From a bacterium (GTDB lineage Bacteria > Patescibacteriota > Patescibacteriia > UBA10025), in assembly GCA_021815445.1 (NCBI GenBank), contig JAKAGM010000001.1:659710-723709 (forward strand): a stretch of DNA of 64,000 nt, read 5' to 3'. Positions 1-64,000 of this stretch are shown here, one piece after another (the stretch's first letter is position 1; the number at the start of each line of letters is the position of its first letter). Position numbers and translations under genes: made by a program. The notes beneath the pieces are model-generated. The model had not been told where the DNA came from and made no database searches. It saw nothing but the letters and a program-made list of their open reading frames with translations.

Positions 1-330
1 CTGGCGGTATTCCGCTGTCTGCATCTTGAGCAATTCGTTGGTCTGCTGTTTTTCTATTGTTTTGAGCCGCTCGATATATTCATCGATGTTGAGGCTGCGG
101 GACTGCACGACAATCTGCAGGACAAAATCGAGCGAGTTGAGAAATTGGACGTACGCCGAGATGACGGCATTTTGCTCATCCTCCGACTTGAGGGCGAAAT
201 TGATCGACGACGCGAGAAGCACGCTCCTGAGCGTTCCGTCTTTCATCACGACGATGCCGTCACGGATTTCGAGGACGTCAAGAAATAATTGCGTTGGCGG
301 GACCCTCTTTTTTATTACGCGTTCTGCCAT
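1..330 (-). CDS. VirB4/TraC-like type IV secretion ATPase, N-terminal part (gene continues past window start)
   Basis: Minus-strand ATG at 328-330, absent from ORF track because no stop lies inside the window. Translation MAERVIKKRVPPTQLFLDVLEIRDGIVVMKDGTLRSVLLASSINFALKSEDEQNAVISAYVQFLNSLDF resembles N-termini of Gram-positive/CPR VirB4-family ATPases. Lies 4 bp downstream of the PrgI-like gene in the same operon. Confidence 0.5.
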   Translation of the reverse strand, partial: MAERVIKKRVPPTQLFLDVLEIRDGIVVMKDGTLRSVLLASSINFALKSEDEQNAVISAYVQFLNSLDFVLQIVVQSRSLNIDEYIERLKTIEKQQTNELLKMQTAEYRQ

Positions 331-333
331 AAG

Positions 334-768
334 TTATTTTATTATCTCCTCTATCCCTTCCTGATATGCACCGCCGGTATCCACAAGAAGTGAAAGCTCC
401 GTCAGGCGGCTCGCATTTACCGCTCTTTTCATGGGAAGTATTTCTTTGACCGGTTCCTTTTCCTGCGGAGCTATTCTTTCTTTCATGCCGCCCTTGTTCC
501 ATATGAGGAGCCCGGGCCGCTGGAGGGTCTGGAGAAGCGAGAGAAGGAAGTAATGGAACGGCCTGCCGTTGATTTTCGCGAAGGCAAAAAGGCCCGTAAC
601 GGCAAAAGTGACGACGGCGAGGACTGCCGCTATCCAAAATTGAAAAAGCTTGAACTCGATGAACATCACCATGAACCCGAAGAGAAACACGACAAACTGG
701 CGCACTGTGATAGGCCCGATAATTTTGTTCTCGACGTCGATAAATTGGGGGACGACAAATTGTTGCAT
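334..768 (-). CDS. PrgI-family small membrane protein (conjugation/T4SS-associated)
   Basis: 144 aa. N-terminus MQQFVVPQFIDVENKIIGPITVRQFVVFLFGF is typical of the PrgI family, followed by two hydrophobic helices. Sits immediately upstream of the VirB4-like gene. Confidence 0.65.
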   Translation of the reverse strand: MQQFVVPQFIDVENKIIGPITVRQFVVFLFGFMVMFIEFKLFQFWIAAVLAVVTFAVTGLFAFAKINGRPFHYFLLSLLQTLQRPGLLIWNKGGMKERIAPQEKEPVKEILPMKRAVNASRLTELSLLVDTGGAYQEGIEEIIK

Positions 769-775
769 AGGTCGT

Positions 776-2341
776 TTAGTAGCGCAATAATCTATTTATA
801 TCGGCTATCGCATCGAATTCTTCGTTGCTGAGGACGGGCGCTTTTTTTCCGGCGCGCGCGGCAATAACCTGTTGGACAGAAACACCCGTTTCGATGCTTT
901 CGCGTCCGATATCGAGATAGAGCTGAAAAAGCGGGGAGCGCCGCCATGCCTTGATGCCCGATGAACGCATTGCATATGATTCTTCCTCCAGGAGACTTAT
1001 TTTTTCAAGAATTTTTCTTTTGGCGTCTTCCGTCGTCGTGCCGAACCTGCGGAAATCGGTCACATCCAAGTCCGCGAGCTCCTCGACGGGGCCGAGTGTC
1101 TTATGAACCGCCGGCACTTCAACGATGTCGGAGATCCGCTGGCGAATCTGGGCATCGGGACGCCGCATCTGCGGAATCTCGGCTTCTGGGCGACTCACCT
1201 GAGGCGGGCTCGGCCTGGGAGAGGGAGCTGGCGGCGGCGTTGATTGCACCTTCAGCGGAATAGATGATTCGGGAGTCGAAACAGGTTGGAGTATAGGAAT
1301 AGTCTTGCCCGGCGAGACACGCGGAGACGGTTGCGCGGGAGGCGCTTGAACGGGCCGAGGCGATGGCATAGGCGCCGGCGAAACGTGCGGTGTCGGCTGG
1401 TAAACCTCAGTAACCGGACGGGACAGCACGACGCGGGGCTCTATCACCGGCGGCGGAGAGATCACCGGCCTGCGTTCCACCTCGGGAATACTCATGGAAG
1501 GATGCGGAGGCCTCAGCGGAATTTTTGGCGCATAGGGCCTCTGCGGAAGACGGTGTAATGCTTGTTGCATCGAGCCTTGCAGCTTCTGCAGCATTCCCTG
1601 AGACGCAAGCGTCGATGCCTCTTCCTCAATATCTACTATCAACCGGCGCGCTAAGTCGCTTTCGAAACCCATCCCGCCGATTTTCTGCGACCGCTGGAGG
1701 GCTTCCTCAGTTTCCATTGAATTGCGCATCTCCGAAAGCCGCGATTTTACTATGTTAAAAAAACGTTTTTCCATCACATCATCGGGAAAATCAACCGCAT
1801 TCCTGACTATGATATTTTGGATCACCGCGTCGAGGTCCGCTTCCGGAGTTTTTACAGCGAGATTGGCGAGCTTTTGGCGATGGAGGAGGATGTCCTGTTC
1901 GTCTTCCGGTTCGACGAAGTATGCCGATTTTGTACCTGACGAGACAGGAGTATGCGGTTCGAGAACAGACCGCTCTGCCAAAGCGCTTCGCGAGGGCGAG
2001 AGTTCAGCATGGTCTGAAGGTTTTAGGGTCTTTATTTCCCCTTGGAGTGTTTGGGGAATCAGACGTACGACCGGCGCTTTCGGCAGCGGTGTTGGAATCC
2101 CCTGATCGGTAGGCTGAGGAGCGACTTGCGGCATGGCCTGCGGGGCACCGGGGATCGGAGAGGCGACTGTTTCGGGAACAAAGGGCTTCTCCCCCACATC
2201 GAGGCTCGATGACGTTTGTCGCAGAGTGCTAAAATCCACCAGCTGTCCCTGCCGGACTATCTTGAGGCGGCCTTCTTTTGTCCTGATAATAAACCCCTCG
2301 GGAAGTCGGCTCGCGTCAAATTGTAGGTTGTCATCAGCCAT
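776..2341 (-). CDS. hypothetical protein with long proline-rich linker
   Basis: 521-aa uninterrupted ORF in the same operon. N-terminal globular part, ~250-aa Pro-rich low-complexity region, C-terminal alpha-helical domain. No recognisable catalytic motif. Confidence 0.6.
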   Translation of the reverse strand: MADDNLQFDASRLPEGFIIRTKEGRLKIVRQGQLVDFSTLRQTSSSLDVGEKPFVPETVASPIPGAPQAMPQVAPQPTDQGIPTPLPKAPVVRLIPQTLQGEIKTLKPSDHAELSPSRSALAERSVLEPHTPVSSGTKSAYFVEPEDEQDILLHRQKLANLAVKTPEADLDAVIQNIIVRNAVDFPDDVMEKRFFNIVKSRLSEMRNSMETEEALQRSQKIGGMGFESDLARRLIVDIEEEASTLASQGMLQKLQGSMQQALHRLPQRPYAPKIPLRPPHPSMSIPEVERRPVISPPPVIEPRVVLSRPVTEVYQPTPHVSPAPMPSPRPVQAPPAQPSPRVSPGKTIPILQPVSTPESSIPLKVQSTPPPAPSPRPSPPQVSRPEAEIPQMRRPDAQIRQRISDIVEVPAVHKTLGPVEELADLDVTDFRRFGTTTEDAKRKILEKISLLEEESYAMRSSGIKAWRRSPLFQLYLDIGRESIETGVSVQQVIAARAGKKAPVLSNEEFDAIADINRLLRY

Positions 2342-2581
2342 TGTGACGATGGGTGCGTATTATCCAGCCGTTTTCCAAAAAATATATTCGAGAGCTTCTC
2401 CAAAAAGTGGATTTATTATAGCACATATTCATGAAAAAATCAAAGACACCGCACTTTGGTGTCTGCCCACCCTGAACTTGATTCCCCGACCTCGCTCCGC
2501 GAAGCGGGGCGGGCAGGGTCCCGTGGTAATATAAACGATATGCTGAATCAAGTTCAGCATGGTATGAAGTAACGATCTTTA

Positions 2582-3910
2582 CTACACCTTATTCACCAGC
2601 TTGCCATTCTCGACGGCATGCGGCGCCCAGAGAAATGTTCCCTCGGCCTCATCAGCGTATGCCATCAGCTTGTACTCTCCGCCCATGATGTCGCCCAGTT
2701 CCATGCCGACTATCGCCGCCTCGTCCGCTGCCATATTCAGGCGGTCCTGCAAAAGGTATTGCAAGAATTCGCTGATGATTATCGGGTCCGTCGGGCGCGC
2801 ATCGATAAACTCCCGTACGCGGGCTTCGGGGTACTTCTTTTCCGCATATCCTGCCACCGTCTGTCGCCAGCTTTCGCTCTGTTTCAGGGCGTCCTGCAGA
2901 CGACCGATCCGGGCAAGTAGCAGAATGCATGCGACGAGATGAGCGCGATCTCTTTTGCGGAGCGCCTCGACAAGTTCTTTTTTGATCTTCACGGGGTCAT
3001 CCCCGAGACTTTGTCTCAGCTTCTGTTCCTCGGCAAACGGGCTAGCCATGCGTTCTTTAGCGAAAGTGAGTAGCTCAGCGAGTGTGCGGCGCGTGCGCAC
3101 GGAGTTTTTTGGTCGTGACGGCAAGCGCGCATCCTGTTTAGAAACTGGCGGCTTCGGAAAGACCTCGGAGCGTTGGGATAATATTCCTGATGCCTGCAGT
3201 CCCGTAGTAACAGGTGACACTACCATCTCTCGGGCAAATTCTTCAACGGGCGGATAACGGACGAAGTTATATACCTGGAGAATCTTGAGGACCTTTTCCC
3301 TGTCTTCTTTTGAGAATTGCCTGATGTTGGCGCTATGGCTGAGGTAATACATTTCTTCAAGGTTGCCGCGCTGTTCATCCGGCCTCGAAAGTCTGTTGTA
3401 ATCCGCTATTACACTGCTTACCGTCGAGGATACTGATCTACCCTGCTCAACTTGCATCGTATACTTTCCAATTTTTTCCATATTTCTTCCCATGGCTCTC
3501 AGGAGAATTCCCCTTTTTTCCCCGCGTAAAAAAGGATCCCACCATCCTTTGAAAAGAATCCTAAGTTTTTCGCGAACATCAATGTCGAGATTAAAAAGCG
3601 CCAGCAAATTTGAGCTGAATATTGTTTCAAGGTCTTGATTTTCGATAAAGGGGAGGGCAATTCCTTTGAGCCAGAGGATTAGTTTGCGGTATCGGCTGAA
3701 GAGGTCAGTATATCGTTGCTCCAGGGGGAGATTTTTATCAAGAAAATTTTGCAGAAAAGCGCTAAGCTTTACCGCGTCGGAATACAGGGATGCCCGTTCA
3801 ATATCGAGAACTTTTTGCCCGATACGCCCGTAAGATTCACTATCCAAGAGGTCATGGGGCGTGAGCTTGATGACCTGGTCGATATCCATGTCGCTGATGT
3901 TTTTGCCCAT
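2582..3910 (-). CDS. hypothetical protein (T4SS-like operon member)
   Basis: 442-aa ORF tightly packed between the VirB6-like gene (4-bp gap) and the Pro-rich gene. No recognisable motif. Confidence 0.55.
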   Translation of the reverse strand: MGKNISDMDIDQVIKLTPHDLLDSESYGRIGQKVLDIERASLYSDAVKLSAFLQNFLDKNLPLEQRYTDLFSRYRKLILWLKGIALPFIENQDLETIFSSNLLALFNLDIDVREKLRILFKGWWDPFLRGEKRGILLRAMGRNMEKIGKYTMQVEQGRSVSSTVSSVIADYNRLSRPDEQRGNLEEMYYLSHSANIRQFSKEDREKVLKILQVYNFVRYPPVEEFAREMVVSPVTTGLQASGILSQRSEVFPKPPVSKQDARLPSRPKNSVRTRRTLAELLTFAKERMASPFAEEQKLRQSLGDDPVKIKKELVEALRKRDRAHLVACILLLARIGRLQDALKQSESWRQTVAGYAEKKYPEARVREFIDARPTDPIIISEFLQYLLQDRLNMAADEAAIVGMELGDIMGGEYKLMAYADEAEGTFLWAPHAVENGKLVNKV

Positions 3911-3913
3911 AGA

Positions 3914-6900
3914 TTATGTTTCTCCTTTCGTAGAGCCTCTAGTGAGCTGATCTTTCATCACCTTGTTCAGCCGGTCCAGTTGCAAGAGCAATTCACGCTG
4001 CTGGACTTGATTGCCTGAGAAACCCGTTGACGCTCCCGTCGCTGCATTTGAACGCATTTCTCCCAGAGTCTCATTGAGACCTTGTGTCCTCTTTTTATCT
4101 ATGTCGCCCATCCCTTTTGACGCTTTGTCAAGAGTGCCGATGAGCCCTCCCAAGCTCTTTTCCATTTCCCCTGCCAGCTTGGAAAAATCATCGATAGTGC
4201 CAGTGGATGTCTCGAGCGCCTCGCGCACTTTCTCTGATAAGGCATTAATATCCAGGAATGCTCCTCCCTGACTAATGCCGCTAATGGACTCCCGGCTTGG
4301 CATATTCTGTTGAAATTGGGCCGAGCTGAGCTGCGAATCGAGCCGATCAATTTCTTTCTGGATAGGCGCCCTATCTTCGTCCAACGGAGTCCTTCCGAGC
4401 TCCTCGACAAGATGCCGACGTCGCTCATTAACTGCCCTCCAGAGATCCCCTAGCGCCTCCTCGGATGCTTTTTCTGCCGTCTGACGATCCTCCGGCGCTC
4501 TCTCCGCTTCGCGGGCATCCATCTGAGCGGCATGTTCTTTTTGCAGATTACGTATCTGGCTTGTTTCAAAGGTTTTTCGCTGTCTCTCCACATCGGGCGG
4601 AACCGACGTCGGAGTCATAGAGGCTGCGGAGGGTCCCAATTGCATGAGTTTATCTGCCAGTTCTCTTTGCTGATCTTTCCCAAGCTTCTCACCCTCAGCA
4701 TTCGTAAGACTAGCGATAGTTCCGTCCAAAACCTTCCGCATATCTTCCCGAGCTTCATTGGTGAGTATGCCGGAGATTTCATTTGCCACGCCCTCAGTAT
4801 CCTCGCTCCAATACCCGCGTATCTTATCACGCTCTTCCGTAAGTTTTTTCAGCTTGCCTTCACGCTCGCTCTTTTCCTGTGGGGAAAGATCATTCCCCGA
4901 AAGCTCGTCCTTCAACTGCTCGATCTCTTGATCAACTTCTTCCCCGCGAGCCTCGGTACCCGGCTTGTATCTTTCCCCGTCCCATTTGAGCTCTTTGTCT
5001 CTTTGCATTTCTTGAGCCCGGGCAATAACCAGCTCACGGGGAATCATTTTCTGCCCGAAACGTGTGGCAAGCTCTGTGGATGCTAAATCATCCCGCAGTT
5101 TAATTGGTGCCCGGGTATCTGTAATGCCATATTGCTTGAGCGTATTATCAACGTCACTGAAATGTATCTCCTGGTCGAGTATCCTCCTGTGCTCGTCAAT
5201 CTCGCTCGGTTTGACCTTCTCCTTATATCCCTCTTCCCAGGGGTATGCATTGCCGCGATCCTTTTCGGGGCTTGCGTCTGGTTTTTTGAGAAACTTTTGA
5301 CTCCAAAATGCCTTTGTCGATGTAGGATTGCTTTCATATAATTTCATCAGATCGGCCTTCAGATCTTCCACGGCAGTTTTTCCATCCCGAGCATGAAATC
5401 CTCGCTTTTCCGCTTCTTCATCTGTGCTAACAATATTGCCATTTTCATCGAAATACTTCCCAACCATTTGATCCGAATACCTCGACTGCATCTGTCTCAT
5501 CTCGGCGACGTGCTGACCGCCGAGCAACTTCCGGTACATGGTGTTTTCAAAGGTACCTTCTTCTGGGGCATAATTATCCGCTGAGTAATCCCATTTGCCG
5601 GTCAGATTGCCATTTTCATCCCGCTGCTCCTGCCATACGCGCTGACGAGTCACATGGGGAGATAATTTGTTAAGAAACGCGCGCATAGGCTGTTTTTTCG
5701 CTTCGCCGAGGATTTCATTCACGCGTTCTTCATCATCCATAATATAGTATGCGCCCGTCTCAGCGTCTTTGGCAGTATCATACTGCTCCCAGTGACCCAC
5801 ATCTTTTGCGGCTTCTGACATGCTCGCCATAGCGCGCAGTTTATGCTGGTCCTCCGCGCTGGCTGCGATTGCATTCTCTTTTTTGAGAAACTTCTTATCG
5901 AGACCTAAAAAGGACATTTTGAAATCTCTTACATTATTTGCACTGTATTTTTCAAACATTTCTTCAGGATTAAACCCGAGCGTTTCAAACTTTTCATCCA
6001 CGTCCGTCTTGAAGTTTTTATCTTTATGGTAGAGTTCACCAAACGCGTAATAAACATCGTCAAGATTCCCCTTGCCTGTGGCGAGCTCCCCAAATGCCTG
6101 CTTGGAAATATCACCTTCATGCCCACCGGTATAGAACGCTCGCCGGGCGAGGTCCTGCATCGCCTGCCTTGATTCGCCTGCTTTACCCAAGTCTTTGTTA
6201 AATTCCGACATTTTCGTGTTGATGACCACGCGTCGTGCAGCCTCGGCACGGTCAAAAGCCGCTTTTTTCCCTTTAAAAAATTTCTCGGAAAAAAATTCGC
6301 CCTTCCCTGCGGCAAGCGTCTTTGACTCTTCAGTCAGACGTTCCCCGCGCTTGGAAAATCCTTTCCAGAAATCAGGGGTGAGGAAAGATAGGTTTTCGCT
6401 CTCGCGCAGAGTCCTGCCGATTTTTGCCGCGCCGCGTCCTAATCCGTACTTTGCGGCGGCAAATGGCGAAGCTGCAAGCTTCAGCGGCGCCGATCCTGCT
6501 TTCCTGAGCCGCGCTATGGCATTACCCGCCATACCGCCCGCGATGCCGCCGGCCTGCTGTGCCACCATCAGCGCCCCGACGAGCATCGCGATACCGATTA
6601 TGAAGCTGAGGATGTTCGGGGCTGTGGAGGCCTGTGACACGCTCGCGGCGAGTGATTTATCGCCCGCAGTGCCGCTGACTGCCTGCGTGTCGACGTCTTT
6701 GGGCAGGTTTTGGACAGTCCTGACGACCTGCGGAGTCGTGTTGACGGTGACAGTGAGCGCGAGCCAGATAAAAAACGCTATCACCGGACCTGTCACGACC
6801 TGCTTCCAAAAAGCGCTCCACCACTGGCTGGAGTATTTCTGCGCTGTGGGAAACACGGCGAGGATGTAGGCAAGCGGTGACAGCACTATCAAAATCCATA

Positions 6901-7582
6901 GCATGATAATGCGGGTCAAGAGTACGACCACGAGGATGACCATCACGACGAGCGCGACGACGACGAGCGCGAGAGCGAGCACTGCGCCGCCGAGAAACTC
7001 TCCCCCCGTCGGCGGTGTCGTGGTGTTGCGGAATTTCAGGATATTATCGAGCTGGAACATCGTGGTAAAGTTGCCCGCGGCGGCGTCTTTGAACGCATTA
7101 ACAAAGGTAAGCATCACGACCTGTCCGGCGTCGATAAAAAAGCCCGCGATGAATTTCGACAGGTTGATGAGGATTGCCATGAGGATCAGCTTGCCGAGAA
7201 GGCGCTGGTATTTGTACTGCTCGAGGCGGAGGATGGTGCCGAACGCGATAACAAGCAGGACAACGATAAAGAACATGTTCGACACGTCGCGGACGATGAC
7301 CCAGCCCGTTTGCACGGCTGGCGTATTCACAAAGTCGTTGTACTGCGCGATGTTGATGAGGAGGCCGATCACGATGAGCAGGAGCTTGCCGAGGAGTTGG
7401 ACTATCGAGAGGATAATTTCCGCGATGACGCTCAGCACGCTGTCACCGATACCCGCCGCCGATGCCGGCAGGGCAAGCGTAAGTAACGACATACCGCATA
7501 CGACAAGCAGGGCGAGTGTGAACGCCCGTATTCGGGGGTCTGATGACCGGAATAGCTTGAGTTTTGAGAAAAAGGATTTCAA
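3914..7582 (-). CDS. TrbL/VirB6-like polytopic membrane protein with ~850-aa charged coiled-coil C-terminal extension
   Basis: 1222 aa. Signal-like N-terminus followed by at least 6 strongly hydrophobic helices (LLGKLLLIVIGLLINIAQ, FFIVVLLVIAFGTIL, LALVVVALVVMVILVVVLL, IAFFIWLALTV and others). Then a long Lys/Glu/Asp-rich hydrophilic tail. Architecture and operon context match VirB6/TrbL. Confidence 0.55.
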   Translation of the reverse strand: MKSFFSKLKLFRSSDPRIRAFTLALLVVCGMSLLTLALPASAAGIGDSVLSVIAEIILSIVQLLGKLLLIVIGLLINIAQYNDFVNTPAVQTGWVIVRDVSNMFFIVVLLVIAFGTILRLEQYKYQRLLGKLILMAILINLSKFIAGFFIDAGQVVMLTFVNAFKDAAAGNFTTMFQLDNILKFRNTTTPPTGGEFLGGAVLALALVVVALVVMVILVVVLLTRIIMLWILIVLSPLAYILAVFPTAQKYSSQWWSAFWKQVVTGPVIAFFIWLALTVTVNTTPQVVRTVQNLPKDVDTQAVSGTAGDKSLAASVSQASTAPNILSFIIGIAMLVGALMVAQQAGGIAGGMAGNAIARLRKAGSAPLKLAASPFAAAKYGLGRGAAKIGRTLRESENLSFLTPDFWKGFSKRGERLTEESKTLAAGKGEFFSEKFFKGKKAAFDRAEAARRVVINTKMSEFNKDLGKAGESRQAMQDLARRAFYTGGHEGDISKQAFGELATGKGNLDDVYYAFGELYHKDKNFKTDVDEKFETLGFNPEEMFEKYSANNVRDFKMSFLGLDKKFLKKENAIAASAEDQHKLRAMASMSEAAKDVGHWEQYDTAKDAETGAYYIMDDEERVNEILGEAKKQPMRAFLNKLSPHVTRQRVWQEQRDENGNLTGKWDYSADNYAPEEGTFENTMYRKLLGGQHVAEMRQMQSRYSDQMVGKYFDENGNIVSTDEEAEKRGFHARDGKTAVEDLKADLMKLYESNPTSTKAFWSQKFLKKPDASPEKDRGNAYPWEEGYKEKVKPSEIDEHRRILDQEIHFSDVDNTLKQYGITDTRAPIKLRDDLASTELATRFGQKMIPRELVIARAQEMQRDKELKWDGERYKPGTEARGEEVDQEIEQLKDELSGNDLSPQEKSEREGKLKKLTEERDKIRGYWSEDTEGVANEISGILTNEAREDMRKVLDGTIASLTNAEGEKLGKDQQRELADKLMQLGPSAASMTPTSVPPDVERQRKTFETSQIRNLQKEHAAQMDAREAERAPEDRQTAEKASEEALGDLWRAVNERRRHLVEELGRTPLDEDRAPIQKEIDRLDSQLSSAQFQQNMPSRESISGISQGGAFLDINALSEKVREALETSTGTIDDFSKLAGEMEKSLGGLIGTLDKASKGMGDIDKKRTQGLNETLGEMRSNAATGASTGFSGNQVQQRELLLQLDRLNKVMKDQLTRGSTKGET

Positions 7583-7635
7583 AGGAAAAGGGGGATTAGG
7601 GGAATAAAGGGGTATTATGGGTTATTCTGCTACTC

Positions 7636-10600
7636 CTAGTCTGTCACCTTAATCACTCCGTTGAAGCCATACCACCCGACACTATCGTCTGGTTTTCCGC
7701 TACTGCTCGCCTGACGGGTGCCTGGCCTTTGCCCTACAAATGTGCAAGAGCCCCCGACGCTGATACAGACATTACTGCCCGCGCCCCAGTGATCAATTAT
7801 CTCCACCCGCGGGGTGTAGTCACCGGTCTTTGTCACCGTATAGAAAAACGTATTCGGATTCTTCGGGTCGCTCCGCGGAGCAAATCCCCACGCCATGCTC
7901 CCCTGATTATCCGACGGGACAGAACCGTCTTTTCCGTCCCAATCAATCAATATAGTATCAAGCGGCATCTGTTCTTTGTCCACATTTTCCGTGAAACTCA
8001 TTTTGATGGTAGAGCCGATCGTCACGCCGGGTATCGTCCAGCCGCCTGCCGGAGCGCTGGCGTTGCTGTAATCCTTGCCGTTGACAGTAAGGATAAAGTT
8101 GGTCACCGCAGGCTGGACAGCGCAGTAATCGCTGGGTGGGGCGGGCCGTTGGTTATTGGGGCAGATCGACATATTATCAAATTGCGTCTGCCAGCTCGTC
8201 ACATCTGTCGTAAAGTCATCCCTTACATACTGTCCTTTAGTGTTATCCCACACCCATCCCTCGTATGCTATCGCGAATAGCCGCCTGAGGGTATACTCCG
8301 CGTCATGTACCGGGTTAAGACTCTCAGTAACAGTAACCGGAGGCAGGATGCCGCTGCAGTAGCCCCCCTTGTTTTCACAGTTTCTTTGCGCTTCAAGTGT
8401 TTTGCAGTCACTGCCATTGAAATCTCCTCCCATGCATATTGCCTGTCCGCAGATGCTTTGCGTGAATACGGGACCGACAGGAGTTTTCCCGTCGCACGCG
8501 TACGGCAGGCCGGCGCGGGTCTGGCTGGAGCGCTTAGTCTTATCGGCATAGGGAACCTGCACGTAGAGAGGAGTGTTATGCTCTTTGCCGAACCAGTCTG
8601 CGGGCGTGCCGACGAGCGGCGGGATGGCGCCGAAAGGCGCGAGGTCGGCATTGTACCCGTAATTATTATTGAGTTGCGTCTGGTATCCGCTCCCATTTGA
8701 TACGCGATTGGCCCATGAGACGACCTCATCGCCGGCGACTTTCACAATCTGGTCGCACGGCTCGCGCAGCTGATAATTGATGACAATGGTAATTGCGGAA
8801 GGCCCTGATTTAGGCAGACCCGCGCGTACATCGTATCCTAGGACAAATCCATTGTCATCAAAACGAACCCGCATACCAAACCCCATCGGAGCGTGCTCCG
8901 CCGAGCATTGAGGCGTATAATTGAAATCAAATCCTTCCTCCGTGGTGCCTCCGTGCCAAATCTTTGGATTATTTTGGTAGAAACTATCAGGTTTGATATA
9001 GAATGACTCATTATTCCATTCACGAACTTTGGAATTTAATGTCACTTTTATAGCCTCTATATCAGTTCTATTTATCGCTTTTTCTGCCGCATTAGCGGGA
9101 ATGATTCTTGGGTCAGTTATCGCAGTTGATCCGGGAGTATCGCAGATAAACTTGCTGGCATTAGTGCTGTCGGTCATGCAGTTTGATGCATAGTCATCTC
9201 CACTCAGTATAAGATTAGCTCCTTGGAAAGGCACATCGGTAGGTGCAACGTTCATTATCGTATAGGAGGTTCCAGAACAGTCATTTGTCAATTTGGCATA
9301 AACGCAAGGATCACCATCATAGCAAGGAGCGACGGCGTTAATTCTCGTATTAAGTACGTACCCCGGCGTCGCCGGGAGAGTAGAAGATGGCAAAGGAATT
9401 TGTGAATTGCCCCGGGCCAACTCACAGAAGTAGAGCGGGGTGCGCTCCTGGTATCCGGCCTGCTGTTCCTGGCCGAAGATCGACGACTCGCCGCTGATGA
9501 TATCGATAGGCCACCAGTTGATGCAGATATCCGGATTTTTTGGATCTTTTTCTATGCAGTACCCTTTCCACCCGCGGTACTGTACGCCGTCAAAGTCTGT
9601 ATATTCGCAAAGCTTCGAATCGTCGCGCGGATACATGCGGCAGGTTCGCGTTAATTTATCAGGCGTTGAGAACGGGCCGGTATTTGACCCCGATTGGACC
9701 CCCAGCACGGGCTTTAGGGAGACGTCATCAAGGTAAAATGTCCGTTCTGATCCGGCACACGTACTACCGACTGGCGGTCTGGCAAGACAGAGAATGACTG
9801 AGGGGCCGTTGTTCACGGGGCTGCTATCCGTGGAACACAAGTTAATATTCGTCGGATCTGCGGTGCAGTGGCTCGGCCCTTGGATAATCTTCAAGAGCGT
9901 TTTGACTGTGCCTACGGGAATATTGGTTGTCACATTGCCTACGACGTATTCTTGCCAGGAGGTGCTCCCGGTCAACCAGCCGAAGGAGTCAATGCCGATT
10001 CGATTGCCGGTGACATCCAAATACTCAAATTCTACCTGGATCACGTCCCTCTGCGTGGCATTGCCTTGTTCATACTCCTGCTTCATTGAGATGCTGTATT
10101 CCGCCTTGTTCTGAATTTTATTCCCGAGATTATAGCTGACGCCATCCCACATCCCACTGCCCGGGTGGACGGCGAGGACATTATTTTCATTCAGCAGGGG
10201 GTTGCCGGGGATTGAACCGTCGTCAGAGCGTTCAGTGAGGGCTACTTTGGTATCGGCGCCGATTGCAGTCCATCCGCGGTACGTTTCTCCGCCTTTCCAC
10301 TGCGTCGTGGAATCATTGGGCTTAATCTCCTGGGACATCATATAATTGCTGTCCCAAAAGTCGCCGTCTTTGATAAGATCTTTTGTTGTCGAGCCGAATG
10401 TGCCAAGCTCGTGCATGACAGCGTACGGATAATCGCCCCCGATAAGACGGTCTATGCCGCACTTCCCGCCGCCGCACTCGCCATCGTTCGAGCACTGCTT
10501 GCTCAGATCATTCGTGCAAACGTTCAGGAATCCCCAATTAACGCCCGCCTTTGCCAGGCCGGAGATATTTTGCATCTTGCTGATATTATTTGTCTGGTCG

Positions 10601-13600
10601 CTCGAGCTGGTAAAGACCAGGTCGGCACTCGATGAGGGGATACACGGCTGGCCGGAACAGTCGGAGGGACCGTTTGGACAGCGTTTCTTCAGATCGTTGG
10701 AGCATACGTTTACAGGCGTCAGCGATGCAATCAGCGTGCAGATGCCGTTGATGCAGTCTGAATCTTTCACGCAGGTTGCGCCGGTGTCTGAACACGCCTT
10801 GAGCCCTACGCATGCGCCCGTAATAGGATCGAGTTTGTTGCACGGCTGCCGTTCGAAGCACACTTGTTCCTGGCTTCCTGACGCGGCCTTCACCGTGGTC
10901 CCGGTCTTGCATTCCAGCCAGGTATTACATACCCTGTCGCGCTGGACTTTGACAAGCTGGTTAGAGTCGCAATCGGGGGCCGCCGGAGTCAGGGGATTGT
11001 TGTCGCAAGCTCCTGACGGGACACTCCCGTCATTTGTGCCCTTGGCATAGAATGTCGCCGGCGGAGAGTTTGTGTCGTAAAAAAGTCTGCATCCCTCTTG
11101 CTGGTTGACCACGCCGTTGCACGATTTCGTGTCTGTTGACTGGGCAAGATTGTAGTGCGCCGCACACGATGCTACGGGAACGCAGCTGCCGCCCGCGCAT
11201 TGGGGGTTGGCATTGCTCAGAACGCAGGGATGCCCGACACCGCATATGCCCTCGGGGTTAAGGATGTCGCATTCTTGCGCGTTGTGAGCCCCTCCGTTGC
11301 AGAACGCCGTCGTGTCGCAGAATGCTCCCGGCGAACCGGATGTTGCGCTGCACCGTCCGGCATTCGACTGGCCCGCCGGGATATTAACATCGCATCCTTT
11401 GGGATCGAGAGGATCGCGGTATTCTGTGCATCCGTTCTGCTCGGCGGGGCACGTCCCCACCATTCCGGGCCCCACAGATGAGACCGTGTTTTGCGGGCCG
11501 CAGCCTATGGTCGTGCCGGTAACAAACCAACCAGCCGTTTTGGTGCCCGACGGCGCCACATACTGGCATGTCCTGCCTCCGGGGTCCTTGAAATAGCTCA
11601 ACCCCGTATCGGTCTTGAATTCCTGACATCCGCTCTCTTCCTGGTGGCACAGCGAGGTCGCATATTGGTCGGGATCATTGATCAGATACGTTGTCTGGTA
11701 TCCGCTTACGACATTATCAGCGTTGATTGTCGGCTTGCCCATTTTGGTACAGCCCGCTTGCGCTGCCTGGCATTGCACCGCCGGGTCATTGACCACGGCA
11801 ACGAGCGTATCGCCGGGAATACTGATCGACTGCGGGAAAGGAACCGGCGTGAATGTATGAGATACTACATCATCATGAAGCAGCGTTACATCATTTCCGT
11901 CCACCGTTCCGTCGCCATTCATGTCCATAATAGCCCACGGGTCAGGCCTGTTGATGCCGGGATGGCATGTCTGTCCCGTGCCGCAGACCGCCGTGGGATC
12001 ATCAGGATTGCACGAAGTGGCCGTGTTTGCCAACGGCCCCGTCGTACACCTCCCGTCATAGTAGCTCTCAATGAGCTTAAGGTCTGTCTGGTCGACCACA
12101 AGATCGTTGTTATAGTCTCCGCGCGGCCGTTTCGTGACCTGGACGCTTTGGTCGAAAGGATAATCACCGTTATTCGTCTGGATCATCGCCTCACAGCCGA
12201 CAGCGTCGGATTTGCAGATCTTGGAGAATGATTTGAGATAGGAAACCTGGCCTTCGCGATCACGGTAGGCGCTGCAGTTCTCATATCCGGAACACTGCGT
12301 CGTCGTGCCCTGGACGCGGAAAATATCATCAGTGACTTCCTGCAGCTGGATGTTATCGAGGAAAAACGAATTGTTGCCGCCGATGAAGAGTATACTGCCC
12401 GCGGGGATGTCCTGGTTGACAAAGAGCGGCCCGAGAGAATACTGGTTCCAGTTTCCTTGGCGCGCTATGGCCGTCCCTGAGAATTTCGAGTTAGGAATCA
12501 TGACTCCTGTGCCGTCATACAGCGCGCTCTCAATGCTTGTGTCATTTGCGCCTCCGGCGGCCCAGAAGGTCAGGATGTACGAGTGGTCGCGTTGGATAAG
12601 GGTATCAATGACTGTCGAAGCGCCTGTCGGCAAAGGGAAGACTACCATCGAGTGGCCGCCTGCCTGGGCGGCATTCGTGCTTGGGTTGAGGGCCGGATCC
12701 GCATTGGATGACCATGGCGCGATAGTCCCTCCCTCAAAATCAGATGAAATAATCGTACGGACATTATTCCCCGCCGAGCCCTTGTATTCCCGACAGCCTG
12801 CGAATGCTGCGGAGCATGTCAGGCCTTCCCCGGGTACCATATGGTACGTTACGTTATTACCTGCCGCCGTATCTATAGAATTCTTAAACGGATGGCAGTC
12901 ATCGGAGACAAAGATGAGTTTCGAGCGAAGACGGTAGGTTACCAGCCCCGAAGCATCGTAAAATTCCGTGCAATCAGGGTTCTTTTGGAGATCGTTAACG
13001 GTGCAAACCGCCGCAAGATGATTTTCAACGATACCGTCGCCGTTCTCATCGAACGGGACGCCGTCGACGCAGTTGGGATACCTGTTGGTCGATGAAGGGG
13101 TATCGGGTCCGAGATTCGTACATGGGGCGTAGTTCCCTCCCGCTTCCGCTGTCTCGCTTCTTAGCAGTCTGAACTCTTTGAGCTGGTATCCTGACTCCTC
13201 GTTCCCCACCCATGAATAGTAGCTTTGCGCGTTTGATCCCGCGTCAGCGGGCTTCACGCACTGCCTGATGAAGCTGTAGTACTCCAGTCCCTCGCCGCCC
13301 CGTGCGACTTGGTCAAGATTCGTGTATTCCTCGCAGCCCACCTGGGTCGCCGGGCAGGACTTGCCGGTTGTAGAAACAAATGATACCGGCTCCTTTGCCG
13401 GACGTATCGGGGTATGGTCTATCGGCATCTCGCGGTACGCCTTGCATCCCACAAATGCCGCCGGGCACTGGTCGCATGAGCCCGGATCATTAGGATCGCA
13501 TGATGCTGAGTCGGTAATCTTGCCCGTCACCGGGATGCTCCCGTCAAGCGGAGTGTATAAATTACAGCCGACATCATCCATCGAACAGCTCTTTCTGGCG

Positions 13601-16233
13601 CCGTTAAGATACGTCTTGTTAACCGTCGCATAATCCCCGTATGCAGAGGTCGCTCCGCCTTCCTCGAGCTGGACATCGTCAATAACAATCGTACACCCGT
13701 CGATTGCGTTAATGACGCCGTTGACTCCCGTTCCTTTGAGTCCCCGTGTAAATGTCGCCGTACGGCTGTATCGTTGCCATGCATCCTGCTTATAGGTTAC
13801 CGTCGAGGACGTTAAGCCGTTCTTATCGACAGCCCAGTCTTCATAGGGATTAAAGTTTTCAATATGATTGCCCCCGTCCGCTGACGTCCGGCCATCCGCG
13901 CATTGAGAGAGTTTTGCGTAGTAGGAGAAGGTGAAAGTTCTGCCCCCTACCGGCTGCAGCGAATCAAAAGGAGCGGGCGCATACCATGATGGACCGGGAC
14001 CGCCGATGAGTTTCATGGCGTATGAACCGCTATAGGCGTTCTTGGTCACATCGAGAGACTGGGCGGAATTGCCTATGTCATAACCGTCTAGCGCAGGTCC
14101 GCGATCATCGACCCCGTCGTCAATTTTACTGTCAGTGATAATGGATTTGTCGAAGAATTCAAAGCTCGAATTGCGGGCAAGGTTAGTCCCCAATCCCGGT
14201 TTGGTGCGGATAAACTCAGAGCATCCCGCGGCAGCGACGTCGCACGCCGGTGCATCCCTGTCGAATGCGATCCTATTTTGTTGTCCGGTTGAGCTGAGCC
14301 CGAAGTCGCACGCCCAGTTTCCTTTGCTGTCCTGTTCTTGACAGTACCACTGGCATCCGGCGTTATTTGCGTTACAGCCGTTTTTTTCCGTCGTATTCTG
14401 GAGATACGAGACCGACTGGCCTTTGGGGTTGGTAAACGTCTTGCAGCTTGCGTATTGCGCGTCGCAGGCCTGGCCTTTGAATTGCCAGACGTCCCGCTCC
14501 TCGGTGCAGTAGCCGTAGCGCTGGCACGAGCCGTCAGGGTTCTCAATGATGCAGGTCTGCTGGTCGACACAGCCCGTCTGCCGCGTTACCTGCTCTTCGC
14601 GGGGGGTAACGTCGGCTTTGTCGACTGTTCCTTGGGTTGCGAGCTGTTCATCGCCATTCTGATCCACCCAGTTTTGCGTGAGAGTTTGCTCGGTTGCCCC
14701 TTCGCGCTTGCAAAAGACTTCGGGAGCTTTGAGAGTCCAATTCGGATCGACGAGTCCGCAGAAAGGCGAATACGAAATTGTCTCGGAGCACGTGCCATCA
14801 GGCGCGCCGTCGCCATTGGTGTCAGGGCATACAAGGTCGCTCGAGCAGGTCTTTGTCTTGTCATTTGAACACACCTTTTGGCCGCAGTTGTTGAATTTGT
14901 CGGCGACTTCTTTGAGGGAGAAACTGCTCTTGGAAAAATTCTTGATATATTCCGCGGCGAGTTCCCACCCGACAGGAATGATTCTGTAGGTCCTCAAGAT
15001 GACAAGGGAACGGTACGGGTAGCCATTGATGTACTCAGGCTCCTGCCCGTCGGCGTTGTAGCCAAAAGCCTTATTGCCGTCCAGAAGTCCGGCGTCCATC
15101 GCCTCCCGCAAGGTGAGCTTCTGCTGGATCGCCTGCGCGAAGCGGTTATCAATGATGCAGTTGCTGTAGCCCGGGTTTGACGGACAGCTCGCGAGGTCGC
15201 TGACCACGTCCACAGTACCTCCGGTAAGATAATCCGGCTGGGCCAAGGTCGAAAAAATACTTTTTGCAGTTGCGATACCGCCGCCCTGGGTGTTGAAAAG
15301 CTGGGAAAAGAATCCCGCGTTTGTCCCGGGATTAAACCCTTGGCTTGATGAAAAAATTCTCTGTAGAAGCTTCGAGACTAGCGTATTTGAAAATACCCCG
15401 AAAGCGTCAGCAAGAGGGGTGCCAGTCTGCTTAGTTACCGCCTCGAAAGACTGCTGTAGCGGGAGCGTAGCGGCATACTCAATGAAACTTGCTGGCGTTT
15501 TAACCTCTCCTGTTATGGGAGACACCACTGATTTGAATCCTGTGATACCAGTAAAGAGCGCGCTGTCCCTCTGCTTTTGCTTGGCCTCCTCCTGGTTCTT
15601 AATAAGATCGTTTTTTATCTGGAGAAAACCACCAAATTCGTTCTGCTCAGGATTAAAATTGTATGAAAAGTCAATGAGTACTTGATTGGTATTTTTCTGG
15701 TAGCTTTTATCCAGGTTGTTCCCGATCTTTGTTACAGTACACTTCCCGCCGAGCTGGGTCGGCTCTCGCAACTTCTGCGCGAAAATTCCCAGCTGCACTT
15801 TGGTCTGGAGATCAATCGGTTCGCAAAGATTTTTGCCAAAATAGCTTGTCGAGAGTGTATTGAGGAAATCCCCTCCCGCGGCGTCACCGATATCCTGGAT
15901 CACCTGCAGCGGTTTCGTATAAAAGAGAGGCTTCTGCCCTGTCCCTCCCGAGGCAATGTATATCGCCGTATCGTATGCCACTCTATTAAGGAAGTTACGG
16001 AGTGCGTTCTTATACGCAAGGTCTGCAGCCGTTTTTAAAGCTTTTGTGATTGCGTTGTCTCTCTTCAGAGCAAGATTCTCAAGTATTATTACCATCGAGG
16101 GACTTACCCCAATCTGCGCTTGCGCTCGATCAGTAAATATTCCAGTCGTCACGCCGATGACACTGATGAAAATTGCAGCGATGATCAATCTCTGGAAATG
16201 CTTTTTTGTACGTCCTGAGAATCGAGAGCTCAT
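7636..16233 (-). CDS. giant (2865 aa) cysteine-rich extracellular/surface protein
   Basis: Uninterrupted 8.6-kb ORF with an N-terminal signal-anchor (IIAAIFISVIGVTTGIF). Very many Cys in EGF/knottin-like spacing. Dockerin-like Ca-binding repeats (DVNGDG, NNDLVVDQTDLKLIESYY, DMNGDGTVDGNDVTLL). At least two beta-sandwich CBM/laminin-G-like modules. Confidence 0.8.
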   Translation of the reverse strand: MSSRFSGRTKKHFQRLIIAAIFISVIGVTTGIFTDRAQAQIGVSPSMVIILENLALKRDNAITKALKTAADLAYKNALRNFLNRVAYDTAIYIASGGTGQKPLFYTKPLQVIQDIGDAAGGDFLNTLSTSYFGKNLCEPIDLQTKVQLGIFAQKLREPTQLGGKCTVTKIGNNLDKSYQKNTNQVLIDFSYNFNPEQNEFGGFLQIKNDLIKNQEEAKQKQRDSALFTGITGFKSVVSPITGEVKTPASFIEYAATLPLQQSFEAVTKQTGTPLADAFGVFSNTLVSKLLQRIFSSSQGFNPGTNAGFFSQLFNTQGGGIATAKSIFSTLAQPDYLTGGTVDVVSDLASCPSNPGYSNCIIDNRFAQAIQQKLTLREAMDAGLLDGNKAFGYNADGQEPEYINGYPYRSLVILRTYRIIPVGWELAAEYIKNFSKSSFSLKEVADKFNNCGQKVCSNDKTKTCSSDLVCPDTNGDGAPDGTCSETISYSPFCGLVDPNWTLKAPEVFCKREGATEQTLTQNWVDQNGDEQLATQGTVDKADVTPREEQVTRQTGCVDQQTCIIENPDGSCQRYGYCTEERDVWQFKGQACDAQYASCKTFTNPKGQSVSYLQNTTEKNGCNANNAGCQWYCQEQDSKGNWACDFGLSSTGQQNRIAFDRDAPACDVAAAGCSEFIRTKPGLGTNLARNSSFEFFDKSIITDSKIDDGVDDRGPALDGYDIGNSAQSLDVTKNAYSGSYAMKLIGGPGPSWYAPAPFDSLQPVGGRTFTFSYYAKLSQCADGRTSADGGNHIENFNPYEDWAVDKNGLTSSTVTYKQDAWQRYSRTATFTRGLKGTGVNGVINAIDGCTIVIDDVQLEEGGATSAYGDYATVNKTYLNGARKSCSMDDVGCNLYTPLDGSIPVTGKITDSASCDPNDPGSCDQCPAAFVGCKAYREMPIDHTPIRPAKEPVSFVSTTGKSCPATQVGCEEYTNLDQVARGGEGLEYYSFIRQCVKPADAGSNAQSYYSWVGNEESGYQLKEFRLLRSETAEAGGNYAPCTNLGPDTPSSTNRYPNCVDGVPFDENGDGIVENHLAAVCTVNDLQKNPDCTEFYDASGLVTYRLRSKLIFVSDDCHPFKNSIDTAAGNNVTYHMVPGEGLTCSAAFAGCREYKGSAGNNVRTIISSDFEGGTIAPWSSNADPALNPSTNAAQAGGHSMVVFPLPTGASTVIDTLIQRDHSYILTFWAAGGANDTSIESALYDGTGVMIPNSKFSGTAIARQGNWNQYSLGPLFVNQDIPAGSILFIGGNNSFFLDNIQLQEVTDDIFRVQGTTTQCSGYENCSAYRDREGQVSYLKSFSKICKSDAVGCEAMIQTNNGDYPFDQSVQVTKRPRGDYNNDLVVDQTDLKLIESYYDGRCTTGPLANTATSCNPDDPTAVCGTGQTCHPGINRPDPWAIMDMNGDGTVDGNDVTLLHDDVVSHTFTPVPFPQSISIPGDTLVAVVNDPAVQCQAAQAGCTKMGKPTINADNVVSGYQTTYLINDPDQYATSLCHQEESGCQEFKTDTGLSYFKDPGGRTCQYVAPSGTKTAGWFVTGTTIGCGPQNTVSSVGPGMVGTCPAEQNGCTEYRDPLDPKGCDVNIPAGQSNAGRCSATSGSPGAFCDTTAFCNGGAHNAQECDILNPEGICGVGHPCVLSNANPQCAGGSCVPVASCAAHYNLAQSTDTKSCNGVVNQQEGCRLFYDTNSPPATFYAKGTNDGSVPSGACDNNPLTPAAPDCDSNQLVKVQRDRVCNTWLECKTGTTVKAASGSQEQVCFERQPCNKLDPITGACVGLKACSDTGATCVKDSDCINGICTLIASLTPVNVCSNDLKKRCPNGPSDCSGQPCIPSSSADLVFTSSSDQTNNISKMQNISGLAKAGVNWGFLNVCTNDLSKQCSNDGECGGGKCGIDRLIGGDYPYAVMHELGTFGSTTKDLIKDGDFWDSNYMMSQEIKPNDSTTQWKGGETYRGWTAIGADTKVALTERSDDGSIPGNPLLNENNVLAVHPGSGMWDGVSYNLGNKIQNKAEYSISMKQEYEQGNATQRDVIQVEFEYLDVTGNRIGIDSFGWLTGSTSWQEYVVGNVTTNIPVGTVKTLLKIIQGPSHCTADPTNINLCSTDSSPVNNGPSVILCLARPPVGSTCAGSERTFYLDDVSLKPVLGVQSGSNTGPFSTPDKLTRTCRMYPRDDSKLCEYTDFDGVQYRGWKGYCIEKDPKNPDICINWWPIDIISGESSIFGQEQQAGYQERTPLYFCELARGNSQIPLPSSTLPATPGYVLNTRINAVAPCYDGDPCVYAKLTNDCSGTSYTIMNVAPTDVPFQGANLILSGDDYASNCMTDSTNASKFICDTPGSTAITDPRIIPANAAEKAINRTDIEAIKVTLNSKVREWNNESFYIKPDSFYQNNPKIWHGGTTEEGFDFNYTPQCSAEHAPMGFGMRVRFDDNGFVLGYDVRAGLPKSGPSAITIVINYQLREPCDQIVKVAGDEVVSWANRVSNGSGYQTQLNNNYGYNADLAPFGAIPPLVGTPADWFGKEHNTPLYVQVPYADKTKRSSQTRAGLPYACDGKTPVGPVFTQSICGQAICMGGDFNGSDCKTLEAQRNCENKGGYCSGILPPVTVTESLNPVHDAEYTLRRLFAIAYEGWVWDNTKGQYVRDDFTTDVTSWQTQFDNMSICPNNQRPAPPSDYCAVQPAVTNFILTVNGKDYSNASAPAGGWTIPGVTIGSTIKMSFTENVDKEQMPLDTILIDWDGKDGSVPSDNQGSMAWGFAPRSDPKNPNTFFYTVTKTGDYTPRVEIIDHWGAGSNVCISVGGSCTFVGQRPGTRQASSSGKPDDSVGWYGFNGVIKVTD

Positions 16234-16257
16234 GTACGTTTCATGAGATAATAATAT

Positions 16258-17136
16258 TTACTGACTTGCCTGCTGAAGCGCCTGCTGGAAGACGAGTTTC
16301 AGCGTCGCATCGTCCATGCCATTGAGCGTAGTTTGATCGACGCCCGACTGAACGAGGAAGGTTCGAATTTCACTCGGAGAAAGGTTGCTCAGACTTGCGT
16401 AAAAGTTTGCTTCAGCGGAATTGGTGCCTGCATTTGTTGAAGCGGTATTTGTGAAAGAAGTGTTTGCAAAAAGGGAGGAATTTGCCGCCAGGTTGGAAGC
16501 GGAAGTATTCGTCGCCGCATTTGCATTCGTCGTATTGCTTTCTGCGACAGTCTGGCTATACAGATTGAGAAGATCGGCGTCAGTGAGATTATCTATGACA
16601 GTTTGGGGCGCACCTGCGTCTTTTAAGGCCTTTCTCAGCGTATCGAGCGGGACAGTATCCGTCACAGCCGTCTGGTTTACGTTCCCGGAGTTTGTCTGGG
16701 CATTGCTATTGGCCGTATTCACGGGCTGACGGCAGGTCTTGCCTTCCGGACAGTTCGGATCAGTGCCCCTGGCAATTTCGTCCTTGTCAGATATCCCGTC
16801 GCTGTCCGAATCGGCGAGATACGGGCTGGTATGGTAGACATATAGCTCGTCATAATCGCTTAAACCGTCGCCATCGGTATCTTTGGTTTTTAAGCTTTCA
16901 AGCGATGCGGTGTTAGTCTCAGCTACCTGCGTGTTTGTTTGATTCGCAACTGGAGGCAGAAAAGGAGACTTTAAGCCTTGAAAGAATGCCACCACGCCAA
17001 AAGCGAGCGCGGCGACGCCTATGCCAAGTATGGAGCCAAAGATGATTTTACGGCGCTTCAGCTCTTCCGGCGTCCCGTCGGGTTGTCCTGGCAATTGATC
17101 GCCGGGACCCTCAAATTTGTTGTCATCTGACTCCAC
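16258..17136 (-). CDS. membrane-anchored protein with thrombospondin type-3-like Ca-binding repeats
   Basis: 292 aa. N-terminal TM (IIFGSILGIGVAALAFGVVAFF). Motifs DTDGDGLSDYDE and DSDSDGISDKDE. Asn/Thr-rich C-terminal tail. First gene of the long minus-strand operon. Confidence 0.7.
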   Translation of the reverse strand: MESDDNKFEGPGDQLPGQPDGTPEELKRRKIIFGSILGIGVAALAFGVVAFFQGLKSPFLPPVANQTNTQVAETNTASLESLKTKDTDGDGLSDYDELYVYHTSPYLADSDSDGISDKDEIARGTDPNCPEGKTCRQPVNTANSNAQTNSGNVNQTAVTDTVPLDTLRKALKDAGAPQTVIDNLTDADLLNLYSQTVAESNTTNANAATNTSASNLAANSSLFANTSFTNTASTNAGTNSAEANFYASLSNLSPSEIRTFLVQSGVDQTTLNGMDDATLKLVFQQALQQASQ

Positions 17137-17195
17137 AGATTTCTGCTCAAAAAGTAACGTTTTTTCTCCGAGGTTAGAGTTGTTTTGATGCCAAC

Positions 17196-17224
17196 ATTAT
17201 ATCAGAGATAGGGTCAAAAGTCAA
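17196..17224 (-). promoter_or_regulatory. near-consensus sigma70-type promoter (TTGACT-17 bp-TATAAT) for the T4SS-like operon
   Basis: Read on the minus strand: TTGACT at 17224-17219, 17-nt spacer, TATAAT at 17201-17196. About 60 bp upstream of the ATG at 17136. Confidence 0.45.
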
Positions 17225-17300
17225 ACGCGCCTACAGCCCTATTTTGGCAATAAACTGGAACTTAGGAACTCTTCCGGTATTTCGTTTTGGATACCCTGAA

Positions 17301-18146
17301 TTAACCGGTTTTCAAGCCGCTAATTTCGAGAACCAGCTCGGCCCACTGCTCAAGAGTGAGCTCCTGCGCGCGGGCAAGCCGCGGAATGCCCGCAGAACTC
17401 AGGGCGTGATGCGCATCATCGGATGAAAGGCGCAGTACAGCAGCGAGATTATTGACCAGCTTCTTTCTCCTTGCGCTAAAGCCCGCTTTAACCACGCGGA
17501 AAAAGTCTCTTTCGGCAATCTGAGGGAATTTCCACTGGGGGGCATCGAGGACAACAAGCGCTGATTCTACCGCCGGCTCAGGCCAGAAACTCGATTGAGC
17601 TATGGTGCGCACGAGGCGGGGATTCGCATAGGCCTGAGCCATAATGCTGAGAACGCTCGTATCCCCCGCGGACGCCGTCAACCGTTCGGCAACCTCTTTT
17701 TGCAAAAGGACTGTCATCTGGACCGGTTTCGGCGACAGCTCCAGGAATACACGAAGAACGTGTGAAGCGATATTGTACGGCAAGTTAGCTACAATTGCAT
17801 ACGGCTTTGAGGCGACTACTGCCGTGCTGGCGCGCAGCCACCTGAAAATGTCGTCATGGACTACATGGACATGCGGGTAAGCGGAAAATTTCCCCTGGAG
17901 AACCTGAGCGAGCTTGGCATCAAGCTCTATAGCGAATACTTCCCGGGATCCTTCTGCAAGTCTCTCGGTGAGCACGCCGAAGCCGGGGCCTATCTCAATG
18001 ACAGCGCACAAGGAAGGAAGCGCAGCAACACGCACGATATCATCTAAAACCGCCGCATCCACGAGAAAATGCTGGCCGAGCTCGCGCGCCGGCTTAATGC
18101 CGTAGATCCTGCATAGTTCCCGGGTCTTTTTTTTGAGATCGGTCAT
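17301..18146 (-). CDS. rsmA: 16S rRNA (adenine1518/1519-N6)-dimethyltransferase
   Basis: Motifs GQHFLVD, IEIGPGFGVLT and NLPYNIAS typical of KsgA/RsmA. Likely start MTDLKKK at 18146, overlapping the stop of the upstream MFS gene by 4 bp (ATGA). The ORF-track start at 18218 is probably an overextension. Confidence 0.85.
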   Translation of the reverse strand: MTDLKKKTRELCRIYGIKPARELGQHFLVDAAVLDDIVRVAALPSLCAVIEIGPGFGVLTERLAEGSREVFAIELDAKLAQVLQGKFSAYPHVHVVHDDIFRWLRASTAVVASKPYAIVANLPYNIASHVLRVFLELSPKPVQMTVLLQKEVAERLTASAGDTSVLSIMAQAYANPRLVRTIAQSSFWPEPAVESALVVLDAPQWKFPQIAERDFFRVVKAGFSARRKKLVNNLAAVLRLSSDDAHHALSSAGIPRLARAQELTLEQWAELVLEISGLKTG

Positions 18147-19321
18147 GCGATACTTCGCCGGATTCCTCGCAAGTAAAGAAGTGAAAATAGCGCCGCAATA
18201 AGGAATATCGGCCCCCATGGATCGCGGAAAACTGCGATGAGGACAAGCGCGCCGGCAGCGCCGAGAATTTTGCCTATCGAGAGCGCCTGTTCAAAAAATA
18301 TCATTGAGCCGACCACCTTTGTCCTGTCAGCCTGTTCATAGAGATCTGTCATGAGCGGGACATAGAGCATATTTTTCGTCAGGCGTGACAGCGCATCAAC
18401 AAAAAAGACGAGCCCGCTCGTCACGACAATCAGCCTCAGGAGCCATGCGAGCACGTAACCCAGCGTACCGGTGCGCGAGACTGCCCCGCGCGAACTCGTG
18501 TCAGTCTTCTTGCCTATGACGAGTACTATGAGCATGGTAATCAGCGTTGCTCCGGCAATAAGTGAGCCGATAACGGCATAGTTGTGGATGACAACGTAGA
18601 TAAAAATGGGCCAAACGACAAGTACGAGCAGCTCTTCACCGAATCCAAGGTACCTCACAAGCTTAGATCGCTGGCTTTTTTCCTTAAGGTGAGACAATAT
18701 TCCGGTATATGTTTCCCGCTCAAGAGTATGTATTTCTTTGATATGCAATAGAGGAAGCGCGGAGAGAAAAAACAGGATGCCCGCAATCAAAAAAAGGAAG
18801 GGGAAGCCAAGCCATAATGCGACCACCCCGCCGATAAGCGGTCCGATAATGTACATGATGGAGCTAAGAGCCAGCAAACTTCCAACTTCGCGTCCCTGCT
18901 GTCCGGTATCGGAAAAAAGCAGAAAATCCACGTGATAAGCGGGCCAATATAGAAGTTTCTGCGCCACGAGCATAAGCGGAGCGATAAAGAGGAAAATAAT
19001 TGAAAATGCGGCGCCAAAAAGACATAGGAAATACCCTATAAGGAAGAACTGGCTGTAGAAAATTGAGTGTTCCACTCCGATCCGGGACAGGATACGGACT
19101 ACCAGCGGCAGAAAAAGAAAATACAACAGGTAAACAGCCAGGTAAAACACCATTACCAGGCTGAGCGAGTGGCGAAGCGTGTAGAGATAGACAGGCTCGA
19201 AAATGAGCACAGAGGCGAGCCCGAGATCCATGAAACCGACAGACCACGCGAGGGAGATAAACTTTCGCGAGACGTGCTTCGAAAAATAATGGGGCAAATG
19301 CAGTCTGATTCTCTCGAGCAT
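18143..19321 (-). CDS. MFS-type transporter
   Basis: 392 aa with ~12 hydrophobic helices in a 6+6 arrangement and a central loop. Confidence 0.7.
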   Translation of the reverse strand: MLERIRLHLPHYFSKHVSRKFISLAWSVGFMDLGLASVLIFEPVYLYTLRHSLSLVMVFYLAVYLLYFLFLPLVVRILSRIGVEHSIFYSQFFLIGYFLCLFGAAFSIIFLFIAPLMLVAQKLLYWPAYHVDFLLFSDTGQQGREVGSLLALSSIMYIIGPLIGGVVALWLGFPFLFLIAGILFFLSALPLLHIKEIHTLERETYTGILSHLKEKSQRSKLVRYLGFGEELLVLVVWPIFIYVVIHNYAVIGSLIAGATLITMLIVLVIGKKTDTSSRGAVSRTGTLGYVLAWLLRLIVVTSGLVFFVDALSRLTKNMLYVPLMTDLYEQADRTKVVGSMIFFEQALSIGKILGAAGALVLIAVFRDPWGPIFLIAALFSLLYLRGIRRSIA

Positions 19322-19328
19322 GAATTTC

Positions 19329-19943
19329 TTAGATAGCTATCTTGACCGGCCCCTCCCTCATCACGATAGGTTTGCCTTTTGTCGAATCGACAACCGTTGA
19401 AACGGCAATTTCGGGGAGCGTCCCCGCGTCGATCAGGAGGTCGGGCCGGGGCTCAGTGTCGCGAAATTGTCTGAGAACGTCATCAATCGTATAATTATTT
19501 TTCATTCCCGAGAGGTTCGCACTCGTCGTGGTGATAGGGCGCCCAAGCGCCCTTACGAGAGCTAAGGCAACCGGAGAATTAGGAATTTTCACTCCGATAG
19601 TCGGTAAGCCCAGTGTAAGCGCGGACGAAATCTGCGGCTGTTTTTTAAAAATAATGGTCAAGGGAGCGGGCCAATATTTTTTGCCCAGCTTGAGACCGAG
19701 AGGGTTGGTCACGGCAACCTGTTTAAGCATAGTAAAATTGGCGACGATTACAGGCAAGGGCTTCTGGATGCGCTTTTTGATTATAAAAATCCTCCCGACC
19801 GCATCTTCATTCAGGGCGTCTGCGCCGAGTCCATAGGCTGTATCGGTTGGATATACGACAATTCCCCCTTGTTTCAAGACGTTCACCGCTTTTTCAATGA
19901 CGTCATGGGGAATCTTTGAACTTTGAATTTTTACAATATCCAT
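19329..19943 (-). CDS. tsaC: L-threonylcarbamoyladenylate synthase (YrdC/TsaC family)
   Basis: VVYPTDTAYGLGADA, PLTII, LGLPTIGVKIPNSP and TSANLSG motifs. Start taken at MDIVKIQ (19943) because the longer track ORF (to 20177) would overlap the Nramp gene. Confidence 0.8.
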   Translation of the reverse strand: MDIVKIQSSKIPHDVIEKAVNVLKQGGIVVYPTDTAYGLGADALNEDAVGRIFIIKKRIQKPLPVIVANFTMLKQVAVTNPLGLKLGKKYWPAPLTIIFKKQPQISSALTLGLPTIGVKIPNSPVALALVRALGRPITTTSANLSGMKNNYTIDDVLRQFRDTEPRPDLLIDAGTLPEIAVSTVVDSTKGKPIVMREGPVKIAI

Positions 19944-19981
19944 ATCGTATACATATATTCTAGCATAAAAAAGGGGGCGGC

Positions 19982-21232
19982 TTATTTGGCATGAGGAAAT
20001 ATGCTTGAAATGACCAGAACAACTGTCGCCGCAATAATCCCTCCGATAGTCAGCCACGCGATAATATTGCCGAATTTCTTGTTGGTATTTTCCCCCATTA
20101 TCTTTTTGTTGTTGATAATTTTTATGACAAAGACAAGTATGAAAGGCAAAAGAATGCCGTTGATATCCTGCGACCACAGCATTATTTTAATCAGGGGGAC
20201 ATGGGGAATGAGGACTACGCCTGCCGGAATAATTAATGAGAGCAGGATGATACTATAGAAAAATTTCCCCTCTTTCCACTTCGTGTTAAACCCGTGCTCC
20301 CACCCGAACGCTTCGCAGATCGCGTACGCCGTTGTCGTCGGGAGGATAAACGCTCCAAGCATCGACGCAATAAAGAGACCGAAAGCAAAAAGCACCTTAG
20401 CAAAATCTCCTGCAAGCGGCTGGAGGGCATAGGCGGCATCTTTTGCATCCTGTATGTGGATGCCATGGACAAAAAATGTCGCTGCGCATCCGATGATAAT
20501 GAAGAAACTTACGATGTCGGTAATGAATGCGCCAAGGTACACTTCAAACTTTTCAGCTTTATAATGCTTAAGACCGAGCCCTTTGTCGACGACATATGAT
20601 TGGATAAAGAACTGTCCCCATGGAGTGATTGTCGTACCGATAAGCGCGATCATTGTGAGTAAAAATGGCGATGTCCATTGTATAGTCGGGGTCACCAGGC
20701 TCTTTGCCGCCAGAGTAAAATCGGGATGGACATGGAATCCGTTAATGATATAAATGACATAGAACATGGAAAACATCAGGAATATTTTCTGGGCGGTCTT
20801 GAACGACCCTTTGTACAAAATAAACCATACGGCAAATCCGGCAAGCGGGACGGAGATATACTTTACAATGTTAAAAATCTCCAGCGACTCCGCGATACCG
20901 GCGAACTCGGCCATCATGGTTCCGAGATTTGCGATCAGCATCGCGACCATCGCGAAGACGGTCCACCGGACGCCGAAATTTTCCCTGATCAGCGACGCAA
21001 GGCCTTTTCTGGTGACGAGGCCGATGCGGATCCCCATTTCCTGAGTAATAGCCAAAGAAAAGGTGATAAGAAGCAGCACCCAGAGCATTGAGTACCCAAA
21101 GCTCGCACCGACGACTGAGTATGTGCTGATGCCGCCCGCGTCGTTATCAGCGTTTGCGGCGATGATGCCGGGCCCGATCACGCTTAAAAAAAACAGCACC
21201 CTCGGCCAGTTCCTTTTTACCCATCCCACCAT
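19982..21232 (-). CDS. mntH: Nramp-family divalent metal (Mn2+/Fe2+) transporter
   Basis: 416 aa. GPGIIAANADNDAGGISTYS and MAEFAGIAESLEIF motifs, ~11 TM helices characteristic of MntH/Nramp. Confidence 0.85.
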   Translation of the reverse strand: MVGWVKRNWPRVLFFLSVIGPGIIAANADNDAGGISTYSVVGASFGYSMLWVLLLITFSLAITQEMGIRIGLVTRKGLASLIRENFGVRWTVFAMVAMLIANLGTMMAEFAGIAESLEIFNIVKYISVPLAGFAVWFILYKGSFKTAQKIFLMFSMFYVIYIINGFHVHPDFTLAAKSLVTPTIQWTSPFLLTMIALIGTTITPWGQFFIQSYVVDKGLGLKHYKAEKFEVYLGAFITDIVSFFIIIGCAATFFVHGIHIQDAKDAAYALQPLAGDFAKVLFAFGLFIASMLGAFILPTTTAYAICEAFGWEHGFNTKWKEGKFFYSIILLSLIIPAGVVLIPHVPLIKIMLWSQDINGILLPFILVFVIKIINNKKIMGENTNKKFGNIIAWLTIGGIIAATVVLVISSIFPHAK

Positions 21233-21286
21233 CCGTGTATCACGGTAAAATAATTAAATCCTCCTTAGAGAAATTCAATACTCGCC

Positions 21287-22501
21287 TTATGCTTCGGGGA
21301 CCAAATACCGCATAATATCATCGACGCTGATGATTCCCTGGATTCTTTTCTCCTTGTCGATGACGGCTACAGAAAGTAAATTATACTTTGTCATCACCCG
21401 CGCCACTTCACTGAGCCGAGTCCTGCTCCTAAGCATGATCATATTTGTCGTCATGCGCTCTGAGACCTTTAATGCACTTGGCGAGACAAAGAGGGTCCTC
21501 ACGGAAAGAACTCCGAGAAGATGCTTTTCGCCGTCTACGACATAGAGATAATAAATTGAACCGAATTCGTCCGAGATCTTTCTAATGTAATTCTGCGCTT
21601 CTTCGATTGTCCACGTGGGGAGGATAGTGACAAATGCCGTGGACATGAGTGAACCCGCTGTGTTCTCGTGATATCCGGAGAGTTTTTTGACAGCGGTTTG
21701 CTCGGTACTCTCAAGTTTGGTGAGTAATTCGCTGGAAGCGCTGTCAGGCATTCGTCTGACGACATCGGCAATTTCATCAGTAGGCATCTCTCGAATAATT
21801 TCGGCAGCGCGTTTCTCGCCGATAAGATTAACGAGGAGGTTTCTCACCTTTGGGTGAACTTCTCCCAGTACTTTCGCCGCGGTCTCATCATCGAGAGCCT
21901 TGACCACCCGGCTTCCTTCTTTGATATTGAGCTGTTCGATGAGGTTCGCGATGTCAGCGGGGTGTATCTTCTGAATTTCGGCGAGACGCGTTTTGATTCT
22001 CAAATCCCCGCTGTGCCTCCCGACGAGACTGACGTCTTTCCAGTCAATATATCCAAGAGATGAGGATTTATAAAAGGGAATCGCATGAACATTGATCCCC
22101 AGGCGCCGCAGCAAAGACCAGTTGGACACGTCAATGCCCACAACAGCAAAAGTGTTCCCAACCTTGCCGAGCTGGAGGTCATTGACCCTGACGACCCGCA
22201 CCCCCCTCATATCGACAATTTGCTGGTCCAGAACGTCAGAAACCAGCATCAGGTAGCTCCCCGTCCGAGTATACGGGGTAACGTGTTCCTTTGTGACTGT
22301 CAGTGTGACCTCTTTTTCTCCGATATTCTCAATCTGCTCCCAGGGGATTACAAGCTCTTCCTTACCCTTTTTCACTACAAGCGCTTCGACGCGAGGATAT
22401 TCGTGAAGGTCATATTTTGTCACCACATCAGCGAGTTTGCCGATATCCTCATATTGGCTGTCTATTACCGGGGCATGGAGCAGTCTGCTGAGATGAATCA
22501 T
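21287..22501 (-). CDS. soluble CBS-pair protein with MgtE-N-like domain (no transporter membrane domain)
   Basis: 404 aa. N-terminal PRC-barrel-like region, a central region resembling the MgtE N-domain (DETAAKVLGEVHPKVRNLLVNLIGEKRAAEIIREMPTDEIADVV), C-terminal tandem CBS motifs. No hydrophobic helices. Confidence 0.65.
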   Translation of the reverse strand: MIHLSRLLHAPVIDSQYEDIGKLADVVTKYDLHEYPRVEALVVKKGKEELVIPWEQIENIGEKEVTLTVTKEHVTPYTRTGSYLMLVSDVLDQQIVDMRGVRVVRVNDLQLGKVGNTFAVVGIDVSNWSLLRRLGINVHAIPFYKSSSLGYIDWKDVSLVGRHSGDLRIKTRLAEIQKIHPADIANLIEQLNIKEGSRVVKALDDETAAKVLGEVHPKVRNLLVNLIGEKRAAEIIREMPTDEIADVVRRMPDSASSELLTKLESTEQTAVKKLSGYHENTAGSLMSTAFVTILPTWTIEEAQNYIRKISDEFGSIYYLYVVDGEKHLLGVLSVRTLFVSPSALKVSERMTTNMIMLRSRTRLSEVARVMTKYNLLSVAVIDKEKRIQGIISVDDIMRYLVPEA

Positions 22502-22574
22502 ATTGGCTGTCTATCTGAGTGAAGTTGATGTCTGTTCAATGTATTCCGTTCAAAAAGCGGGTAAAGGTGATCGG

Positions 22575-23105
22575 TTAATTCTTCTTTTCCAGAAAAAACC
22601 GCGCTGGCTCCTGCGTGAGATCCCATGAACGGGCCTGGAATGCTTCTCCGTACTTCTCTACATACTTTACCGCGAAGCTCTGGAGTGCGTCAAAAAGATC
22701 AAGGTCGAGAATCCCTGCGACAGCGGTAACTACCTTATGCACCGCTGAAGCCCGTTCTGCTGAGGTTTTGAATCCATAGTGCAGGTTTTGCCTGACCAGA
22801 TTGGTCATGAGGAATACCAACATCACGCTGGTATCCTCATCCGCACCGATAGTCAAGGGGCGGGAAAGGGAATCGCCGTTAGCGACAATGTAAATAGGAA
22901 TCAGGGGATCTGTGTGCTCTTCCCACGGATAGCCGGAAAATACCGGGATTGCTTTGAGGATTTGCTCGATATATATATCATATACCTCTTCAAAGTTCCC
23001 GCCGGCGGTAATAATATCCTGCCATACTTCAGAGAACGGCTTGTCTCCCTTATACAGTCTTTCAGCGTAGTCAAAACTATAATGAATTTCGGTCTTTGGG
23101 ATCAT
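22575..23105 (-). CDS. hypothetical protein
   Basis: 176-aa ORF with compact spacing to its neighbours. No recognisable motif. Confidence 0.45.
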   Translation of the reverse strand: MIPKTEIHYSFDYAERLYKGDKPFSEVWQDIITAGGNFEEVYDIYIEQILKAIPVFSGYPWEEHTDPLIPIYIVANGDSLSRPLTIGADEDTSVMLVFLMTNLVRQNLHYGFKTSAERASAVHKVVTAVAGILDLDLFDALQSFAVKYVEKYGEAFQARSWDLTQEPARFFLEKKN

Positions 23106-23199
23106 ATTCGATTACTTACCAGCGCAGGCACGGCGGCCCTGCGCTGCGCATGTTATCAACTCCGGGCACGCCCCCCGCTGTGGGTGCGCTCAAATGGTT

Positions 23200-26100
23200 T
23201 CAAACCACAATACTCACCAGCCGTCCTTTAATGTATATGACTTTCTTCGGTTGCTTGCCGTCCAGCCATTTAAGCACTTTTTCGCTCGAGAGCGCAAGTT
23301 TCTTGGCTTCGTCCTCGGAAATATCTGAGGCAACTTTCATTTGGTCGCGGACTTTGCCGTTTATTTGGACTACAATAGTAATTTCGTCCTCGACGATCAA
23401 TTTTGGATCGAAAGAAGGCCACGGTTCTTTGGAAATACTTTCTTTGTGACCTAGCTGCTCCCAAAGTTCCTCTGAAAGGTGGGGGGCGAAGGGTGAAAGT
23501 AGTCGTAACAAAACTTCAAAATCTTGCTTTAAAAATTCGGCCGGTGCCTCTGCTACTGCATTCGTATACTTCATATATTCTGAAACAGCAGTGTTGAACT
23601 TGAACTGTTCGATGTCCACAGTGATCTTCTTAACTAACTGGTGTGTTCTTTTATTCATGGTCGCCATCGCAGGCGCGGAGACCTGCGCTGGCTGATCGAC
23701 AAATACATTCCATACTCTCTCCAAAAATCTTTTTACCCCGATCATCCCCTGCGTACTCCACGGCTTGGCGTCCTCGAATGGACCCATAAACATTTCATAC
23801 ATGCGCATGGTGTCTGCCCCGAACTTCTTGATGACTTCATCGGGATTGATGACGTTGCCCCGGGACTTGGACATCTTCTGTCCGTCTTCGCCGAGAATGA
23901 GCCCCTGGTTTTTTAACTTTGTGAACGGCTCGTCGCCGTGTTTCTTTACGAATGACTTTGGCACGACCTCAATGTCGCACAGGAACTTATAGATGAATCG
24001 AGCGTAGAGCAGGTGAAGTACTGCGTGTTCCGCACCGCCGATATACATATCTACTGGCAGCCATTTCTCTAGCTTTTTCGGATCGGCAAGCTTTTTGTCA
24101 TTCTTCGGATCGCAGTAGCGCAGGAAATACCAGTTCGATCCGGCCCACTGGGGCATGGTATTCGTCTCACGCTTTGCCGGCTTGCCGCACTTCGGGCATT
24201 TCACATTCACCCATTTTTCAATACTGGCCAAGGGCGACTCACCTGTGCCGGTGGGTTCGTACTTTTTTACGTTGGGAAGTTCGACGGGCAAATCTTTTTC
24301 GTGAACAGGATTCACTCCGACGGGCAGGGGGTTCTTTCCAACTATTTCTTCGAGAACTTCGGGGAATGTATATGCATGGCCATTTTTCAATGAGAAATGA
24401 TTGCGCCCGGGGAGGAGATGATAGTCGCCGCGGAGTTTCTTCTTATACCATTCCGGGATTTCGGCGGGAATGTACGCATCATTGTCCGAATAATAATATG
24501 AAATTTTTTCCGTGTTTTTTTGCACATCGGCGTACCGAAGTTCGGCCTCATGGAATTTCCTTTGCCAAGCCGCGGGATTATCGGGATGCTGCTTCTGGAA
24601 TTCGGTCCAATCCATCTCTGTGCTGGTTGGAGCCACTAAAATCAGTTTTTTGATCTTTTTCTTGCGTGATGCCAAAAAATACATTGCCGCGATGCCGCCG
24701 AGTGAATGACCGATCAGTATTGTATGTTCATCAAATGCATTCTTCAACGTTTCCAAAGCCGTTAACCATTGTTCACGGTCAGGCTGCTTCGAGTCAGGCA
24801 TATCGGGTACTATAACCTGATGTCCAAGTTCGCGTAGTTTGGTCGCCAACCAGTCATACCAGTTCGCCTTGCCATTGCTCCCCGTACCGTGAATAATCAC
24901 AATAGTTTCTTTTTTCTGCTTCCGACAATGTTCACAATGCACAATCGGTATCGGTTCGCCCCAGTACCGCTGTCGGCTAAATAGCCAATCGCGAAGTTTA
25001 TATTGCACTTTGAATCTGCCGCGACCGTCTTTTTCGAGACGCGCAATGATTTTTTTCTTACACTGGACCGTCGTCAATCCGTCGTACTCTCCTGAGTTTA
25101 TTGCTACTCCTTCGCCGATAAACGCCGCCGGCTTTACATAATATTGCCAAATTTCTTTGGCATTTAAATGGGTAACGGCATCCAATACCTTGTGTTCAGA
25201 CACCCAGACTGGCTCATGCTTTTCTTTTTCCTCATTGTGAATCTGATGTCGTGTCTCATCGACTAAATCAAACACGACACCGCTAGCCATGCCGTATCTG
25301 TTTTCATTCTTATGCTTGGCAAAAAAGGTGAAATGAGTCTGCCAGTTTATTTCCTCGACAAACTTGAGATTGATATAGCCTGTTTCTTCGGCTATTTCGC
25401 GTTTCGCGGCTGTTATCAAGTCCTCCCCGTCTTCTACTCCGCCGACGACAAACGATACCCAATCATATTTTTTCCACCGCAGGCAAAGGACGTCATTGTT
25501 CTTCGGATTCCTGACGATACCATACACGAGCTTGCGCCTCACCATCGGTTTGTCCGATCGCAATTTCAAGTCTTCGGTATTCTGAAAAAAAGGAGCCATC
25601 ACCTGCTTGACAGGCAGTGAATATTTTTTCGCAAACTCAAAGTCCCGCTGGTCATGCGCCGGCACCGCCATAATCGCGCCAGTGCCGTAAGACATCAAAA
25701 CGTAGTCCGCCGCCCATATAGGGATTTCCTGTCCATCAACAGGGCGAATCGCTTTTATCCCCTTAAGCTCAACGCCGGTTTTTACTTTCACTAAATCGGT
25801 TCTCTCTAAGTCCGACTTATTTACGGCGGAATGAATATATTTTTCAACTTCGCTTTTATTTTCAACCATGCTGAGGGCATCCTGGACAAGCGGGTGCTCA
25901 GGGGCAACCACCATATATGTAGCGCCGAATATCGTGTCGGGTCGCGTAGTAAAAACAGTGAGCTCCCTGGTTTGTAGTTTCGGGTTTTGAATTTTGAACA
26001 CGATTTCGGCGCCTTCGCTCTTCCCGATCCAGTTCTTCTGCAACAGTTTGATGTTCTCCGGCCAGTCAACTTTGTCTAAATCGTTCAGCAACCGTTCGAT

Positions 26101-26700
26101 GTACCGTTCGTCGGTGATTTTCACCAGCCACTGTTTGATTTTTTTCTTGGTGACGGGAGTCCCGCACCGTTCGCATTTGCCGTCGATGACCTCTTCGTTC
26201 GCCAGACCCGTCTTGTCTTTCGGGCACCAGTTGATCGGGGCGTCAGCCTCGTAGGCGAGGCCGTGCTCGAAAAGTTTGAGGAAGATCCACTGCGTCCATC
26301 GGTAATACTTCGGATCGGAGGTAATAACTTCACGATCCCAGTCATAGGAAAAGCCGAGCGACTGAATCTGCCGCCGCATGTTCTCGATGTTTTTCGCTGT
26401 CGTCACCGCGGGATGTGTGCCTGTTTTGAGGGCGTAGTTTTCCGCCGGAAGTCCGAATGCGTCGAACCCCATCGGGTGGAGCACCTCAAATCCTTTCATC
26501 CGCAGGTAGCGGGAATAAATATCCGACGCCGTGTATCCCTCGGGATGGCCGACATGCAGACCCTCGGCTGACGGATACGGGAACATGTCCAGAATGTACT
26601 TCTTTTCCCGTCGTGAAGTATCGCTGGCATGGAATGACTTCTCTTTTGCCCAACGTTCTTGCCACTTTTTTTCTATGCTCTGGTGGTCGTAACGGTCCAT
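23200..26700 (-). CDS. leuS: leucyl-tRNA synthetase with inserted NUDIX and alpha/beta-hydrolase domains
   Basis: HIGH motif (HVGHPEGY), KMSKS motif (KMSKSRGN), CP1 editing domain (TTRPDT, AHDQRD), anticodon-binding and C-terminal domains all present. 1166 aa versus ~800-880 for canonical bacterial LeuRS. Extra NUDIX box [23 protein letters not shown] and GHSLGG serine-hydrolase module. Confidence 0.9.
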
Positions 26701-26857
26701 ATGTGGCGAAATTGTACCATTTTTTCAACAATAAAAAAACTGACCTCCCAAACAGAGCATTGACACGCGAGACCGGCGATGATATGCTTTCCCTTGACTC
26801 AAAATTTTACTGAAAAACGCTATACTTGGCCTTCGAATCAAGAAAACACTGGTCGTA

Positions 26858-28168
26858 GTGCTTCATGCCTTCTTGCGGGGGTCATGGGCAATTGCGCGCG
26901 GATTTGGACGTTTTCTTGACATGGGCCTGGCGAAGCCGTTGCGGGCAATCGGCATCATCGTCTTTAAACATGGGTTGGTACATCTCTATCGCGCCTACCT
27001 CATCGCAAAAAATGCGCTGAAGAGTTTTTTTTCACCTGCAAAAAACAAAATACTCTTCCCGCTCATGAAAAGGGGGATACTGCATATACTTCTCGTGATT
27101 ATCGCCGCCGGGGTTATTTTCACAAATCTTAACGTCCATACCGGCCGGGCAGAGACTCTCGGACAGGGCACGCTGATGGGAACGCTTGTGCCGCCGGAGG
27201 AAGCCGATACAGTGGAAACAATCACGAAGATCCCCCAGAAACACGTATCGTATCTCGGCGACTTTGCAAGCGCGCAGTACGAAAGCGGTCAGGGCACCGA
27301 CCAGGACCAGGGCCCTCTCAGCATTGCTGATACGAGCGGAGCCCTGATTCAGCCGACGCTCCCGTCCACCACGCAATCGGGCGCGGCACGAGACCAAGTA
27401 GAATATTATATTGTCCAAGGCGGTGACACTTCCAGCACTATTGCCGAGAAGTTCGGGATCTCCACCAATACGCTATTGTGGGAAAATCGTCTCGGCCCGA
27501 GTGATGTGATAAAACCCGGCCAGAAGCTTACTATCCTGCCTACAAGCGGTCTCTCTTATCAAGTACAAAAAAACGACACTCTGGCGAGCATCGCAAAAAA
27601 GCTTTCCGCGGATGAAAATACCATCATAGATTACAATCAGCTTGCCAATGCGGATGCCATCGAGCTTGGCCAGATTCTGATCGTTCCGGGCGGGAAACCC
27701 CCTGAACAACCGGCGCAACCACGGACGCAACCGTCTGCACCGTCGACCGCCGTCCCGTCACAGGTTGCCACAGGTCCGATACCTCCTTCGGCAAGGGCGC
27801 CCGTTGGCTCGAGGTTTTTATGGCCCACCACCAGCCATAGAATTAATCAGTATTTCAAAGGATACCGGCATACCGGACTGGACATAGACGGTGATTACTC
27901 TTCGCCAATCTGGGCTGCGGCTGACGGCACCGTAGAGTTGGTCGCTTATCAAAATTACGGGTACGGGTACCACATCATCATCAACCACGGGGGAGGATTC
28001 AAAACGCTGTACGGACACGCGAGCAAAATCTTCGTTAAACAGGGGCAACATGTTGATAAAGGTCAGACCATAGCCATAGTCGGCAGCACCGGCAGGTCTA
28101 CGGGCACTCACGTCCATTTCGAAGTGATTATCAACGGCCAGAAAGTAAACCCGTTAAGCTACCTCTAG
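26858..28168 (+). CDS. LysM-domain M23 family metallopeptidase
   Basis: Two LysM-like repeats (YIVQGGDTSSTIAEKFGISTNTLLWEN, YQVQKNDTLASIAKKL), Pro-rich linker, C-terminal M23 motifs (HTGLDIDGD, GYGYHIIINHGGGFKTLYGHAS, GSTGRSTGTHVHFE). Alternative start at MKRGILH (27065) gives a cleaner signal-anchor. Confidence 0.85.
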   Translation: MLHAFLRGSWAIARGFGRFLDMGLAKPLRAIGIIVFKHGLVHLYRAYLIAKNALKSFFSPAKNKILFPLMKRGILHILLVIIAAGVIFTNLNVHTGRAETLGQGTLMGTLVPPEEADTVETITKIPQKHVSYLGDFASAQYESGQGTDQDQGPLSIADTSGALIQPTLPSTTQSGAARDQVEYYIVQGGDTSSTIAEKFGISTNTLLWENRLGPSDVIKPGQKLTILPTSGLSYQVQKNDTLASIAKKLSADENTIIDYNQLANADAIELGQILIVPGGKPPEQPAQPRTQPSAPSTAVPSQVATGPIPPSARAPVGSRFLWPTTSHRINQYFKGYRHTGLDIDGDYSSPIWAAADGTVELVAYQNYGYGYHIIINHGGGFKTLYGHASKIFVKQGQHVDKGQTIAIVGSTGRSTGTHVHFEVIINGQKVNPLSYL

Positions 28169-28234
28169 CATTGCATCAATGTAAACAAAAGCGAGTTTTC
28201 TGAGCACTCAGGAAACTCGCTTTGATATATGGAT

Positions 28235-29044
28235 TTACCGCTTCACCGTTTGCTGGATTTTTTCGATGATTTCATCAATTGTGAAGTTCGATTTGATAAG
28301 GTAGTCGCTTGCCCCCAGCGCTTTGCCCTTTTCGACATCGGCCTCCTGTCCGAGATTGGAAAGTAAAACAACGGGGATGGTCTTGAGCGACTCGGAGCTC
28401 TTCATACGCTTCAGTATTTCGAATCCGTCTATTCCGGGCAGAATAATATCGAGCAATACCACGTGAGGACGGTCGTTTGCAATGCGTTCCAGCCCTTCAG
28501 GCCCGTCAATGGCCGTACTGACATCGAACCCCTCTCGTGCGAGCTTTGTGCGCATAAGATCCCGGAGAAATTGATCATCCTCAATCACAAGCACTTTGAT
28601 GCCATGGGAGACGGCTGCATCGGGCAGTTTGCCGGCCATACGAACTGTCTTCTGGATCGGCGGCGCGCTCTCAGTCTGTTGTAAAAGCGCTTTAACCTTT
28701 GAGATGACTTCCGCTGGAGTAAATTCGGCTTTAATAATGTAGTCGCGTGCTCCGAGCTTCGTCGCCCTATCTATCTCTACTGGCTGTCCGGAGTTGGAGA
28801 TAATGATCACTGGCGGGATCGGACGCTTATCTTTCTGCAATTCTTCAAGCACTTCATATCCGTTGAGGCGCGGCATCAGAATATCGAGCAAGACAATGTC
28901 GGGGCTTACCTCGCGTATTTTTCGCAGACCTATCTCGCCGTTCTCCGCCGTAAAGACGTCAAAGCCCTCCTTCATGAGCTTTTTTTCGAGCACATCGAGC
29001 AATACTTTTTCATCCTCAATAATGAGTATTTTTTTTCGTGTCAT
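28235..29044 (-). CDS. response regulator with two tandem receiver (REC) domains and no output domain
   Basis: Two CheY-like halves, each with the DD...D...K pattern (ILIIEDEKVLLD...DIVLLDILMP and VLVIEDDQFLRD...HVVLLDIILP). Confidence 0.8.
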   Translation of the reverse strand: MTRKKILIIEDEKVLLDVLEKKLMKEGFDVFTAENGEIGLRKIREVSPDIVLLDILMPRLNGYEVLEELQKDKRPIPPVIIISNSGQPVEIDRATKLGARDYIIKAEFTPAEVISKVKALLQQTESAPPIQKTVRMAGKLPDAAVSHGIKVLVIEDDQFLRDLMRTKLAREGFDVSTAIDGPEGLERIANDRPHVVLLDIILPGIDGFEILKRMKSSESLKTIPVVLLSNLGQEADVEKGKALGASDYLIKSNFTIDEIIEKIQQTVKR

Positions 29045-29051
29045 AGTATTG

Positions 29052-29744
29052 TCAGACTACGTTTTTGAGTGTTCGCTTGTAGTATACTCCGATAAAGATG
29101 CTGAGAAAAGCCGACAAGGAAAAAAAGTCCGAAACCAACACCATGAGCTGCGTGCCCGCAGAATAGTAAGTCGCGGCCGCTATAAGCAGGAGGGAAATGC
29201 CAAAAGCGATCCAGATGGAGCGAACGCGGATGACACGGTCACGAGTCCGCATTCCCTGGTAAAAGAAAAATAAACTTGAGGGAACAAGCACTAAGAGGAG
29301 CAATACCGATGTGAGCGTGCCGAAGATCTCATCAATATTCCAGTTAGTTAAGCCGGTCGTTGGATCATAGAAGGGTTCGTGAAAGCGAATGATGCCGACG
29401 ATAAGGACGCCGAGTGAGAGCGTAAGAAAAATCCAAAAGAGAACCCTGTGAAGACCGGTTTTGAAAAAGAATGTCGTGACCATGACGAAGTATGCCGTAG
29501 CGAGAAAAAGAAAGGCGTGTGCGACAATAAATCCGATCCCTATCGCCTGGGCATTGTGCGGCGCCAGAAGACGAGGAAGTGAAAATGCAAAGTAGGCAAA
29601 GATAAGAAAAAAATATGCGGTGGCAAAATAGCTCAGCACGGTATTTGGCGGATCCATTTTATACGACCGATATATCCTCCACGCACAGAACCCGCAGAGT
29701 ATGCTGTTGAGGAGATCAATGACGGGAGAAATAGGAAAATTCAT
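29052..29744 (-). CDS. polytopic membrane protein of unknown function (inside two-component operon)
   Basis: 230 aa with ~6-7 hydrophobic helices. 5-bp gap to the kinase gene and 7-bp gap to the dual-REC gene. Confidence 0.55.
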   Translation of the reverse strand: MNFPISPVIDLLNSILCGFCAWRIYRSYKMDPPNTVLSYFATAYFFLIFAYFAFSLPRLLAPHNAQAIGIGFIVAHAFLFLATAYFVMVTTFFFKTGLHRVLFWIFLTLSLGVLIVGIIRFHEPFYDPTTGLTNWNIDEIFGTLTSVLLLLVLVPSSLFFFYQGMRTRDRVIRVRSIWIAFGISLLLIAAATYYSAGTQLMVLVSDFFSLSAFLSIFIGVYYKRTLKNVV

Positions 29745-29749
29745 ATGAA

Positions 29750-31186
29750 CTATATGCTTGACATAAATTTTTCAAATGACGTGCCGGGAACAGGCCCGCG
29801 GCCCTCTATAGGGAGCGTAAAAGTAAACGTCGAACCTACGCCCTCCTTGCTTTCAAAAGTGACCTCCCCTTGATGTCCCTCGACTATATTTTTGACTATA
29901 AAGAGTCCAAGACCAGATCCTTCAGTCTGCATTCTGATGACATTATCTGCTCGAAAAAATTTGGAAAATATCCTGTCCTGCTGACGCGCCGGGATGCCCG
30001 CTCCCGTGTCAGCTATTTTGAATCGCAACTGGTCGTTGTCCAGCCCGAGTGACACTTCAACCTTTCCGCCCTTGGGAGTATATTTGATCGCGTTATCGAT
30101 GAGATTCTGAACAACGAGGTGCATTTTCTGCTCGTCGATACTCGCCTTGGGCAAAATGCTCATGGACTGCTGATAACGGAAGATGACCCCGCGCGCTTTG
30201 ATATCGGGCTGCATTTCCTCTATTACACGCTGGACAATTTCACCCAAGTCGTTGCGGGAAAACCGGTACTGGAACCGACCTTCTTCAATCCGCGAAACGT
30301 TGAGAAGGTCATTAATCAGAAGGATCATGCGCTCATTTGACTGGTACCCTTTGCCTAACAGGTCCATCTGCTCGACATTGAGCGGCCCCATGTCCCCGTC
30401 TAACAGCATCTTGATAACCCACTTGATCGCGGAGAGGGGCGTGCGCATCTGGTGCGACGCGACAGAGATGAATTCGGTCTTCATTTCATCTATCTCTTTT
30501 AACCGCCTGTTCGCGACAAAAAACGCCCGGTTGGTTTGGACCAGTTCTTCATTAACCTCGAAGAGCTTCTTCTCGATAGTGGAAAGCGACCTGACAACAT
30601 ATCCGGAACGATACGTGCTGATCCCCATAAACGAGATCATCGCAAATGACAGCATCGTTACATATGTTTGATGCTGGTAGATGAGTACGCCGCCGGTATA
30701 GGGCTGCACGAGGTGCGAAAGTTTGCCAGTAAACTCCAGGAACACTAACAGGAGGAAAATTCCGCCGCCGAAAATGAAATTAATCGGCCCCGCGAGGCGT
30801 GAAAAATGCACATTCGACCCGACAATTTGCAAGAAATACAACGGTAGAAAAACGCTTTCAATCCCGCCGGTATAGTGCACAATGAATGTGATAACAACCA
30901 TGTCGATAACGATCCCGATGTACGGCCACACCTTTGGATATCGTGTATTTGTATACACGAAGCTGCACGCAATATTGTAAATGAGTCCCAGCGATACGGC
31001 TACAAAAATACCCCGGAGATCATAATTCAGCCCGAGGGCATGCCCGAGGAGGGTTAAAATCAAAATCACTATGATAACGAGGTAACGTACAGTAACCGAC
31101 CAATTAAGACGCCCGAGCTGTTCTCGAGCGGAAAGTTTGTTGACCTCATTTTTATCGAATTCTTTTACTGCCATAGCACCCACCAT
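29750..31186 (-). CDS. sensor histidine kinase (multi-TM sensor + HisKA + HATPase_c)
   Basis: N-terminal ~200 aa with 5-6 TM helices. H-box FISVASHQMRTPLSAI, N-box QNLIDNAIKYT, G-boxes DTGAGIP and GSGLGL. Confidence 0.85.
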   Translation of the reverse strand: MVGAMAVKEFDKNEVNKLSAREQLGRLNWSVTVRYLVIIVILILTLLGHALGLNYDLRGIFVAVSLGLIYNIACSFVYTNTRYPKVWPYIGIVIDMVVITFIVHYTGGIESVFLPLYFLQIVGSNVHFSRLAGPINFIFGGGIFLLLVFLEFTGKLSHLVQPYTGGVLIYQHQTYVTMLSFAMISFMGISTYRSGYVVRSLSTIEKKLFEVNEELVQTNRAFFVANRRLKEIDEMKTEFISVASHQMRTPLSAIKWVIKMLLDGDMGPLNVEQMDLLGKGYQSNERMILLINDLLNVSRIEEGRFQYRFSRNDLGEIVQRVIEEMQPDIKARGVIFRYQQSMSILPKASIDEQKMHLVVQNLIDNAIKYTPKGGKVEVSLGLDNDQLRFKIADTGAGIPARQQDRIFSKFFRADNVIRMQTEGSGLGLFIVKNIVEGHQGEVTFESKEGVGSTFTFTLPIEGRGPVPGTSFEKFMSSI

Positions 31187-31350
31187 TTTGGCACTATGTA
31201 TTGTAGCATATTTTTACAAAAAAATCAAGCTCGATAACTTGTTTGCGTTCAAAAATAATAGACAAACTCCCCGGGCTACATTCCCGTGCACTTTAATTCT
31301 TCGGAACAAGAAGAAGACAAAATAAGGGAATTCAACTTTCAGCAGTGCAT

Positions 31351-32871
31351 CTACTCTACCTTCGGCCGGTACTGCAGGGCTTCAGCCACATGCTCCACAC
31401 GAATGTCAGGCATCCCGGCCAAATCAGCAATTGTTCGCGAAACTTTAAGAATTCGAAAATACGATCGAGCGGAAAATTGGAGTCGTTCTGCAGCGCTCCT
31501 TAGGAGATCCACGGTACGGGAGTCGATACCGCAAAAAGTTTTTGTATCGCGGGAAGACATCTCCGCGTTTGTCACCAATGAAGTGCCTGTGAATCGCCGG
31601 CGCTGAACTTCGCGCGCTTTTTCCACACGGCGTCTGATATCGCGGGAAGTTTCTCCGGGTGACATGCCCGCAAGCTTCTCAAATGCTACTTTGGGAACGT
31701 CCACATGAAAATCAATCCGGTCAAGCAGCGGACCAGAAATTTTTCTCTGGTACTTGCTGACAAGCGAAGCAGTGCACATGCAGCGACGGTCCGGATCGGT
31801 TAGGTATCCGCACGGACATGGATTCATCGCAGCGACCAGGATAAACTTCGCCGGGAACATGCATGTCCCCGCTGCACGGGATACTGATATGACTCCGTCT
31901 TCGAGGGGTTGACGAAGATACTCGAGTACTGTTCGGGGGAATTCCGGAAACTCATCGAGAAAGAGCACTCCGCGATGCGCTAGTGAAATTTCGCCGGGTT
32001 TCGGTGATGTCCCTCCGCCGACAAGCGCGACGCCTGACGCCGTATGGTGTGGAGACCTGAAAGGACGATACATTATCAGCGGCCTGTCGGCTGGCAGATG
32101 ACCCGCGACGCTGTAGATACGAGTGACTTCGAGAGATTCCTCCATTGCCATAGCGGGCAATATGGTCACCATCGTTTTTGCGAGTAATGTTTTTCCCGAC
32201 CCCGGCGGACCCGATAAAAGGACGTTGTGTCCCCCTGCCGCTGCAATCTCGAGCGCCCGTTTGGCATGCCCCTGGCCACGAATATCGGAAAAATCAACTC
32301 CCGGATAGGGCATAGCATGCGGCAAAATCACGCACTTTCTCTGTGAAGAAATGATACAGGATTTTGCCATTAAATGGTTTGCCAGATCAGTCAGAGAAGA
32401 AACAGGGAATACGCGTATTCCTTTTATCAGGGAGGCCTCGGAAGCATTTTCTGCAGGGACAAAAAGATTGCGTATCCCCTCGTTCCTCGCCATAGCAGCG
32501 ATAGAGAGAACGCCTTTAACACCGCGCGCCGTACCATCGAGAGCCAGCTCGCCGACAAAGAGGCTTGACGCAAGTCTTTCGCTCTCAATAAGGCGCTTGG
32601 CGCGGAGAAGCGCAAGAGCAATTGGCAAATCATAGAGCGACCCTTCCTTCTTTACATCTGCAGGAGCCAGATTCACGGTAATTCGCGTACGGGGGAAAGG
32701 CAGCCCGCTGTTTGTGATTGCGGACCGGATGCGCTCACGAGCTTCCTGCACGGCGGCGTCAGGAAGACCGACGATGGTAAAACGAGGCAGGCCACGGAGA
32801 ATATCCGCCTCGACTTCGACACGACGGGCGTCAATGCCCATGAGGGCGGCTGATTGAATAGCTATTTTCAT
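31351..32871 (-). CDS. comM: YifB/ComM-family Mg-chelatase-like AAA+ protein
   Basis: 506 aa. Walker A GPPGSGKT, the motif VLFLDEFPEF, a Cys cluster (NPCPCGYLTDPDRRCMC), and a ChlI-like C-terminus. Confidence 0.85.
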   Translation of the reverse strand: MKIAIQSAALMGIDARRVEVEADILRGLPRFTIVGLPDAAVQEARERIRSAITNSGLPFPRTRITVNLAPADVKKEGSLYDLPIALALLRAKRLIESERLASSLFVGELALDGTARGVKGVLSIAAMARNEGIRNLFVPAENASEASLIKGIRVFPVSSLTDLANHLMAKSCIISSQRKCVILPHAMPYPGVDFSDIRGQGHAKRALEIAAAGGHNVLLSGPPGSGKTLLAKTMVTILPAMAMEESLEVTRIYSVAGHLPADRPLIMYRPFRSPHHTASGVALVGGGTSPKPGEISLAHRGVLFLDEFPEFPRTVLEYLRQPLEDGVISVSRAAGTCMFPAKFILVAAMNPCPCGYLTDPDRRCMCTASLVSKYQRKISGPLLDRIDFHVDVPKVAFEKLAGMSPGETSRDIRRRVEKAREVQRRRFTGTSLVTNAEMSSRDTKTFCGIDSRTVDLLRSAAERLQFSARSYFRILKVSRTIADLAGMPDIRVEHVAEALQYRPKVE

Positions 32872-32943
32872 AGTAGTATTTAATTACCTAAAACACTCCC
32901 AGGTGTATATACCTCGAGAAGAGCGATGAAAGTGAGTATAAAC

Positions 32944-33402
32944 TTATCCGATGCGCCTGGGATGGACTATCAGGCGGAAAGCGAGCATCACTACTCCTGC
33001 AGTGATGGCGAGATCAGCGATATTCGCGGTAGGTAACAGAGGAAAACGCAGATAGTCTACCACGGCTCCGAAGCGGATACGGTCAAGTAGATTTGAAAAT
33101 GCCCCGACAGAGATAAGGAGCAACGCCAGGATTAAAAATTGATCCCGTCGCACATATGCTTTGGTGAGCGCCACTAATACAGAGGCAAGGACAAGGGCAA
33201 TGATGAGAAGCACGAACAATCCTGTGATCGGGATCCCCCAGGCGATTCCTTCATTTTGCTGGGGGCTAAAAATAAGGACATCGGGAATGAGTTGTTTGTC
33301 GTGGTAGAAAAAACTAGCCGCAACCTTACAAAAACGGTCTAGAAAAAAAATTCCAGTTACACCTATGTACATGAGAACTTGAGAGTAAGTTCTCATACGC
33401 AT
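32944..33402 (-). CDS. lspA: lipoprotein signal peptidase II
   Basis: 152 aa, 4 TM. Motifs FLDRFCK, NEGIAWGI, FSNLLDRIRFGAVVDYL typical of LspA. Confidence 0.8.
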   Translation of the reverse strand: MRMRTYSQVLMYIGVTGIFFLDRFCKVAASFFYHDKQLIPDVLIFSPQQNEGIAWGIPITGLFVLLIIALVLASVLVALTKAYVRRDQFLILALLLISVGAFSNLLDRIRFGAVVDYLRFPLLPTANIADLAITAGVVMLAFRLIVHPRRIG

Positions 33403-33417
33403 GCTATATGATACTTT

Positions 33418-33774
33418 TTAAGCCGGACTGCAATCAGTATGCTGAGTTGCCGCAGGAAAAGCCTCGAGTCGATCTTCGGGTATTTTGTTTCCGCAGATTG
33501 AACAGATGCCGTATGTTCCATCGTGAATTTTTTGCAGAGCGGCATCCACTTCCTCAAGCGCTTTATCGAGATTTTTGCTCAGTGAAAGTTTTTCCTCATA
33601 GGAAGTCACTTCGGCGGCATTTTCATCATCCTTAGAACCAATTTCAGTCCATTTGATGTTATTCGGACCGTTTTTGTGCTTTTCGCCACCTACGAGCTGG
33701 GCAATCTGTTGTTCCAGTCTCTTTTTCTCTTCCTCAAGTTTTGACTTCATCTGCTTGATGAACGCTGTCATCAT
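33418..33774 (-). CDS. DksA/TraR-family zinc-finger protein
   Basis: 118 aa. Coiled-coil N-terminus, then C-terminal CSICGNKIPEDRLEAFPAATQHTDC zinc-ribbon-like motif (CxxC...HxxC). Confidence 0.65.
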   Translation of the reverse strand: MMTAFIKQMKSKLEEEKKRLEQQIAQLVGGEKHKNGPNNIKWTEIGSKDDENAAEVTSYEEKLSLSKNLDKALEEVDAALQKIHDGTYGICSICGNKIPEDRLEAFPAATQHTDCSPA

Positions 33775-34003
33775 AGGTTGATAATACGAGAATAATTATT
33801 AAGCCAAAAAAGTTTTCAGCCACTAAAAAGTGGCTAATACCAGCTTATTACCCTGTACTGACAGTCTAGCACAGATACAAAAAATGGTACAGACCCGCTT
33901 GGGCCCGGCGCGGAGATTTTAATACTGCTATGGTCCAATACACCAAAACTCCATCCCCTCTACACAAGGGGATGGAGTAATAAATCAACTAACCGTTGAG
34001 ACC

Positions 34004-37000
34004 TTACATCCCGTAGGCGGCAAAGATGCTGACACCGCCGCGGAACTTTGTATTGAGGGCAAAGAACCGGGAAATCACGCGGCCGTTTTGGTTGAATACG
34101 CTGATCTGCGGACCTAATCCCGCGCCGGGCCCTGTCACAATTTCCGCTTTACCGTCACCGTCAACGTCTGCGGCAAACATCGTGAAGCTTCCTTTCAGGC
34201 TTGAGCCGTAAGCGTTAAATTGCGACTTTGCCACTCCCTTGTTGTTGAAGACCCTGACCTGAGATATGGCGCCACCCATCGGCATAGCGATGAATTCGTT
34301 TGTGCCATCGCCTCCCATGTCCGCAACAGCCACATTAACTCCTCCTCTGAAGCCGCTTGGGAAGGCCATAAATCTCGCGAGTTGCTTGCCGTCTTTATTG
34401 AATGCTGCAACCTGGGGGCCGAGCCCTGTTTTCGGCGCTACAACGACATCGTCGGTACCGTCACCATTGATATCTCCCGTCGTCAGATTGTATCCGCCTC
34501 GAACTCCCACTGCATATGCGTTGAATCGTTTCACCAGTTTTCCATCACCATGGAAGATTGCAACCTCAGGACCGCCGTTTGATGCCGGTGTACCGATGAT
34601 ATCGGCTTTTCCGTCGCCATCGACATCGCTGACCGCGAGGTTGACCCCGCCTCGGAAGCCCGATCCGATGATGAAGAATTGTTTTAGGAGCTTGCCGTTG
34701 CCATCAAAGATGCGCACTTGAGGACCCGCGCCCGCAAGCGGGACAGCGATAATCTCATCTTTTCCGTTGCCATCGATATCAGCAACAGCGACATGAATTC
34801 CCGTTCTGAGACTCGAACCGTAGGCATTGAAATTCTTGAGTAACTTCCCGGCCTTAGTGAAGACGCGAATTTCCGGACCGGCGCCGACTCCGGGAGCAGT
34901 GACAATCTCGTTGGCCCCATCGCCGTTGACATCGCCAGTTGCCACCTCAAGCCCCACACGGAGAGATGAAGCGTAGGCGAAAAAGCTTACGACTTTCTTT
35001 CCGGTTTTGTCGGTGACATAAACCTGCGGACCGCCTTTTGACGCGGGAACCGTGGCTATGTCAGCCGTACCGAGACCAGCCGCCGCAGATCCGCCCGAAG
35101 CGACCACAAATGTCGTGAAGTGGTTAGTCTGAATAGTAATGGTATTCGAGTCCTTATCGACGGTGATGCCTATGGGGTCTTGGTACGCATTGGATGTCGA
35201 ATCGAAGTACTTGCTGACAAGCGTATCTTCGTTAATACCCAGTTCATCGAGCTGATCCTGCGTGTAAGTGAACTTGATCGTCACGTTTGAATTAAACGTG
35301 GTAATCGCATTGTTGCTTGAGTCAGTCGCGGTAAGTTCATACCCCACGCCGAATGGCTGGACGTTCTTCATCTTATACATATTGCCTACCGTCGGCGTTG
35401 CCGTAACGCTCACATTCGAGCCCGATGATCCGAGAGCTCCGGAAGGAATTGTGATTGTTACACCATTCTCAAGAGCTATTACCTGCGCCGATCCCGCGTC
35501 AAACGTGGAACTCACTGGTGAAGGAACGGTAAAGCTCGCACCCTTAAGGCTGAAATTCTGCGTGATGCTAGTCTGAGTAGAAATTGTAATTGTCGCTTCG
35601 TCGGATCGGTAGAACTTGTTGCCGTCAAAGCTGTCCGCTCCGCAGTGCCAAGTGCCTGCTTTGTAGTTGACCGAGTAGCTGCCTCCAAACTGCACAGGTC
35701 CGCCGGTGAATCCGCCATTTTCTTCCCAGCAGTGGACGAAGCCGATGTTGATCGGCACATTACCCACCTTAACGCTCCCGCTCATGGTCCCGAGCGCTCT
35801 GCCGAGTTTGAGCGTGATACTGGCAGTTGACGCACTGGTCAGATCAACTTTCTGAAAGTCTGCAGGTATGTACGAACTGCCGGGAGGTAACCCCATTCCG
35901 ACCTGATACCTGTGCCCCTTGAGGACATTCAAGGTGAATGTCCCGTCAGGATTGGTTTTGGTATCCGCATGAAGTTGGTTCTTGAAGCTCTCCTCAGTTT
36001 GGACGCTCTGGTTCTCTTGCTCTACGCCGTTGTCGGCGAAGACAAATGCGTCAATTCCGTTGCCGCTCGGATCAAGTACGCGTCCGGTGATTGTCGCATT
36101 GGCTTTGGTTACCGTGATATTGAGCGTCGTGGTTCCAGCAGCAATTGTTAATGATGTAGGATCAGGGGGTTTCATCATAAATCCGTTTCCAGGATTGATG
36201 TAGTACCCCATGTGATATCCGCTTCCAGAGAGAAGACTTACGCTAAATGTGCAGTCAGGCTTGATGTCTCCGCCTCTCCATGATCCGTTCTTTTCGAAGT
36301 GGACATCGCCGAACCAGCCGCCCGAAGAAGAACATGAGGTAATGCTGGCTCCATTCTGATCCAGAATTCTGCCTTGAACTGTCGCATCATTGCTTCTTAC
36401 TTGGATATTCTTGGTCGAAGTCGTATTCGCAAATACAGCTACATTTTGACTGTCAAGCGAAGAATATGGCGAGTTAGGGGGTGTACCGAGTGATAATGTA
36501 TAGGTTGACGCTACGGTGCTCGGCACACTTAAGGAGAACGAACCGTTCTGGCAGTCAACCGGACCGCCGTACCCGGGACCGGGGTTGCCGATAGTCGTGG
36601 CTGACGCCGGCTGTGCATTGATCCATGCGCAGAATCCAGTGATCACCGTTCCGGACTCATTAACGACAAATCCGCTGATAGTGGCATCGGCATATGTCAG
36701 CTGTATCGTGCCGACATTAATTGTTGCATTATCGTCGGTGACATTCGCATCGATTGGCTGGCCGCTGTAAACATATTTTGAATTGCGGCCGGGCCCCTGA
36801 TCAAGATTGACCCCCCACATACCGGCGGTAACCGCGAGAACAAAATTCCCGTTTGAATCACTCTGGGTATTGCTCCAGCCCGGCTGATTATGCATAAAGG
36901 CATTGAGGTATACGCCTCCGACACCGGTACCGTCGGATTTCACAACTTTTCCTGTTATTTTCGCTGATTTCGATTTCGCAGTGATCGTACCAACATTCTT

Positions 37001-38683
37001 CGTCTCATTGTCGCCTATAGTCACTGACATCTCAGGGAATGATAACGTGTTGTCAGGGCTAAAAACGCTCACCCGGTATGTTCCGGCTTTGACGTTCACG
37101 CTGAACGTGCCGTCTGGCCTGACCTGCGAGTTGTTACCGACACCGTCCTGAGTCCTCACGTCAACATTTGCATTTGTCATCGGCGAACCATCGGGTTTTA
37201 ATGCCCTCCCCGTGACTGAAGCGTTGGCAACAGTTACAGTTATGTTAAGTGTCTTGTTTTCCACTGCGGAATTTGTCGCAAAGTCAACCATCTGGGGCGG
37301 ACCGGAAAAAAACCAGTCAGGCGCGGGCGCCCCGGGGCCCATATTTGGATTGACCATAATGTTCCAGCTGCCTCCTGAGAGTGTCAGGGTGTAATTCCCG
37401 CTTGCATCCGTTGTTGCCTGGCTGAACCCTGATCCGTTTTTGTTTGCATTGATTTGCGCGCCAGCAACAGCCAAACCATTACTCTTAGTCACTTTTCCTG
37501 TCAGAAATTTTGACGCCTGAACAAAAGTGAGGTTCTTCACTACAACAGTTGCTCCAATAGTGATAGAAGCAGAATCGGGAGACACGTATCCGCTAGAACC
37601 CCATGGAGACATAACATCCAATTTATATGTCCCTGCGGGAAAACCGCCGATGAGATAGGTGCCATCCTGGCCGCTCTGGGCATTTTGGTTTACCGACCAA
37701 TCGTCAGTATGGATTTGGACGTTTGCATTCGCGACAGGTGTTGCCCCGTCCGGTGCATATACAGTACCTGTGACTTGGGCAGTAGTGAGGCGCACCTCGC
37801 CGACGTTGAGTAGTGTTCCTGAAGTTACGGAAATTGTCCGCGAAACAGGCGACGTGAAACTAAGGCCCTGGACCATGCATTGGAGAGTGTATGATCCGGT
37901 CGCCATGGTGCCAAATCTGAACACACCGCTAGGATCAGCATTTGTGTTCATCTGAACACTGTGGTCCTGGTTATAAATATTGCAGTTAACATTGCCACCA
38001 TGTGAAAAGTCGACGGCATTCCCGCTCGGATCTTTGATAGTACCGGTAACATTTGGAGCAGAAAGGCTGACGGTTTGGCCGGTGAGAACGGTGCCCGCAA
38101 AGCTCACCGTCAATGTTCCGGTCGTATAGGGCGAACTTTCCGGAGCTTGTGCTTCAATAATGTACGTCCCGCTTGCTAAACCGCCGAATTTAAAGTTTCC
38201 GCCGTCGTCAGTGTTGGTTCCTGAATTGAACGACCAGTCATTGGTCCTGATCATGACATTTGTTCCGGGAACAGGCGTTACTCCATCGGGATTTGTCACA
38301 GTACCGGTAATACTCGGCGTTGTAAGTTTGATATTTCCAAGGTCCACCGCCGAAGTATCAATAGTTATCAAAAAGGGCGCCGGTCCGGTGTAATTTCCGT
38401 CTGTTCCGGCATACGATACTTGGACAGTGTATTGTCCCGACGCAACATTCGTGATAGAAAACGTCCCATTATTATTCATTGGCCCGCCATTACCGGGTCC
38501 TGGATTCTTTGGCGAAAGGCTCACGAAACCGCCGGCCTGCGTGAGTGCGGCACCGGTAGGACTGACAACTGTTCCGCTGACCACTACGCCCGAGGCATGG
38601 ACAGTTTGCGGGTGGGCCGCTACGAGGGAAACGGCAATTGCCGCGACAGTGACCGCCCAGTAGAGATAAGATTTCTTATGCAT
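34004..38683 (-). CDS. giant (1559 aa) secreted protein: multiple carboxypeptidase-regulatory/Cna-B-like beta-sandwich repeats plus C-terminal FG-GAP-like beta-propeller
   Basis: Signal peptide (VTVAAIAVSLVAAHPQTVHA). More than 10 repeats of the type GTVTNPDGVTPVPGTNVMI...GTYIIEA. C-terminal 6-7 repeats such as DVNGDGANEIVTAPGVGAGPEIRVF and DIDGNGKDEIIAVPLAGAGPQVRIF (FG-GAP/VCBS-like). Confidence 0.8.
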   Translation of the reverse strand: MHKKSYLYWAVTVAAIAVSLVAAHPQTVHASGVVVSGTVVSPTGAALTQAGGFVSLSPKNPGPGNGGPMNNNGTFSITNVASGQYTVQVSYAGTDGNYTGPAPFLITIDTSAVDLGNIKLTTPSITGTVTNPDGVTPVPGTNVMIRTNDWSFNSGTNTDDGGNFKFGGLASGTYIIEAQAPESSPYTTGTLTVSFAGTVLTGQTVSLSAPNVTGTIKDPSGNAVDFSHGGNVNCNIYNQDHSVQMNTNADPSGVFRFGTMATGSYTLQCMVQGLSFTSPVSRTISVTSGTLLNVGEVRLTTAQVTGTVYAPDGATPVANANVQIHTDDWSVNQNAQSGQDGTYLIGGFPAGTYKLDVMSPWGSSGYVSPDSASITIGATVVVKNLTFVQASKFLTGKVTKSNGLAVAGAQINANKNGSGFSQATTDASGNYTLTLSGGSWNIMVNPNMGPGAPAPDWFFSGPPQMVDFATNSAVENKTLNITVTVANASVTGRALKPDGSPMTNANVDVRTQDGVGNNSQVRPDGTFSVNVKAGTYRVSVFSPDNTLSFPEMSVTIGDNETKNVGTITAKSKSAKITGKVVKSDGTGVGGVYLNAFMHNQPGWSNTQSDSNGNFVLAVTAGMWGVNLDQGPGRNSKYVYSGQPIDANVTDDNATINVGTIQLTYADATISGFVVNESGTVITGFCAWINAQPASATTIGNPGPGYGGPVDCQNGSFSLSVPSTVASTYTLSLGTPPNSPYSSLDSQNVAVFANTTSTKNIQVRSNDATVQGRILDQNGASITSCSSSGGWFGDVHFEKNGSWRGGDIKPDCTFSVSLLSGSGYHMGYYINPGNGFMMKPPDPTSLTIAAGTTTLNITVTKANATITGRVLDPSGNGIDAFVFADNGVEQENQSVQTEESFKNQLHADTKTNPDGTFTLNVLKGHRYQVGMGLPPGSSYIPADFQKVDLTSASTASITLKLGRALGTMSGSVKVGNVPINIGFVHCWEENGGFTGGPVQFGGSYSVNYKAGTWHCGADSFDGNKFYRSDEATITISTQTSITQNFSLKGASFTVPSPVSSTFDAGSAQVIALENGVTITIPSGALGSSGSNVSVTATPTVGNMYKMKNVQPFGVGYELTATDSSNNAITTFNSNVTIKFTYTQDQLDELGINEDTLVSKYFDSTSNAYQDPIGITVDKDSNTITIQTNHFTTFVVASGGSAAAGLGTADIATVPASKGGPQVYVTDKTGKKVVSFFAYASSLRVGLEVATGDVNGDGANEIVTAPGVGAGPEIRVFTKAGKLLKNFNAYGSSLRTGIHVAVADIDGNGKDEIIAVPLAGAGPQVRIFDGNGKLLKQFFIIGSGFRGGVNLAVSDVDGDGKADIIGTPASNGGPEVAIFHGDGKLVKRFNAYAVGVRGGYNLTTGDINGDGTDDVVVAPKTGLGPQVAAFNKDGKQLARFMAFPSGFRGGVNVAVADMGGDGTNEFIAMPMGGAISQVRVFNNKGVAKSQFNAYGSSLKGSFTMFAADVDGDGKAEIVTGPGAGLGPQISVFNQNGRVISRFFALNTKFRGGVSIFAAYGM

Positions 38684-38725
38684 ATGTATGGTTTATTTAT
38701 CGACTTAACTTGGTATGTTAATGTT

Positions 38726-38757
38726 AAAAATAAAAAAGCCCATAGTGTTAAGGGCTC
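38726..38757 (-). terminator. rho-independent terminator-like hairpin (minus strand) ~260 bp downstream of gdhA
   Basis: Minus strand reads GAGCCCTTAACACTATGGGCT followed by TTTTTTATTTTT. Confidence 0.4.
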
Positions 38758-39017
38758 GTGTCTCCAAACAAAACGGATATCCCGTGGGATATTCGCTGAA
38801 GATGGTTTTGGTATTTTTGTTTTTTATACATCTCCCAAGATTCAAGCGATTTTGACACGCTTAAATAGCTCTTCTGCATGCAGTATACAGCTTTTTCAGG
38901 AAAAAGTCAACTATATCTCATGCACCCCACACCGAGTTGTGCATCCTCTAAAGTTAAAAAAATCGTAGTTTCTTACTTTTCTGCGGAGTACAAAATCCCA
39001 TGAAGCGGCTTCGCGCT

Positions 39018-40286
39018 TCACTTCCCCATTGCCAAAGCTATTCGCTTGAGCGCAAGGACATATGCGCCTGTCCGCAAATCAACTTTATGCTTTCTTGAGA
39101 TACGCCACATGTCATTGAAACTTGCCAACATGAGAGGTCTCAATTTTTTTAATGTCTTTGCCTGCGACCAGCGGGATTTCTCCTTATTCTGCACCCATTC
39201 AAAATAACTTCCGGTGACTCCGCCCGCATTGGCCAAAACATCAGGGACAACGGGAATACGCCTCCGGTAAAGAATAGCGTCAGCTCCGGGCGCCGTAGGG
39301 CCGTTGGCCATTTCAACAACTACCTTTGCCTTAATACGGCGCGCATTTGCTCCGGTAATCTGATGCTCAAGAGCCGCGGGAATGAGAATATCGCATGACG
39401 TCGTCAACAATTCAGAGTTTGTTATTTTTTTAAAGTTGACGCAATCGCACACGGTTCCGAGACAATAACATCCGTCAATCATCCCTTTTTCACGCTTTGT
39501 CTTCATGACAACATCCGGGTCCATTGATTGGCCGTTGATGGAAAGTATCCCCCCCCGCGAATCTGACAGCGCTACAATCTTATAACCTGCCGCATATAGT
39601 AAACGCGCCGTATGATATCCCACATTGCCGAAACCCTGAACGACGACACGCGTCTGTGATGGAACAAGGTGAAGTTTTTTTACCACTTCCTGGATGATAA
39701 ACACGCCGCCCTGAGCGGTAGAATCTTCCCGCCCCCGCAAGCCGCCTAGAGCAAGGGGTTTGCCGGTAAAAGCAGCCGGAGTTTTTTTGCCGGCGATATT
39801 GCTGTACTCATCCACCATCCATCCCATGATCGTGGGATTGGTATAGACGTCTGGCGCAGGAACATCCTTGTCGGGACCTATCACCGGGTACATGCCTCTC
39901 GCCCAGCCACGGCTTAAACGTTCAAGTTCCTTTGTTGACAGCTTCTGAGGATGAACGGCGACACCGCCTTTGCTCCCGCCAAAAGGAATTCCGACTGTTG
40001 CGCATTTAATCGTCATCCAAAAACCGAGTGCTTTCACTTCGTCCATATTCACCGCGGGATGAAACCGTATCCCGCCTTTAAAAGGCCCCCGGGCGTTGTT
40101 GTATTGCACCCGATACCCGGTGAACATCCGGGTCCTTCCGTTGTCCATTCGAACGGGAATATTGATTTCCACGGTTCTCATGGGTTTCTCAAGTTGAGTA
40201 AGAATATCCCGCTTGAGATGGAGAATTGACGCTGCACGATGAAGCTGCGCCAAAGCCGTTGCAAAGGGATTAGTAGACATAAACAA
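39018..40286 (-). CDS. gdhA: NAD(P)-dependent glutamate dehydrogenase
   Basis: 422 aa. Motifs ARGPFKGGIRFHP, GIPFGGSKGG, GFGNVG (Rossmann), typical of Glu/Leu/Phe/Val dehydrogenases. Confidence 0.9.
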   Translation of the reverse strand: MFMSTNPFATALAQLHRAASILHLKRDILTQLEKPMRTVEINIPVRMDNGRTRMFTGYRVQYNNARGPFKGGIRFHPAVNMDEVKALGFWMTIKCATVGIPFGGSKGGVAVHPQKLSTKELERLSRGWARGMYPVIGPDKDVPAPDVYTNPTIMGWMVDEYSNIAGKKTPAAFTGKPLALGGLRGREDSTAQGGVFIIQEVVKKLHLVPSQTRVVVQGFGNVGYHTARLLYAAGYKIVALSDSRGGILSINGQSMDPDVVMKTKREKGMIDGCYCLGTVCDCVNFKKITNSELLTTSCDILIPAALEHQITGANARRIKAKVVVEMANGPTAPGADAILYRRRIPVVPDVLANAGGVTGSYFEWVQNKEKSRWSQAKTLKKLRPLMLASFNDMWRISRKHKVDLRTGAYVLALKRIALAMGK

Positions 40287-40305
40287 AAGTTTTATCCTAC
40301 ACGGG

Positions 40306-40629
40306 CTATTCGAATAACTTATCGAGCTCTTCGGAGATTCTGTCCTTGGACTGCACGCCGGTCGCTTGCCAGATAGGCTTGCCCTGTTTAAAAAGGATGA
40401 GCGTCGGAATGCTCAATATGCCATACTGCTGGGCTGACACGGGGCTCTGGTCTACCTCAAGCGAAGCAACTTTTACTTTTCCTTCATACTCTTTCGCAAC
40501 GGTTTCTATAATGGGTCCCTGCACCTTGCAGGGGGCGCACCATTCTGCCCAGAAATCAACAAGAACAGGCTTGTCGGCCTTCAAAACTTCCTGATCGAAC
40601 GAGCTGTCGGTAAGTTTGACTTCTGGCAT
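40306..40629 (-). CDS. trxA: thioredoxin (active site WCAPC)
   Basis: 107 aa with VLVDFWAEWCAPCK and a thioredoxin fold pattern. Alanine replaces the canonical glycine of CGPC. Confidence 0.85.
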   Translation of the reverse strand: MPEVKLTDSSFDQEVLKADKPVLVDFWAEWCAPCKVQGPIIETVAKEYEGKVKVASLEVDQSPVSAQQYGILSIPTLILFKQGKPIWQATGVQSKDRISEELDKLFE

Positions 40630-40711
40630 ATGGTTTGAGAGTTAAAAAAATAAGCTAAAAAAAATCTTGGAGCTTTAGTATACCTCTAACCGCCGTGGCC
40701 AACAAGCTTGT

Positions 40712-40960
40712 CTAGGTGTACTTAAAAAGCGTCGTGGCGACCTCTTTGATGCGGGCCCGATCCTCGCGCTTGTTGGAACGGAGACAAAGGTCAGTTTCCT
40801 CAGAGAGAACCCTGAGCGCGAGTTTTTCAATAGATGACTTCGCGGCCATCAGCTGCATGACCACGTCACTGCACGAACGGCAGTCTCGCATCATGCGTTC
40901 TACGGCGGCAAGCTGGCCCTGGGCTCGATGAATATGGTTGAGGACTGTTTGTGAGCTCAT
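40712..40960 (-). CDS. CsoR/RcnR/FrmR-family (DUF156) metal- or stress-sensing transcriptional repressor
   Basis: LNHIHRAQGQLAAVERMMRDCRSCSDVVMQLMAAKSSIEKLALRV matches the RIxGQxxAIxRMIEEDxYCxDVLxQ pattern. Start taken at MSSQ (40960). The track ORF start at 41026 is just a translation of the upstream palindrome. Confidence 0.7.
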   Translation of the reverse strand: MSSQTVLNHIHRAQGQLAAVERMMRDCRSCSDVVMQLMAAKSSIEKLALRVLSEETDLCLRSNKREDRARIKEVATTLFKYT

Positions 40961-41007
40961 ATACCCTATAGGGGTATATTGCCATAACAAAAATGGGGTG
41001 TCAAGCC

Positions 41008-41027
41008 TGTGTTCTACGTAGAACACA
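41008..41027. promoter_or_regulatory. perfect 20-bp palindrome TGTGTTCTACGTAGAACACA, putative operator ~45 bp upstream of the CsoR-family gene
   Basis: Exact reverse-complement symmetry read directly from the sequence. Two near-copies lie 2.8 and 3.6 kb away. Confidence 0.5.
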
Positions 41028-41055
41028 GCAGAACACTAGCCCCACGCTGGGCCCA

Positions 41056-41844
41056 TTATTTCAGATCGAAGTCGAAAATCAACGGCAAGTGATCGGATAT
41101 TTCGATCTGGGGTACTTGCAAGCCGCGCGGAGTAATTTTTTCGTTGGAAAATATATAGTCAACAAGCATCGCTGTTTCGAGATTCCCCCGTGAATTAGGC
41201 AGCGTTGAACTTATTTGGAAAGTTTCGATCATGTTTTCGAACACTTCACTAAGCATCCGAATAGACTTTGTTTTTGGCGCAACGTTAAAATCACCAACAA
41301 GCAAAAGGGGATCCGAAATATCTTTTGCAATGTCTAATAAATACATACTTTGTTTCAATGAAAACTCCGTATCTTTTTTTCCTTTGCTCCAGCAACCATG
41401 GATATTCATAAGCGTAAGTTTTCTTCCTTGGATATCTACTGTTGTGATTGCGACTGAGCGCGGGTGGTCGGTTTCTGCAAACTTTGTGTGGTCGGACTCA
41501 AGGCGGTAGGTGTAAAGATAATGTCTATTTTCAGCTGACAAAATGGGGTATTTTGAAAGGAAATAATTCCCCTGCTCTACATATCCCCCGAAGTCTCTTT
41601 GCCTATTACCTCGTAACTCAAGATGTTTTGAAATCCACTGCGGACCAAAAAACGTATGAGGGTATATATCTTTAAGTGCTTCGTCGATGACTTTCTTTGA
41701 TCTATACTGGCGAAAAGCCGTGTCATCAAAATGGCGAATTACTTCCTGGAGACAAAGGATATCAGCGTCCTGTTCCTTGAGAAACTGTGCAACTTTTTCA
41801 CTATTATCGATTTTTATTCCAATGTTGTAACTTATTAGCTTCAT
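41056..41844 (-). CDS. endonuclease/exonuclease/phosphatase (EEP) family protein
   Basis: 262 aa. ILCLQEV, LMNIHG, LLVGDFNV and SDHLPL motifs typical of the EEP fold. Confidence 0.8.
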   Translation of the reverse strand: MKLISYNIGIKIDNSEKVAQFLKEQDADILCLQEVIRHFDDTAFRQYRSKKVIDEALKDIYPHTFFGPQWISKHLELRGNRQRDFGGYVEQGNYFLSKYPILSAENRHYLYTYRLESDHTKFAETDHPRSVAITTVDIQGRKLTLMNIHGCWSKGKKDTEFSLKQSMYLLDIAKDISDPLLLVGDFNVAPKTKSIRMLSEVFENMIETFQISSTLPNSRGNLETAMLVDYIFSNEKITPRGLQVPQIEISDHLPLIFDFDLK

Positions 41845-41853
41845 ACTTCGGCA

Positions 41854-42612
41854 TTACTTAGCTATGGCTTTCGACTGCCCCCACATATACCAGAACCAGG
41901 TTCGATAGCTTTCCGCTAAATCCTTGCTGTGGATCACAAAATACACTATATCATCGGGCATCTGTAATAGGGGAAGTCCGGTATACGTGATAACGTAATC
42001 TCCGAATATGTGTATCGCGGAGTTCGTTGAATACTCCTTCGGGAGAAACCGATATTGCAATTCTCCTTCAAATTCTGCGGGAAAGTCTGGGTTCTTTTCC
42101 TTGAGCTGGTAATCGAAAAGCTGGATAAATTTGATGTTTTTCCGCTTTGCTTCTTTAAAAAAAGCTTTTCTCGCCGGTTCCAAGCGCGGATCGTACCAGT
42201 TGCCTTTTGCGCCGATGAAATAACTGTCCTTGCCGACACGGATAACATCACGGAATATATTCTTTTGGCCTTCGTGGCCCCGGTAGATGTATGCCTCTTG
42301 CGGCGCAAACCGCTCGCCAAATTTCTTTTTTAAGTCAGGCAAAATTTCTTTCAGCTTGTGCTCACGTTCTGCAAAGAGCTCTAACAACTTATCGGGGTCA
42401 ACAGCGTTGTATCGATTTTCCGTGTGGGAAAAAATCTGGAAGCATAAACCTTTTTCGATTAAGCGTTCAATCGCATCGTATGCGTTACGACGGTGGATTT
42501 TTGCCGCGACGGCAATCTCGCTGATCGTGGACTCGCCTCGCTCAACTAACGACTCATACATTTTCGCCTCGTTCGGGCTTAAACCGAGTCCTTCGAATAT
42601 TTCTTGGTACAT
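41854..42612 (-). CDS. TrmB-family transcriptional regulator
   Basis: N-terminal wHTH (LGLSPNEAKMYESLVERGESTISEIAVAAKIHRRNAYDAIERLIEKGL) followed by a ~150-aa effector-like domain. Confidence 0.65.
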   Translation of the reverse strand: MYQEIFEGLGLSPNEAKMYESLVERGESTISEIAVAAKIHRRNAYDAIERLIEKGLCFQIFSHTENRYNAVDPDKLLELFAEREHKLKEILPDLKKKFGERFAPQEAYIYRGHEGQKNIFRDVIRVGKDSYFIGAKGNWYDPRLEPARKAFFKEAKRKNIKFIQLFDYQLKEKNPDFPAEFEGELQYRFLPKEYSTNSAIHIFGDYVITYTGLPLLQMPDDIVYFVIHSKDLAESYRTWFWYMWGQSKAIAK

Positions 42613-42729
42613 ATTATTCCGTGGTGATTACTAGCACCAAATGGTGGTGTTGGCCACTCATTTATAATACTATAGCATACCCTGTTAACAGTCAACCAAT
42701 AAAAACGGTTCTTTGACAAGGAGGAGTAG

Positions 42730-43173
42730 ATGCTAACGTGTGTTTTTGGAACCTACAAAGGCTTCTTCCATCTCGGTGATGAGAAGGTTCGCGGGGGGAA
42801 ATATCATGGTAGATGCGGTTTGGCGATTGTTCGAACTTCGGGTCACTTCATATCCAAGCCGATGACAAGAGCAATTCCTAATCTTATCCTGCGTATGAAG
42901 CAATTCATGCCTGAGGCGGATAAGGTAGTTTTCTACATCGGAGAGAATGCTGATGATGAAGGGTACCTGCTAAAAGTCTTGGATGCATTTCCAAGCGACA
43001 AGCTGATCCTCGTGATGTGCACTTGCGTTTCGGACGAATTTCCTAAGCAGAGAAACGTGCGCGTCATTCGATCCGAATGCGGTGGCTACGAAACTATGGG
43101 CTATCTTTTTACTAACTTCCTTGAAACGGGAAAAGTTGAATTGCTACCATCTCAACAGAAGGATAACAAATGA
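42730..43173 (+). CDS. hypothetical protein
   Basis: 147-aa ORF preceded by a strong AGGAGG RBS 5 nt upstream of the ATG. Stop overlaps the start of the next gene (ATGA). Confidence 0.5.
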   Translation: MLTCVFGTYKGFFHLGDEKVRGGKYHGRCGLAIVRTSGHFISKPMTRAIPNLILRMKQFMPEADKVVFYIGENADDEGYLLKVLDAFPSDKLILVMCTCVSDEFPKQRNVRVIRSECGGYETMGYLFTNFLETGKVELLPSQQKDNK

Positions 43174-43763
43174 AAAAAATCATTCTGGGGTTAGTGTTGG
43201 GGGTTATCTTTTTTTCTCCTGCCAACGTATTTTCCACCGACTTCCAAGTCCGCCTTTTGCTTCATAAACAGGCTATTTTTGAGCAAAAACACTTGGGTAT
43301 CGCTGGCTGGTTCGTCGTACCTGACATCAGCACTAACAAGCCTTTGAAGAACCTCCTGGTTGCCGGTCCGTGCTACAAGGATTCACTCACATGGGTTGAA
43401 CTTATGGCTGGTGCCTTCATTACAGGATCAACTGCTAAAGATGACTCGAGGAAACCTACGGAGTTTGTAATCAACCTGCGAGCTCAAAGACAGCACATCC
43501 TCGCCTGTGATTTGTATATCGAGGTTCTCTACCGGCGAAGCGACCCGGTGATACCGATCAATATCACGCGAAGGATATTTTCACCGCTTCCTGGTGCTGT
43601 TCTTTCCGCCGGGCCTGAATGTGACTGGTTCACAAAAAAACGTGAATTGCGATACGGTACGCGAGTCACGGTCAAGTACCTGAAGATTATTTCGCTTAGC
43701 GCTGCCTACCAGTTTGCAAAGGGCGAGGACATTCTGCGGATTTACTGCCTTTTGAACCTATAG
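43170..43763 (+). CDS. hypothetical secreted protein
   Basis: 197 aa with a clear signal peptide (MKKIILGLVLGVIFFSPANVFS). Translationally coupled to the upstream ORF. Confidence 0.55.
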   Translation: MKKIILGLVLGVIFFSPANVFSTDFQVRLLLHKQAIFEQKHLGIAGWFVVPDISTNKPLKNLLVAGPCYKDSLTWVELMAGAFITGSTAKDDSRKPTEFVINLRAQRQHILACDLYIEVLYRRSDPVIPINITRRIFSPLPGAVLSAGPECDWFTKKRELRYGTRVTVKYLKIISLSAAYQFAKGEDILRIYCLLNL

Positions 43764-43813
43764 CAGTGCTAAGTAGCATCAACGACTTCCGATCTGTTTT
43801 CGGGAGTCTTTTT

Positions 43814-43831
43814 TTGTTCCACGTAGAACAA
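43814..43831. promoter_or_regulatory. near-copy of the palindrome (TTGTTCCACGTAGAACAA) at the 3' end of the udk-like gene
   Basis: 17/18 symmetric positions. Shares the core GTTC(C/T)ACGTAGAAC with the 41008 site. Confidence 0.4.
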
Positions 43832-43834
43832 TTT

Positions 43835-43860
43835 CAAAAAAGGCCGTTTTTAGGCCTTTT
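43835..43860. terminator. hairpin AAAAAAGGCC-gttttta-GGCCTTTT between converging genes (bidirectional terminator-like)
   Basis: GGCC/GGCC stem flanked by an A-tract and a T-tract. Lies between the + gene ending at 43763 and the minus gene ending at 43850. Confidence 0.45.
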
Positions 43861-44557
43861 CTTCACTATCGTTATGAATTACTATGGTGGCTTTTTCCCT
43901 TTGAGTCGTCACATGCTCGCGAGTCGCAGGTCTGACGTTTTGCTCAAACCTTTCTTTTACAACGTCTTCCGGAATACCACGTTCTGCAGTATCACGAGCT
44001 AATTTCCGGCTCAACATGGTATCTTCAGTAACATCGATGTAAACCTTGAAGGGTGTTTCGGCATCTACCTGGTCGAGCGCGTATATGCCCTCGATCACAA
44101 GGCACCGAGTCACTGGAATATCTTCTTCCCCGACACGTTCACTTACCCGCATATCAAAAATAGGTACTTTAACTTTCTCTCTCTGTTTAGCAGAGAGAAA
44201 AGCTTGCACATCACTTCTTATTCTTTCTGTGTCTAGCGCTGAAGGCAAACTGAAATTCGCTTTACCGTCTCTAGCTTCCAATTCGTCCTTTTCTAAATAA
44301 TATCTGTCTAAACTGAGAACCGTCGTATCTTCCGGAGAAAAGTCCATCCTTTCTACAAAAGTGCTTTTTCCACCTGCAGTCGGCCCGGAAACTAGTACCA
44401 GTGTCCTTTTATCCGGGTTATCCTGTTCCCAGGATTGTACTTGTTCTCGAATAGCCAAAACTGCCTCATCAAGGCCTTCATACTCCTTCTTTAAGTCCCT
44501 TAATGCAATATCCCTCCTGTCAGGATCTATTCGCCCTTCGCCAGTCGGAATTGGCAT
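43850..44557 (-). CDS. uridine kinase/phosphoribulokinase-family P-loop kinase
   Basis: P-loop VSGPTAGGKST, plus LSLDRYY and IEGIYAL motifs typical of the Udk/PRK family. Start taken at MPIPTGEG (44557). The track start at 44602 is a translation of the palindrome. Confidence 0.7.
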   Translation of the reverse strand: MPIPTGEGRIDPDRRDIALRDLKKEYEGLDEAVLAIREQVQSWEQDNPDKRTLVLVSGPTAGGKSTFVERMDFSPEDTTVLSLDRYYLEKDELEARDGKANFSLPSALDTERIRSDVQAFLSAKQREKVKVPIFDMRVSERVGEEDIPVTRCLVIEGIYALDQVDAETPFKVYIDVTEDTMLSRKLARDTAERGIPEDVVKERFEQNVRPATREHVTTQREKATIVIHNDSEEKA

Positions 44558-44585
44558 ATTACATGTAATTAATGCGTTTCGCCAA

Positions 44586-44602
44586 TGTTCCACGTAGAAC
44601 AA
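44586..44602. promoter_or_regulatory. third palindrome copy (TGTTCCACGTAGAACAA) ~30 bp upstream of the udk-like gene start
   Basis: Same core as the 41008 and 43814 sites. Confidence 0.4.
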
Positions 44603-44657
44603 TTATTCGAATGCGCTTGTATTCAAAGGATAAAGTGGACCGTACCGGATTCTAATT

Positions 44658-44730
44658 TGGACCTCAGGGGGCTCGAACCCCTCACCTCTTCCATGCCATG
44701 GAAGCGCTCTACCAAATGAGCTAGAGGCCC
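44658..44730 (-). tRNA. tRNA-Ala(GGC)
   Basis: Manual cloverleaf: acceptor GGGCCTC/GAGGTCC with the G3:U70 Ala identity pair. Anticodon stem CTTCC/GGAAG, loop ATGGCAT. T-arm AGGGG-TTCGAGC-CCCCT. CCA not encoded. Confidence 0.85.
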
Positions 44731-44736
44731 AGAACT

Positions 44737-45030
44737 TTATCTTATTTCTCTATCTATAAGTAAAATAATATCGGTAAGAGCTTTAACTGTATGATGAATA
44801 TTACCAGGAATTTCGATCTTCTTGTAGCCCGATATTATATCCCTTTCTTCGCCAACCTCAAGCTCTATCTTCCCTGAAATAAGGAATAATACTTCTTTTT
44901 CTTCATGTTGATGGTTCGCGCTGGTACTGCCCTGCTTTCTAGAAATTATTCGCACTTTACCACAATCATAAATTACCCCCCGTTCATCAGATTTATACGT
45001 ATCTATTTTCGTAATCTTGGCTTTTTTCAT
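44737..45030 (-). CDS. small cupin-domain protein
   Basis: About 98 aa from MKKAKITK. Beta-rich with a GxxxHxH-like region (IPGNIHHT). Sits between two tRNA-Ala genes. Confidence 0.5.
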   Translation of the reverse strand: MKKAKITKIDTYKSDERGVIYDCGKVRIISRKQGSTSANHQHEEKEVLFLISGKIELEVGEERDIISGYKKIEIPGNIHHTVKALTDIILLIDREIR

Positions 45031-45160
45031 AAATCTCTTGGTGGACCTAGGCGGAATCGTCAGGTCACCCGACCGGACGCCCCGTCGGACCTGTCCCGTC
45101 GAATGACGGGATGACGGGGCGAACTCTATCCTCAATAAACACTTAATTACATTGACCACA

Positions 45161-45231
45161 TGGACCTAGGGAGAATCGAACTCCCGCTTCCACAATGCGA
45201 ATGTGGTGTCATACCACTAGACCATAGGCCC
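45161..45231 (-). tRNA. tRNA-Ala(CGC)
   Basis: Acceptor GGGCCTA/TAGGTCC with G3:U70. Anticodon stem CCACA/TGTGG, loop TTCGCAT. T-arm GGGAG-TTCGATT-CTCCC. Confidence 0.8.
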
Positions 45232-45239
45232 TTGTTACT

Positions 45240-45311
45240 TGCCCCCACCAGGAATTGAACCTAGATCTATCCCTTAGGACGGGATTGTTCTATCCGTTGA
45301 ACTACGGGGGC
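45240..45311 (-). tRNA. tRNA-Arg(CCT)
   Basis: Acceptor GCCCCCG/TGGGGGC. Anticodon stem ATCCC/GGGAT, loop GTCCTAA. T-arm CTAGG-TTCAATT-CCTGG. Confidence 0.8.
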
Positions 45312-45472
45312 AAAGCGCACTAAGCTATATTTAGAAAATAAAATGTTCCACATGGAACATATTTTCAAATCATTATGATATTTTCAGCAAAAATTGTCAA
45401 TATTTCAATATTTTATATGGAGATATTTCTACAAATCATCTATATTTAGCCAAATCTATGTGTCGTAAAACA

Positions 45473-45721
45473 CTATTTGATAAATAAACCTGATATTGAT
45501 GATGAAATGCCAGAGATAAAGTTTAATCGCTTATCAAAAAAATACAATGCCGTAAGAAGCAGAACAATAGAAAGAATCAGGATCATCGTGTTGCGCAAGT
45601 CTCTTCGCAACGTTTTTGAATGAATATCCGCCGCTGTATCGTTATTTGTTTGAGTCATGTTGTTATCTTTACCTATATGATGAGTATACACAAGTGTACA
45701 AAAAAAGATAAAAGCAGGCAA
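45473..45721 (-). CDS. possible small membrane protein
   Basis: 82-aa ORF in a ~690-bp AT-rich intergenic region. One hydrophobic helix (MILILSIVLLLTALYFF). No other support. Confidence 0.25.
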   Translation of the reverse strand: MPAFIFFCTLVYTHHIGKDNNMTQTNNDTAADIHSKTLRRDLRNTMILILSIVLLLTALYFFDKRLNFISGISSSISGLFIK

Positions 45722-46000
45722 TCATCGATCTATCCTACAATTACCTGCATTGGCAGGCAACAGCGCATCATTGAATGCAGTGAAATAAAAATGAGTGCCA
45801 TGAACCGAGGCACATAAAAATAAATTTTCGGGTAAAATATTTTGATCGTCGATCCATTTTCAAATGCTTTTTATCTCCGAAACTTTTAAATGACATGACG
45901 CAATTTTTCGCCCGTAAATCCTGCGTTTTTGCGAAATGGGGTCGAACCAGATACCTTTGACACTTGACGGTTTGCGTACTACAATGGGGTCACTCAATAA

Positions 46001-46405
46001 TTGAATTTTAATAAGAATATGTTTGAAAAAGAAACGCAAAAAACGTCTCCGCGCGATATCGAAACAATCATCGGCCCTTCCGTAAAAGTTGAGGGAAATT
46101 TTGTCGGAACCGGCAATGTTGTCGTCGAAGGCTCAGTCCAGGGCATGCTCAAAACACAACAGAACCTCAGGATTGGAAAAGACGCGAAGGTGAAAGCAGA
46201 TATCCAGGCGACAAACCTGTATGTCGCAGGAGAAGTTCGCGGTAACGTCAAAGTAAGCGAAAAGACGGAACTTGCGTCTACGGCAAAAATTATAGGAAAT
46301 CTCGAGACAAAAGCTCTTTCTGTCGAAACGGGAGCGCTCCTGAACGGCAAGTGTCAGATGATTACCGAACCTAAAGAATCTAACGACAAACGCGCCGTCA
46401 AATAG
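46001..46405 (+). CDS. bactofilin-family cytoskeletal protein
   Basis: Repetitive beta-helix pattern (VEGNFVGTGNVVVEGSVQGML, KVKADIQATNLYVAGEVRGNVKV, AKIIGNLETKALSVETGALLNGK). Alternative start at MFEKE (46019). Confidence 0.75.
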   Translation: MNFNKNMFEKETQKTSPRDIETIIGPSVKVEGNFVGTGNVVVEGSVQGMLKTQQNLRIGKDAKVKADIQATNLYVAGEVRGNVKVSEKTELASTAKIIGNLETKALSVETGALLNGKCQMITEPKESNDKRAVK

Positions 46406-46429
46406 AAAAAGTGTGCGGATATAATCCGT

Positions 46430-47203
46430 ATGTATACATACATATACGACTCATTTCTTACAGAAAAAAAATATGAAAACCTCCTCTTCAGGATGGAGGC
46501 GCGTTTGCTTGAGCTTGGGATTAACGGCCGCGTTGAGAAACTTACGCTCCTAAAGAGCATGAAGGAAATTGTTGCCGACGCCGTGGATCGCAACAGCGAA
46601 ACTGTCGTGGTCGTCGGGAATGATGAAACGGTGTCAAAAGCCATAAGCTTTTTGCCCGCCCATAAGGCCGTTTTAGGCATTTTACCGATGGGAAATAACA
46701 ACAGTATTGCCGATATACTCGGGATTTCGCAGGGTATTGAAGCATGCGATATTCTTTCAAAACGGATTATAGAGCGCATTGACCTGGGTAAAGCGAACGG
46801 AAGATATTTTCTTTCCCGTCTGGTAATACAGGATGCTGCGCACGTCACACTCGACTGCAACGGATTCCAGGTATCTACACAGACCCCTGACGGGACAGTG
46901 GAGATATGTAACTTCAGCGAAGCCTCAGCGGACGACAATGATGTTTTTTCGAATCCTCAGGATGGCATTCTCGAAGCGGTGATCCGCCCTGAGATAAAAA
47001 AAAGTTGGTGGCAGACATTCAATAAGTCGTATAACCGTGCGAGTGTTTTTCCGATAAAAAAACTCCGCATCCGAAGCACCGGGGAAAATGTTACTGTCCT
47101 CGCCGACGGTCAGACGACGCTCAAAACTCCCGTCTCAATTGAAATTGTTCCCAGAGAACTGCGCGTGATCGTAGGAAAAGGAAGAGCATTCACCCGCGCC
47201 TGA
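46430..47203 (+). CDS. diacylglycerol-kinase-catalytic-domain family lipid kinase (YegS/DgkA-like)
   Basis: VVVGNDETVSKAISFL and LGILPMGNNNSIADILGI motifs typical of DAGK_cat. Confidence 0.7.
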   Translation: MYTYIYDSFLTEKKYENLLFRMEARLLELGINGRVEKLTLLKSMKEIVADAVDRNSETVVVVGNDETVSKAISFLPAHKAVLGILPMGNNNSIADILGISQGIEACDILSKRIIERIDLGKANGRYFLSRLVIQDAAHVTLDCNGFQVSTQTPDGTVEICNFSEASADDNDVFSNPQDGILEAVIRPEIKKSWWQTFNKSYNRASVFPIKKLRIRSTGENVTVLADGQTTLKTPVSIEIVPRELRVIVGKGRAFTRA

Positions 47204-47327
47204 AAAACAACGGGCCCTGTCTATACATACTCTTTCCGTACACTCGGCGGAAAAAAGCTATTTTTTCATTGACGGAAACGCAGAAAAAACGTACACTATA
47301 TGAAGTTTTCTCAAGTACAAGTCACCT

Positions 47328-49316
47328 ATGAACGTTACTGAGCTTGCCCGAAAGCTTAAAATCCCAACTGAATCCTTGCGCACACTCATTCCGGAGCTGG
47401 GCTTTGACGTGGGAAGAAAAGCTATAAAGGTAGACGACAGGGTCGCGCATCAAATTATTCAGAAGATAAAGAGCCAGCCGACACTGCTTGAGAGTATCCG
47501 CCGAGGCAGGATTGCCGCCGTGACTGACAAAGAAGAAGCTATTGCAGTCACCGAAGCTTCGGAAACATTGTCGCTGCCGCCGAAGATTGCTGTCAGAGAT
47601 TTTGCCGAACAGCTGCGTATGCCTGTGACGAGCATCATCAAGGAGCTGATGAATAACGGCATCCTTGCGTCGCTCAATGAACAGATCGATTACGACACCG
47701 CCTCAATTATTGCCGAAGACCTGGGGTTTCACACCCAGCTGAAGAAAGAAGCGGCAACTCTGGAAGAAACAACGGTAGAAAGTGTCGTAGGCAAACAGGA
47801 TGAAAAAAACCTTGTCGACAGAGCTCCTGTTGTGGTTGTCATGGGACATGTAGACCATGGTAAAACCAAGCTTCTTGATGCAATCCGTAAAACAAACGTC
47901 GTAGAGGGAGAAGCCGGCGGGATTACCCAGCACATTGGCGCGTATCAAGTGGTACATAAAGGCGCCGAAATTACATTTATAGATACGCCCGGACATGAGG
48001 CATTTACGACAATGCGGTCGAGAGGCGCGCGTGTCGCCGATATCGCCATCCTCGTCGTCGCAGCGGACGAAGGAATCAAGCCGCAAACAGAGGAAGCCAT
48101 CACCATTATACAGAATTCAGAGCTCCCGTTTGTCGTCGCGATAAATAAGATCGACAAAGAAGGGGCGAATATTGAGCGCATTAAACAGCAGCTCGCCGAA
48201 AAGAATCTCCTACCGGAAGACTGGGGCGGAAAAATTATCACCGTCCCTATTTCAGCGAAAAAATCTCAGGGCATCGACGGACTGCTCGATACCATCTTGC
48301 TTGTCAGAGACATGGAACGTGAGCATATCCGTGCGAACCCGCACAGGCCGGCAGTCGGTACTATTATAGAATCGCATATAGACAAAGGGGAAGGCGCAGT
48401 TTCCACGGTGCTGATCCAGTCGGGAACTTTGCGAACGGGAAACCTCATTAGCGTAGGCGGCATAGGAGGCAAAATTAAAACTATGAAAGACTTCCGCGGC
48501 CGGGAAATAGCCTCTGCCGGACCGTCGACCCCTGTCAAAATACTCGGACTGAAATCGGCTCCAACTGTTGGCGACATCCTCCAAGTGCAGGGAGATTCTA
48601 AAATACTCAAAAAGACGCTCAAAGATCACGATAATCAAAAAAGGAAATACGAAGCCGGGCTCACCACGCGATCAAGCGATGAAGAGGATGGCGTACAGAA
48701 ATTTCCTATCATATTGAAGACTGACACGCTCGGTTCGCAAGAAGCTATCATCCAGGAGATAGAGCGGCTCGCACTTCCTGATTTTAAAATTGCTATCATA
48801 AAAAAAGGACTCGGCAACGTATCTGAATCTGACATAGAATCCGCGCAAGCTACGGGCGCTATCATCTACGGGTTTCACGTCATAGTCTCACCGGCTGTCC
48901 AAGAATCAGCAATTGAACGTAATGTAAGCATCAGGCCTTTCGCCATTATTTACGAGCTTATTCAGGACGTACAAAACGAAGGTGAAAAAATACTCTCGCC
49001 TGAAATCGTTAAGACTGAAATAGGAAGGATAAAAATACTCTCAATATTCAGGACGGAAAAAAAGTCGATGATTATCGGCGGTACCGTGACCAAAGGAAGC
49101 GCGAAACTCGACGTGAAGGTCCGTGTCATGCGGAATAAAGTGGAAATATCCCAAGGCAAGATCACCGGCCTGCAGTCAGGGAAACAGGACGTAAAGGAAG
49201 TGGCTGCAGTCGCTGAATGCGGAATAAAATTTGAGGGCCCCACGGTGATTGAGGCGGGCGACATGCTCGAACTGTACACTGAGGAAAAAAGATTCCGTAA
49301 ACTCAATAGGAAATAG
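47328..49316 (+). CDS. infB: translation initiation factor IF-2
   Basis: G-domain ([30 protein letters not shown]). N-terminal IF2-N-like helix [18 protein letters not shown]-terminal beta-barrels. Confidence 0.9.
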
Positions 49317-49343
49317 GCCTGCTAAATTTTTTGCTCAAGCGGC

Positions 49344-49721
49344 ATGACACTCAACCGCATGGATCGCATCAATGAGCTTATCAAGCGCCAGCTGGGTTTG
49401 CTGTTCCTTCGGGAACTTGACCTCCCACACGAGAGCTTCGTGACCGTGACCGAGGTGCGAACGACTAATGATCTCTCGGCGTGCACGATATATATCAGCG
49501 TCACTCCCGGAGACGCGGCAAAAGAAATTCTTGCCCTCCTGCAGAAACGGAGAGGATTCTTTCGGCATGAGCTGAGCCAGCAGGTTATTTTGAGGAAAAT
49601 GCCTGAAGTGAGATTTGAACTTGATATGGGGGCGCAGAAAGCCGCGCGAATTGAAGAGCTTCTTGATAAAATTATCCCTGACGACAAACCTGCTTCTGAT
49701 AGCAGCCATGAACCGCTATAG
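49344..49721 (+). CDS. rbfA: ribosome-binding factor A
   Basis: RINELIKRQLGLLFLRELDLPHESFVTVTEVRTTNDLSACTIYISV matches the RbfA KH-like pattern. Conserved position after infB. Confidence 0.85.
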   Translation: MTLNRMDRINELIKRQLGLLFLRELDLPHESFVTVTEVRTTNDLSACTIYISVTPGDAAKEILALLQKRRGFFRHELSQQVILRKMPEVRFELDMGAQKAARIEELLDKIIPDDKPASDSSHEPL

Positions 49722-49798
49722 AGCCCGAACCCGCTGAGGGTTGACAGACCTACGCAGAAGAAGTACACTCCTCTATCCATGAATAACCACAACATGAG

Positions 49799-50773
49799 AT
49801 GACGGAGTTTCTTCCCTTATTTCAAAGCATCAAAAACCACCTTAAAGGAGCAGAACGTGTGCTTATCATAGCCCACCAAAAGCCCGACGGTGACGCGCTG
49901 GGTGCGGCATTGGCCCTTTCGCATTACCTTGATTACCTGAAGATACCGCACGTCTGTTTCTGCAAAGATCAGGTACCCCAACAGTTCTTTTTTATGCCGT
50001 CAGTCGGGAGGTTTACTCATGACCACGAGGCCGCGCGACGCGACAGTTTTGACGTGATATGTGTCGTGGATTCCGGAGACCTGGTGTATGCCGGCGCGGA
50101 AGAACTCGTTAATACCCACTCGGCCCGAAACGCCGTCATTTTAAATATCGACCATCACCCGACGAATACGAATTTTGGCCATTGTAACCTGGTCCACGAT
50201 ACGGCATCCTCAACATCTGAAATTATTTTCCACTTCCTTGACCATCAGCGCTACCCGATATCCCAGGAAACGGCTACTTGCCTTCTGACGGGTATTCTCA
50301 CTGATACTGGGATTTTTTCCAACCTTGCGACAACCCCGTCATCTCTGGAGGTTGCCTCGCGGCTCTTTGCATACGGCGCCCGGGTCAAAGACATCATGCG
50401 TTATACGATGCGCAACATGTCATTGGTGAACCTCCAGCTGTGGGGCAGGGCGCTCTCCCGGCTCAAAGAAGACGCGGAATCCGGCATCGTAACTACAGTG
50501 ATCACCAGGGCTGATTTTGACGAACTCGGTATCACGGAAGACGGTACTGAAGGAATAGCGAATTTCCTGAATAATCTCGGCCAGGCGCGAATGGTGATGG
50601 TGCTCAAAGAGTTCGAGCAGGGCAAGATCAAGGCCTCTTTGAGGACGACGCACGCCGATGTAGACGTCTCGAAGCTAGCCCAGGCATTCGGCGGAGGAGG
50701 GCATAAAAAAGCCGCGGGATTCACCATTGAGGGCGCGCTCAAAGAGACTGAGACCGGCTGGGAAGTAGTCTAG
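49799..50773 (+). CDS. nrnA: DHH/DHHA1 phosphoesterase (NrnA-like oligoribonuclease/pAp phosphatase)
   Basis: AHQKPDGDALGAALAL (DHH motif I), DHH (NIDHHPTN), C-terminal GGGH (AQAFGGGGHKKAAG). Confidence 0.8.
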   Translation: MTEFLPLFQSIKNHLKGAERVLIIAHQKPDGDALGAALALSHYLDYLKIPHVCFCKDQVPQQFFFMPSVGRFTHDHEAARRDSFDVICVVDSGDLVYAGAEELVNTHSARNAVILNIDHHPTNTNFGHCNLVHDTASSTSEIIFHFLDHQRYPISQETATCLLTGILTDTGIFSNLATTPSSLEVASRLFAYGARVKDIMRYTMRNMSLVNLQLWGRALSRLKEDAESGIVTTVITRADFDELGITEDGTEGIANFLNNLGQARMVMVLKEFEQGKIKASLRTTHADVDVSKLAQAFGGGGHKKAAGFTIEGALKETETGWEVV

Positions 50774-50839
50774 CGCACTTGACGACCGTTGCGGGAGAGC
50801 ACTATCATCAAAGGCGCGCTCTATATAAACCCTAAACCT

Positions 50840-51436
50840 ATGAATGAGACATCATCAATGTATCTAATCCCCACGGTGATTGAAAAATCCCAGTTTGGCG
50901 AGCGGGCTTATGACATCTATTCCCGCCTTTTAAAGGATCGAATTATCTTCCTTGGAAGCCCGATAGACGACGGTGTCGCCAACACCGTCATCGCCCAGCT
51001 GCTTCTGCTTGATTCCCAGGACAAAAACAAGGACATTAAACTCTACATCAACTCTCCCGGCGGTTCTGTCACCGCGGGAATGGCAATCTACGACACGATG
51101 CAGTACGTGAAATCTGATGTCATCACCATTTGCATCGGCCTCGCCGCGTCGATGGCCGCGACATTGCTTGCTTCTGGGGCAAAGGGCAAGCGTTTTGTCC
51201 TCCCAAACTCCGAGGTGATGATCCATCAGGTCATGGGGGGCGCCGAGGGCCAGGCGACAGACATTAAGATCCGAGCTGAACATATTTTGAAGATACGCGA
51301 CCGCCTCAACCAGATCCTCGCCAAACATACAGGCCAATCCATTAAGAAAATTGAAGTAGACACGGACAGGGACTTTTTTATGTCGGCTGATGAAGCGAAA
51401 AAATACGGCATTGTAGACAAGATTATCCAACAATAA
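50840..51436 (+). CDS. clpP: ATP-dependent Clp protease proteolytic subunit
   Basis: [32 protein letters not shown] plus catalytic Ser/His regions ([15 protein letters not shown]). Start taken at MNETSS (50840), not the longer track ORF. Confidence 0.9.
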
Positions 51437-51598
51437 TACTGCGGAATAAAAAATACACTACCCCGCAGCTCTTGCTGGTGGTTCCTGTTTGGCTGTCTTA
51501 AACACAACTGGTTTTAAATAATACTGGAATAGCTTTTTCCCCATGCGCGGCGCACTGCCTGAGGCCGGCGACGGAACAAGGATATAAACCAAACGGCC

Positions 51599-51674
51599 GA
51601 GTTTGCGCCGCGACGTCCTTTCTTTTCTCTCCACTTTTCTTTGGACGAGCAAAGAAAAGTGGAGCCTCCGGAGG
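51599..51674 (+). repeat. intergenic repeat element, copy 1 (perfect 15-bp-stem hairpin CTCCACTTTTCTTTG/gacgag/CAAAGAAAAGTGGAG followed by CCTCCGGAGG)
   Basis: Stem 51629-51643 and 51650-51664 are exact reverse complements. Whole ~75-bp block recurs at 61060-61192. Confidence 0.6.
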
Positions 51675-51869
51675 AAAACATTGGTTGGGAAAGAGTGGAT
51701 TGGGCACATAACGTAATCACCTCCTTTTTTCTAAAAATCGGGCGCTTATTTAGCGTACAACCTCCACCCCAATCGAACACGCCCGTCATAAAAGCATGGT
51801 TTTTACAGGGATTGAAGAACCATTAAATCAAAAACTTTTTGTTATTCATCGAAGTTCAAGGCCCTTCCC

Positions 51870-51898
51870 TTGCGTTCGGCGGACACATGTGTTACACT
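51870..51898 (+). promoter_or_regulatory. candidate promoter for rny (TTGCGT-17-TACACT with TG extension)
   Basis: Spacing read from the sequence. About 55 bp upstream of the rny ATG. Confidence 0.3.
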
Positions 51899-51952
51899 GT
51901 TATAGACTCAATTTTTTCTAACCCATGAGTCGTATGATAGAAACTTCAACCT

Positions 51953-53488
51953 ATGTCACCCGAAAATTTTATCTGGGTCATTTTGACCTTCGTGGGGTTA
52001 CCCGGAGGTATGATTGTTGGGTATTTCGCCCGAAAAGTCTGGGCAGCCAAACAAATCAATACCGCCGAGGCTAGACTCCAACAGCTCACCCAAGAAACAA
52101 AAAATAAGCAAAAAGAAATCCTCCTGCACGCCAAAGAGCAGGCTGTTCAGGTTGTCGAAGATGCGAAGCGGGAAGAGCAGGAGCGTCGCAGGGAAATCAC
52201 GTCTTTGCAGTCACGCCTTGAGAAGCGTGAAACGCTCTTTGACCAGAAGCTCATAGATCTGGAAAATCGCCAGCAAAGGCTGCAGGACAAGGCGCAGGAG
52301 ATAGATGGGATTAAAAAAGAGATAGGAGTCATTAAGGAAAAACAAATAGAAAAGCTCCAGAAAGTAGCCGAGTTGAGCCGTGAAGAAGCGCAGAAAGTAT
52401 TGATAGAAAACGTCGAAACAAGCGTCAAGGATGATCTCGTGCTCCGAGTGAAACGGATTGAAAAAGAGGGCTCTGAAGCATATGAAAAGAAGGCGCGCGA
52501 ACTGATCAGCACTGCCATGCAGCGCTGGGCGTCGTCGCATGCCGCTGAAACGACAACTACAGTCGTCACGCTCCCGTCTGATGAAATGAAGGGACGCATT
52601 ATCGGCCGTGAAGGGCGTAATATCAAAACTATCGAACAGCTTACCGGAGTCGAAATTATTGTTGACGACACACCGGAATCAATCTTGGTATCCGGTTTTA
52701 GCCCTATCCGCCGCCATCTGGCAAAACGCGCTCTCGAGAAGCTCATCCAGGACGGCAGAATCCACCCGGGAAGGATAGAAGAGGCCATAGACCAGGCAAA
52801 AAAAGAGCTCGCGCGCGATATCAGGGAAGCGGGCGAAGAAGCGGCGTATGAGGTGGGAGTTCCTGGCCTGGATCCTAAACTTCTCCAAATACTCGGCCGC
52901 TTAAAATACCGCACCAGTTACGGCCAAAACCAGCTTCGGCACTCGATAGAAGTCGCCAACCTGGCCACAATGATTGCCGAGGAGCTCGGCGCGAATGTCG
53001 CTGTGGCGAAAAAAGGCGGCCTTTTCCATGATATCGGCAAAGCTGTCGACCATGAGATACAGGGCTCTCACACGGAAATCGGCTATGACATTTTGAAACG
53101 CAAATTTAACTTTCCCGAAGAGATTGCCTACATCTGCATCGGCCACCATGAGGATGCGCCCAAGACCCTTGAGGCTATAATCGTTAAAGTTGCTGACGCG
53201 ATCTCAGGGGCGCGACCAGGCGCACGCAAAGACACGTACGAACAATATGTACAGCGCCTCGAAGAGCTTGAAACTATTGCAAAGAGCTTCGAAGGCGTAG
53301 AGAAAACGTACGCGATCCAGGCAGGCCGCGAGGTGCGCGTCTTCGTTACCCCCGACAAAATTGATGACTGGGGCGCCGTTAAACTGGCTAAATCTGTGGC
53401 TGAAAAGATACAGCAGGAGCTGAAATACCCGGGGGAAATCAAGGTAACGGTCATTAGAGAAAAACGCGTCGTCGAATACGCCAGGTAA
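51953..53488 (+). CDS. rny: ribonuclease Y
   Basis: N-terminal TM, long coiled coil, KH domain (GRIIGREGRNIKTIEQLTGV), HD domain (HSIEVANLA...FHDIGK...HH). Confidence 0.9.
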   Translation: MSPENFIWVILTFVGLPGGMIVGYFARKVWAAKQINTAEARLQQLTQETKNKQKEILLHAKEQAVQVVEDAKREEQERRREITSLQSRLEKRETLFDQKLIDLENRQQRLQDKAQEIDGIKKEIGVIKEKQIEKLQKVAELSREEAQKVLIENVETSVKDDLVLRVKRIEKEGSEAYEKKARELISTAMQRWASSHAAETTTTVVTLPSDEMKGRIIGREGRNIKTIEQLTGVEIIVDDTPESILVSGFSPIRRHLAKRALEKLIQDGRIHPGRIEEAIDQAKKELARDIREAGEEAAYEVGVPGLDPKLLQILGRLKYRTSYGQNQLRHSIEVANLATMIAEELGANVAVAKKGGLFHDIGKAVDHEIQGSHTEIGYDILKRKFNFPEEIAYICIGHHEDAPKTLEAIIVKVADAISGARPGARKDTYEQYVQRLEELETIAKSFEGVEKTYAIQAGREVRVFVTPDKIDDWGAVKLAKSVAEKIQQELKYPGEIKVTVIREKRVVEYAR

Positions 53489-53503
53489 GTGGAACGCTTG
53501 CCC

Positions 53504-54298
53504 ATGAACATTCTCTTTATCGGCGACATTGTCGGCAAATCAGGCCGAAGGACTGTCGCGAAAATCCTTCCTGACCTGCGAAAGGAGCTTGACGCGGACC
53601 TCGTCATCGCCAATGTCGAGAACATTGCGCATGGTACCGGCATCACTAAAAGTACGCTTGAAGAGATGAAGTCGGCCGGGGTTGACGCGTTCACTTCGGG
53701 CAACCATGTTTGGGCAAAGCCCGAGGTTTTGGATATCTTTGCGGAAAAAAATTACCAGCTTATCCGCCCGGCAAACTTTCCTGAAGGGTCTCCCGGCACA
53801 GGATCATTGACGCTCCGTGTAGGGGCCAGAACACTCCTCCTGGTGAACCTGCAAGGAAGAGTCTTTATGACGCAGGATTTGACCGACCCCTTTCGCGGTC
53901 TCGATGGGATATTGGCGGAATATAAAGCAAAAAAGCCCGATGCGGTCATTGTGGATCTGCACGCTGAGGCCACGTCCGAGAAGGTTGCTTTTGGCTTTTG
54001 GGCCGACAGCCGGGTCGCGGCAGTCGTCGGCACCCACACGCATGTCGGCACGGCTGACGCGAAAATCCTGCCCCAAGGCACTGCCTATGTCACCGACATC
54101 GGCATGGTGGGCCCCAGAGATTCAGTAATCGGAGTGGATAAGGATGTTATTATCAAGCAATTCCTTACTCAACAGCCCTCCCGGCACGAGATCCCCGATG
54201 GGGGAGTACAAACATTTAACGCCGTGCTGATAAAGATAGACCCGGCGAAGCATCTCGCAACAAGTATTGAGCGTATTGATAGGGAAACGGAAATATAA
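53504..54298 (+). CDS. ymdB: YmdB-family metallophosphoesterase (2',3'-cyclic-nucleotide phosphodiesterase)
   Basis: MNILFIGDIVGKSGRR matches the YmdB N-terminus, plus ANVENIAHG, GNHVW and GTHTH metal-binding motifs. Conserved rny-ymdB pairing. A GTG start at 53489 is also possible. Confidence 0.85.
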   Translation: MNILFIGDIVGKSGRRTVAKILPDLRKELDADLVIANVENIAHGTGITKSTLEEMKSAGVDAFTSGNHVWAKPEVLDIFAEKNYQLIRPANFPEGSPGTGSLTLRVGARTLLLVNLQGRVFMTQDLTDPFRGLDGILAEYKAKKPDAVIVDLHAEATSEKVAFGFWADSRVAAVVGTHTHVGTADAKILPQGTAYVTDIGMVGPRDSVIGVDKDVIIKQFLTQQPSRHEIPDGGVQTFNAVLIKIDPAKHLATSIERIDRETEI

Positions 54299-54338
54299 TA
54301 TACTAGAGACTGCTAAAAAACTATAACCTCTTATACCT

Positions 54339-54620
54339 ATGAATAAAGCGGAACTCATCGACGCAATAGCTACTAAAACAGGTGTAGCCAAAAAACAGGC
54401 TGAGGATATGCTCGAGGCCTTCACGGAGATTGTCACTGCGACGCTCAAAAGCAAGGGCGAAGTGACGCTCACCGGCTTCGGGACATTTATGTCCAAAGAG
54501 CGTTCAGCACGAACTGGAGTAAACCCCCAGAATCCAACTGAGAAGATACAGATTGCCGCCGTTACCATCCCTAAGTTCAAGTCTGGGAAAGCCCTCAAGG
54601 ACGCGCTTAAGGGGATTTAA
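54339..54620 (+). CDS. hup: HU-family DNA-binding protein
   Basis: MNKAELIDAIATKTG...GFGTF...RTGVNPQ... 93-aa HU/IHF fold. Confidence 0.85.
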   Translation: MNKAELIDAIATKTGVAKKQAEDMLEAFTEIVTATLKSKGEVTLTGFGTFMSKERSARTGVNPQNPTEKIQIAAVTIPKFKSGKALKDALKGI

Positions 54621-54642
54621 TAACATCATACACTAAGAAGAT

Positions 54643-54666
54643 GGGATCACCCGATCCCATTTTTTA
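54643..54666 (+). terminator. rho-independent terminator after hup
   Basis: GGGATC-accc-GATCCC followed by ATTTTTT. Confidence 0.6.
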
Positions 54667-54790
54667 GTTTTAGAAACACCCTTGACGACCCCCTACCCTG
54701 TCATGGTAAGGTTGCAAACCGAAATCTCTTTTTGCACTTTCAACCCGCCTTATCCTTGATTGGATAAGGACAATCCGGAGGGAGTAGTCT

Positions 54791-55132
54791 ATGTTCACGT
54801 TGTTTCCGAAGTATCTCAACGTCGGATCGCGGGGCCCAGCCGTCCTTTGGTTACAGCAGTTGCTGTATGCTCTGGATTTCTGTGCTGATTGCCTCCCTTG
54901 TGATGGTGAGTACGACACTGTCACTGCCAAGAACGTTGAGATGCTACAGCGTTTGCTCGGAGTCACCCCCGATGGCAACTTCGGCCCAGAGACCCGTGCC
55001 GCCCTGAAGGCACACATGAAAATCGATGTTGAGGCGATTCACTTCGCAGCAACTTTCTACATCGCACCCAACGGCCCCGGAGTTCATCCGGCCATGCCCG
55101 AGGGAGATCACGTTAACTCAAGCGGCGAATAA
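54791..55132 (+). CDS. small peptidoglycan-binding-domain (PG_binding_1-like) protein
   Basis: GSRGPAVLWLQQLL...LGVTPDGNFGPETRAALKA matches the PG-binding repeat. GGAGGG RBS. No signal peptide. Confidence 0.65.
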   Translation: MFTLFPKYLNVGSRGPAVLWLQQLLYALDFCADCLPCDGEYDTVTAKNVEMLQRLLGVTPDGNFGPETRAALKAHMKIDVEAIHFAATFYIAPNGPGVHPAMPEGDHVNSSGE

Positions 55133-55154
55133 CCGTTCCCCCGTCCTTCCTACC

Positions 55155-55202
55155 GGCCACCCCAAACACATCCACGCGGTGTACATGGGGTGGCCGTTTT
55201 TC
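55155..55202 (+). terminator. rho-independent terminator
   Basis: GGCCACCCC...GGGGTGGCC 9-bp stem followed by GTTTTTC. Confidence 0.55.
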
Positions 55203-55322
55203 TTATGTAATGTAAATTACTTTGGCGAACTGCGGCCTAGTGGAGGACGGCGAAATCATGTCATGAAAAACGAACACGGGTGAGGGGGGGTATCCTGAGT
55301 TGATACTGAAACTTCGGATCGA

Positions 55323-56177
55323 CTATTGACGGCGTACGCTGTACGGCGTACGCACGCAAGTATCAAGTTTGCGATGCACATATGACACCATCGTGAGAAG
55401 ATCAATCGCATCCCTTTCCTCAAGCTTCCAGACTATTTTTGGCGCATGTGCGTGGGGATTTCGGAAGGCTCCAAAAATGCCTTTGAGTAGGTTTACGAAG
55501 CCTTTCTGTTCCGACTGCTCACTTTCCAATTCAAGCCTGTTTAGAGCGAGAAGGGGCTGATTTATCGAGAACGCCTCATCGAACAATGTTGCCCCGTCGG
55601 TACTCAGGCCAGTCATAGACCTGATCCGTTCCGTGATACCCTTCGCGGCTTCCAAGACAGCATGGAAGTAATTGTTCTGGATCAGTTCTGAGCGGCAGTA
55701 CTTTAGTACTTCCGCATGTACTTCTCTACCTTGCAATTTGTAACGTAGGGATTTGGCTTTTTCTTCGGCTTCCTCCAGCGTGGCCGCCTTGGGTATTTGG
55801 CTAAATCGGCCATGCTTACCGAGCGACAGTCCGTAAAACGATAACACTTTGTTGAGATCGGATCGCGACGCTTCGAAAAATTCAGGATTTCCCACAAAGC
55901 GAACGGGATCCATGACAACCATAATGAACCGGCAGACTGCATTCGCGCAATGGTCTGAAAGCTGCTGCGCAACAAGCGTGGATCGTATTCTTCTCCACTT
56001 GGTGCTAGATTCAGCCTCTTGCTCCACAATCTTGCACTGAGTCAACAAGGGTCCAATCTCGGCGCCGGTCACAGCCTCGCCGAGGACTCTAGCGATCTGC
56101 TCAATAGCGGATGTGGGAAAGGATGGTATCGTCGACCCCATGATGTTTTTGCGAAAGAGAAATGGCGAAGTAGTCAA
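55323..56177 (-). CDS. HEPN-like (Rx4H motif) Abi/TIGR02391-like protein
   Basis: 284 aa, alpha-helical. C-terminal FRNPHAHAP contains an R-x4-H HEPN-type motif. Flanked by a tRNA island and strong terminators. Assignment rests on the motif and overall similarity recalled for abortive-infection HEPN families. Confidence 0.5.
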   Translation of the reverse strand: MTTSPFLFRKNIMGSTIPSFPTSAIEQIARVLGEAVTGAEIGPLLTQCKIVEQEAESSTKWRRIRSTLVAQQLSDHCANAVCRFIMVVMDPVRFVGNPEFFEASRSDLNKVLSFYGLSLGKHGRFSQIPKAATLEEAEEKAKSLRYKLQGREVHAEVLKYCRSELIQNNYFHAVLEAAKGITERIRSMTGLSTDGATLFDEAFSINQPLLALNRLELESEQSEQKGFVNLLKGIFGAFRNPHAHAPKIVWKLEERDAIDLLTMVSYVHRKLDTCVRTPYSVRRQ

Positions 56178-56193
56178 TACTCTTCCTGCCCCA

Positions 56194-56265
56194 TGGGTCG
56201 TGGAGGACTCGAACCTCCAACCTTAGGCTTAAGAGGCCTCTGCTCTACCATTGAGCTAACGACCC
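56194..56265 (-). tRNA. tRNA-Lys(CTT)
   Basis: Acceptor GGGTCGT/ACGACCC. D-arm GCTC-AATGGTA-GAGC. Anticodon stem (G)AGGC/GCCT(A), loop CTCTTAA. T-arm GGAGG-TTCGAGT-CCTCC. Flanks CTGCCCCA/TGGGGCAG could extend the acceptor helix by 8 bp. Confidence 0.85.
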
Positions 56266-56304
56266 ATGGGGCAGGAAGAAATATCACCGACTCAGAGACT
56301 GTAA

Positions 56305-56562
56305 TTAATTAGGATTGTTGCCTTGAATGATTTTCTTAATACTATTATGTTTCTTGAGTGATTTCAAGTACCGCTCTCGCAAGTAAGCTTGCTGTATTGT
56401 ATCAAATTCTTCGATATGAGCTAGCCTCCATGGACGACGCGATTTTGTTGAGAGAGAGTAACCTGCCTGGTGTTCTCGAAAACGCCGCTTCGGGTTGTTT
56501 GAAACACCAATATAATAGGAACCATCATTCTGGCTCTCCAAAACGTACAAATAATGTTTCAT
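56305..56562 (-). CDS. small GIY-YIG nuclease-domain protein
   Basis: MKHYLYVLESQNDGSYYIGVSNNPKRRFREHQAG matches the GIY-x10-YIG...R...E pattern. About 86 aa from MKHY. The longer track ORF extends through an upstream hairpin region. Confidence 0.7.
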   Translation of the reverse strand: MKHYLYVLESQNDGSYYIGVSNNPKRRFREHQAGYSLSTKSRRPWRLAHIEEFDTIQQAYLRERYLKSLKKHNSIKKIIQGNNPN

Positions 56563-56630
56563 ATCAACCTTGGGTCCCGGCCCCGCTTCCGGCGGGGCCG
56601 AGGATCCTCGATGCCGGAACGGCATCGGGA

Positions 56631-56701
56631 CTTAAGAGGCCCCTGCTCTACCATTGAGCTAACGACCCATGGCACAGGAAGAAATATCACCGACCGGCAC
56701 A
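56631..56701 (-). pseudogene. diverged duplicate of the tRNA-Lys(CTT) 5' half (positions 1-38) plus its upstream flank
   Basis: About 63-71-nt block near-identical to 56228-56292 (3 mismatches). Contains acceptor 5' strand, D-arm, and an anticodon stem-loop with compensatory stem (GGGGC/GTCCC). No T-arm or 3' acceptor strand follows. Instead hairpins GATGCCG-ttc-CGGCATC and GGCCCCGC-cggaa-GCGGGGCC follow. Confidence 0.5.
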
Positions 56702-56770
56702 TAGCAACGAAATGGCTCGTGTAGAATGATTGTTGTATAAAAAAACTTCTTCGTCAAGGAATGACTACTT

Positions 56771-56791
56771 GCGCCCGGAGGGAGTCGAGTC
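56771..56791 (-). repeat. 21-nt duplicate of the 3' end of tRNA-Arg(TCG) (att-site-like scar)
   Basis: TCGACTCCCTCCGGGCGCAAG on the minus strand is identical to the 3' T-arm/acceptor end of the tRNA at 56923-56995, 130 bp upstream. Confidence 0.5.
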
Positions 56792-56922
56792 CTGGGCAGC
56801 GCCAGATGCTTCGCTTGCTCGCATCTGTCGACGCTCACTTCGTTTCGCTTCTGCCCTTCGACTCCTCGGCTATTTGGAAAGAGAAACCTTTAAGAAACAG
56901 TAAAGTAGCTATGAGCAATTCT

Positions 56923-56995
56923 TGCGCCCGGAGGGAGTCGAACCCCCAACCCCATGGTCCGAAGCCATGTACTCTATCCATTGAGCTACGGGCGC
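56923..56995 (-). tRNA. tRNA-Arg(TCG)
   Basis: Acceptor GCGCCCG/CGGGCGC. Anticodon stem CATGG/CCATG, loop CTTCGGA. T-arm GGGGG-TTCGACT-CCCTC. Confidence 0.8.
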
Positions 56996-57177
56996 ATAAC
57001 TGAAACTGCCGCCATAGTGTAACAATCATCGTACCAAATTTCAAGCTTTAATCTGCTAGAATAATCTTCCAGTCAAACTTTGCGGAACATCACCCCTGCC
57101 TTATCCACATGCTTCGTTATCGCTAAGCTTTGTGGTATACTTTCACCTGTTATTATTTTTTTCACATTGAGAACTCT

Positions 57178-58200
57178 ATGCCAAAAGTTACGAAAAAATC
57201 CTTGCTTCGGGAAACCATTGAACACATTAACATAAAGAAACTCAACGCCAAGCCGTTGATAAGTGCGTATAGCAAAATGTCATTTTCCGCACGCGACCTG
57301 GCGCGGGCGACGGAGATTTACAACATGATGCTTGCCGACAAGTCAGCTTCGGTTTGGCTCACCCTGGCCGGCTCCACCAGTGCCGCCGGCTGTATGCAGG
57401 TCTATGTGGACATGGTAAAAAACAACATGATTGACGCCATTGTCGCTACCGGCGCCTCTATCGTCGATATGGACTTTTTTGAGGCGCTCGGCTTTAAGCA
57501 CTATCGCGGCACGCCATTTATCGACGACGGCCTTTTGCGCTCGCTCTACATTGACCGCATTTACGACACGTTTATTAATGAGGAGGACTTGCAGGTTTGC
57601 GACCAGACTATCGCAAAAATCGCCGACTCGCTTGAGCCGCGGCCGTACTCGTCGCGGGAATTCATCTGGGAAATGGGTAGGTACCTTGCCAAACATTCTA
57701 AGAAAAAAGATTCCCTGGTCCAGGCGTGTTATGAGCATAACGTCCCGATTTTCTGTCCGGCCTTCTCCGATTCTTCGGCAGGATTCGGTATCGTGTACCA
57801 CCAATGGCATCACCGCGATAGCCACGTGTCGATTGATTCAGCTAAGGACTTCCTCGAGCTGACCATGGTCAAGATGAAAAGCAAACAAACCGGCCTGCTG
57901 ATGATCGGCGGCGGCGTGCCAAAAAACTTCGCCCAGGACACCGTAGTCTGCGCGGAAATCCTCGGCAAAGAAGCTCCGGTGCACAAGTATGCTGTGCAAA
58001 TTACTGTTGCTGATGTCCGAGACGGCGCCTGCTCGTCTTCAACACTGAAAGAAGCCAGCTCCTGGGGCAAAGTCAGTACTGTCCATGAGCAGATGGTGTT
58101 CGCCGAGGCGACAATGGCGCTGCCGCTGCTGGCGGCTGACGCCTACCAAACAGGCCACTGGAAAACCAGGAAAAAGCACAACCTGGCAAAGATTTTTTAA
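57178..58200 (+). CDS. deoxyhypusine synthase-like protein
   Basis: LTLAGSTSAAG, IDAIVATGASIVDMDFFEALG, LLMIGGGVPKNF motifs typical of the DHS/homospermidine synthase family. Start at MPKVTKK (57178). Confidence 0.75.
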   Translation: MPKVTKKSLLRETIEHINIKKLNAKPLISAYSKMSFSARDLARATEIYNMMLADKSASVWLTLAGSTSAAGCMQVYVDMVKNNMIDAIVATGASIVDMDFFEALGFKHYRGTPFIDDGLLRSLYIDRIYDTFINEEDLQVCDQTIAKIADSLEPRPYSSREFIWEMGRYLAKHSKKKDSLVQACYEHNVPIFCPAFSDSSAGFGIVYHQWHHRDSHVSIDSAKDFLELTMVKMKSKQTGLLMIGGGVPKNFAQDTVVCAEILGKEAPVHKYAVQITVADVRDGACSSSTLKEASSWGKVSTVHEQMVFAEATMALPLLAADAYQTGHWKTRKKHNLAKIF

Positions 58201-58276
58201 CTTCATATCAGCGCGATCCGCTCGATCTTAGCAGCTTGTTGAACAGAGGGCCTGATATCCTGTAATAACAATCCGA

Positions 58277-58312
58277 CCCCGCATATTCTGCGGGGCCGAA
58301 TTTTTTTGTTTT
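58277..58312 (+). terminator. rho-independent terminator after the DHS-like gene
   Basis: CCCCGCA-tattc-TGCGGGG followed by CCGAATTTTTTTGTTTTTT. Confidence 0.5.
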
Positions 58313-58326
58313 TTATCTCTCAGAGA

Positions 58327-59376
58327 CTAAAGCGTTTGGGGAGTCGACATGTACATACGCGCCGTCTCCTTCTCGATGAGTCCCTGATCGAATAATCGTT
58401 TAATGTCCTGATCCATGGTGACCATCCCCTCTTCTCCGGACGTCTGAATGGTGGTCTTGATCTGCGCTACCTTGTTTTCACGGATCAAGTTCGCGATTGC
58501 CGGTGTATTAATAAGAATTTCACGCGTCGCGATACGCCCTCCGCCTTTGCGAGGCAGCAGTTGCTGGGAAATAATGCCTTTTAAGAACATGGAAAGCTGG
58601 AGACGTACCTGTGATTGCTGGTAGGGAGGAAAAACGTCAATGATACGGTCGACAGTCTGTCCCGCATTGAACGTATGTAAAGTGGCAAGCACCAAATGGC
58701 CTGTTTCTGCGAGCGTTATTGTCGCCGCGATAGTCTCGAGATCGCGCATCTCACCGACGAGAATGACATTGGGATCCTGGCGCAAGACGTGTTTCAAGGC
58801 CTGGGCAAATGAGAGCATGTCGGTACCAAGCTGTCGCTGTTTGATAATGGCTTTGATGCTCGGATCGTTTTCGTAGATAAATTCAATGGGATCCTCAAGC
58901 GTGATGATGTGCACCGCACGTTCATGGGCTATCATGTTGATCATTGCGGCAAGAGACGTCGATTTGCCGCATCCTGTCGGACCGGTGACGAGCACTAACC
59001 CTTGCTTGAGACGCAAGAGATCATACACGATATTCGGCATCATCAGTTCTTCCAGCGTCGGGATAGTCTGTGAAATAATACGCGCGACAAGACCGGGGTG
59101 GTTGCGTTCCCAGTGGCAGTTGATGCGAAACCGGGACAGCCCGTTGATTTCGTGCGAAATATCAAGCTCGCGTTCGTTGAGATATATGGCTTTTTGGCGC
59201 TCGCTCATGAGCGAAAAGATCATCTCTGCCGCCTCTTTATCGCTTAGCTCGGGCAGCTTTTCATACTCGGTAAGGACCCCGTCAATACGAAAAATAGGCC
59301 TGCGTCCGACGACAAGGTGGATGTCCGAAGCGCCCCGGCCTACAGCTTCCTTAAAAATTGCGTCTATTTTTGTCAT
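58327..59376 (-). CDS. pilT: type IV pilus retraction ATPase PilT
   Basis: Walker A GPTGCGKST. Motifs ITLEDPIEF, ILVGEMRD, TGHLVLATLHT. 349 aa, typical PilT size. Confidence 0.85.
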   Translation of the reverse strand: MTKIDAIFKEAVGRGASDIHLVVGRRPIFRIDGVLTEYEKLPELSDKEAAEMIFSLMSERQKAIYLNERELDISHEINGLSRFRINCHWERNHPGLVARIISQTIPTLEELMMPNIVYDLLRLKQGLVLVTGPTGCGKSTSLAAMINMIAHERAVHIITLEDPIEFIYENDPSIKAIIKQRQLGTDMLSFAQALKHVLRQDPNVILVGEMRDLETIAATITLAETGHLVLATLHTFNAGQTVDRIIDVFPPYQQSQVRLQLSMFLKGIISQQLLPRKGGGRIATREILINTPAIANLIRENKVAQIKTTIQTSGEEGMVTMDQDIKRLFDQGLIEKETARMYMSTPQTL

Positions 59377-59647
59377 ATCCCATGAGACGTAAAAGTCGTT
59401 TTACCATCTTAAGCGACAGAAACGTTGTCTTCTTACTTCCGTAGTAGACACTGTTGCCAAAAGTCGCGAAGGCGATTGACGAGGTGGCAAATGATTTTGT
59501 TGTTCTCATCGTTTTTTGTTTTATTTTTTTACTTTCTGTAACCATTGTAACACATCTAAAGTAAAAAGTCAAACCGGCTCAACGAAAAAGTTGTATAAAT
59601 TGCGTATTGAAAAAAAATAGCTTTTGTGATATACTTGAATCCGTGAG

Positions 59648-60946
59648 ATGAAAAACAAATACTATAGCCTTATCAGCTTAGGTGTCCTGACTGCAGTAGC
59701 GTCGGGCGTGTTTGTGTTCGCCACACCGCATATTGCTCTTGCCGTTTCGGCTCCGACAATCCGCACACCAAAGAACGGCGCAGTGGTTGCTCCCGATACC
59801 AAGATAGTTGTTACGGGATTGGCACAGAATAATTCGACAATTTATTTTATTTTAGATAAAAAAGTTATCGGCGGGACAAAAGTGAAGAACGGCAAGAACA
59901 ATCTTGGCTCGTTTTCCTTCACGATAAAGCAAACGCTTTCCCGGGGCGTGAAACACTCCCTCGAATCTCAGGCGCTCAACAAAGGCGCAAAAAGTCCTTT
60001 TTCTTCACCAATAACGTTTACCTTGCCAAAAACATGGCCGCGGCGGCTGGATGGCGTTATCGTTGATGCTTCAAAGGCGAATGTCCTCCCCGTTGCCGTT
60101 ATGATAGAGAATCTTGCGCAAGTCAGGCCCCAGTCGGGACTTGCCTCGGCTTCAATAGTATACGAGGCTCTCGCCGAAGGAGGGATTCCGAGATTTATGG
60201 CAATCTTTGCGAGAGACGATATGCTGAAAGTCGGGCCTGTACGGTCCACGCGCCCGTATTACGTCGACATTGCAAAAGAATACGGCGGCCCGCTGTTGCA
60301 TGCGGGAGGAAGCCGGGATGCCTTCCAAGAAATCGGCCGCCTGCAAGTACGCAGCATAGACGCGTTGGTAAATAAAACGGCAAAATACTTTTTCCGCACG
60401 GGAACATCCCCGTCGACACATAATCTTTTTACCAATAAAACAAGAATTGCGGCAATCAAAAATGACTTTAAGCTGGAGTCGGTTATAGCGGGTTTTGACC
60501 CCTGGAAATTTAAGGATGACCCGGTGCTGTCCAAGCGGCCCAATGAAAAAAGACAGCTTACCATCGACTTTAAATCGGGGAGAGAGTACATTGTCATGTA
60601 CAAGTATGAGAGGGCGTCTAACAGTTACTTGCGGTTCAATGGAGGCAGGCCCCATCTCGACGCGAATTATCCCAAGGCGACGCAAATCAAAGTGAAAAAC
60701 GTCGTTGTCCAACTTATCGAAAAGGAAAAGGTTCTCGATGCAAAAAAGCATCTTGCCCTCCAGATCACGGGGTCGGGGAAGGGCTGGCTCCTGCAGGACG
60801 GCAAACTCCAACAGATTATCTGGAGGAAAGCAAAGGCAAACAGCCGGACAAAGTTCTATTTCACAAACGGCAAAGAGATTGAATTTGACCGCGGTAACAC
60901 GTGGGTCGAGATAGTGCCAAAAGACCGGCCGGTAACATATAAATAA
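59648..60946 (+). CDS. DUF3048-domain secreted protein (YerB-like)
   Basis: Signal peptide, then VMIENLAQVRPQSGLASASIVYEALAEGGIPRFMAIF, characteristic of DUF3048. Confidence 0.7.
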   Translation: MKNKYYSLISLGVLTAVASGVFVFATPHIALAVSAPTIRTPKNGAVVAPDTKIVVTGLAQNNSTIYFILDKKVIGGTKVKNGKNNLGSFSFTIKQTLSRGVKHSLESQALNKGAKSPFSSPITFTLPKTWPRRLDGVIVDASKANVLPVAVMIENLAQVRPQSGLASASIVYEALAEGGIPRFMAIFARDDMLKVGPVRSTRPYYVDIAKEYGGPLLHAGGSRDAFQEIGRLQVRSIDALVNKTAKYFFRTGTSPSTHNLFTNKTRIAAIKNDFKLESVIAGFDPWKFKDDPVLSKRPNEKRQLTIDFKSGREYIVMYKYERASNSYLRFNGGRPHLDANYPKATQIKVKNVVVQLIEKEKVLDAKKHLALQITGSGKGWLLQDGKLQQIIWRKAKANSRTKFYFTNGKEIEFDRGNTWVEIVPKDRPVTYK

Positions 60947-60972
60947 CTCCCCGACAAGAGTCATGCACGAAA

Positions 60973-61005
60973 CTGAGGATTGATCCTCAGTCGTGGTTTT
61001 CGGAT
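60973..61005 (+). terminator. terminator-like hairpin after the DUF3048 gene
   Basis: CTGAGGAT-tg-ATCCTCAG followed by TCGTGGTTTTCGG. Confidence 0.35.
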
Positions 61006-61059
61006 ATTCTTTGCTCGCGGTGCACTGTCCGAACCCCACACCATCAGATGGTGTGGGGT

Positions 61060-61192
61060 GAGTTTGCACCGCGACGTCTTTTTCCCGCCACCTTTATCTC
61101 AAACCATGGGGGCGGGATCCCGCCTATACGGCGGTGACTTTTCTCTCCACTTTTCTTTGGACGAGCAAAGAAAAGTGGAGCCCCTCCGGAGG
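61060..61192 (+). repeat. intergenic repeat element, copy 2 (same 15-bp-stem hairpin, with a ~52-bp internal insertion relative to copy 1)
   Basis: GAGTTTGCACCGCGACGTC...CTTTTCTCTCCACTTTTCTTTGGACGAGCAAAGAAAAGTGGAGCCCCTCCGGAGG. Hairpin at 61145-61180. Confidence 0.6.
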
Positions 61193-61320
61193 AGATCAGA
61201 AAACTTCCCGACAAGACTTTTTTCTCCTATCAATAGTGCATCTAACTTGTAAAAAATCTTTACACAGTTTATTTACCCGCCTCGTTATTAATTAAATTGA
61301 CAAAATGACTATTTTATGCT

Positions 61321-62070
61321 ATGATGTATACGATGATCAACTGGGAAAACGGCAAAAAAAACGTCAAAGAAAAAGAAGCGAAACGGACTGAGTTTATCTC
61401 CATCGTATCCCACCAACTACGGACGCCTCTTGCTATTGTCCGAGGATACCTCGAAGCGCTTCTCACCGACGACCTCGGCAAATTGACGGACGGACAGCGG
61501 GAATATGTATCTGAAGCGCTGAAAAAGAATAACACGATGATCCATCTTATCAATGACTACCTAAATGCGGCCCAGCTCGACCAGGGAAAGATTGAGATTC
61601 ACGCTGAACCGACGCAATTTGAGGAGCTCGTGGATGAAACAGTGCAGTCGTTAGTCACCTTCGCACAAGCGTCGAACTGCGAGCTTACCTTCGAGAAGCC
61701 GAAAGAGAAGCTCCCCCCGCTGAACATAGACCCGATTAAAATTCAGCAGGTGATCGAGAATGTCATTTCAAACGCCGTCAAATATACAGGCAGGGGCGGA
61801 AAAGTGAAAACGTCACTCATAAAGAAAGAAAATGGCGTTGAGTTTGTCTGCCAAGATACCGGCGTCGGTATTCCGCAACAACAACAGGATGAGATCTTCA
61901 CCCGTTTTTTTCGCGGCCACAATGTCATAGGCAAAGATACCCAGGGGTCAGGGCTCGGACTCTTTATTGCAAAAACGATTATCGACGCGTCTAGCGGGAA
62001 AATTTGGTTTGAATCGGAAGAAGGCAAGGGAACCACTATGCATGTCTTTCTTCCTCTTACAAAAACATAA
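61321..62070 (+). CDS. cytoplasmic histidine kinase (HisKA + HATPase_c only)
   Basis: H-box FISIVSHQLRTPLAIV, N-box ENVISNAVKYT, G-boxes DTGVGIP and GSGLGL. No TM or sensor domain. Confidence 0.8.
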   Translation: MMYTMINWENGKKNVKEKEAKRTEFISIVSHQLRTPLAIVRGYLEALLTDDLGKLTDGQREYVSEALKKNNTMIHLINDYLNAAQLDQGKIEIHAEPTQFEELVDETVQSLVTFAQASNCELTFEKPKEKLPPLNIDPIKIQQVIENVISNAVKYTGRGGKVKTSLIKKENGVEFVCQDTGVGIPQQQQDEIFTRFFRGHNVIGKDTQGSGLGLFIAKTIIDASSGKIWFESEEGKGTTMHVFLPLTKT

Positions 62071-62089
62071 CCACTCTTGAACACGTCCT

Positions 62090-62464
62090 ATGTCCACACA
62101 CAAAAAAATACTGCTGATAGAAGACGATCTGTATCTTTTAAAAATCTACGGTAATAAATTGCGCCTCAATAACTTCGACGTTGCCGTGGCAACAACCGGC
62201 GAAGAAGGTTTGCACAAGGCGGCAGTCGAAAAACCAAATCTGATACTGTTGGACCTCATGCTTCCCGGCATAGACGGGTTTCAAGTACTGGAAGATTTAA
62301 AAAGGAAAAAGGATACCCAAGACATCCCCGTCATCATCTTGTCCAACCTCGGCCAGGAATCAGACATCCACACGGGCAAGAGCCTCGGCGCCAAAGATTA
62401 CCTCGTCAAAGCTAATCTCTCACTGATCCACCTGGTGGATAAAATCAACAAATATCTGGCATAA
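62090..62464 (+). CDS. single-domain response regulator (CheY-like receiver)
   Basis: ILLIEDD...ILLDLMLPGIDG...K pattern. 124 aa, no output domain. Confidence 0.8.
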   Translation: MSTHKKILLIEDDLYLLKIYGNKLRLNNFDVAVATTGEEGLHKAAVEKPNLILLDLMLPGIDGFQVLEDLKRKKDTQDIPVIILSNLGQESDIHTGKSLGAKDYLVKANLSLIHLVDKINKYLA

Positions 62465-62478
62465 AGATTGTTTCACCC

Positions 62479-64000
<1,522 letters not shown>

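Follow-up and report, generated by a model that had tools for sequence, protein, structure and literature searches.

The 64,000 nt stretch of DNA analyzed here, which we call the window, belongs to a Patescibacteria (CPR) genome from a Peribacteria-like lineage. On its minus strand, a partial copy of a tRNA-Lys(CTT) gene is followed by two GC-rich hairpins, a small GIY-YIG nuclease gene and the intact tRNA-Lys(CTT) gene. We consider that this region is probably, with a probability of about 0.7, one copy of a minimal selfish element that colonizes tRNA genes, formed by the nuclease gene and the adjoining GC-rich hairpin or hairpins. Elements of this kind are apparently very widespread yet undescribed: We have found no description in the open-access literature of an association of this kind between GIY-YIG genes and tRNA genes. 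An initial sequence-only reading of the region had suggested the scar of a GIY-YIG-associated mobile insertion into a tRNA gene. Two results support it: The corresponding locus of a related genome (L002) is empty, and the same architecture is found at many tRNA species in a large, unbiased sample of the family.

Comparison of the window with itself reveals a direct repeat of 64 nt with three mismatches (56228-56291 and 56631-56694; blastn E-value within the window 2.4e-24). The repeat contains a 26-nt leader and nucleotides 1-38 of tRNA-Lys(CTT); the two GC hairpins and an intact single-domain GIY-YIG gene coding for 85 amino acids lie between its copies. The second copy of the leader and tRNA 5' half described in the sequence-only reading is therefore present, and the similarity survives realignment. 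The extent then proposed, nucleotides 1-38, is correct for the repeat itself, but the tRNA copy reaches position 43. The bases GTCCC (56631-56627) pair with the copy's own GGGGC to form a complete 5-bp anticodon stem, so the partial copy ends at tRNA position 43/44. The compensatory change noticed earlier in this stem is real, since G28:C42 in the partial copy stands in place of A28:T42 in the intact gene. Identity between the copy and the intact tRNA is 95% and falls to none past position 43/44, with no graded decay. The features of the region are listed in Table 1.

Table 1. Features of the tRNA-Lys region and its neighborhood (window coordinates).
Feature	Position	Strand	Evidence or remark
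Trailer of the intact tRNA-Lys, exact reverse complement of the leader	56181..56193	-	Gives an acceptor helix of 21 bp in all
Intact tRNA-Lys(CTT), anticodon stem A28:T42, no encoded CCA	56194..56265	-	ARAGORN; Rfam 73.1 bits
Leader of the intact tRNA-Lys, second repeat copy	56266..56291	-	Perfect pairing of its final 14 nt with the trailer
Single-domain GIY-YIG nuclease gene, 85 aa and stop	56305..56562	-	Pfam PF01541
GGGACCCA, resembling the tRNA-Lys acceptor 3' strand and discriminator (ACGACCCA)	56571..56578	-	Sequence; weak evidence
GC hairpin 2, GGCCCCGC-cggaa-GCGGGGCC	56579..56599	-	Recurrent family type CCCCGCC...GGCGGGG
12-nt palindrome CGAGGATCCTCG, between the two hairpins	56599..56610	.	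Sequence
GC hairpin 1, GATGCCG-ttc-CGGCATC	56610..56626	-	Begins at the base directly after the tRNA-derived sequence
Pseudo-tRNA, tRNA-Lys(CTT) positions 1-43 (acceptor 5' strand, D-arm, complete anticodon arm)	56627..56668	-	
26-nt leader, upstream copy (24/26 nt as in 56266-56291)	56669..56694	-	Repeat analysis, blastn
Candidate sigma-70-like promoter TTGACG-17-AACAAT, upstream of the partial tRNA copy	56729..56757	-	Consensus scan only
tRNA-Arg(TCG) (56922-56996), 132-nt hairpin-containing spacer without ORF, 21-nt copy of the tRNA 3' end	56768..56996	-	

The upstream copy lacks the complete cloverleaf, the T-arm and the paired acceptor of a functional tRNA. Its Rfam tRNA score is 29.0 bits, exactly the gathering score, a value reached because hairpin 1 serves as a false T-arm; the acceptor is mispaired in the Rfam match and ARAGORN calls no tRNA at this position. 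This agrees with the previous claim that the copy has neither T-arm nor 3' acceptor. A complete tRNA-like molecule ending in GGGACCCA was also considered and rejected as the preferred fold: The cloverleaf-like fold that uses this sequence has an energy of -44.0 kcal/mol, against -56.4 kcal/mol for the minimum free energy (MFE) structure. Judged by its match to the consensus, the candidate promoter would probably drive a transcript, starting at about 56722, that includes the fragment, the hairpins, the GIY-YIG gene and tRNA-Lys.

The intact tRNA-Lys gene is contiguous according to both ARAGORN and Rfam. Besides this gene and the partial copy, no other match to tRNA-Lys is found in the window, in particular no separate 3' half gene. 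The leader and trailer of the intact gene form the inverted repeat that had been noticed before, but its length was underestimated: Instead of 8 bp there is a perfect 21-bp helix (56181-56201 with 56259-56279), made up of the 7-bp acceptor stem and 14 further pairs. None of the 133 other tRNAs surveyed has an acceptor helix extended by more than 6 bp, so this helix is unique to the locus and is ruled out as a family trait.

Both stable hairpins are found after the partial copy, as reported in the sequence-only reading. They are placed upstream of the nuclease gene, with none downstream, and no further copies of either are present in the 64-kb window at up to three mismatches. Hairpin 2 differs by one loop base from the hairpin beside a homologous gene in another locus (L194), and similar hairpins are found in three more loci (L150, L166 and L200). 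The 531-nt region folds far better than shuffled sequences (z=-8.4), a value inflated by the intact tRNA and the repeats.

The GIY-YIG ORF had also been correctly recognized: It runs from 56562 to 56305, with an AAGG ribosome-binding site 5 nt ahead of its ATG. The protein matches Pfam PF01541 with E=1.7e-17 and 63.9 bits (cutoff 22.6) over profile positions 1-75 of 78. It is a bare domain, spanning residues 2-73 of 85, with no DNA-binding or accessory domain. Residues Y6, Y17, G19, R27, H31 and E63 are invariant in an alignment of 41 family sequences; the window protein, as the first row of this alignment, carries all of them by construction. The nearest solved structures are the UPF0213 proteins 1ywl (1.1e-8) and 1zg2 (2.8e-7), followed by the SLX1 homologue 7wme (7.8e-4). 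No NCBIfam model matches the protein, and matches to PHROGs are weak and confined to the catalytic core. The family is large (5,091 representatives). Phage records contain hardly any members (5 of 50,697), and a phage origin was rejected. An exact-sequence look-up of the 85-aa and 106-aa versions of the ORF found no record, and a word-index homology search gave a single distant match. As all relatives found for the window nuclease have at most 55% identity, the exact element lacks a second copy that could define its ends. This lack of a close relative counts against the selfish-element reading.

The comparison with a related genome proposed in the sequence-only reading is provided by L002, which is syntenic: It has tRNA-Lys(CTT), tRNA-Arg(TCG) and the deoxyhypusine synthase gene in the same order. 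Its tRNA-Lys is simple and single, with no GIY-YIG gene, half copy or hairpins. In L118, another CPR genome, the same Arg/Lys locus has a pseudogenized GIY-YIG copy directly after tRNA-Arg(TCG). The locus is thus polymorphic for the presence of the gene. G28 and C42 of the window fragment match the L002 and L118 orthologues, and A28:T42 of the intact window gene is the derived state. The flanks are too diverged to demonstrate orthology with the promoter and flank of the L002 tRNA-Lys, which would tell the resident repeat copy.

The tRNA-Arg(TCG) of the window is found 650 nt upstream, and its 3'-terminal 21 nt are repeated exactly at 56768-56788. Judged by its sequence, this unit has the layout of a 3'-type cassette (see below) minus the nuclease gene, and it is possibly a related neighbor. 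Its spacer was examined as a decayed GIY gene, an idea that we discard, as no coding similarity is found. The same layout is present at the tRNA-Arg of L002, but with a diverged fragment and an unrelated spacer. The window cluster also has an extra 1.5 kb after tRNA-Lys relative to L002.

The family was surveyed in 120 metagenomic loci, all of them confirmed by HMM. They were collected with a degenerate DNA pattern, hand-built from coding motifs only and checked first at the protein level. An intact tRNA gene on the same strand is found within 150 nt of 49 of the 85 genes which could be evaluated on both sides (58%), when roughly 1-2% is expected; an opposite-strand tRNA is found in only two cases. 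All isoacceptor types are represented among these neighbors. The remaining 42% have no intact tRNA within 150 nt, which counts against the selfish-element reading. A direct repeat bracketing the gene exceeds the 95th percentile of mismatched-locus controls in 53 of 87 loci, and the control maximum in 29 of 87.

Where they overlap an intact tRNA, these repeats form two mirror-image classes. In the 5' class, to which the window belongs, the repeat starts at tRNA position 1 and ends at positions 14-39. In the 3' class it ends at the tRNA 3' end and starts at positions 44-47 in 11 of 20 cases, and the tRNA fragment is downstream of the ORF. GC hairpins are enriched 4.2-fold within 130 nt of family genes. 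They adjoin the fragment in 25 of the 27 typed loci (16/17 of 3' type, 9/10 of 5' type) and are never found on the intact-tRNA side only; the position of hairpin 1 in the window matches that in the nine 5'-type loci. In an independent sample of 150 family representatives, many proteins begin with a translated T-arm or end with a translated D-arm, and one of them (P0016) has D-arm translations on both sides, as in the window.

Elements of the family move between tRNA species. Genes of a cluster with at least 60% identity are neighbors of at least nine different tRNA species, and the conserved element starts right after the CCA. Some lineages keep to a single tRNA isotype (Pro, Met). Tandem arrays and partial or truncated second copies are found in four loci (L174, L180, L001 and L129). 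Bacteroidota have many copies. Neither an integrase nor a recombinase or transposase is present within 6 kb.

We propose the following mechanism, in which the nuclease substrate, the cut site, the repair route producing the duplication and the co-transcription are inferred. Position 43/44, where the anticodon stem meets the variable loop, would be the point at which the element went into the tRNA-Lys(CTT) gene. The displaced resident piece (the leader and nucleotides 1-43) would remain upstream as a pseudo-tRNA, followed by the hairpins and the nuclease gene, and a complete leader and tRNA-Lys would be rebuilt directly downstream, so that the cell keeps its essential tRNA. Expression of the nuclease gene probably depends on the tRNA promoter, with tRNA processing freeing its message from the co-transcript. 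If it acts like the characterized Ssn nucleases, the protein would bind its hairpin in single-stranded DNA and nick a few nucleotides to the 5' side; tRNA genes might be suitable targets because their single-stranded form folds into hairpin-rich cloverleaves. Since the nuclease alone is incapable of strand transfer, insertion must depend on host repair. The break could be repaired by copying a donor that bears the cassette, one end being matched by tRNA homology and the other closed by end joining, and such one-sided homology would leave a partial duplicate. Many fragment/tRNA pairs in the family are 100% identical, which duplication of the target site, as by a staggered cut, would fit more simply. 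The G28:C42 pair common to the fragment and the orthologues would fit a donor-borne segment or a later compensatory change.

Other explanations have to be weighed against this selfish element. The pseudo-tRNA and the hairpins might be mainly a functional RNA leader of the nuclease mRNA, kept by selection and not a passive scar. It could act as a tRNA-like signal for processing or stability, for example by giving RNase P or RNase Z a site of entry, or as a structure that protects the 5' end. The anticodon arm of the fragment, fully paired through compensatory changes, speaks for this idea, as do the strong folding of the region, with the inflation already mentioned, and the highly regular order of fragment, hairpin and ORF across the family. 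The ORF also starts 8 nt after GGGACCCA, similar to the 16-nt gap between tRNA-Leu and the ORF in L001. Nevertheless, folding as a tRNA would cost 12 kcal/mol relative to the MFE, with the acceptor mispaired and the T-loop missing, and the 26-nt leader duplication is left unexplained. A 3'-type fragment, being downstream of the ORF, cannot be a 5' leader, and there are no close homologues in which covariation could be seen. We find this explanation unlikely as the main one, but it is compatible with a selfish element and both could hold. A domesticated host nuclease, structure-specific like Ssn or Slx1, is a poorer candidate still. Its tRNA fragments would be by-products of its activity and not of selfish spread, while it limited, for example, the recombination of incoming ssDNA or resolved conflicts between replication and transcription at tRNA genes. 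SsnA does modulate transformation in Neisseria (PMC11893778) and Slx1 maintains rDNA repeats (PMC1564403); the window ORF is intact with all its invariant residues, and the lineages faithful to one isotype would agree with a host function. Against it, the gene is absent from the syntenic L002 and pseudogenized in L118, it forms tandem arrays with truncated second copies, and close relatives lie beside at least nine tRNA species; these features suggest a mobile, dispensable gene.

Other origins for the partial copy seem very improbable. If an ordinary tandem duplication of tRNA-Lys had been followed by decay of the upstream copy, with the GIY-YIG gene between both by chance, the upstream copy might represent an entire tRNA in degenerate form, in which GAGGATCCTC would be a T-stem without its loop and GGGACCCA the acceptor 3' strand; its score at the Rfam threshold agrees with this. 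But identity drops abruptly from 95% to none at 43/44, L002 has no duplicate, and the layout of fragment, hairpin, GIY gene and tRNA is repeated at many unrelated tRNA genes with a fixed hairpin position. The att remnants of an integrase island, a group I intron or a split tRNA deserve even less credit. Integrases classically target tRNA genes, and islands end in partial tRNA copies (PMC9897764); the repeated 3' end of tRNA-Arg, together with the additional 1.5 kb relative to L002, also shows that the cluster is a hot spot. However, the insert has only 403 nt, the 6 kb around it contain no integrase or recombinase, and the duplicated part is the 5' part with the leader, the opposite of integrase att duplications. 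The sequence-only reading had mentioned an intron or an intein-like homing element and, as less likely, a split or processed tRNA precursor. These suggestions are not supported: Rfam detects no group I intron or other ribozyme at E up to 10, nothing points to an intein, and the intact tRNA is contiguous, with no 3' half gene. In an Rfam search of positions 55800-57200 no family other than tRNA comes near its gathering threshold.

The selfish-element reading may be extended to a broader one, which we put forward tentatively and with less than even odds. Single-domain GIY-YIG genes with their hairpins would be unrecognized and extremely abundant minimal mobile elements, invading tRNA genes specifically, across bacteria. 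They would break these genes where arms meet (26/27, 43/44) or at the 3' end, with their own hairpin swapped in and a working tRNA regenerated. The mechanism would be a hydrolytic, repair-dependent cut-and-copy, guided by the single-stranded-DNA cloverleaf of tRNA genes. If so, nucleases of the Ssn/UPF0213 type would have a natural target, and there would be an explanation for many of the stray tRNA fragments and strange tRNA predictions that genomes contain.

Small stand-alone GIY-YIG proteins form thousands of families, most of them annotated only as "GIY-YIG nuclease family protein". Hairpin-directed cleavage of ssDNA, their first biochemical function to be described, dates only from 2025, and no general natural target or life cycle was given with it. 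The selfish-element reading, if true, would give these genes both. It would also identify a source for the tRNA fragments and chimeric pseudo-tRNAs that contaminate tRNA annotation, such as the window fragment, exactly at the Rfam threshold, or a chimera in L177 which ARAGORN calls tRNA-Val(AAC). An element with a single protein of 85 amino acids could then live inside an essential gene of the reduced CPR genomes and let its host survive. A large set of natural pairs of nuclease and hairpin, possibly with tRNA-gene specificity, would become usable as ssDNA tools.

Several known systems share some of these features. As in integrase insertions, the target is an essential tRNA gene that ends up intact, and the far boundary carries part of the tRNA as a direct repeat. 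The window element differs in having no recombinase, in its size of about 0.3-0.4 kb instead of many kilobases, and in that the 5' or the 3' part may be duplicated, with boundaries at arm junctions (26/27, 43/44). The IS200/IS605 and REP/RAYT elements are also tiny, with subterminal hairpins recognized in single-stranded DNA by a small nuclease. They depend on HUH tyrosine transposases, which form covalent intermediates and carry out strand transfer. A GIY-YIG hydrolase cannot do this, and host repair must finish the insertion; moreover, those elements leave no tRNA fragments. The free-standing GIY-YIG homing endonucleases of phages resemble the window in the presence of a nuclease gene among tRNA genes. 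SegB of phage T4 cleaves within the tRNA gene region, drives the inheritance of its own locus and, as recent work has shown, also promotes segmental amplification in this region (PMC2330249, PMC13096335), to which the tandem units and partial duplicates of our survey are analogous. Seg proteins are larger and have a DNA-binding domain, unlike the bare domain of the window protein; they move by allelic homing between phage genomes and leave no tRNA fragments. The family of the window protein, as stated above, hardly occurs in phages.

The UPF0213/Slx1-like proteins (EF2693, 1ywl; BH0048, 1zg2; PMC1564403) have the same minimal domain with no extensions and are the nearest by sequence among solved structures, a sequence relationship which would count against a reading based on Ssn. 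They are described as vertically inherited proteins of housekeeping type, with no tRNA linkage, hairpins or mobility. The closest known system, by analogy, appears to be the Ssn family of hairpin-recognizing GIY-YIG nucleases, site-specific for ssDNA, described in 2025 for SsnA of Neisseria meningitidis (CDD cd10448; PMC11893778), for which an IS-like layout of hairpin, gene and hairpin was noted. No link to tRNA genes was reported, the word tRNA being absent from the main text of that work (PMC11893778). The window hairpins are on one side, next to a tRNA fragment, and are not dispersed within the 64 kb as the NTS motifs are in Neisseria; Ssn motifs, inverted repeats of 20-50 nt, are often found on both sides. 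Even so, SsnA and the window protein are both small single-domain GIY-YIG proteins (94 and 85 aa) without a DNA-binding domain, and their genes are physically linked to short GC-rich motifs that form hairpins. The NTS core TCCCGC...GCGGGA itself is shared by the hairpins of several surveyed family members (L162 and L188).

The observation made at this locus is confirmed. Minimal GIY-YIG nuclease-hairpin modules are associated with tRNA genes widely and in a regular manner, and this locus is one example. Its features are listed in the Table. The sequence-only reading had described a duplicate of the 5' half of tRNA-Lys, leader included: It is a direct repeat of 64 nt with 3 mismatches (blastn E=2.4e-24 within the window). 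The compensatory change in the anticodon stem, which is G28:C42 in the partial copy and A28:T42 in the intact tRNA-Lys, was also described correctly, and both stable hairpins are found where they had been placed, between the partial copy and the ORF. The GIY-YIG ORF is present next to the tRNA, with 85 codons instead of the 86 aa proposed.

Features of the cassette at tRNA-Lys(CTT) in the window
Feature	Position	Strand	Remarks
Promoter-like site	56757-56729	minus	
Upstream leader copy	56694-56669	minus	26 nt
Partial tRNA-Lys(CTT)	56668-56627	minus	
Hairpin 1	56626-56610	minus	GATGCCG-ttc-CGGCATC
Palindrome	between hairpin 1 and hairpin 2		CGAGGATCCTCG, 12 nt
Hairpin 2	56599-56579	minus	GGCCCCGC-cggaa-GCGGGGCC
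GGGACCCA, then ribosome-binding site	between hairpin 2 and ORF	minus	AAGG
GIY-YIG ORF	56562-56305	minus	85 codons, Pfam E=1.7e-17
Spacer	between ORF and second leader	minus	13 nt
Second leader copy	56291-56266	minus	26 nt
Intact tRNA-Lys(CTT)	56265-56194	minus	73.1 bits, Rfam
Trailer	56193-56181	minus	13 nt

The partial copy extends past the repeat and, by the pairing of its GTCCC with its own GGGGC, retains the whole anticodon arm. Its tRNA homology ends sharply at position 43/44, where hairpin 1 starts. The GIY-YIG gene and each of the hairpins are found only once in the 64-kb window. Co-transcription of the cassette from the tRNA promoter is plausible. The partial copy does not qualify as a tRNA: ARAGORN does not call it, Rfam gives 29.0 bits, which is its threshold, only by taking hairpin 1 as a false T-arm, and a cloverleaf-like fold with GGGACCCA as its end is less stable than the MFE structure by 12 kcal/mol. 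An Rfam scan of the locus places no intron or other RNA family besides tRNA near its gathering threshold, and a group I intron, suggested earlier as a candidate, is not supported.

A profile-free scan of 1.8 billion representatives (E<=1e-3) detects 5,091 members of the protein family, nearly all of them bare domains of 80–120 aa; their identity to the window protein does not exceed 55%. The invariant positions in an alignment of 41 sequences, which includes this protein, take in Y6, Y17, G19, R27, H31 and E63, so the window gene looks functional. Among solved structures, the UPF0213 proteins 1ywl and 1zg2 are closest, and SLX1 comes next. Many representatives have N-terminal extensions which are translated tRNA T-arms (VVGSNPT, GFESRP, EVEGSIPF), and others have C-terminal tails which are translated D-arms (SSTGRA, GVAQPG, AELVDALDS). 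The representative P0016 has D-arm translations at both sides, as in the window, and P0002 is a tandem of two tRNA-like-GIY units.

For the survey we have used a degenerate DNA pattern made of coding motifs only, which matches 85 of 151 representatives and, in the window, the gene alone. It retrieves 120 metagenomic contigs with a GC content of 33 to 72%, all of them (120/120) HMM-confirmed. Flanking sequence of 230 nt or more is available on both sides of 85 genes, and for 49 of them (58%) an intact tRNA lies on the same strand within 150 nt (38/99 upstream, 22/104 downstream); the frequency of non-adjacent tRNAs along these contigs predicts about 1–2%. Only two adjacent tRNAs are on the opposite strand, and every isoacceptor class is represented. 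The 37 evaluable loci which lack a nearby intact tRNA still show an about 60-fold enrichment of orphan T-arm motifs near the gene (7 loci). We have also searched for repeats shared by the upstream and downstream flanks (450 nt each) of every gene, with mismatched loci as controls. Same-strand repeats bracketing the gene exceed the 95th percentile of the controls in 53/87 cases, and the control maximum in 29/87.

Repeats which overlap a tRNA form two mirror-image classes. In the 3'-type, the intact tRNA is followed by the nuclease gene and by a tRNA copy which runs from position 44–47 (11/20) to the 3' end plus 0–7 nt. In the 5'-type, to which the window belongs, a copy of position 1 to 14–39 is followed by the nuclease gene and the intact tRNA. 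At 3'-type loci, the stop codon of the ORF lies within a conserved TAGAGC, which is the 3' strand of a D-stem; a GC hairpin takes the place of the anticodon arm, and a perfect copy of positions 44–76 follows. Two such loci, L190 and L085, have gene and hairpin in common, and at each of them the fragment matches the adjacent tRNA-Pro isoacceptor perfectly. At 5'-type loci, the upstream pseudo-tRNA is identical to its neighbour, and one or two GC hairpins break it up or complete it: In L188, nt 1–26 are followed by a hairpin replacing the anticodon arm and by nt 44–52, L150 and L192 have the hairpin in the D-loop, and L123, L087 and L148 have two hairpins, as in the window. The breakpoints cluster at arm junctions.

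Within 130 nt of the genes, strong GC hairpins reach a density of 3.73/kb vs. 0.89/kb, a 4.2-fold enrichment. Recurrent types are TCCCG...CGGGA, CCCCGCC...GGCGGGG and CCTGCCTGCC...GGCAGGCAGG; hairpin 2 of the window and the hairpin next to the L194 homologue differ in a single base of the loop. A hairpin adjoins the fragment in 16/17 3'-type and 9/10 5'-type loci, and in none of these typed loci (17 and 10) is it found on the intact-tRNA side alone. The module sits inside or against tRNA genes, with a partial tRNA copy past the hairpin and a working tRNA at the opposite side.

Such cassettes can seed false or odd tRNA annotations; the window fragment scores exactly at the Rfam tRNA threshold. 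At L177 (2279-2633), a "tRNA-Val(AAC)" called by ARAGORN directly after the GIY gene is probably a chimeric pseudo-tRNA, as the 33 nt at its end are identical in sequence to the 3' part of the tRNA-Ile upstream.

The module moves between tRNA genes. A cluster of 14 proteins (at least 60% identity) adjoins at least 9 different tRNA species, and in its alignment conservation starts directly past the tRNA CCA and stops just past the ORF. In this promiscuous cluster (L113, L115, L128, L171, L195 and others) the element starts after the encoded CCA with GCCTTCGC, which pairs with GCGAAGGC 30–60 nt downstream, so that a conserved hairpin abuts the tRNA 3' end; these loci have no tRNA fragment. Other clusters are limited to a single isotype (Pro, Met). 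Tandem units are found in L174 (three), L180 and L169 (two each), and truncated second copies in L001 and L129. The family is nearly absent from phage records. The whole of L118, a more distant CPR contig, reads on the minus strand PilT, tRNA-Arg(TCG), a GIY gene with an in-frame stop TAA, tRNA-Lys(CTT) and, past a long GC hairpin, a 3' fragment of tRNA-Lys which starts at about position 24, reaches the 3' end and has a changed acceptor strand: The same tRNA pair bears a decaying cassette in a second lineage.

The deoxyhypusine synthase beside the cassette assigns the window to Patescibacteria; it is 83% identical to those of Peribacteria/Peregrinibacteria-type MAGs, including L002, where the order tRNA-Lys(CTT), tRNA-Arg(TCG), synthase is conserved. 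The tRNA-Lys of L002 is plain, with no nuclease gene, 5' copy, hairpins or leader/trailer pairing. This comparison with a relative lacking the gene, proposed in the sequence-only reading, shows that the insertion happened in the window's lineage, and together with the recurrence across the family it supports the scar of a GIY-YIG-associated mobile insertion. The surrounding genes are housekeeping ones (ClpP, RNase Y, YmdB, HU, PilT), and no recombinase gene has been found within 6 kb.

The tRNA-Lys/tRNA-Arg pair is, in these CPR genomes, a hot spot where gene content changes. The window has 1.5 kb (54791-56177) between tRNA-Lys and HU, coding for a Hypoth_Ymh (PF09509) protein and a small peptidoglycan-binding-domain ORF; in L002, HU lies about 80 nt past tRNA-Lys, so the 1.5 kb is a second insertion at the window's tRNA-Lys. 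L002 has in turn a 298-aa ORF between the two tRNAs (462-1358) and a 373-aa ORF between tRNA-Arg and synthase (1688-2809), both absent from the window. In the window (56768-56996, minus strand), tRNA-Arg(TCG) is followed by a 132-nt spacer with a hairpin and no ORF; past it, 21 nt from the 3' end of this tRNA are repeated exactly. The layout is the same in L002 (1390-1618, minus strand), but with a diverged fragment and an unrelated spacer there. It resembles a 3'-type cassette which lacks the nuclease gene, and may be a non-autonomous derivative or else an old scar. Deoxyhypusine-synthase-like proteins are 67–83% identical across Patescibacteria, Bacteroidales, Smithella, Rickettsiales, Omnitrophota and DPANN archaea (L002-L081), unusually high values for such distant groups, which suggest horizontal spread. 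The window also contains four very large minus-strand ORFs: 7636-16233, 34004-38683, 3914-7582 and 23200-26700 (2865, 1559, 1222 and 1166 aa).

As a mechanism, we suggest that, in single-stranded DNA, the nuclease would recognise both its own hairpin and those arms of tRNA genes which resemble hairpins. It would nick next to these, and host repair would copy the cassette from a donor; tRNA homology would exist on one side of the break only, the other end being joined non-homologously, and the resident tRNA piece would be kept as a fragment. G28:C42 is found in the tRNA-Lys of L002 and of L118, as in the window fragment and not in the window's intact gene, which is expected if the fragment is the displaced resident piece. 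A28:T42 might also be a later compensatory change in the working gene. Target duplication by a staggered cut, instead of copying from a donor, is an alternative which explains more simply the frequent 100% identity of fragment and tRNA.

The inverted repeat around the intact tRNA-Lys, noted earlier as 8 bp, is really a perfect 21-bp leader/trailer helix (56181-56201/56259-56279), that is, the acceptor stem plus 14 bp. It is seen at this locus alone: None of 133 other surveyed tRNAs exceeds 6 extra bp. Speculatively, the helix may have arisen by snap-back DNA synthesis: After a break at the 3' end of the tRNA, this end would fold back on the acceptor stem and the leader would serve as template for its extension, with exactly ACGACCCA+TGGGGCAGGAAGA as the product. 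The helix may alternatively mark the boundary with the extra 1.5 kb absent from L002.

We have found no report in the open-access literature which links small GIY-YIG genes with tRNA genes or fragments, and the association is apparently undescribed. Three known systems are partial analogues, each differing from the window cassette in a defining feature: T4 SegB, a GIY-YIG homing endonuclease which cuts within a cluster of tRNA genes and favours amplification there (PMC2330249, PMC13096335), integrase insertions, which regenerate the tRNA and leave a partial copy, and the hairpin-guided IS200/IS605. The closest described system is the Ssn family, although the main text of its description nowhere mentions tRNA (PMC11893778). 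Its members are single-domain GIY-YIG proteins, SsnA having 94 aa and belonging to cd10448. The DNA which Ssn proteins bind is a hairpin repeat (NTS, core TTCCCGCG...CGCGGGAA), in single-stranded form only; they cleave a few nt to its 5' side, and their genes are mostly hairpin-flanked, in an IS-like layout (PMC11893778). The NTS core is also present in several of the hairpins we have surveyed (L162, L188).
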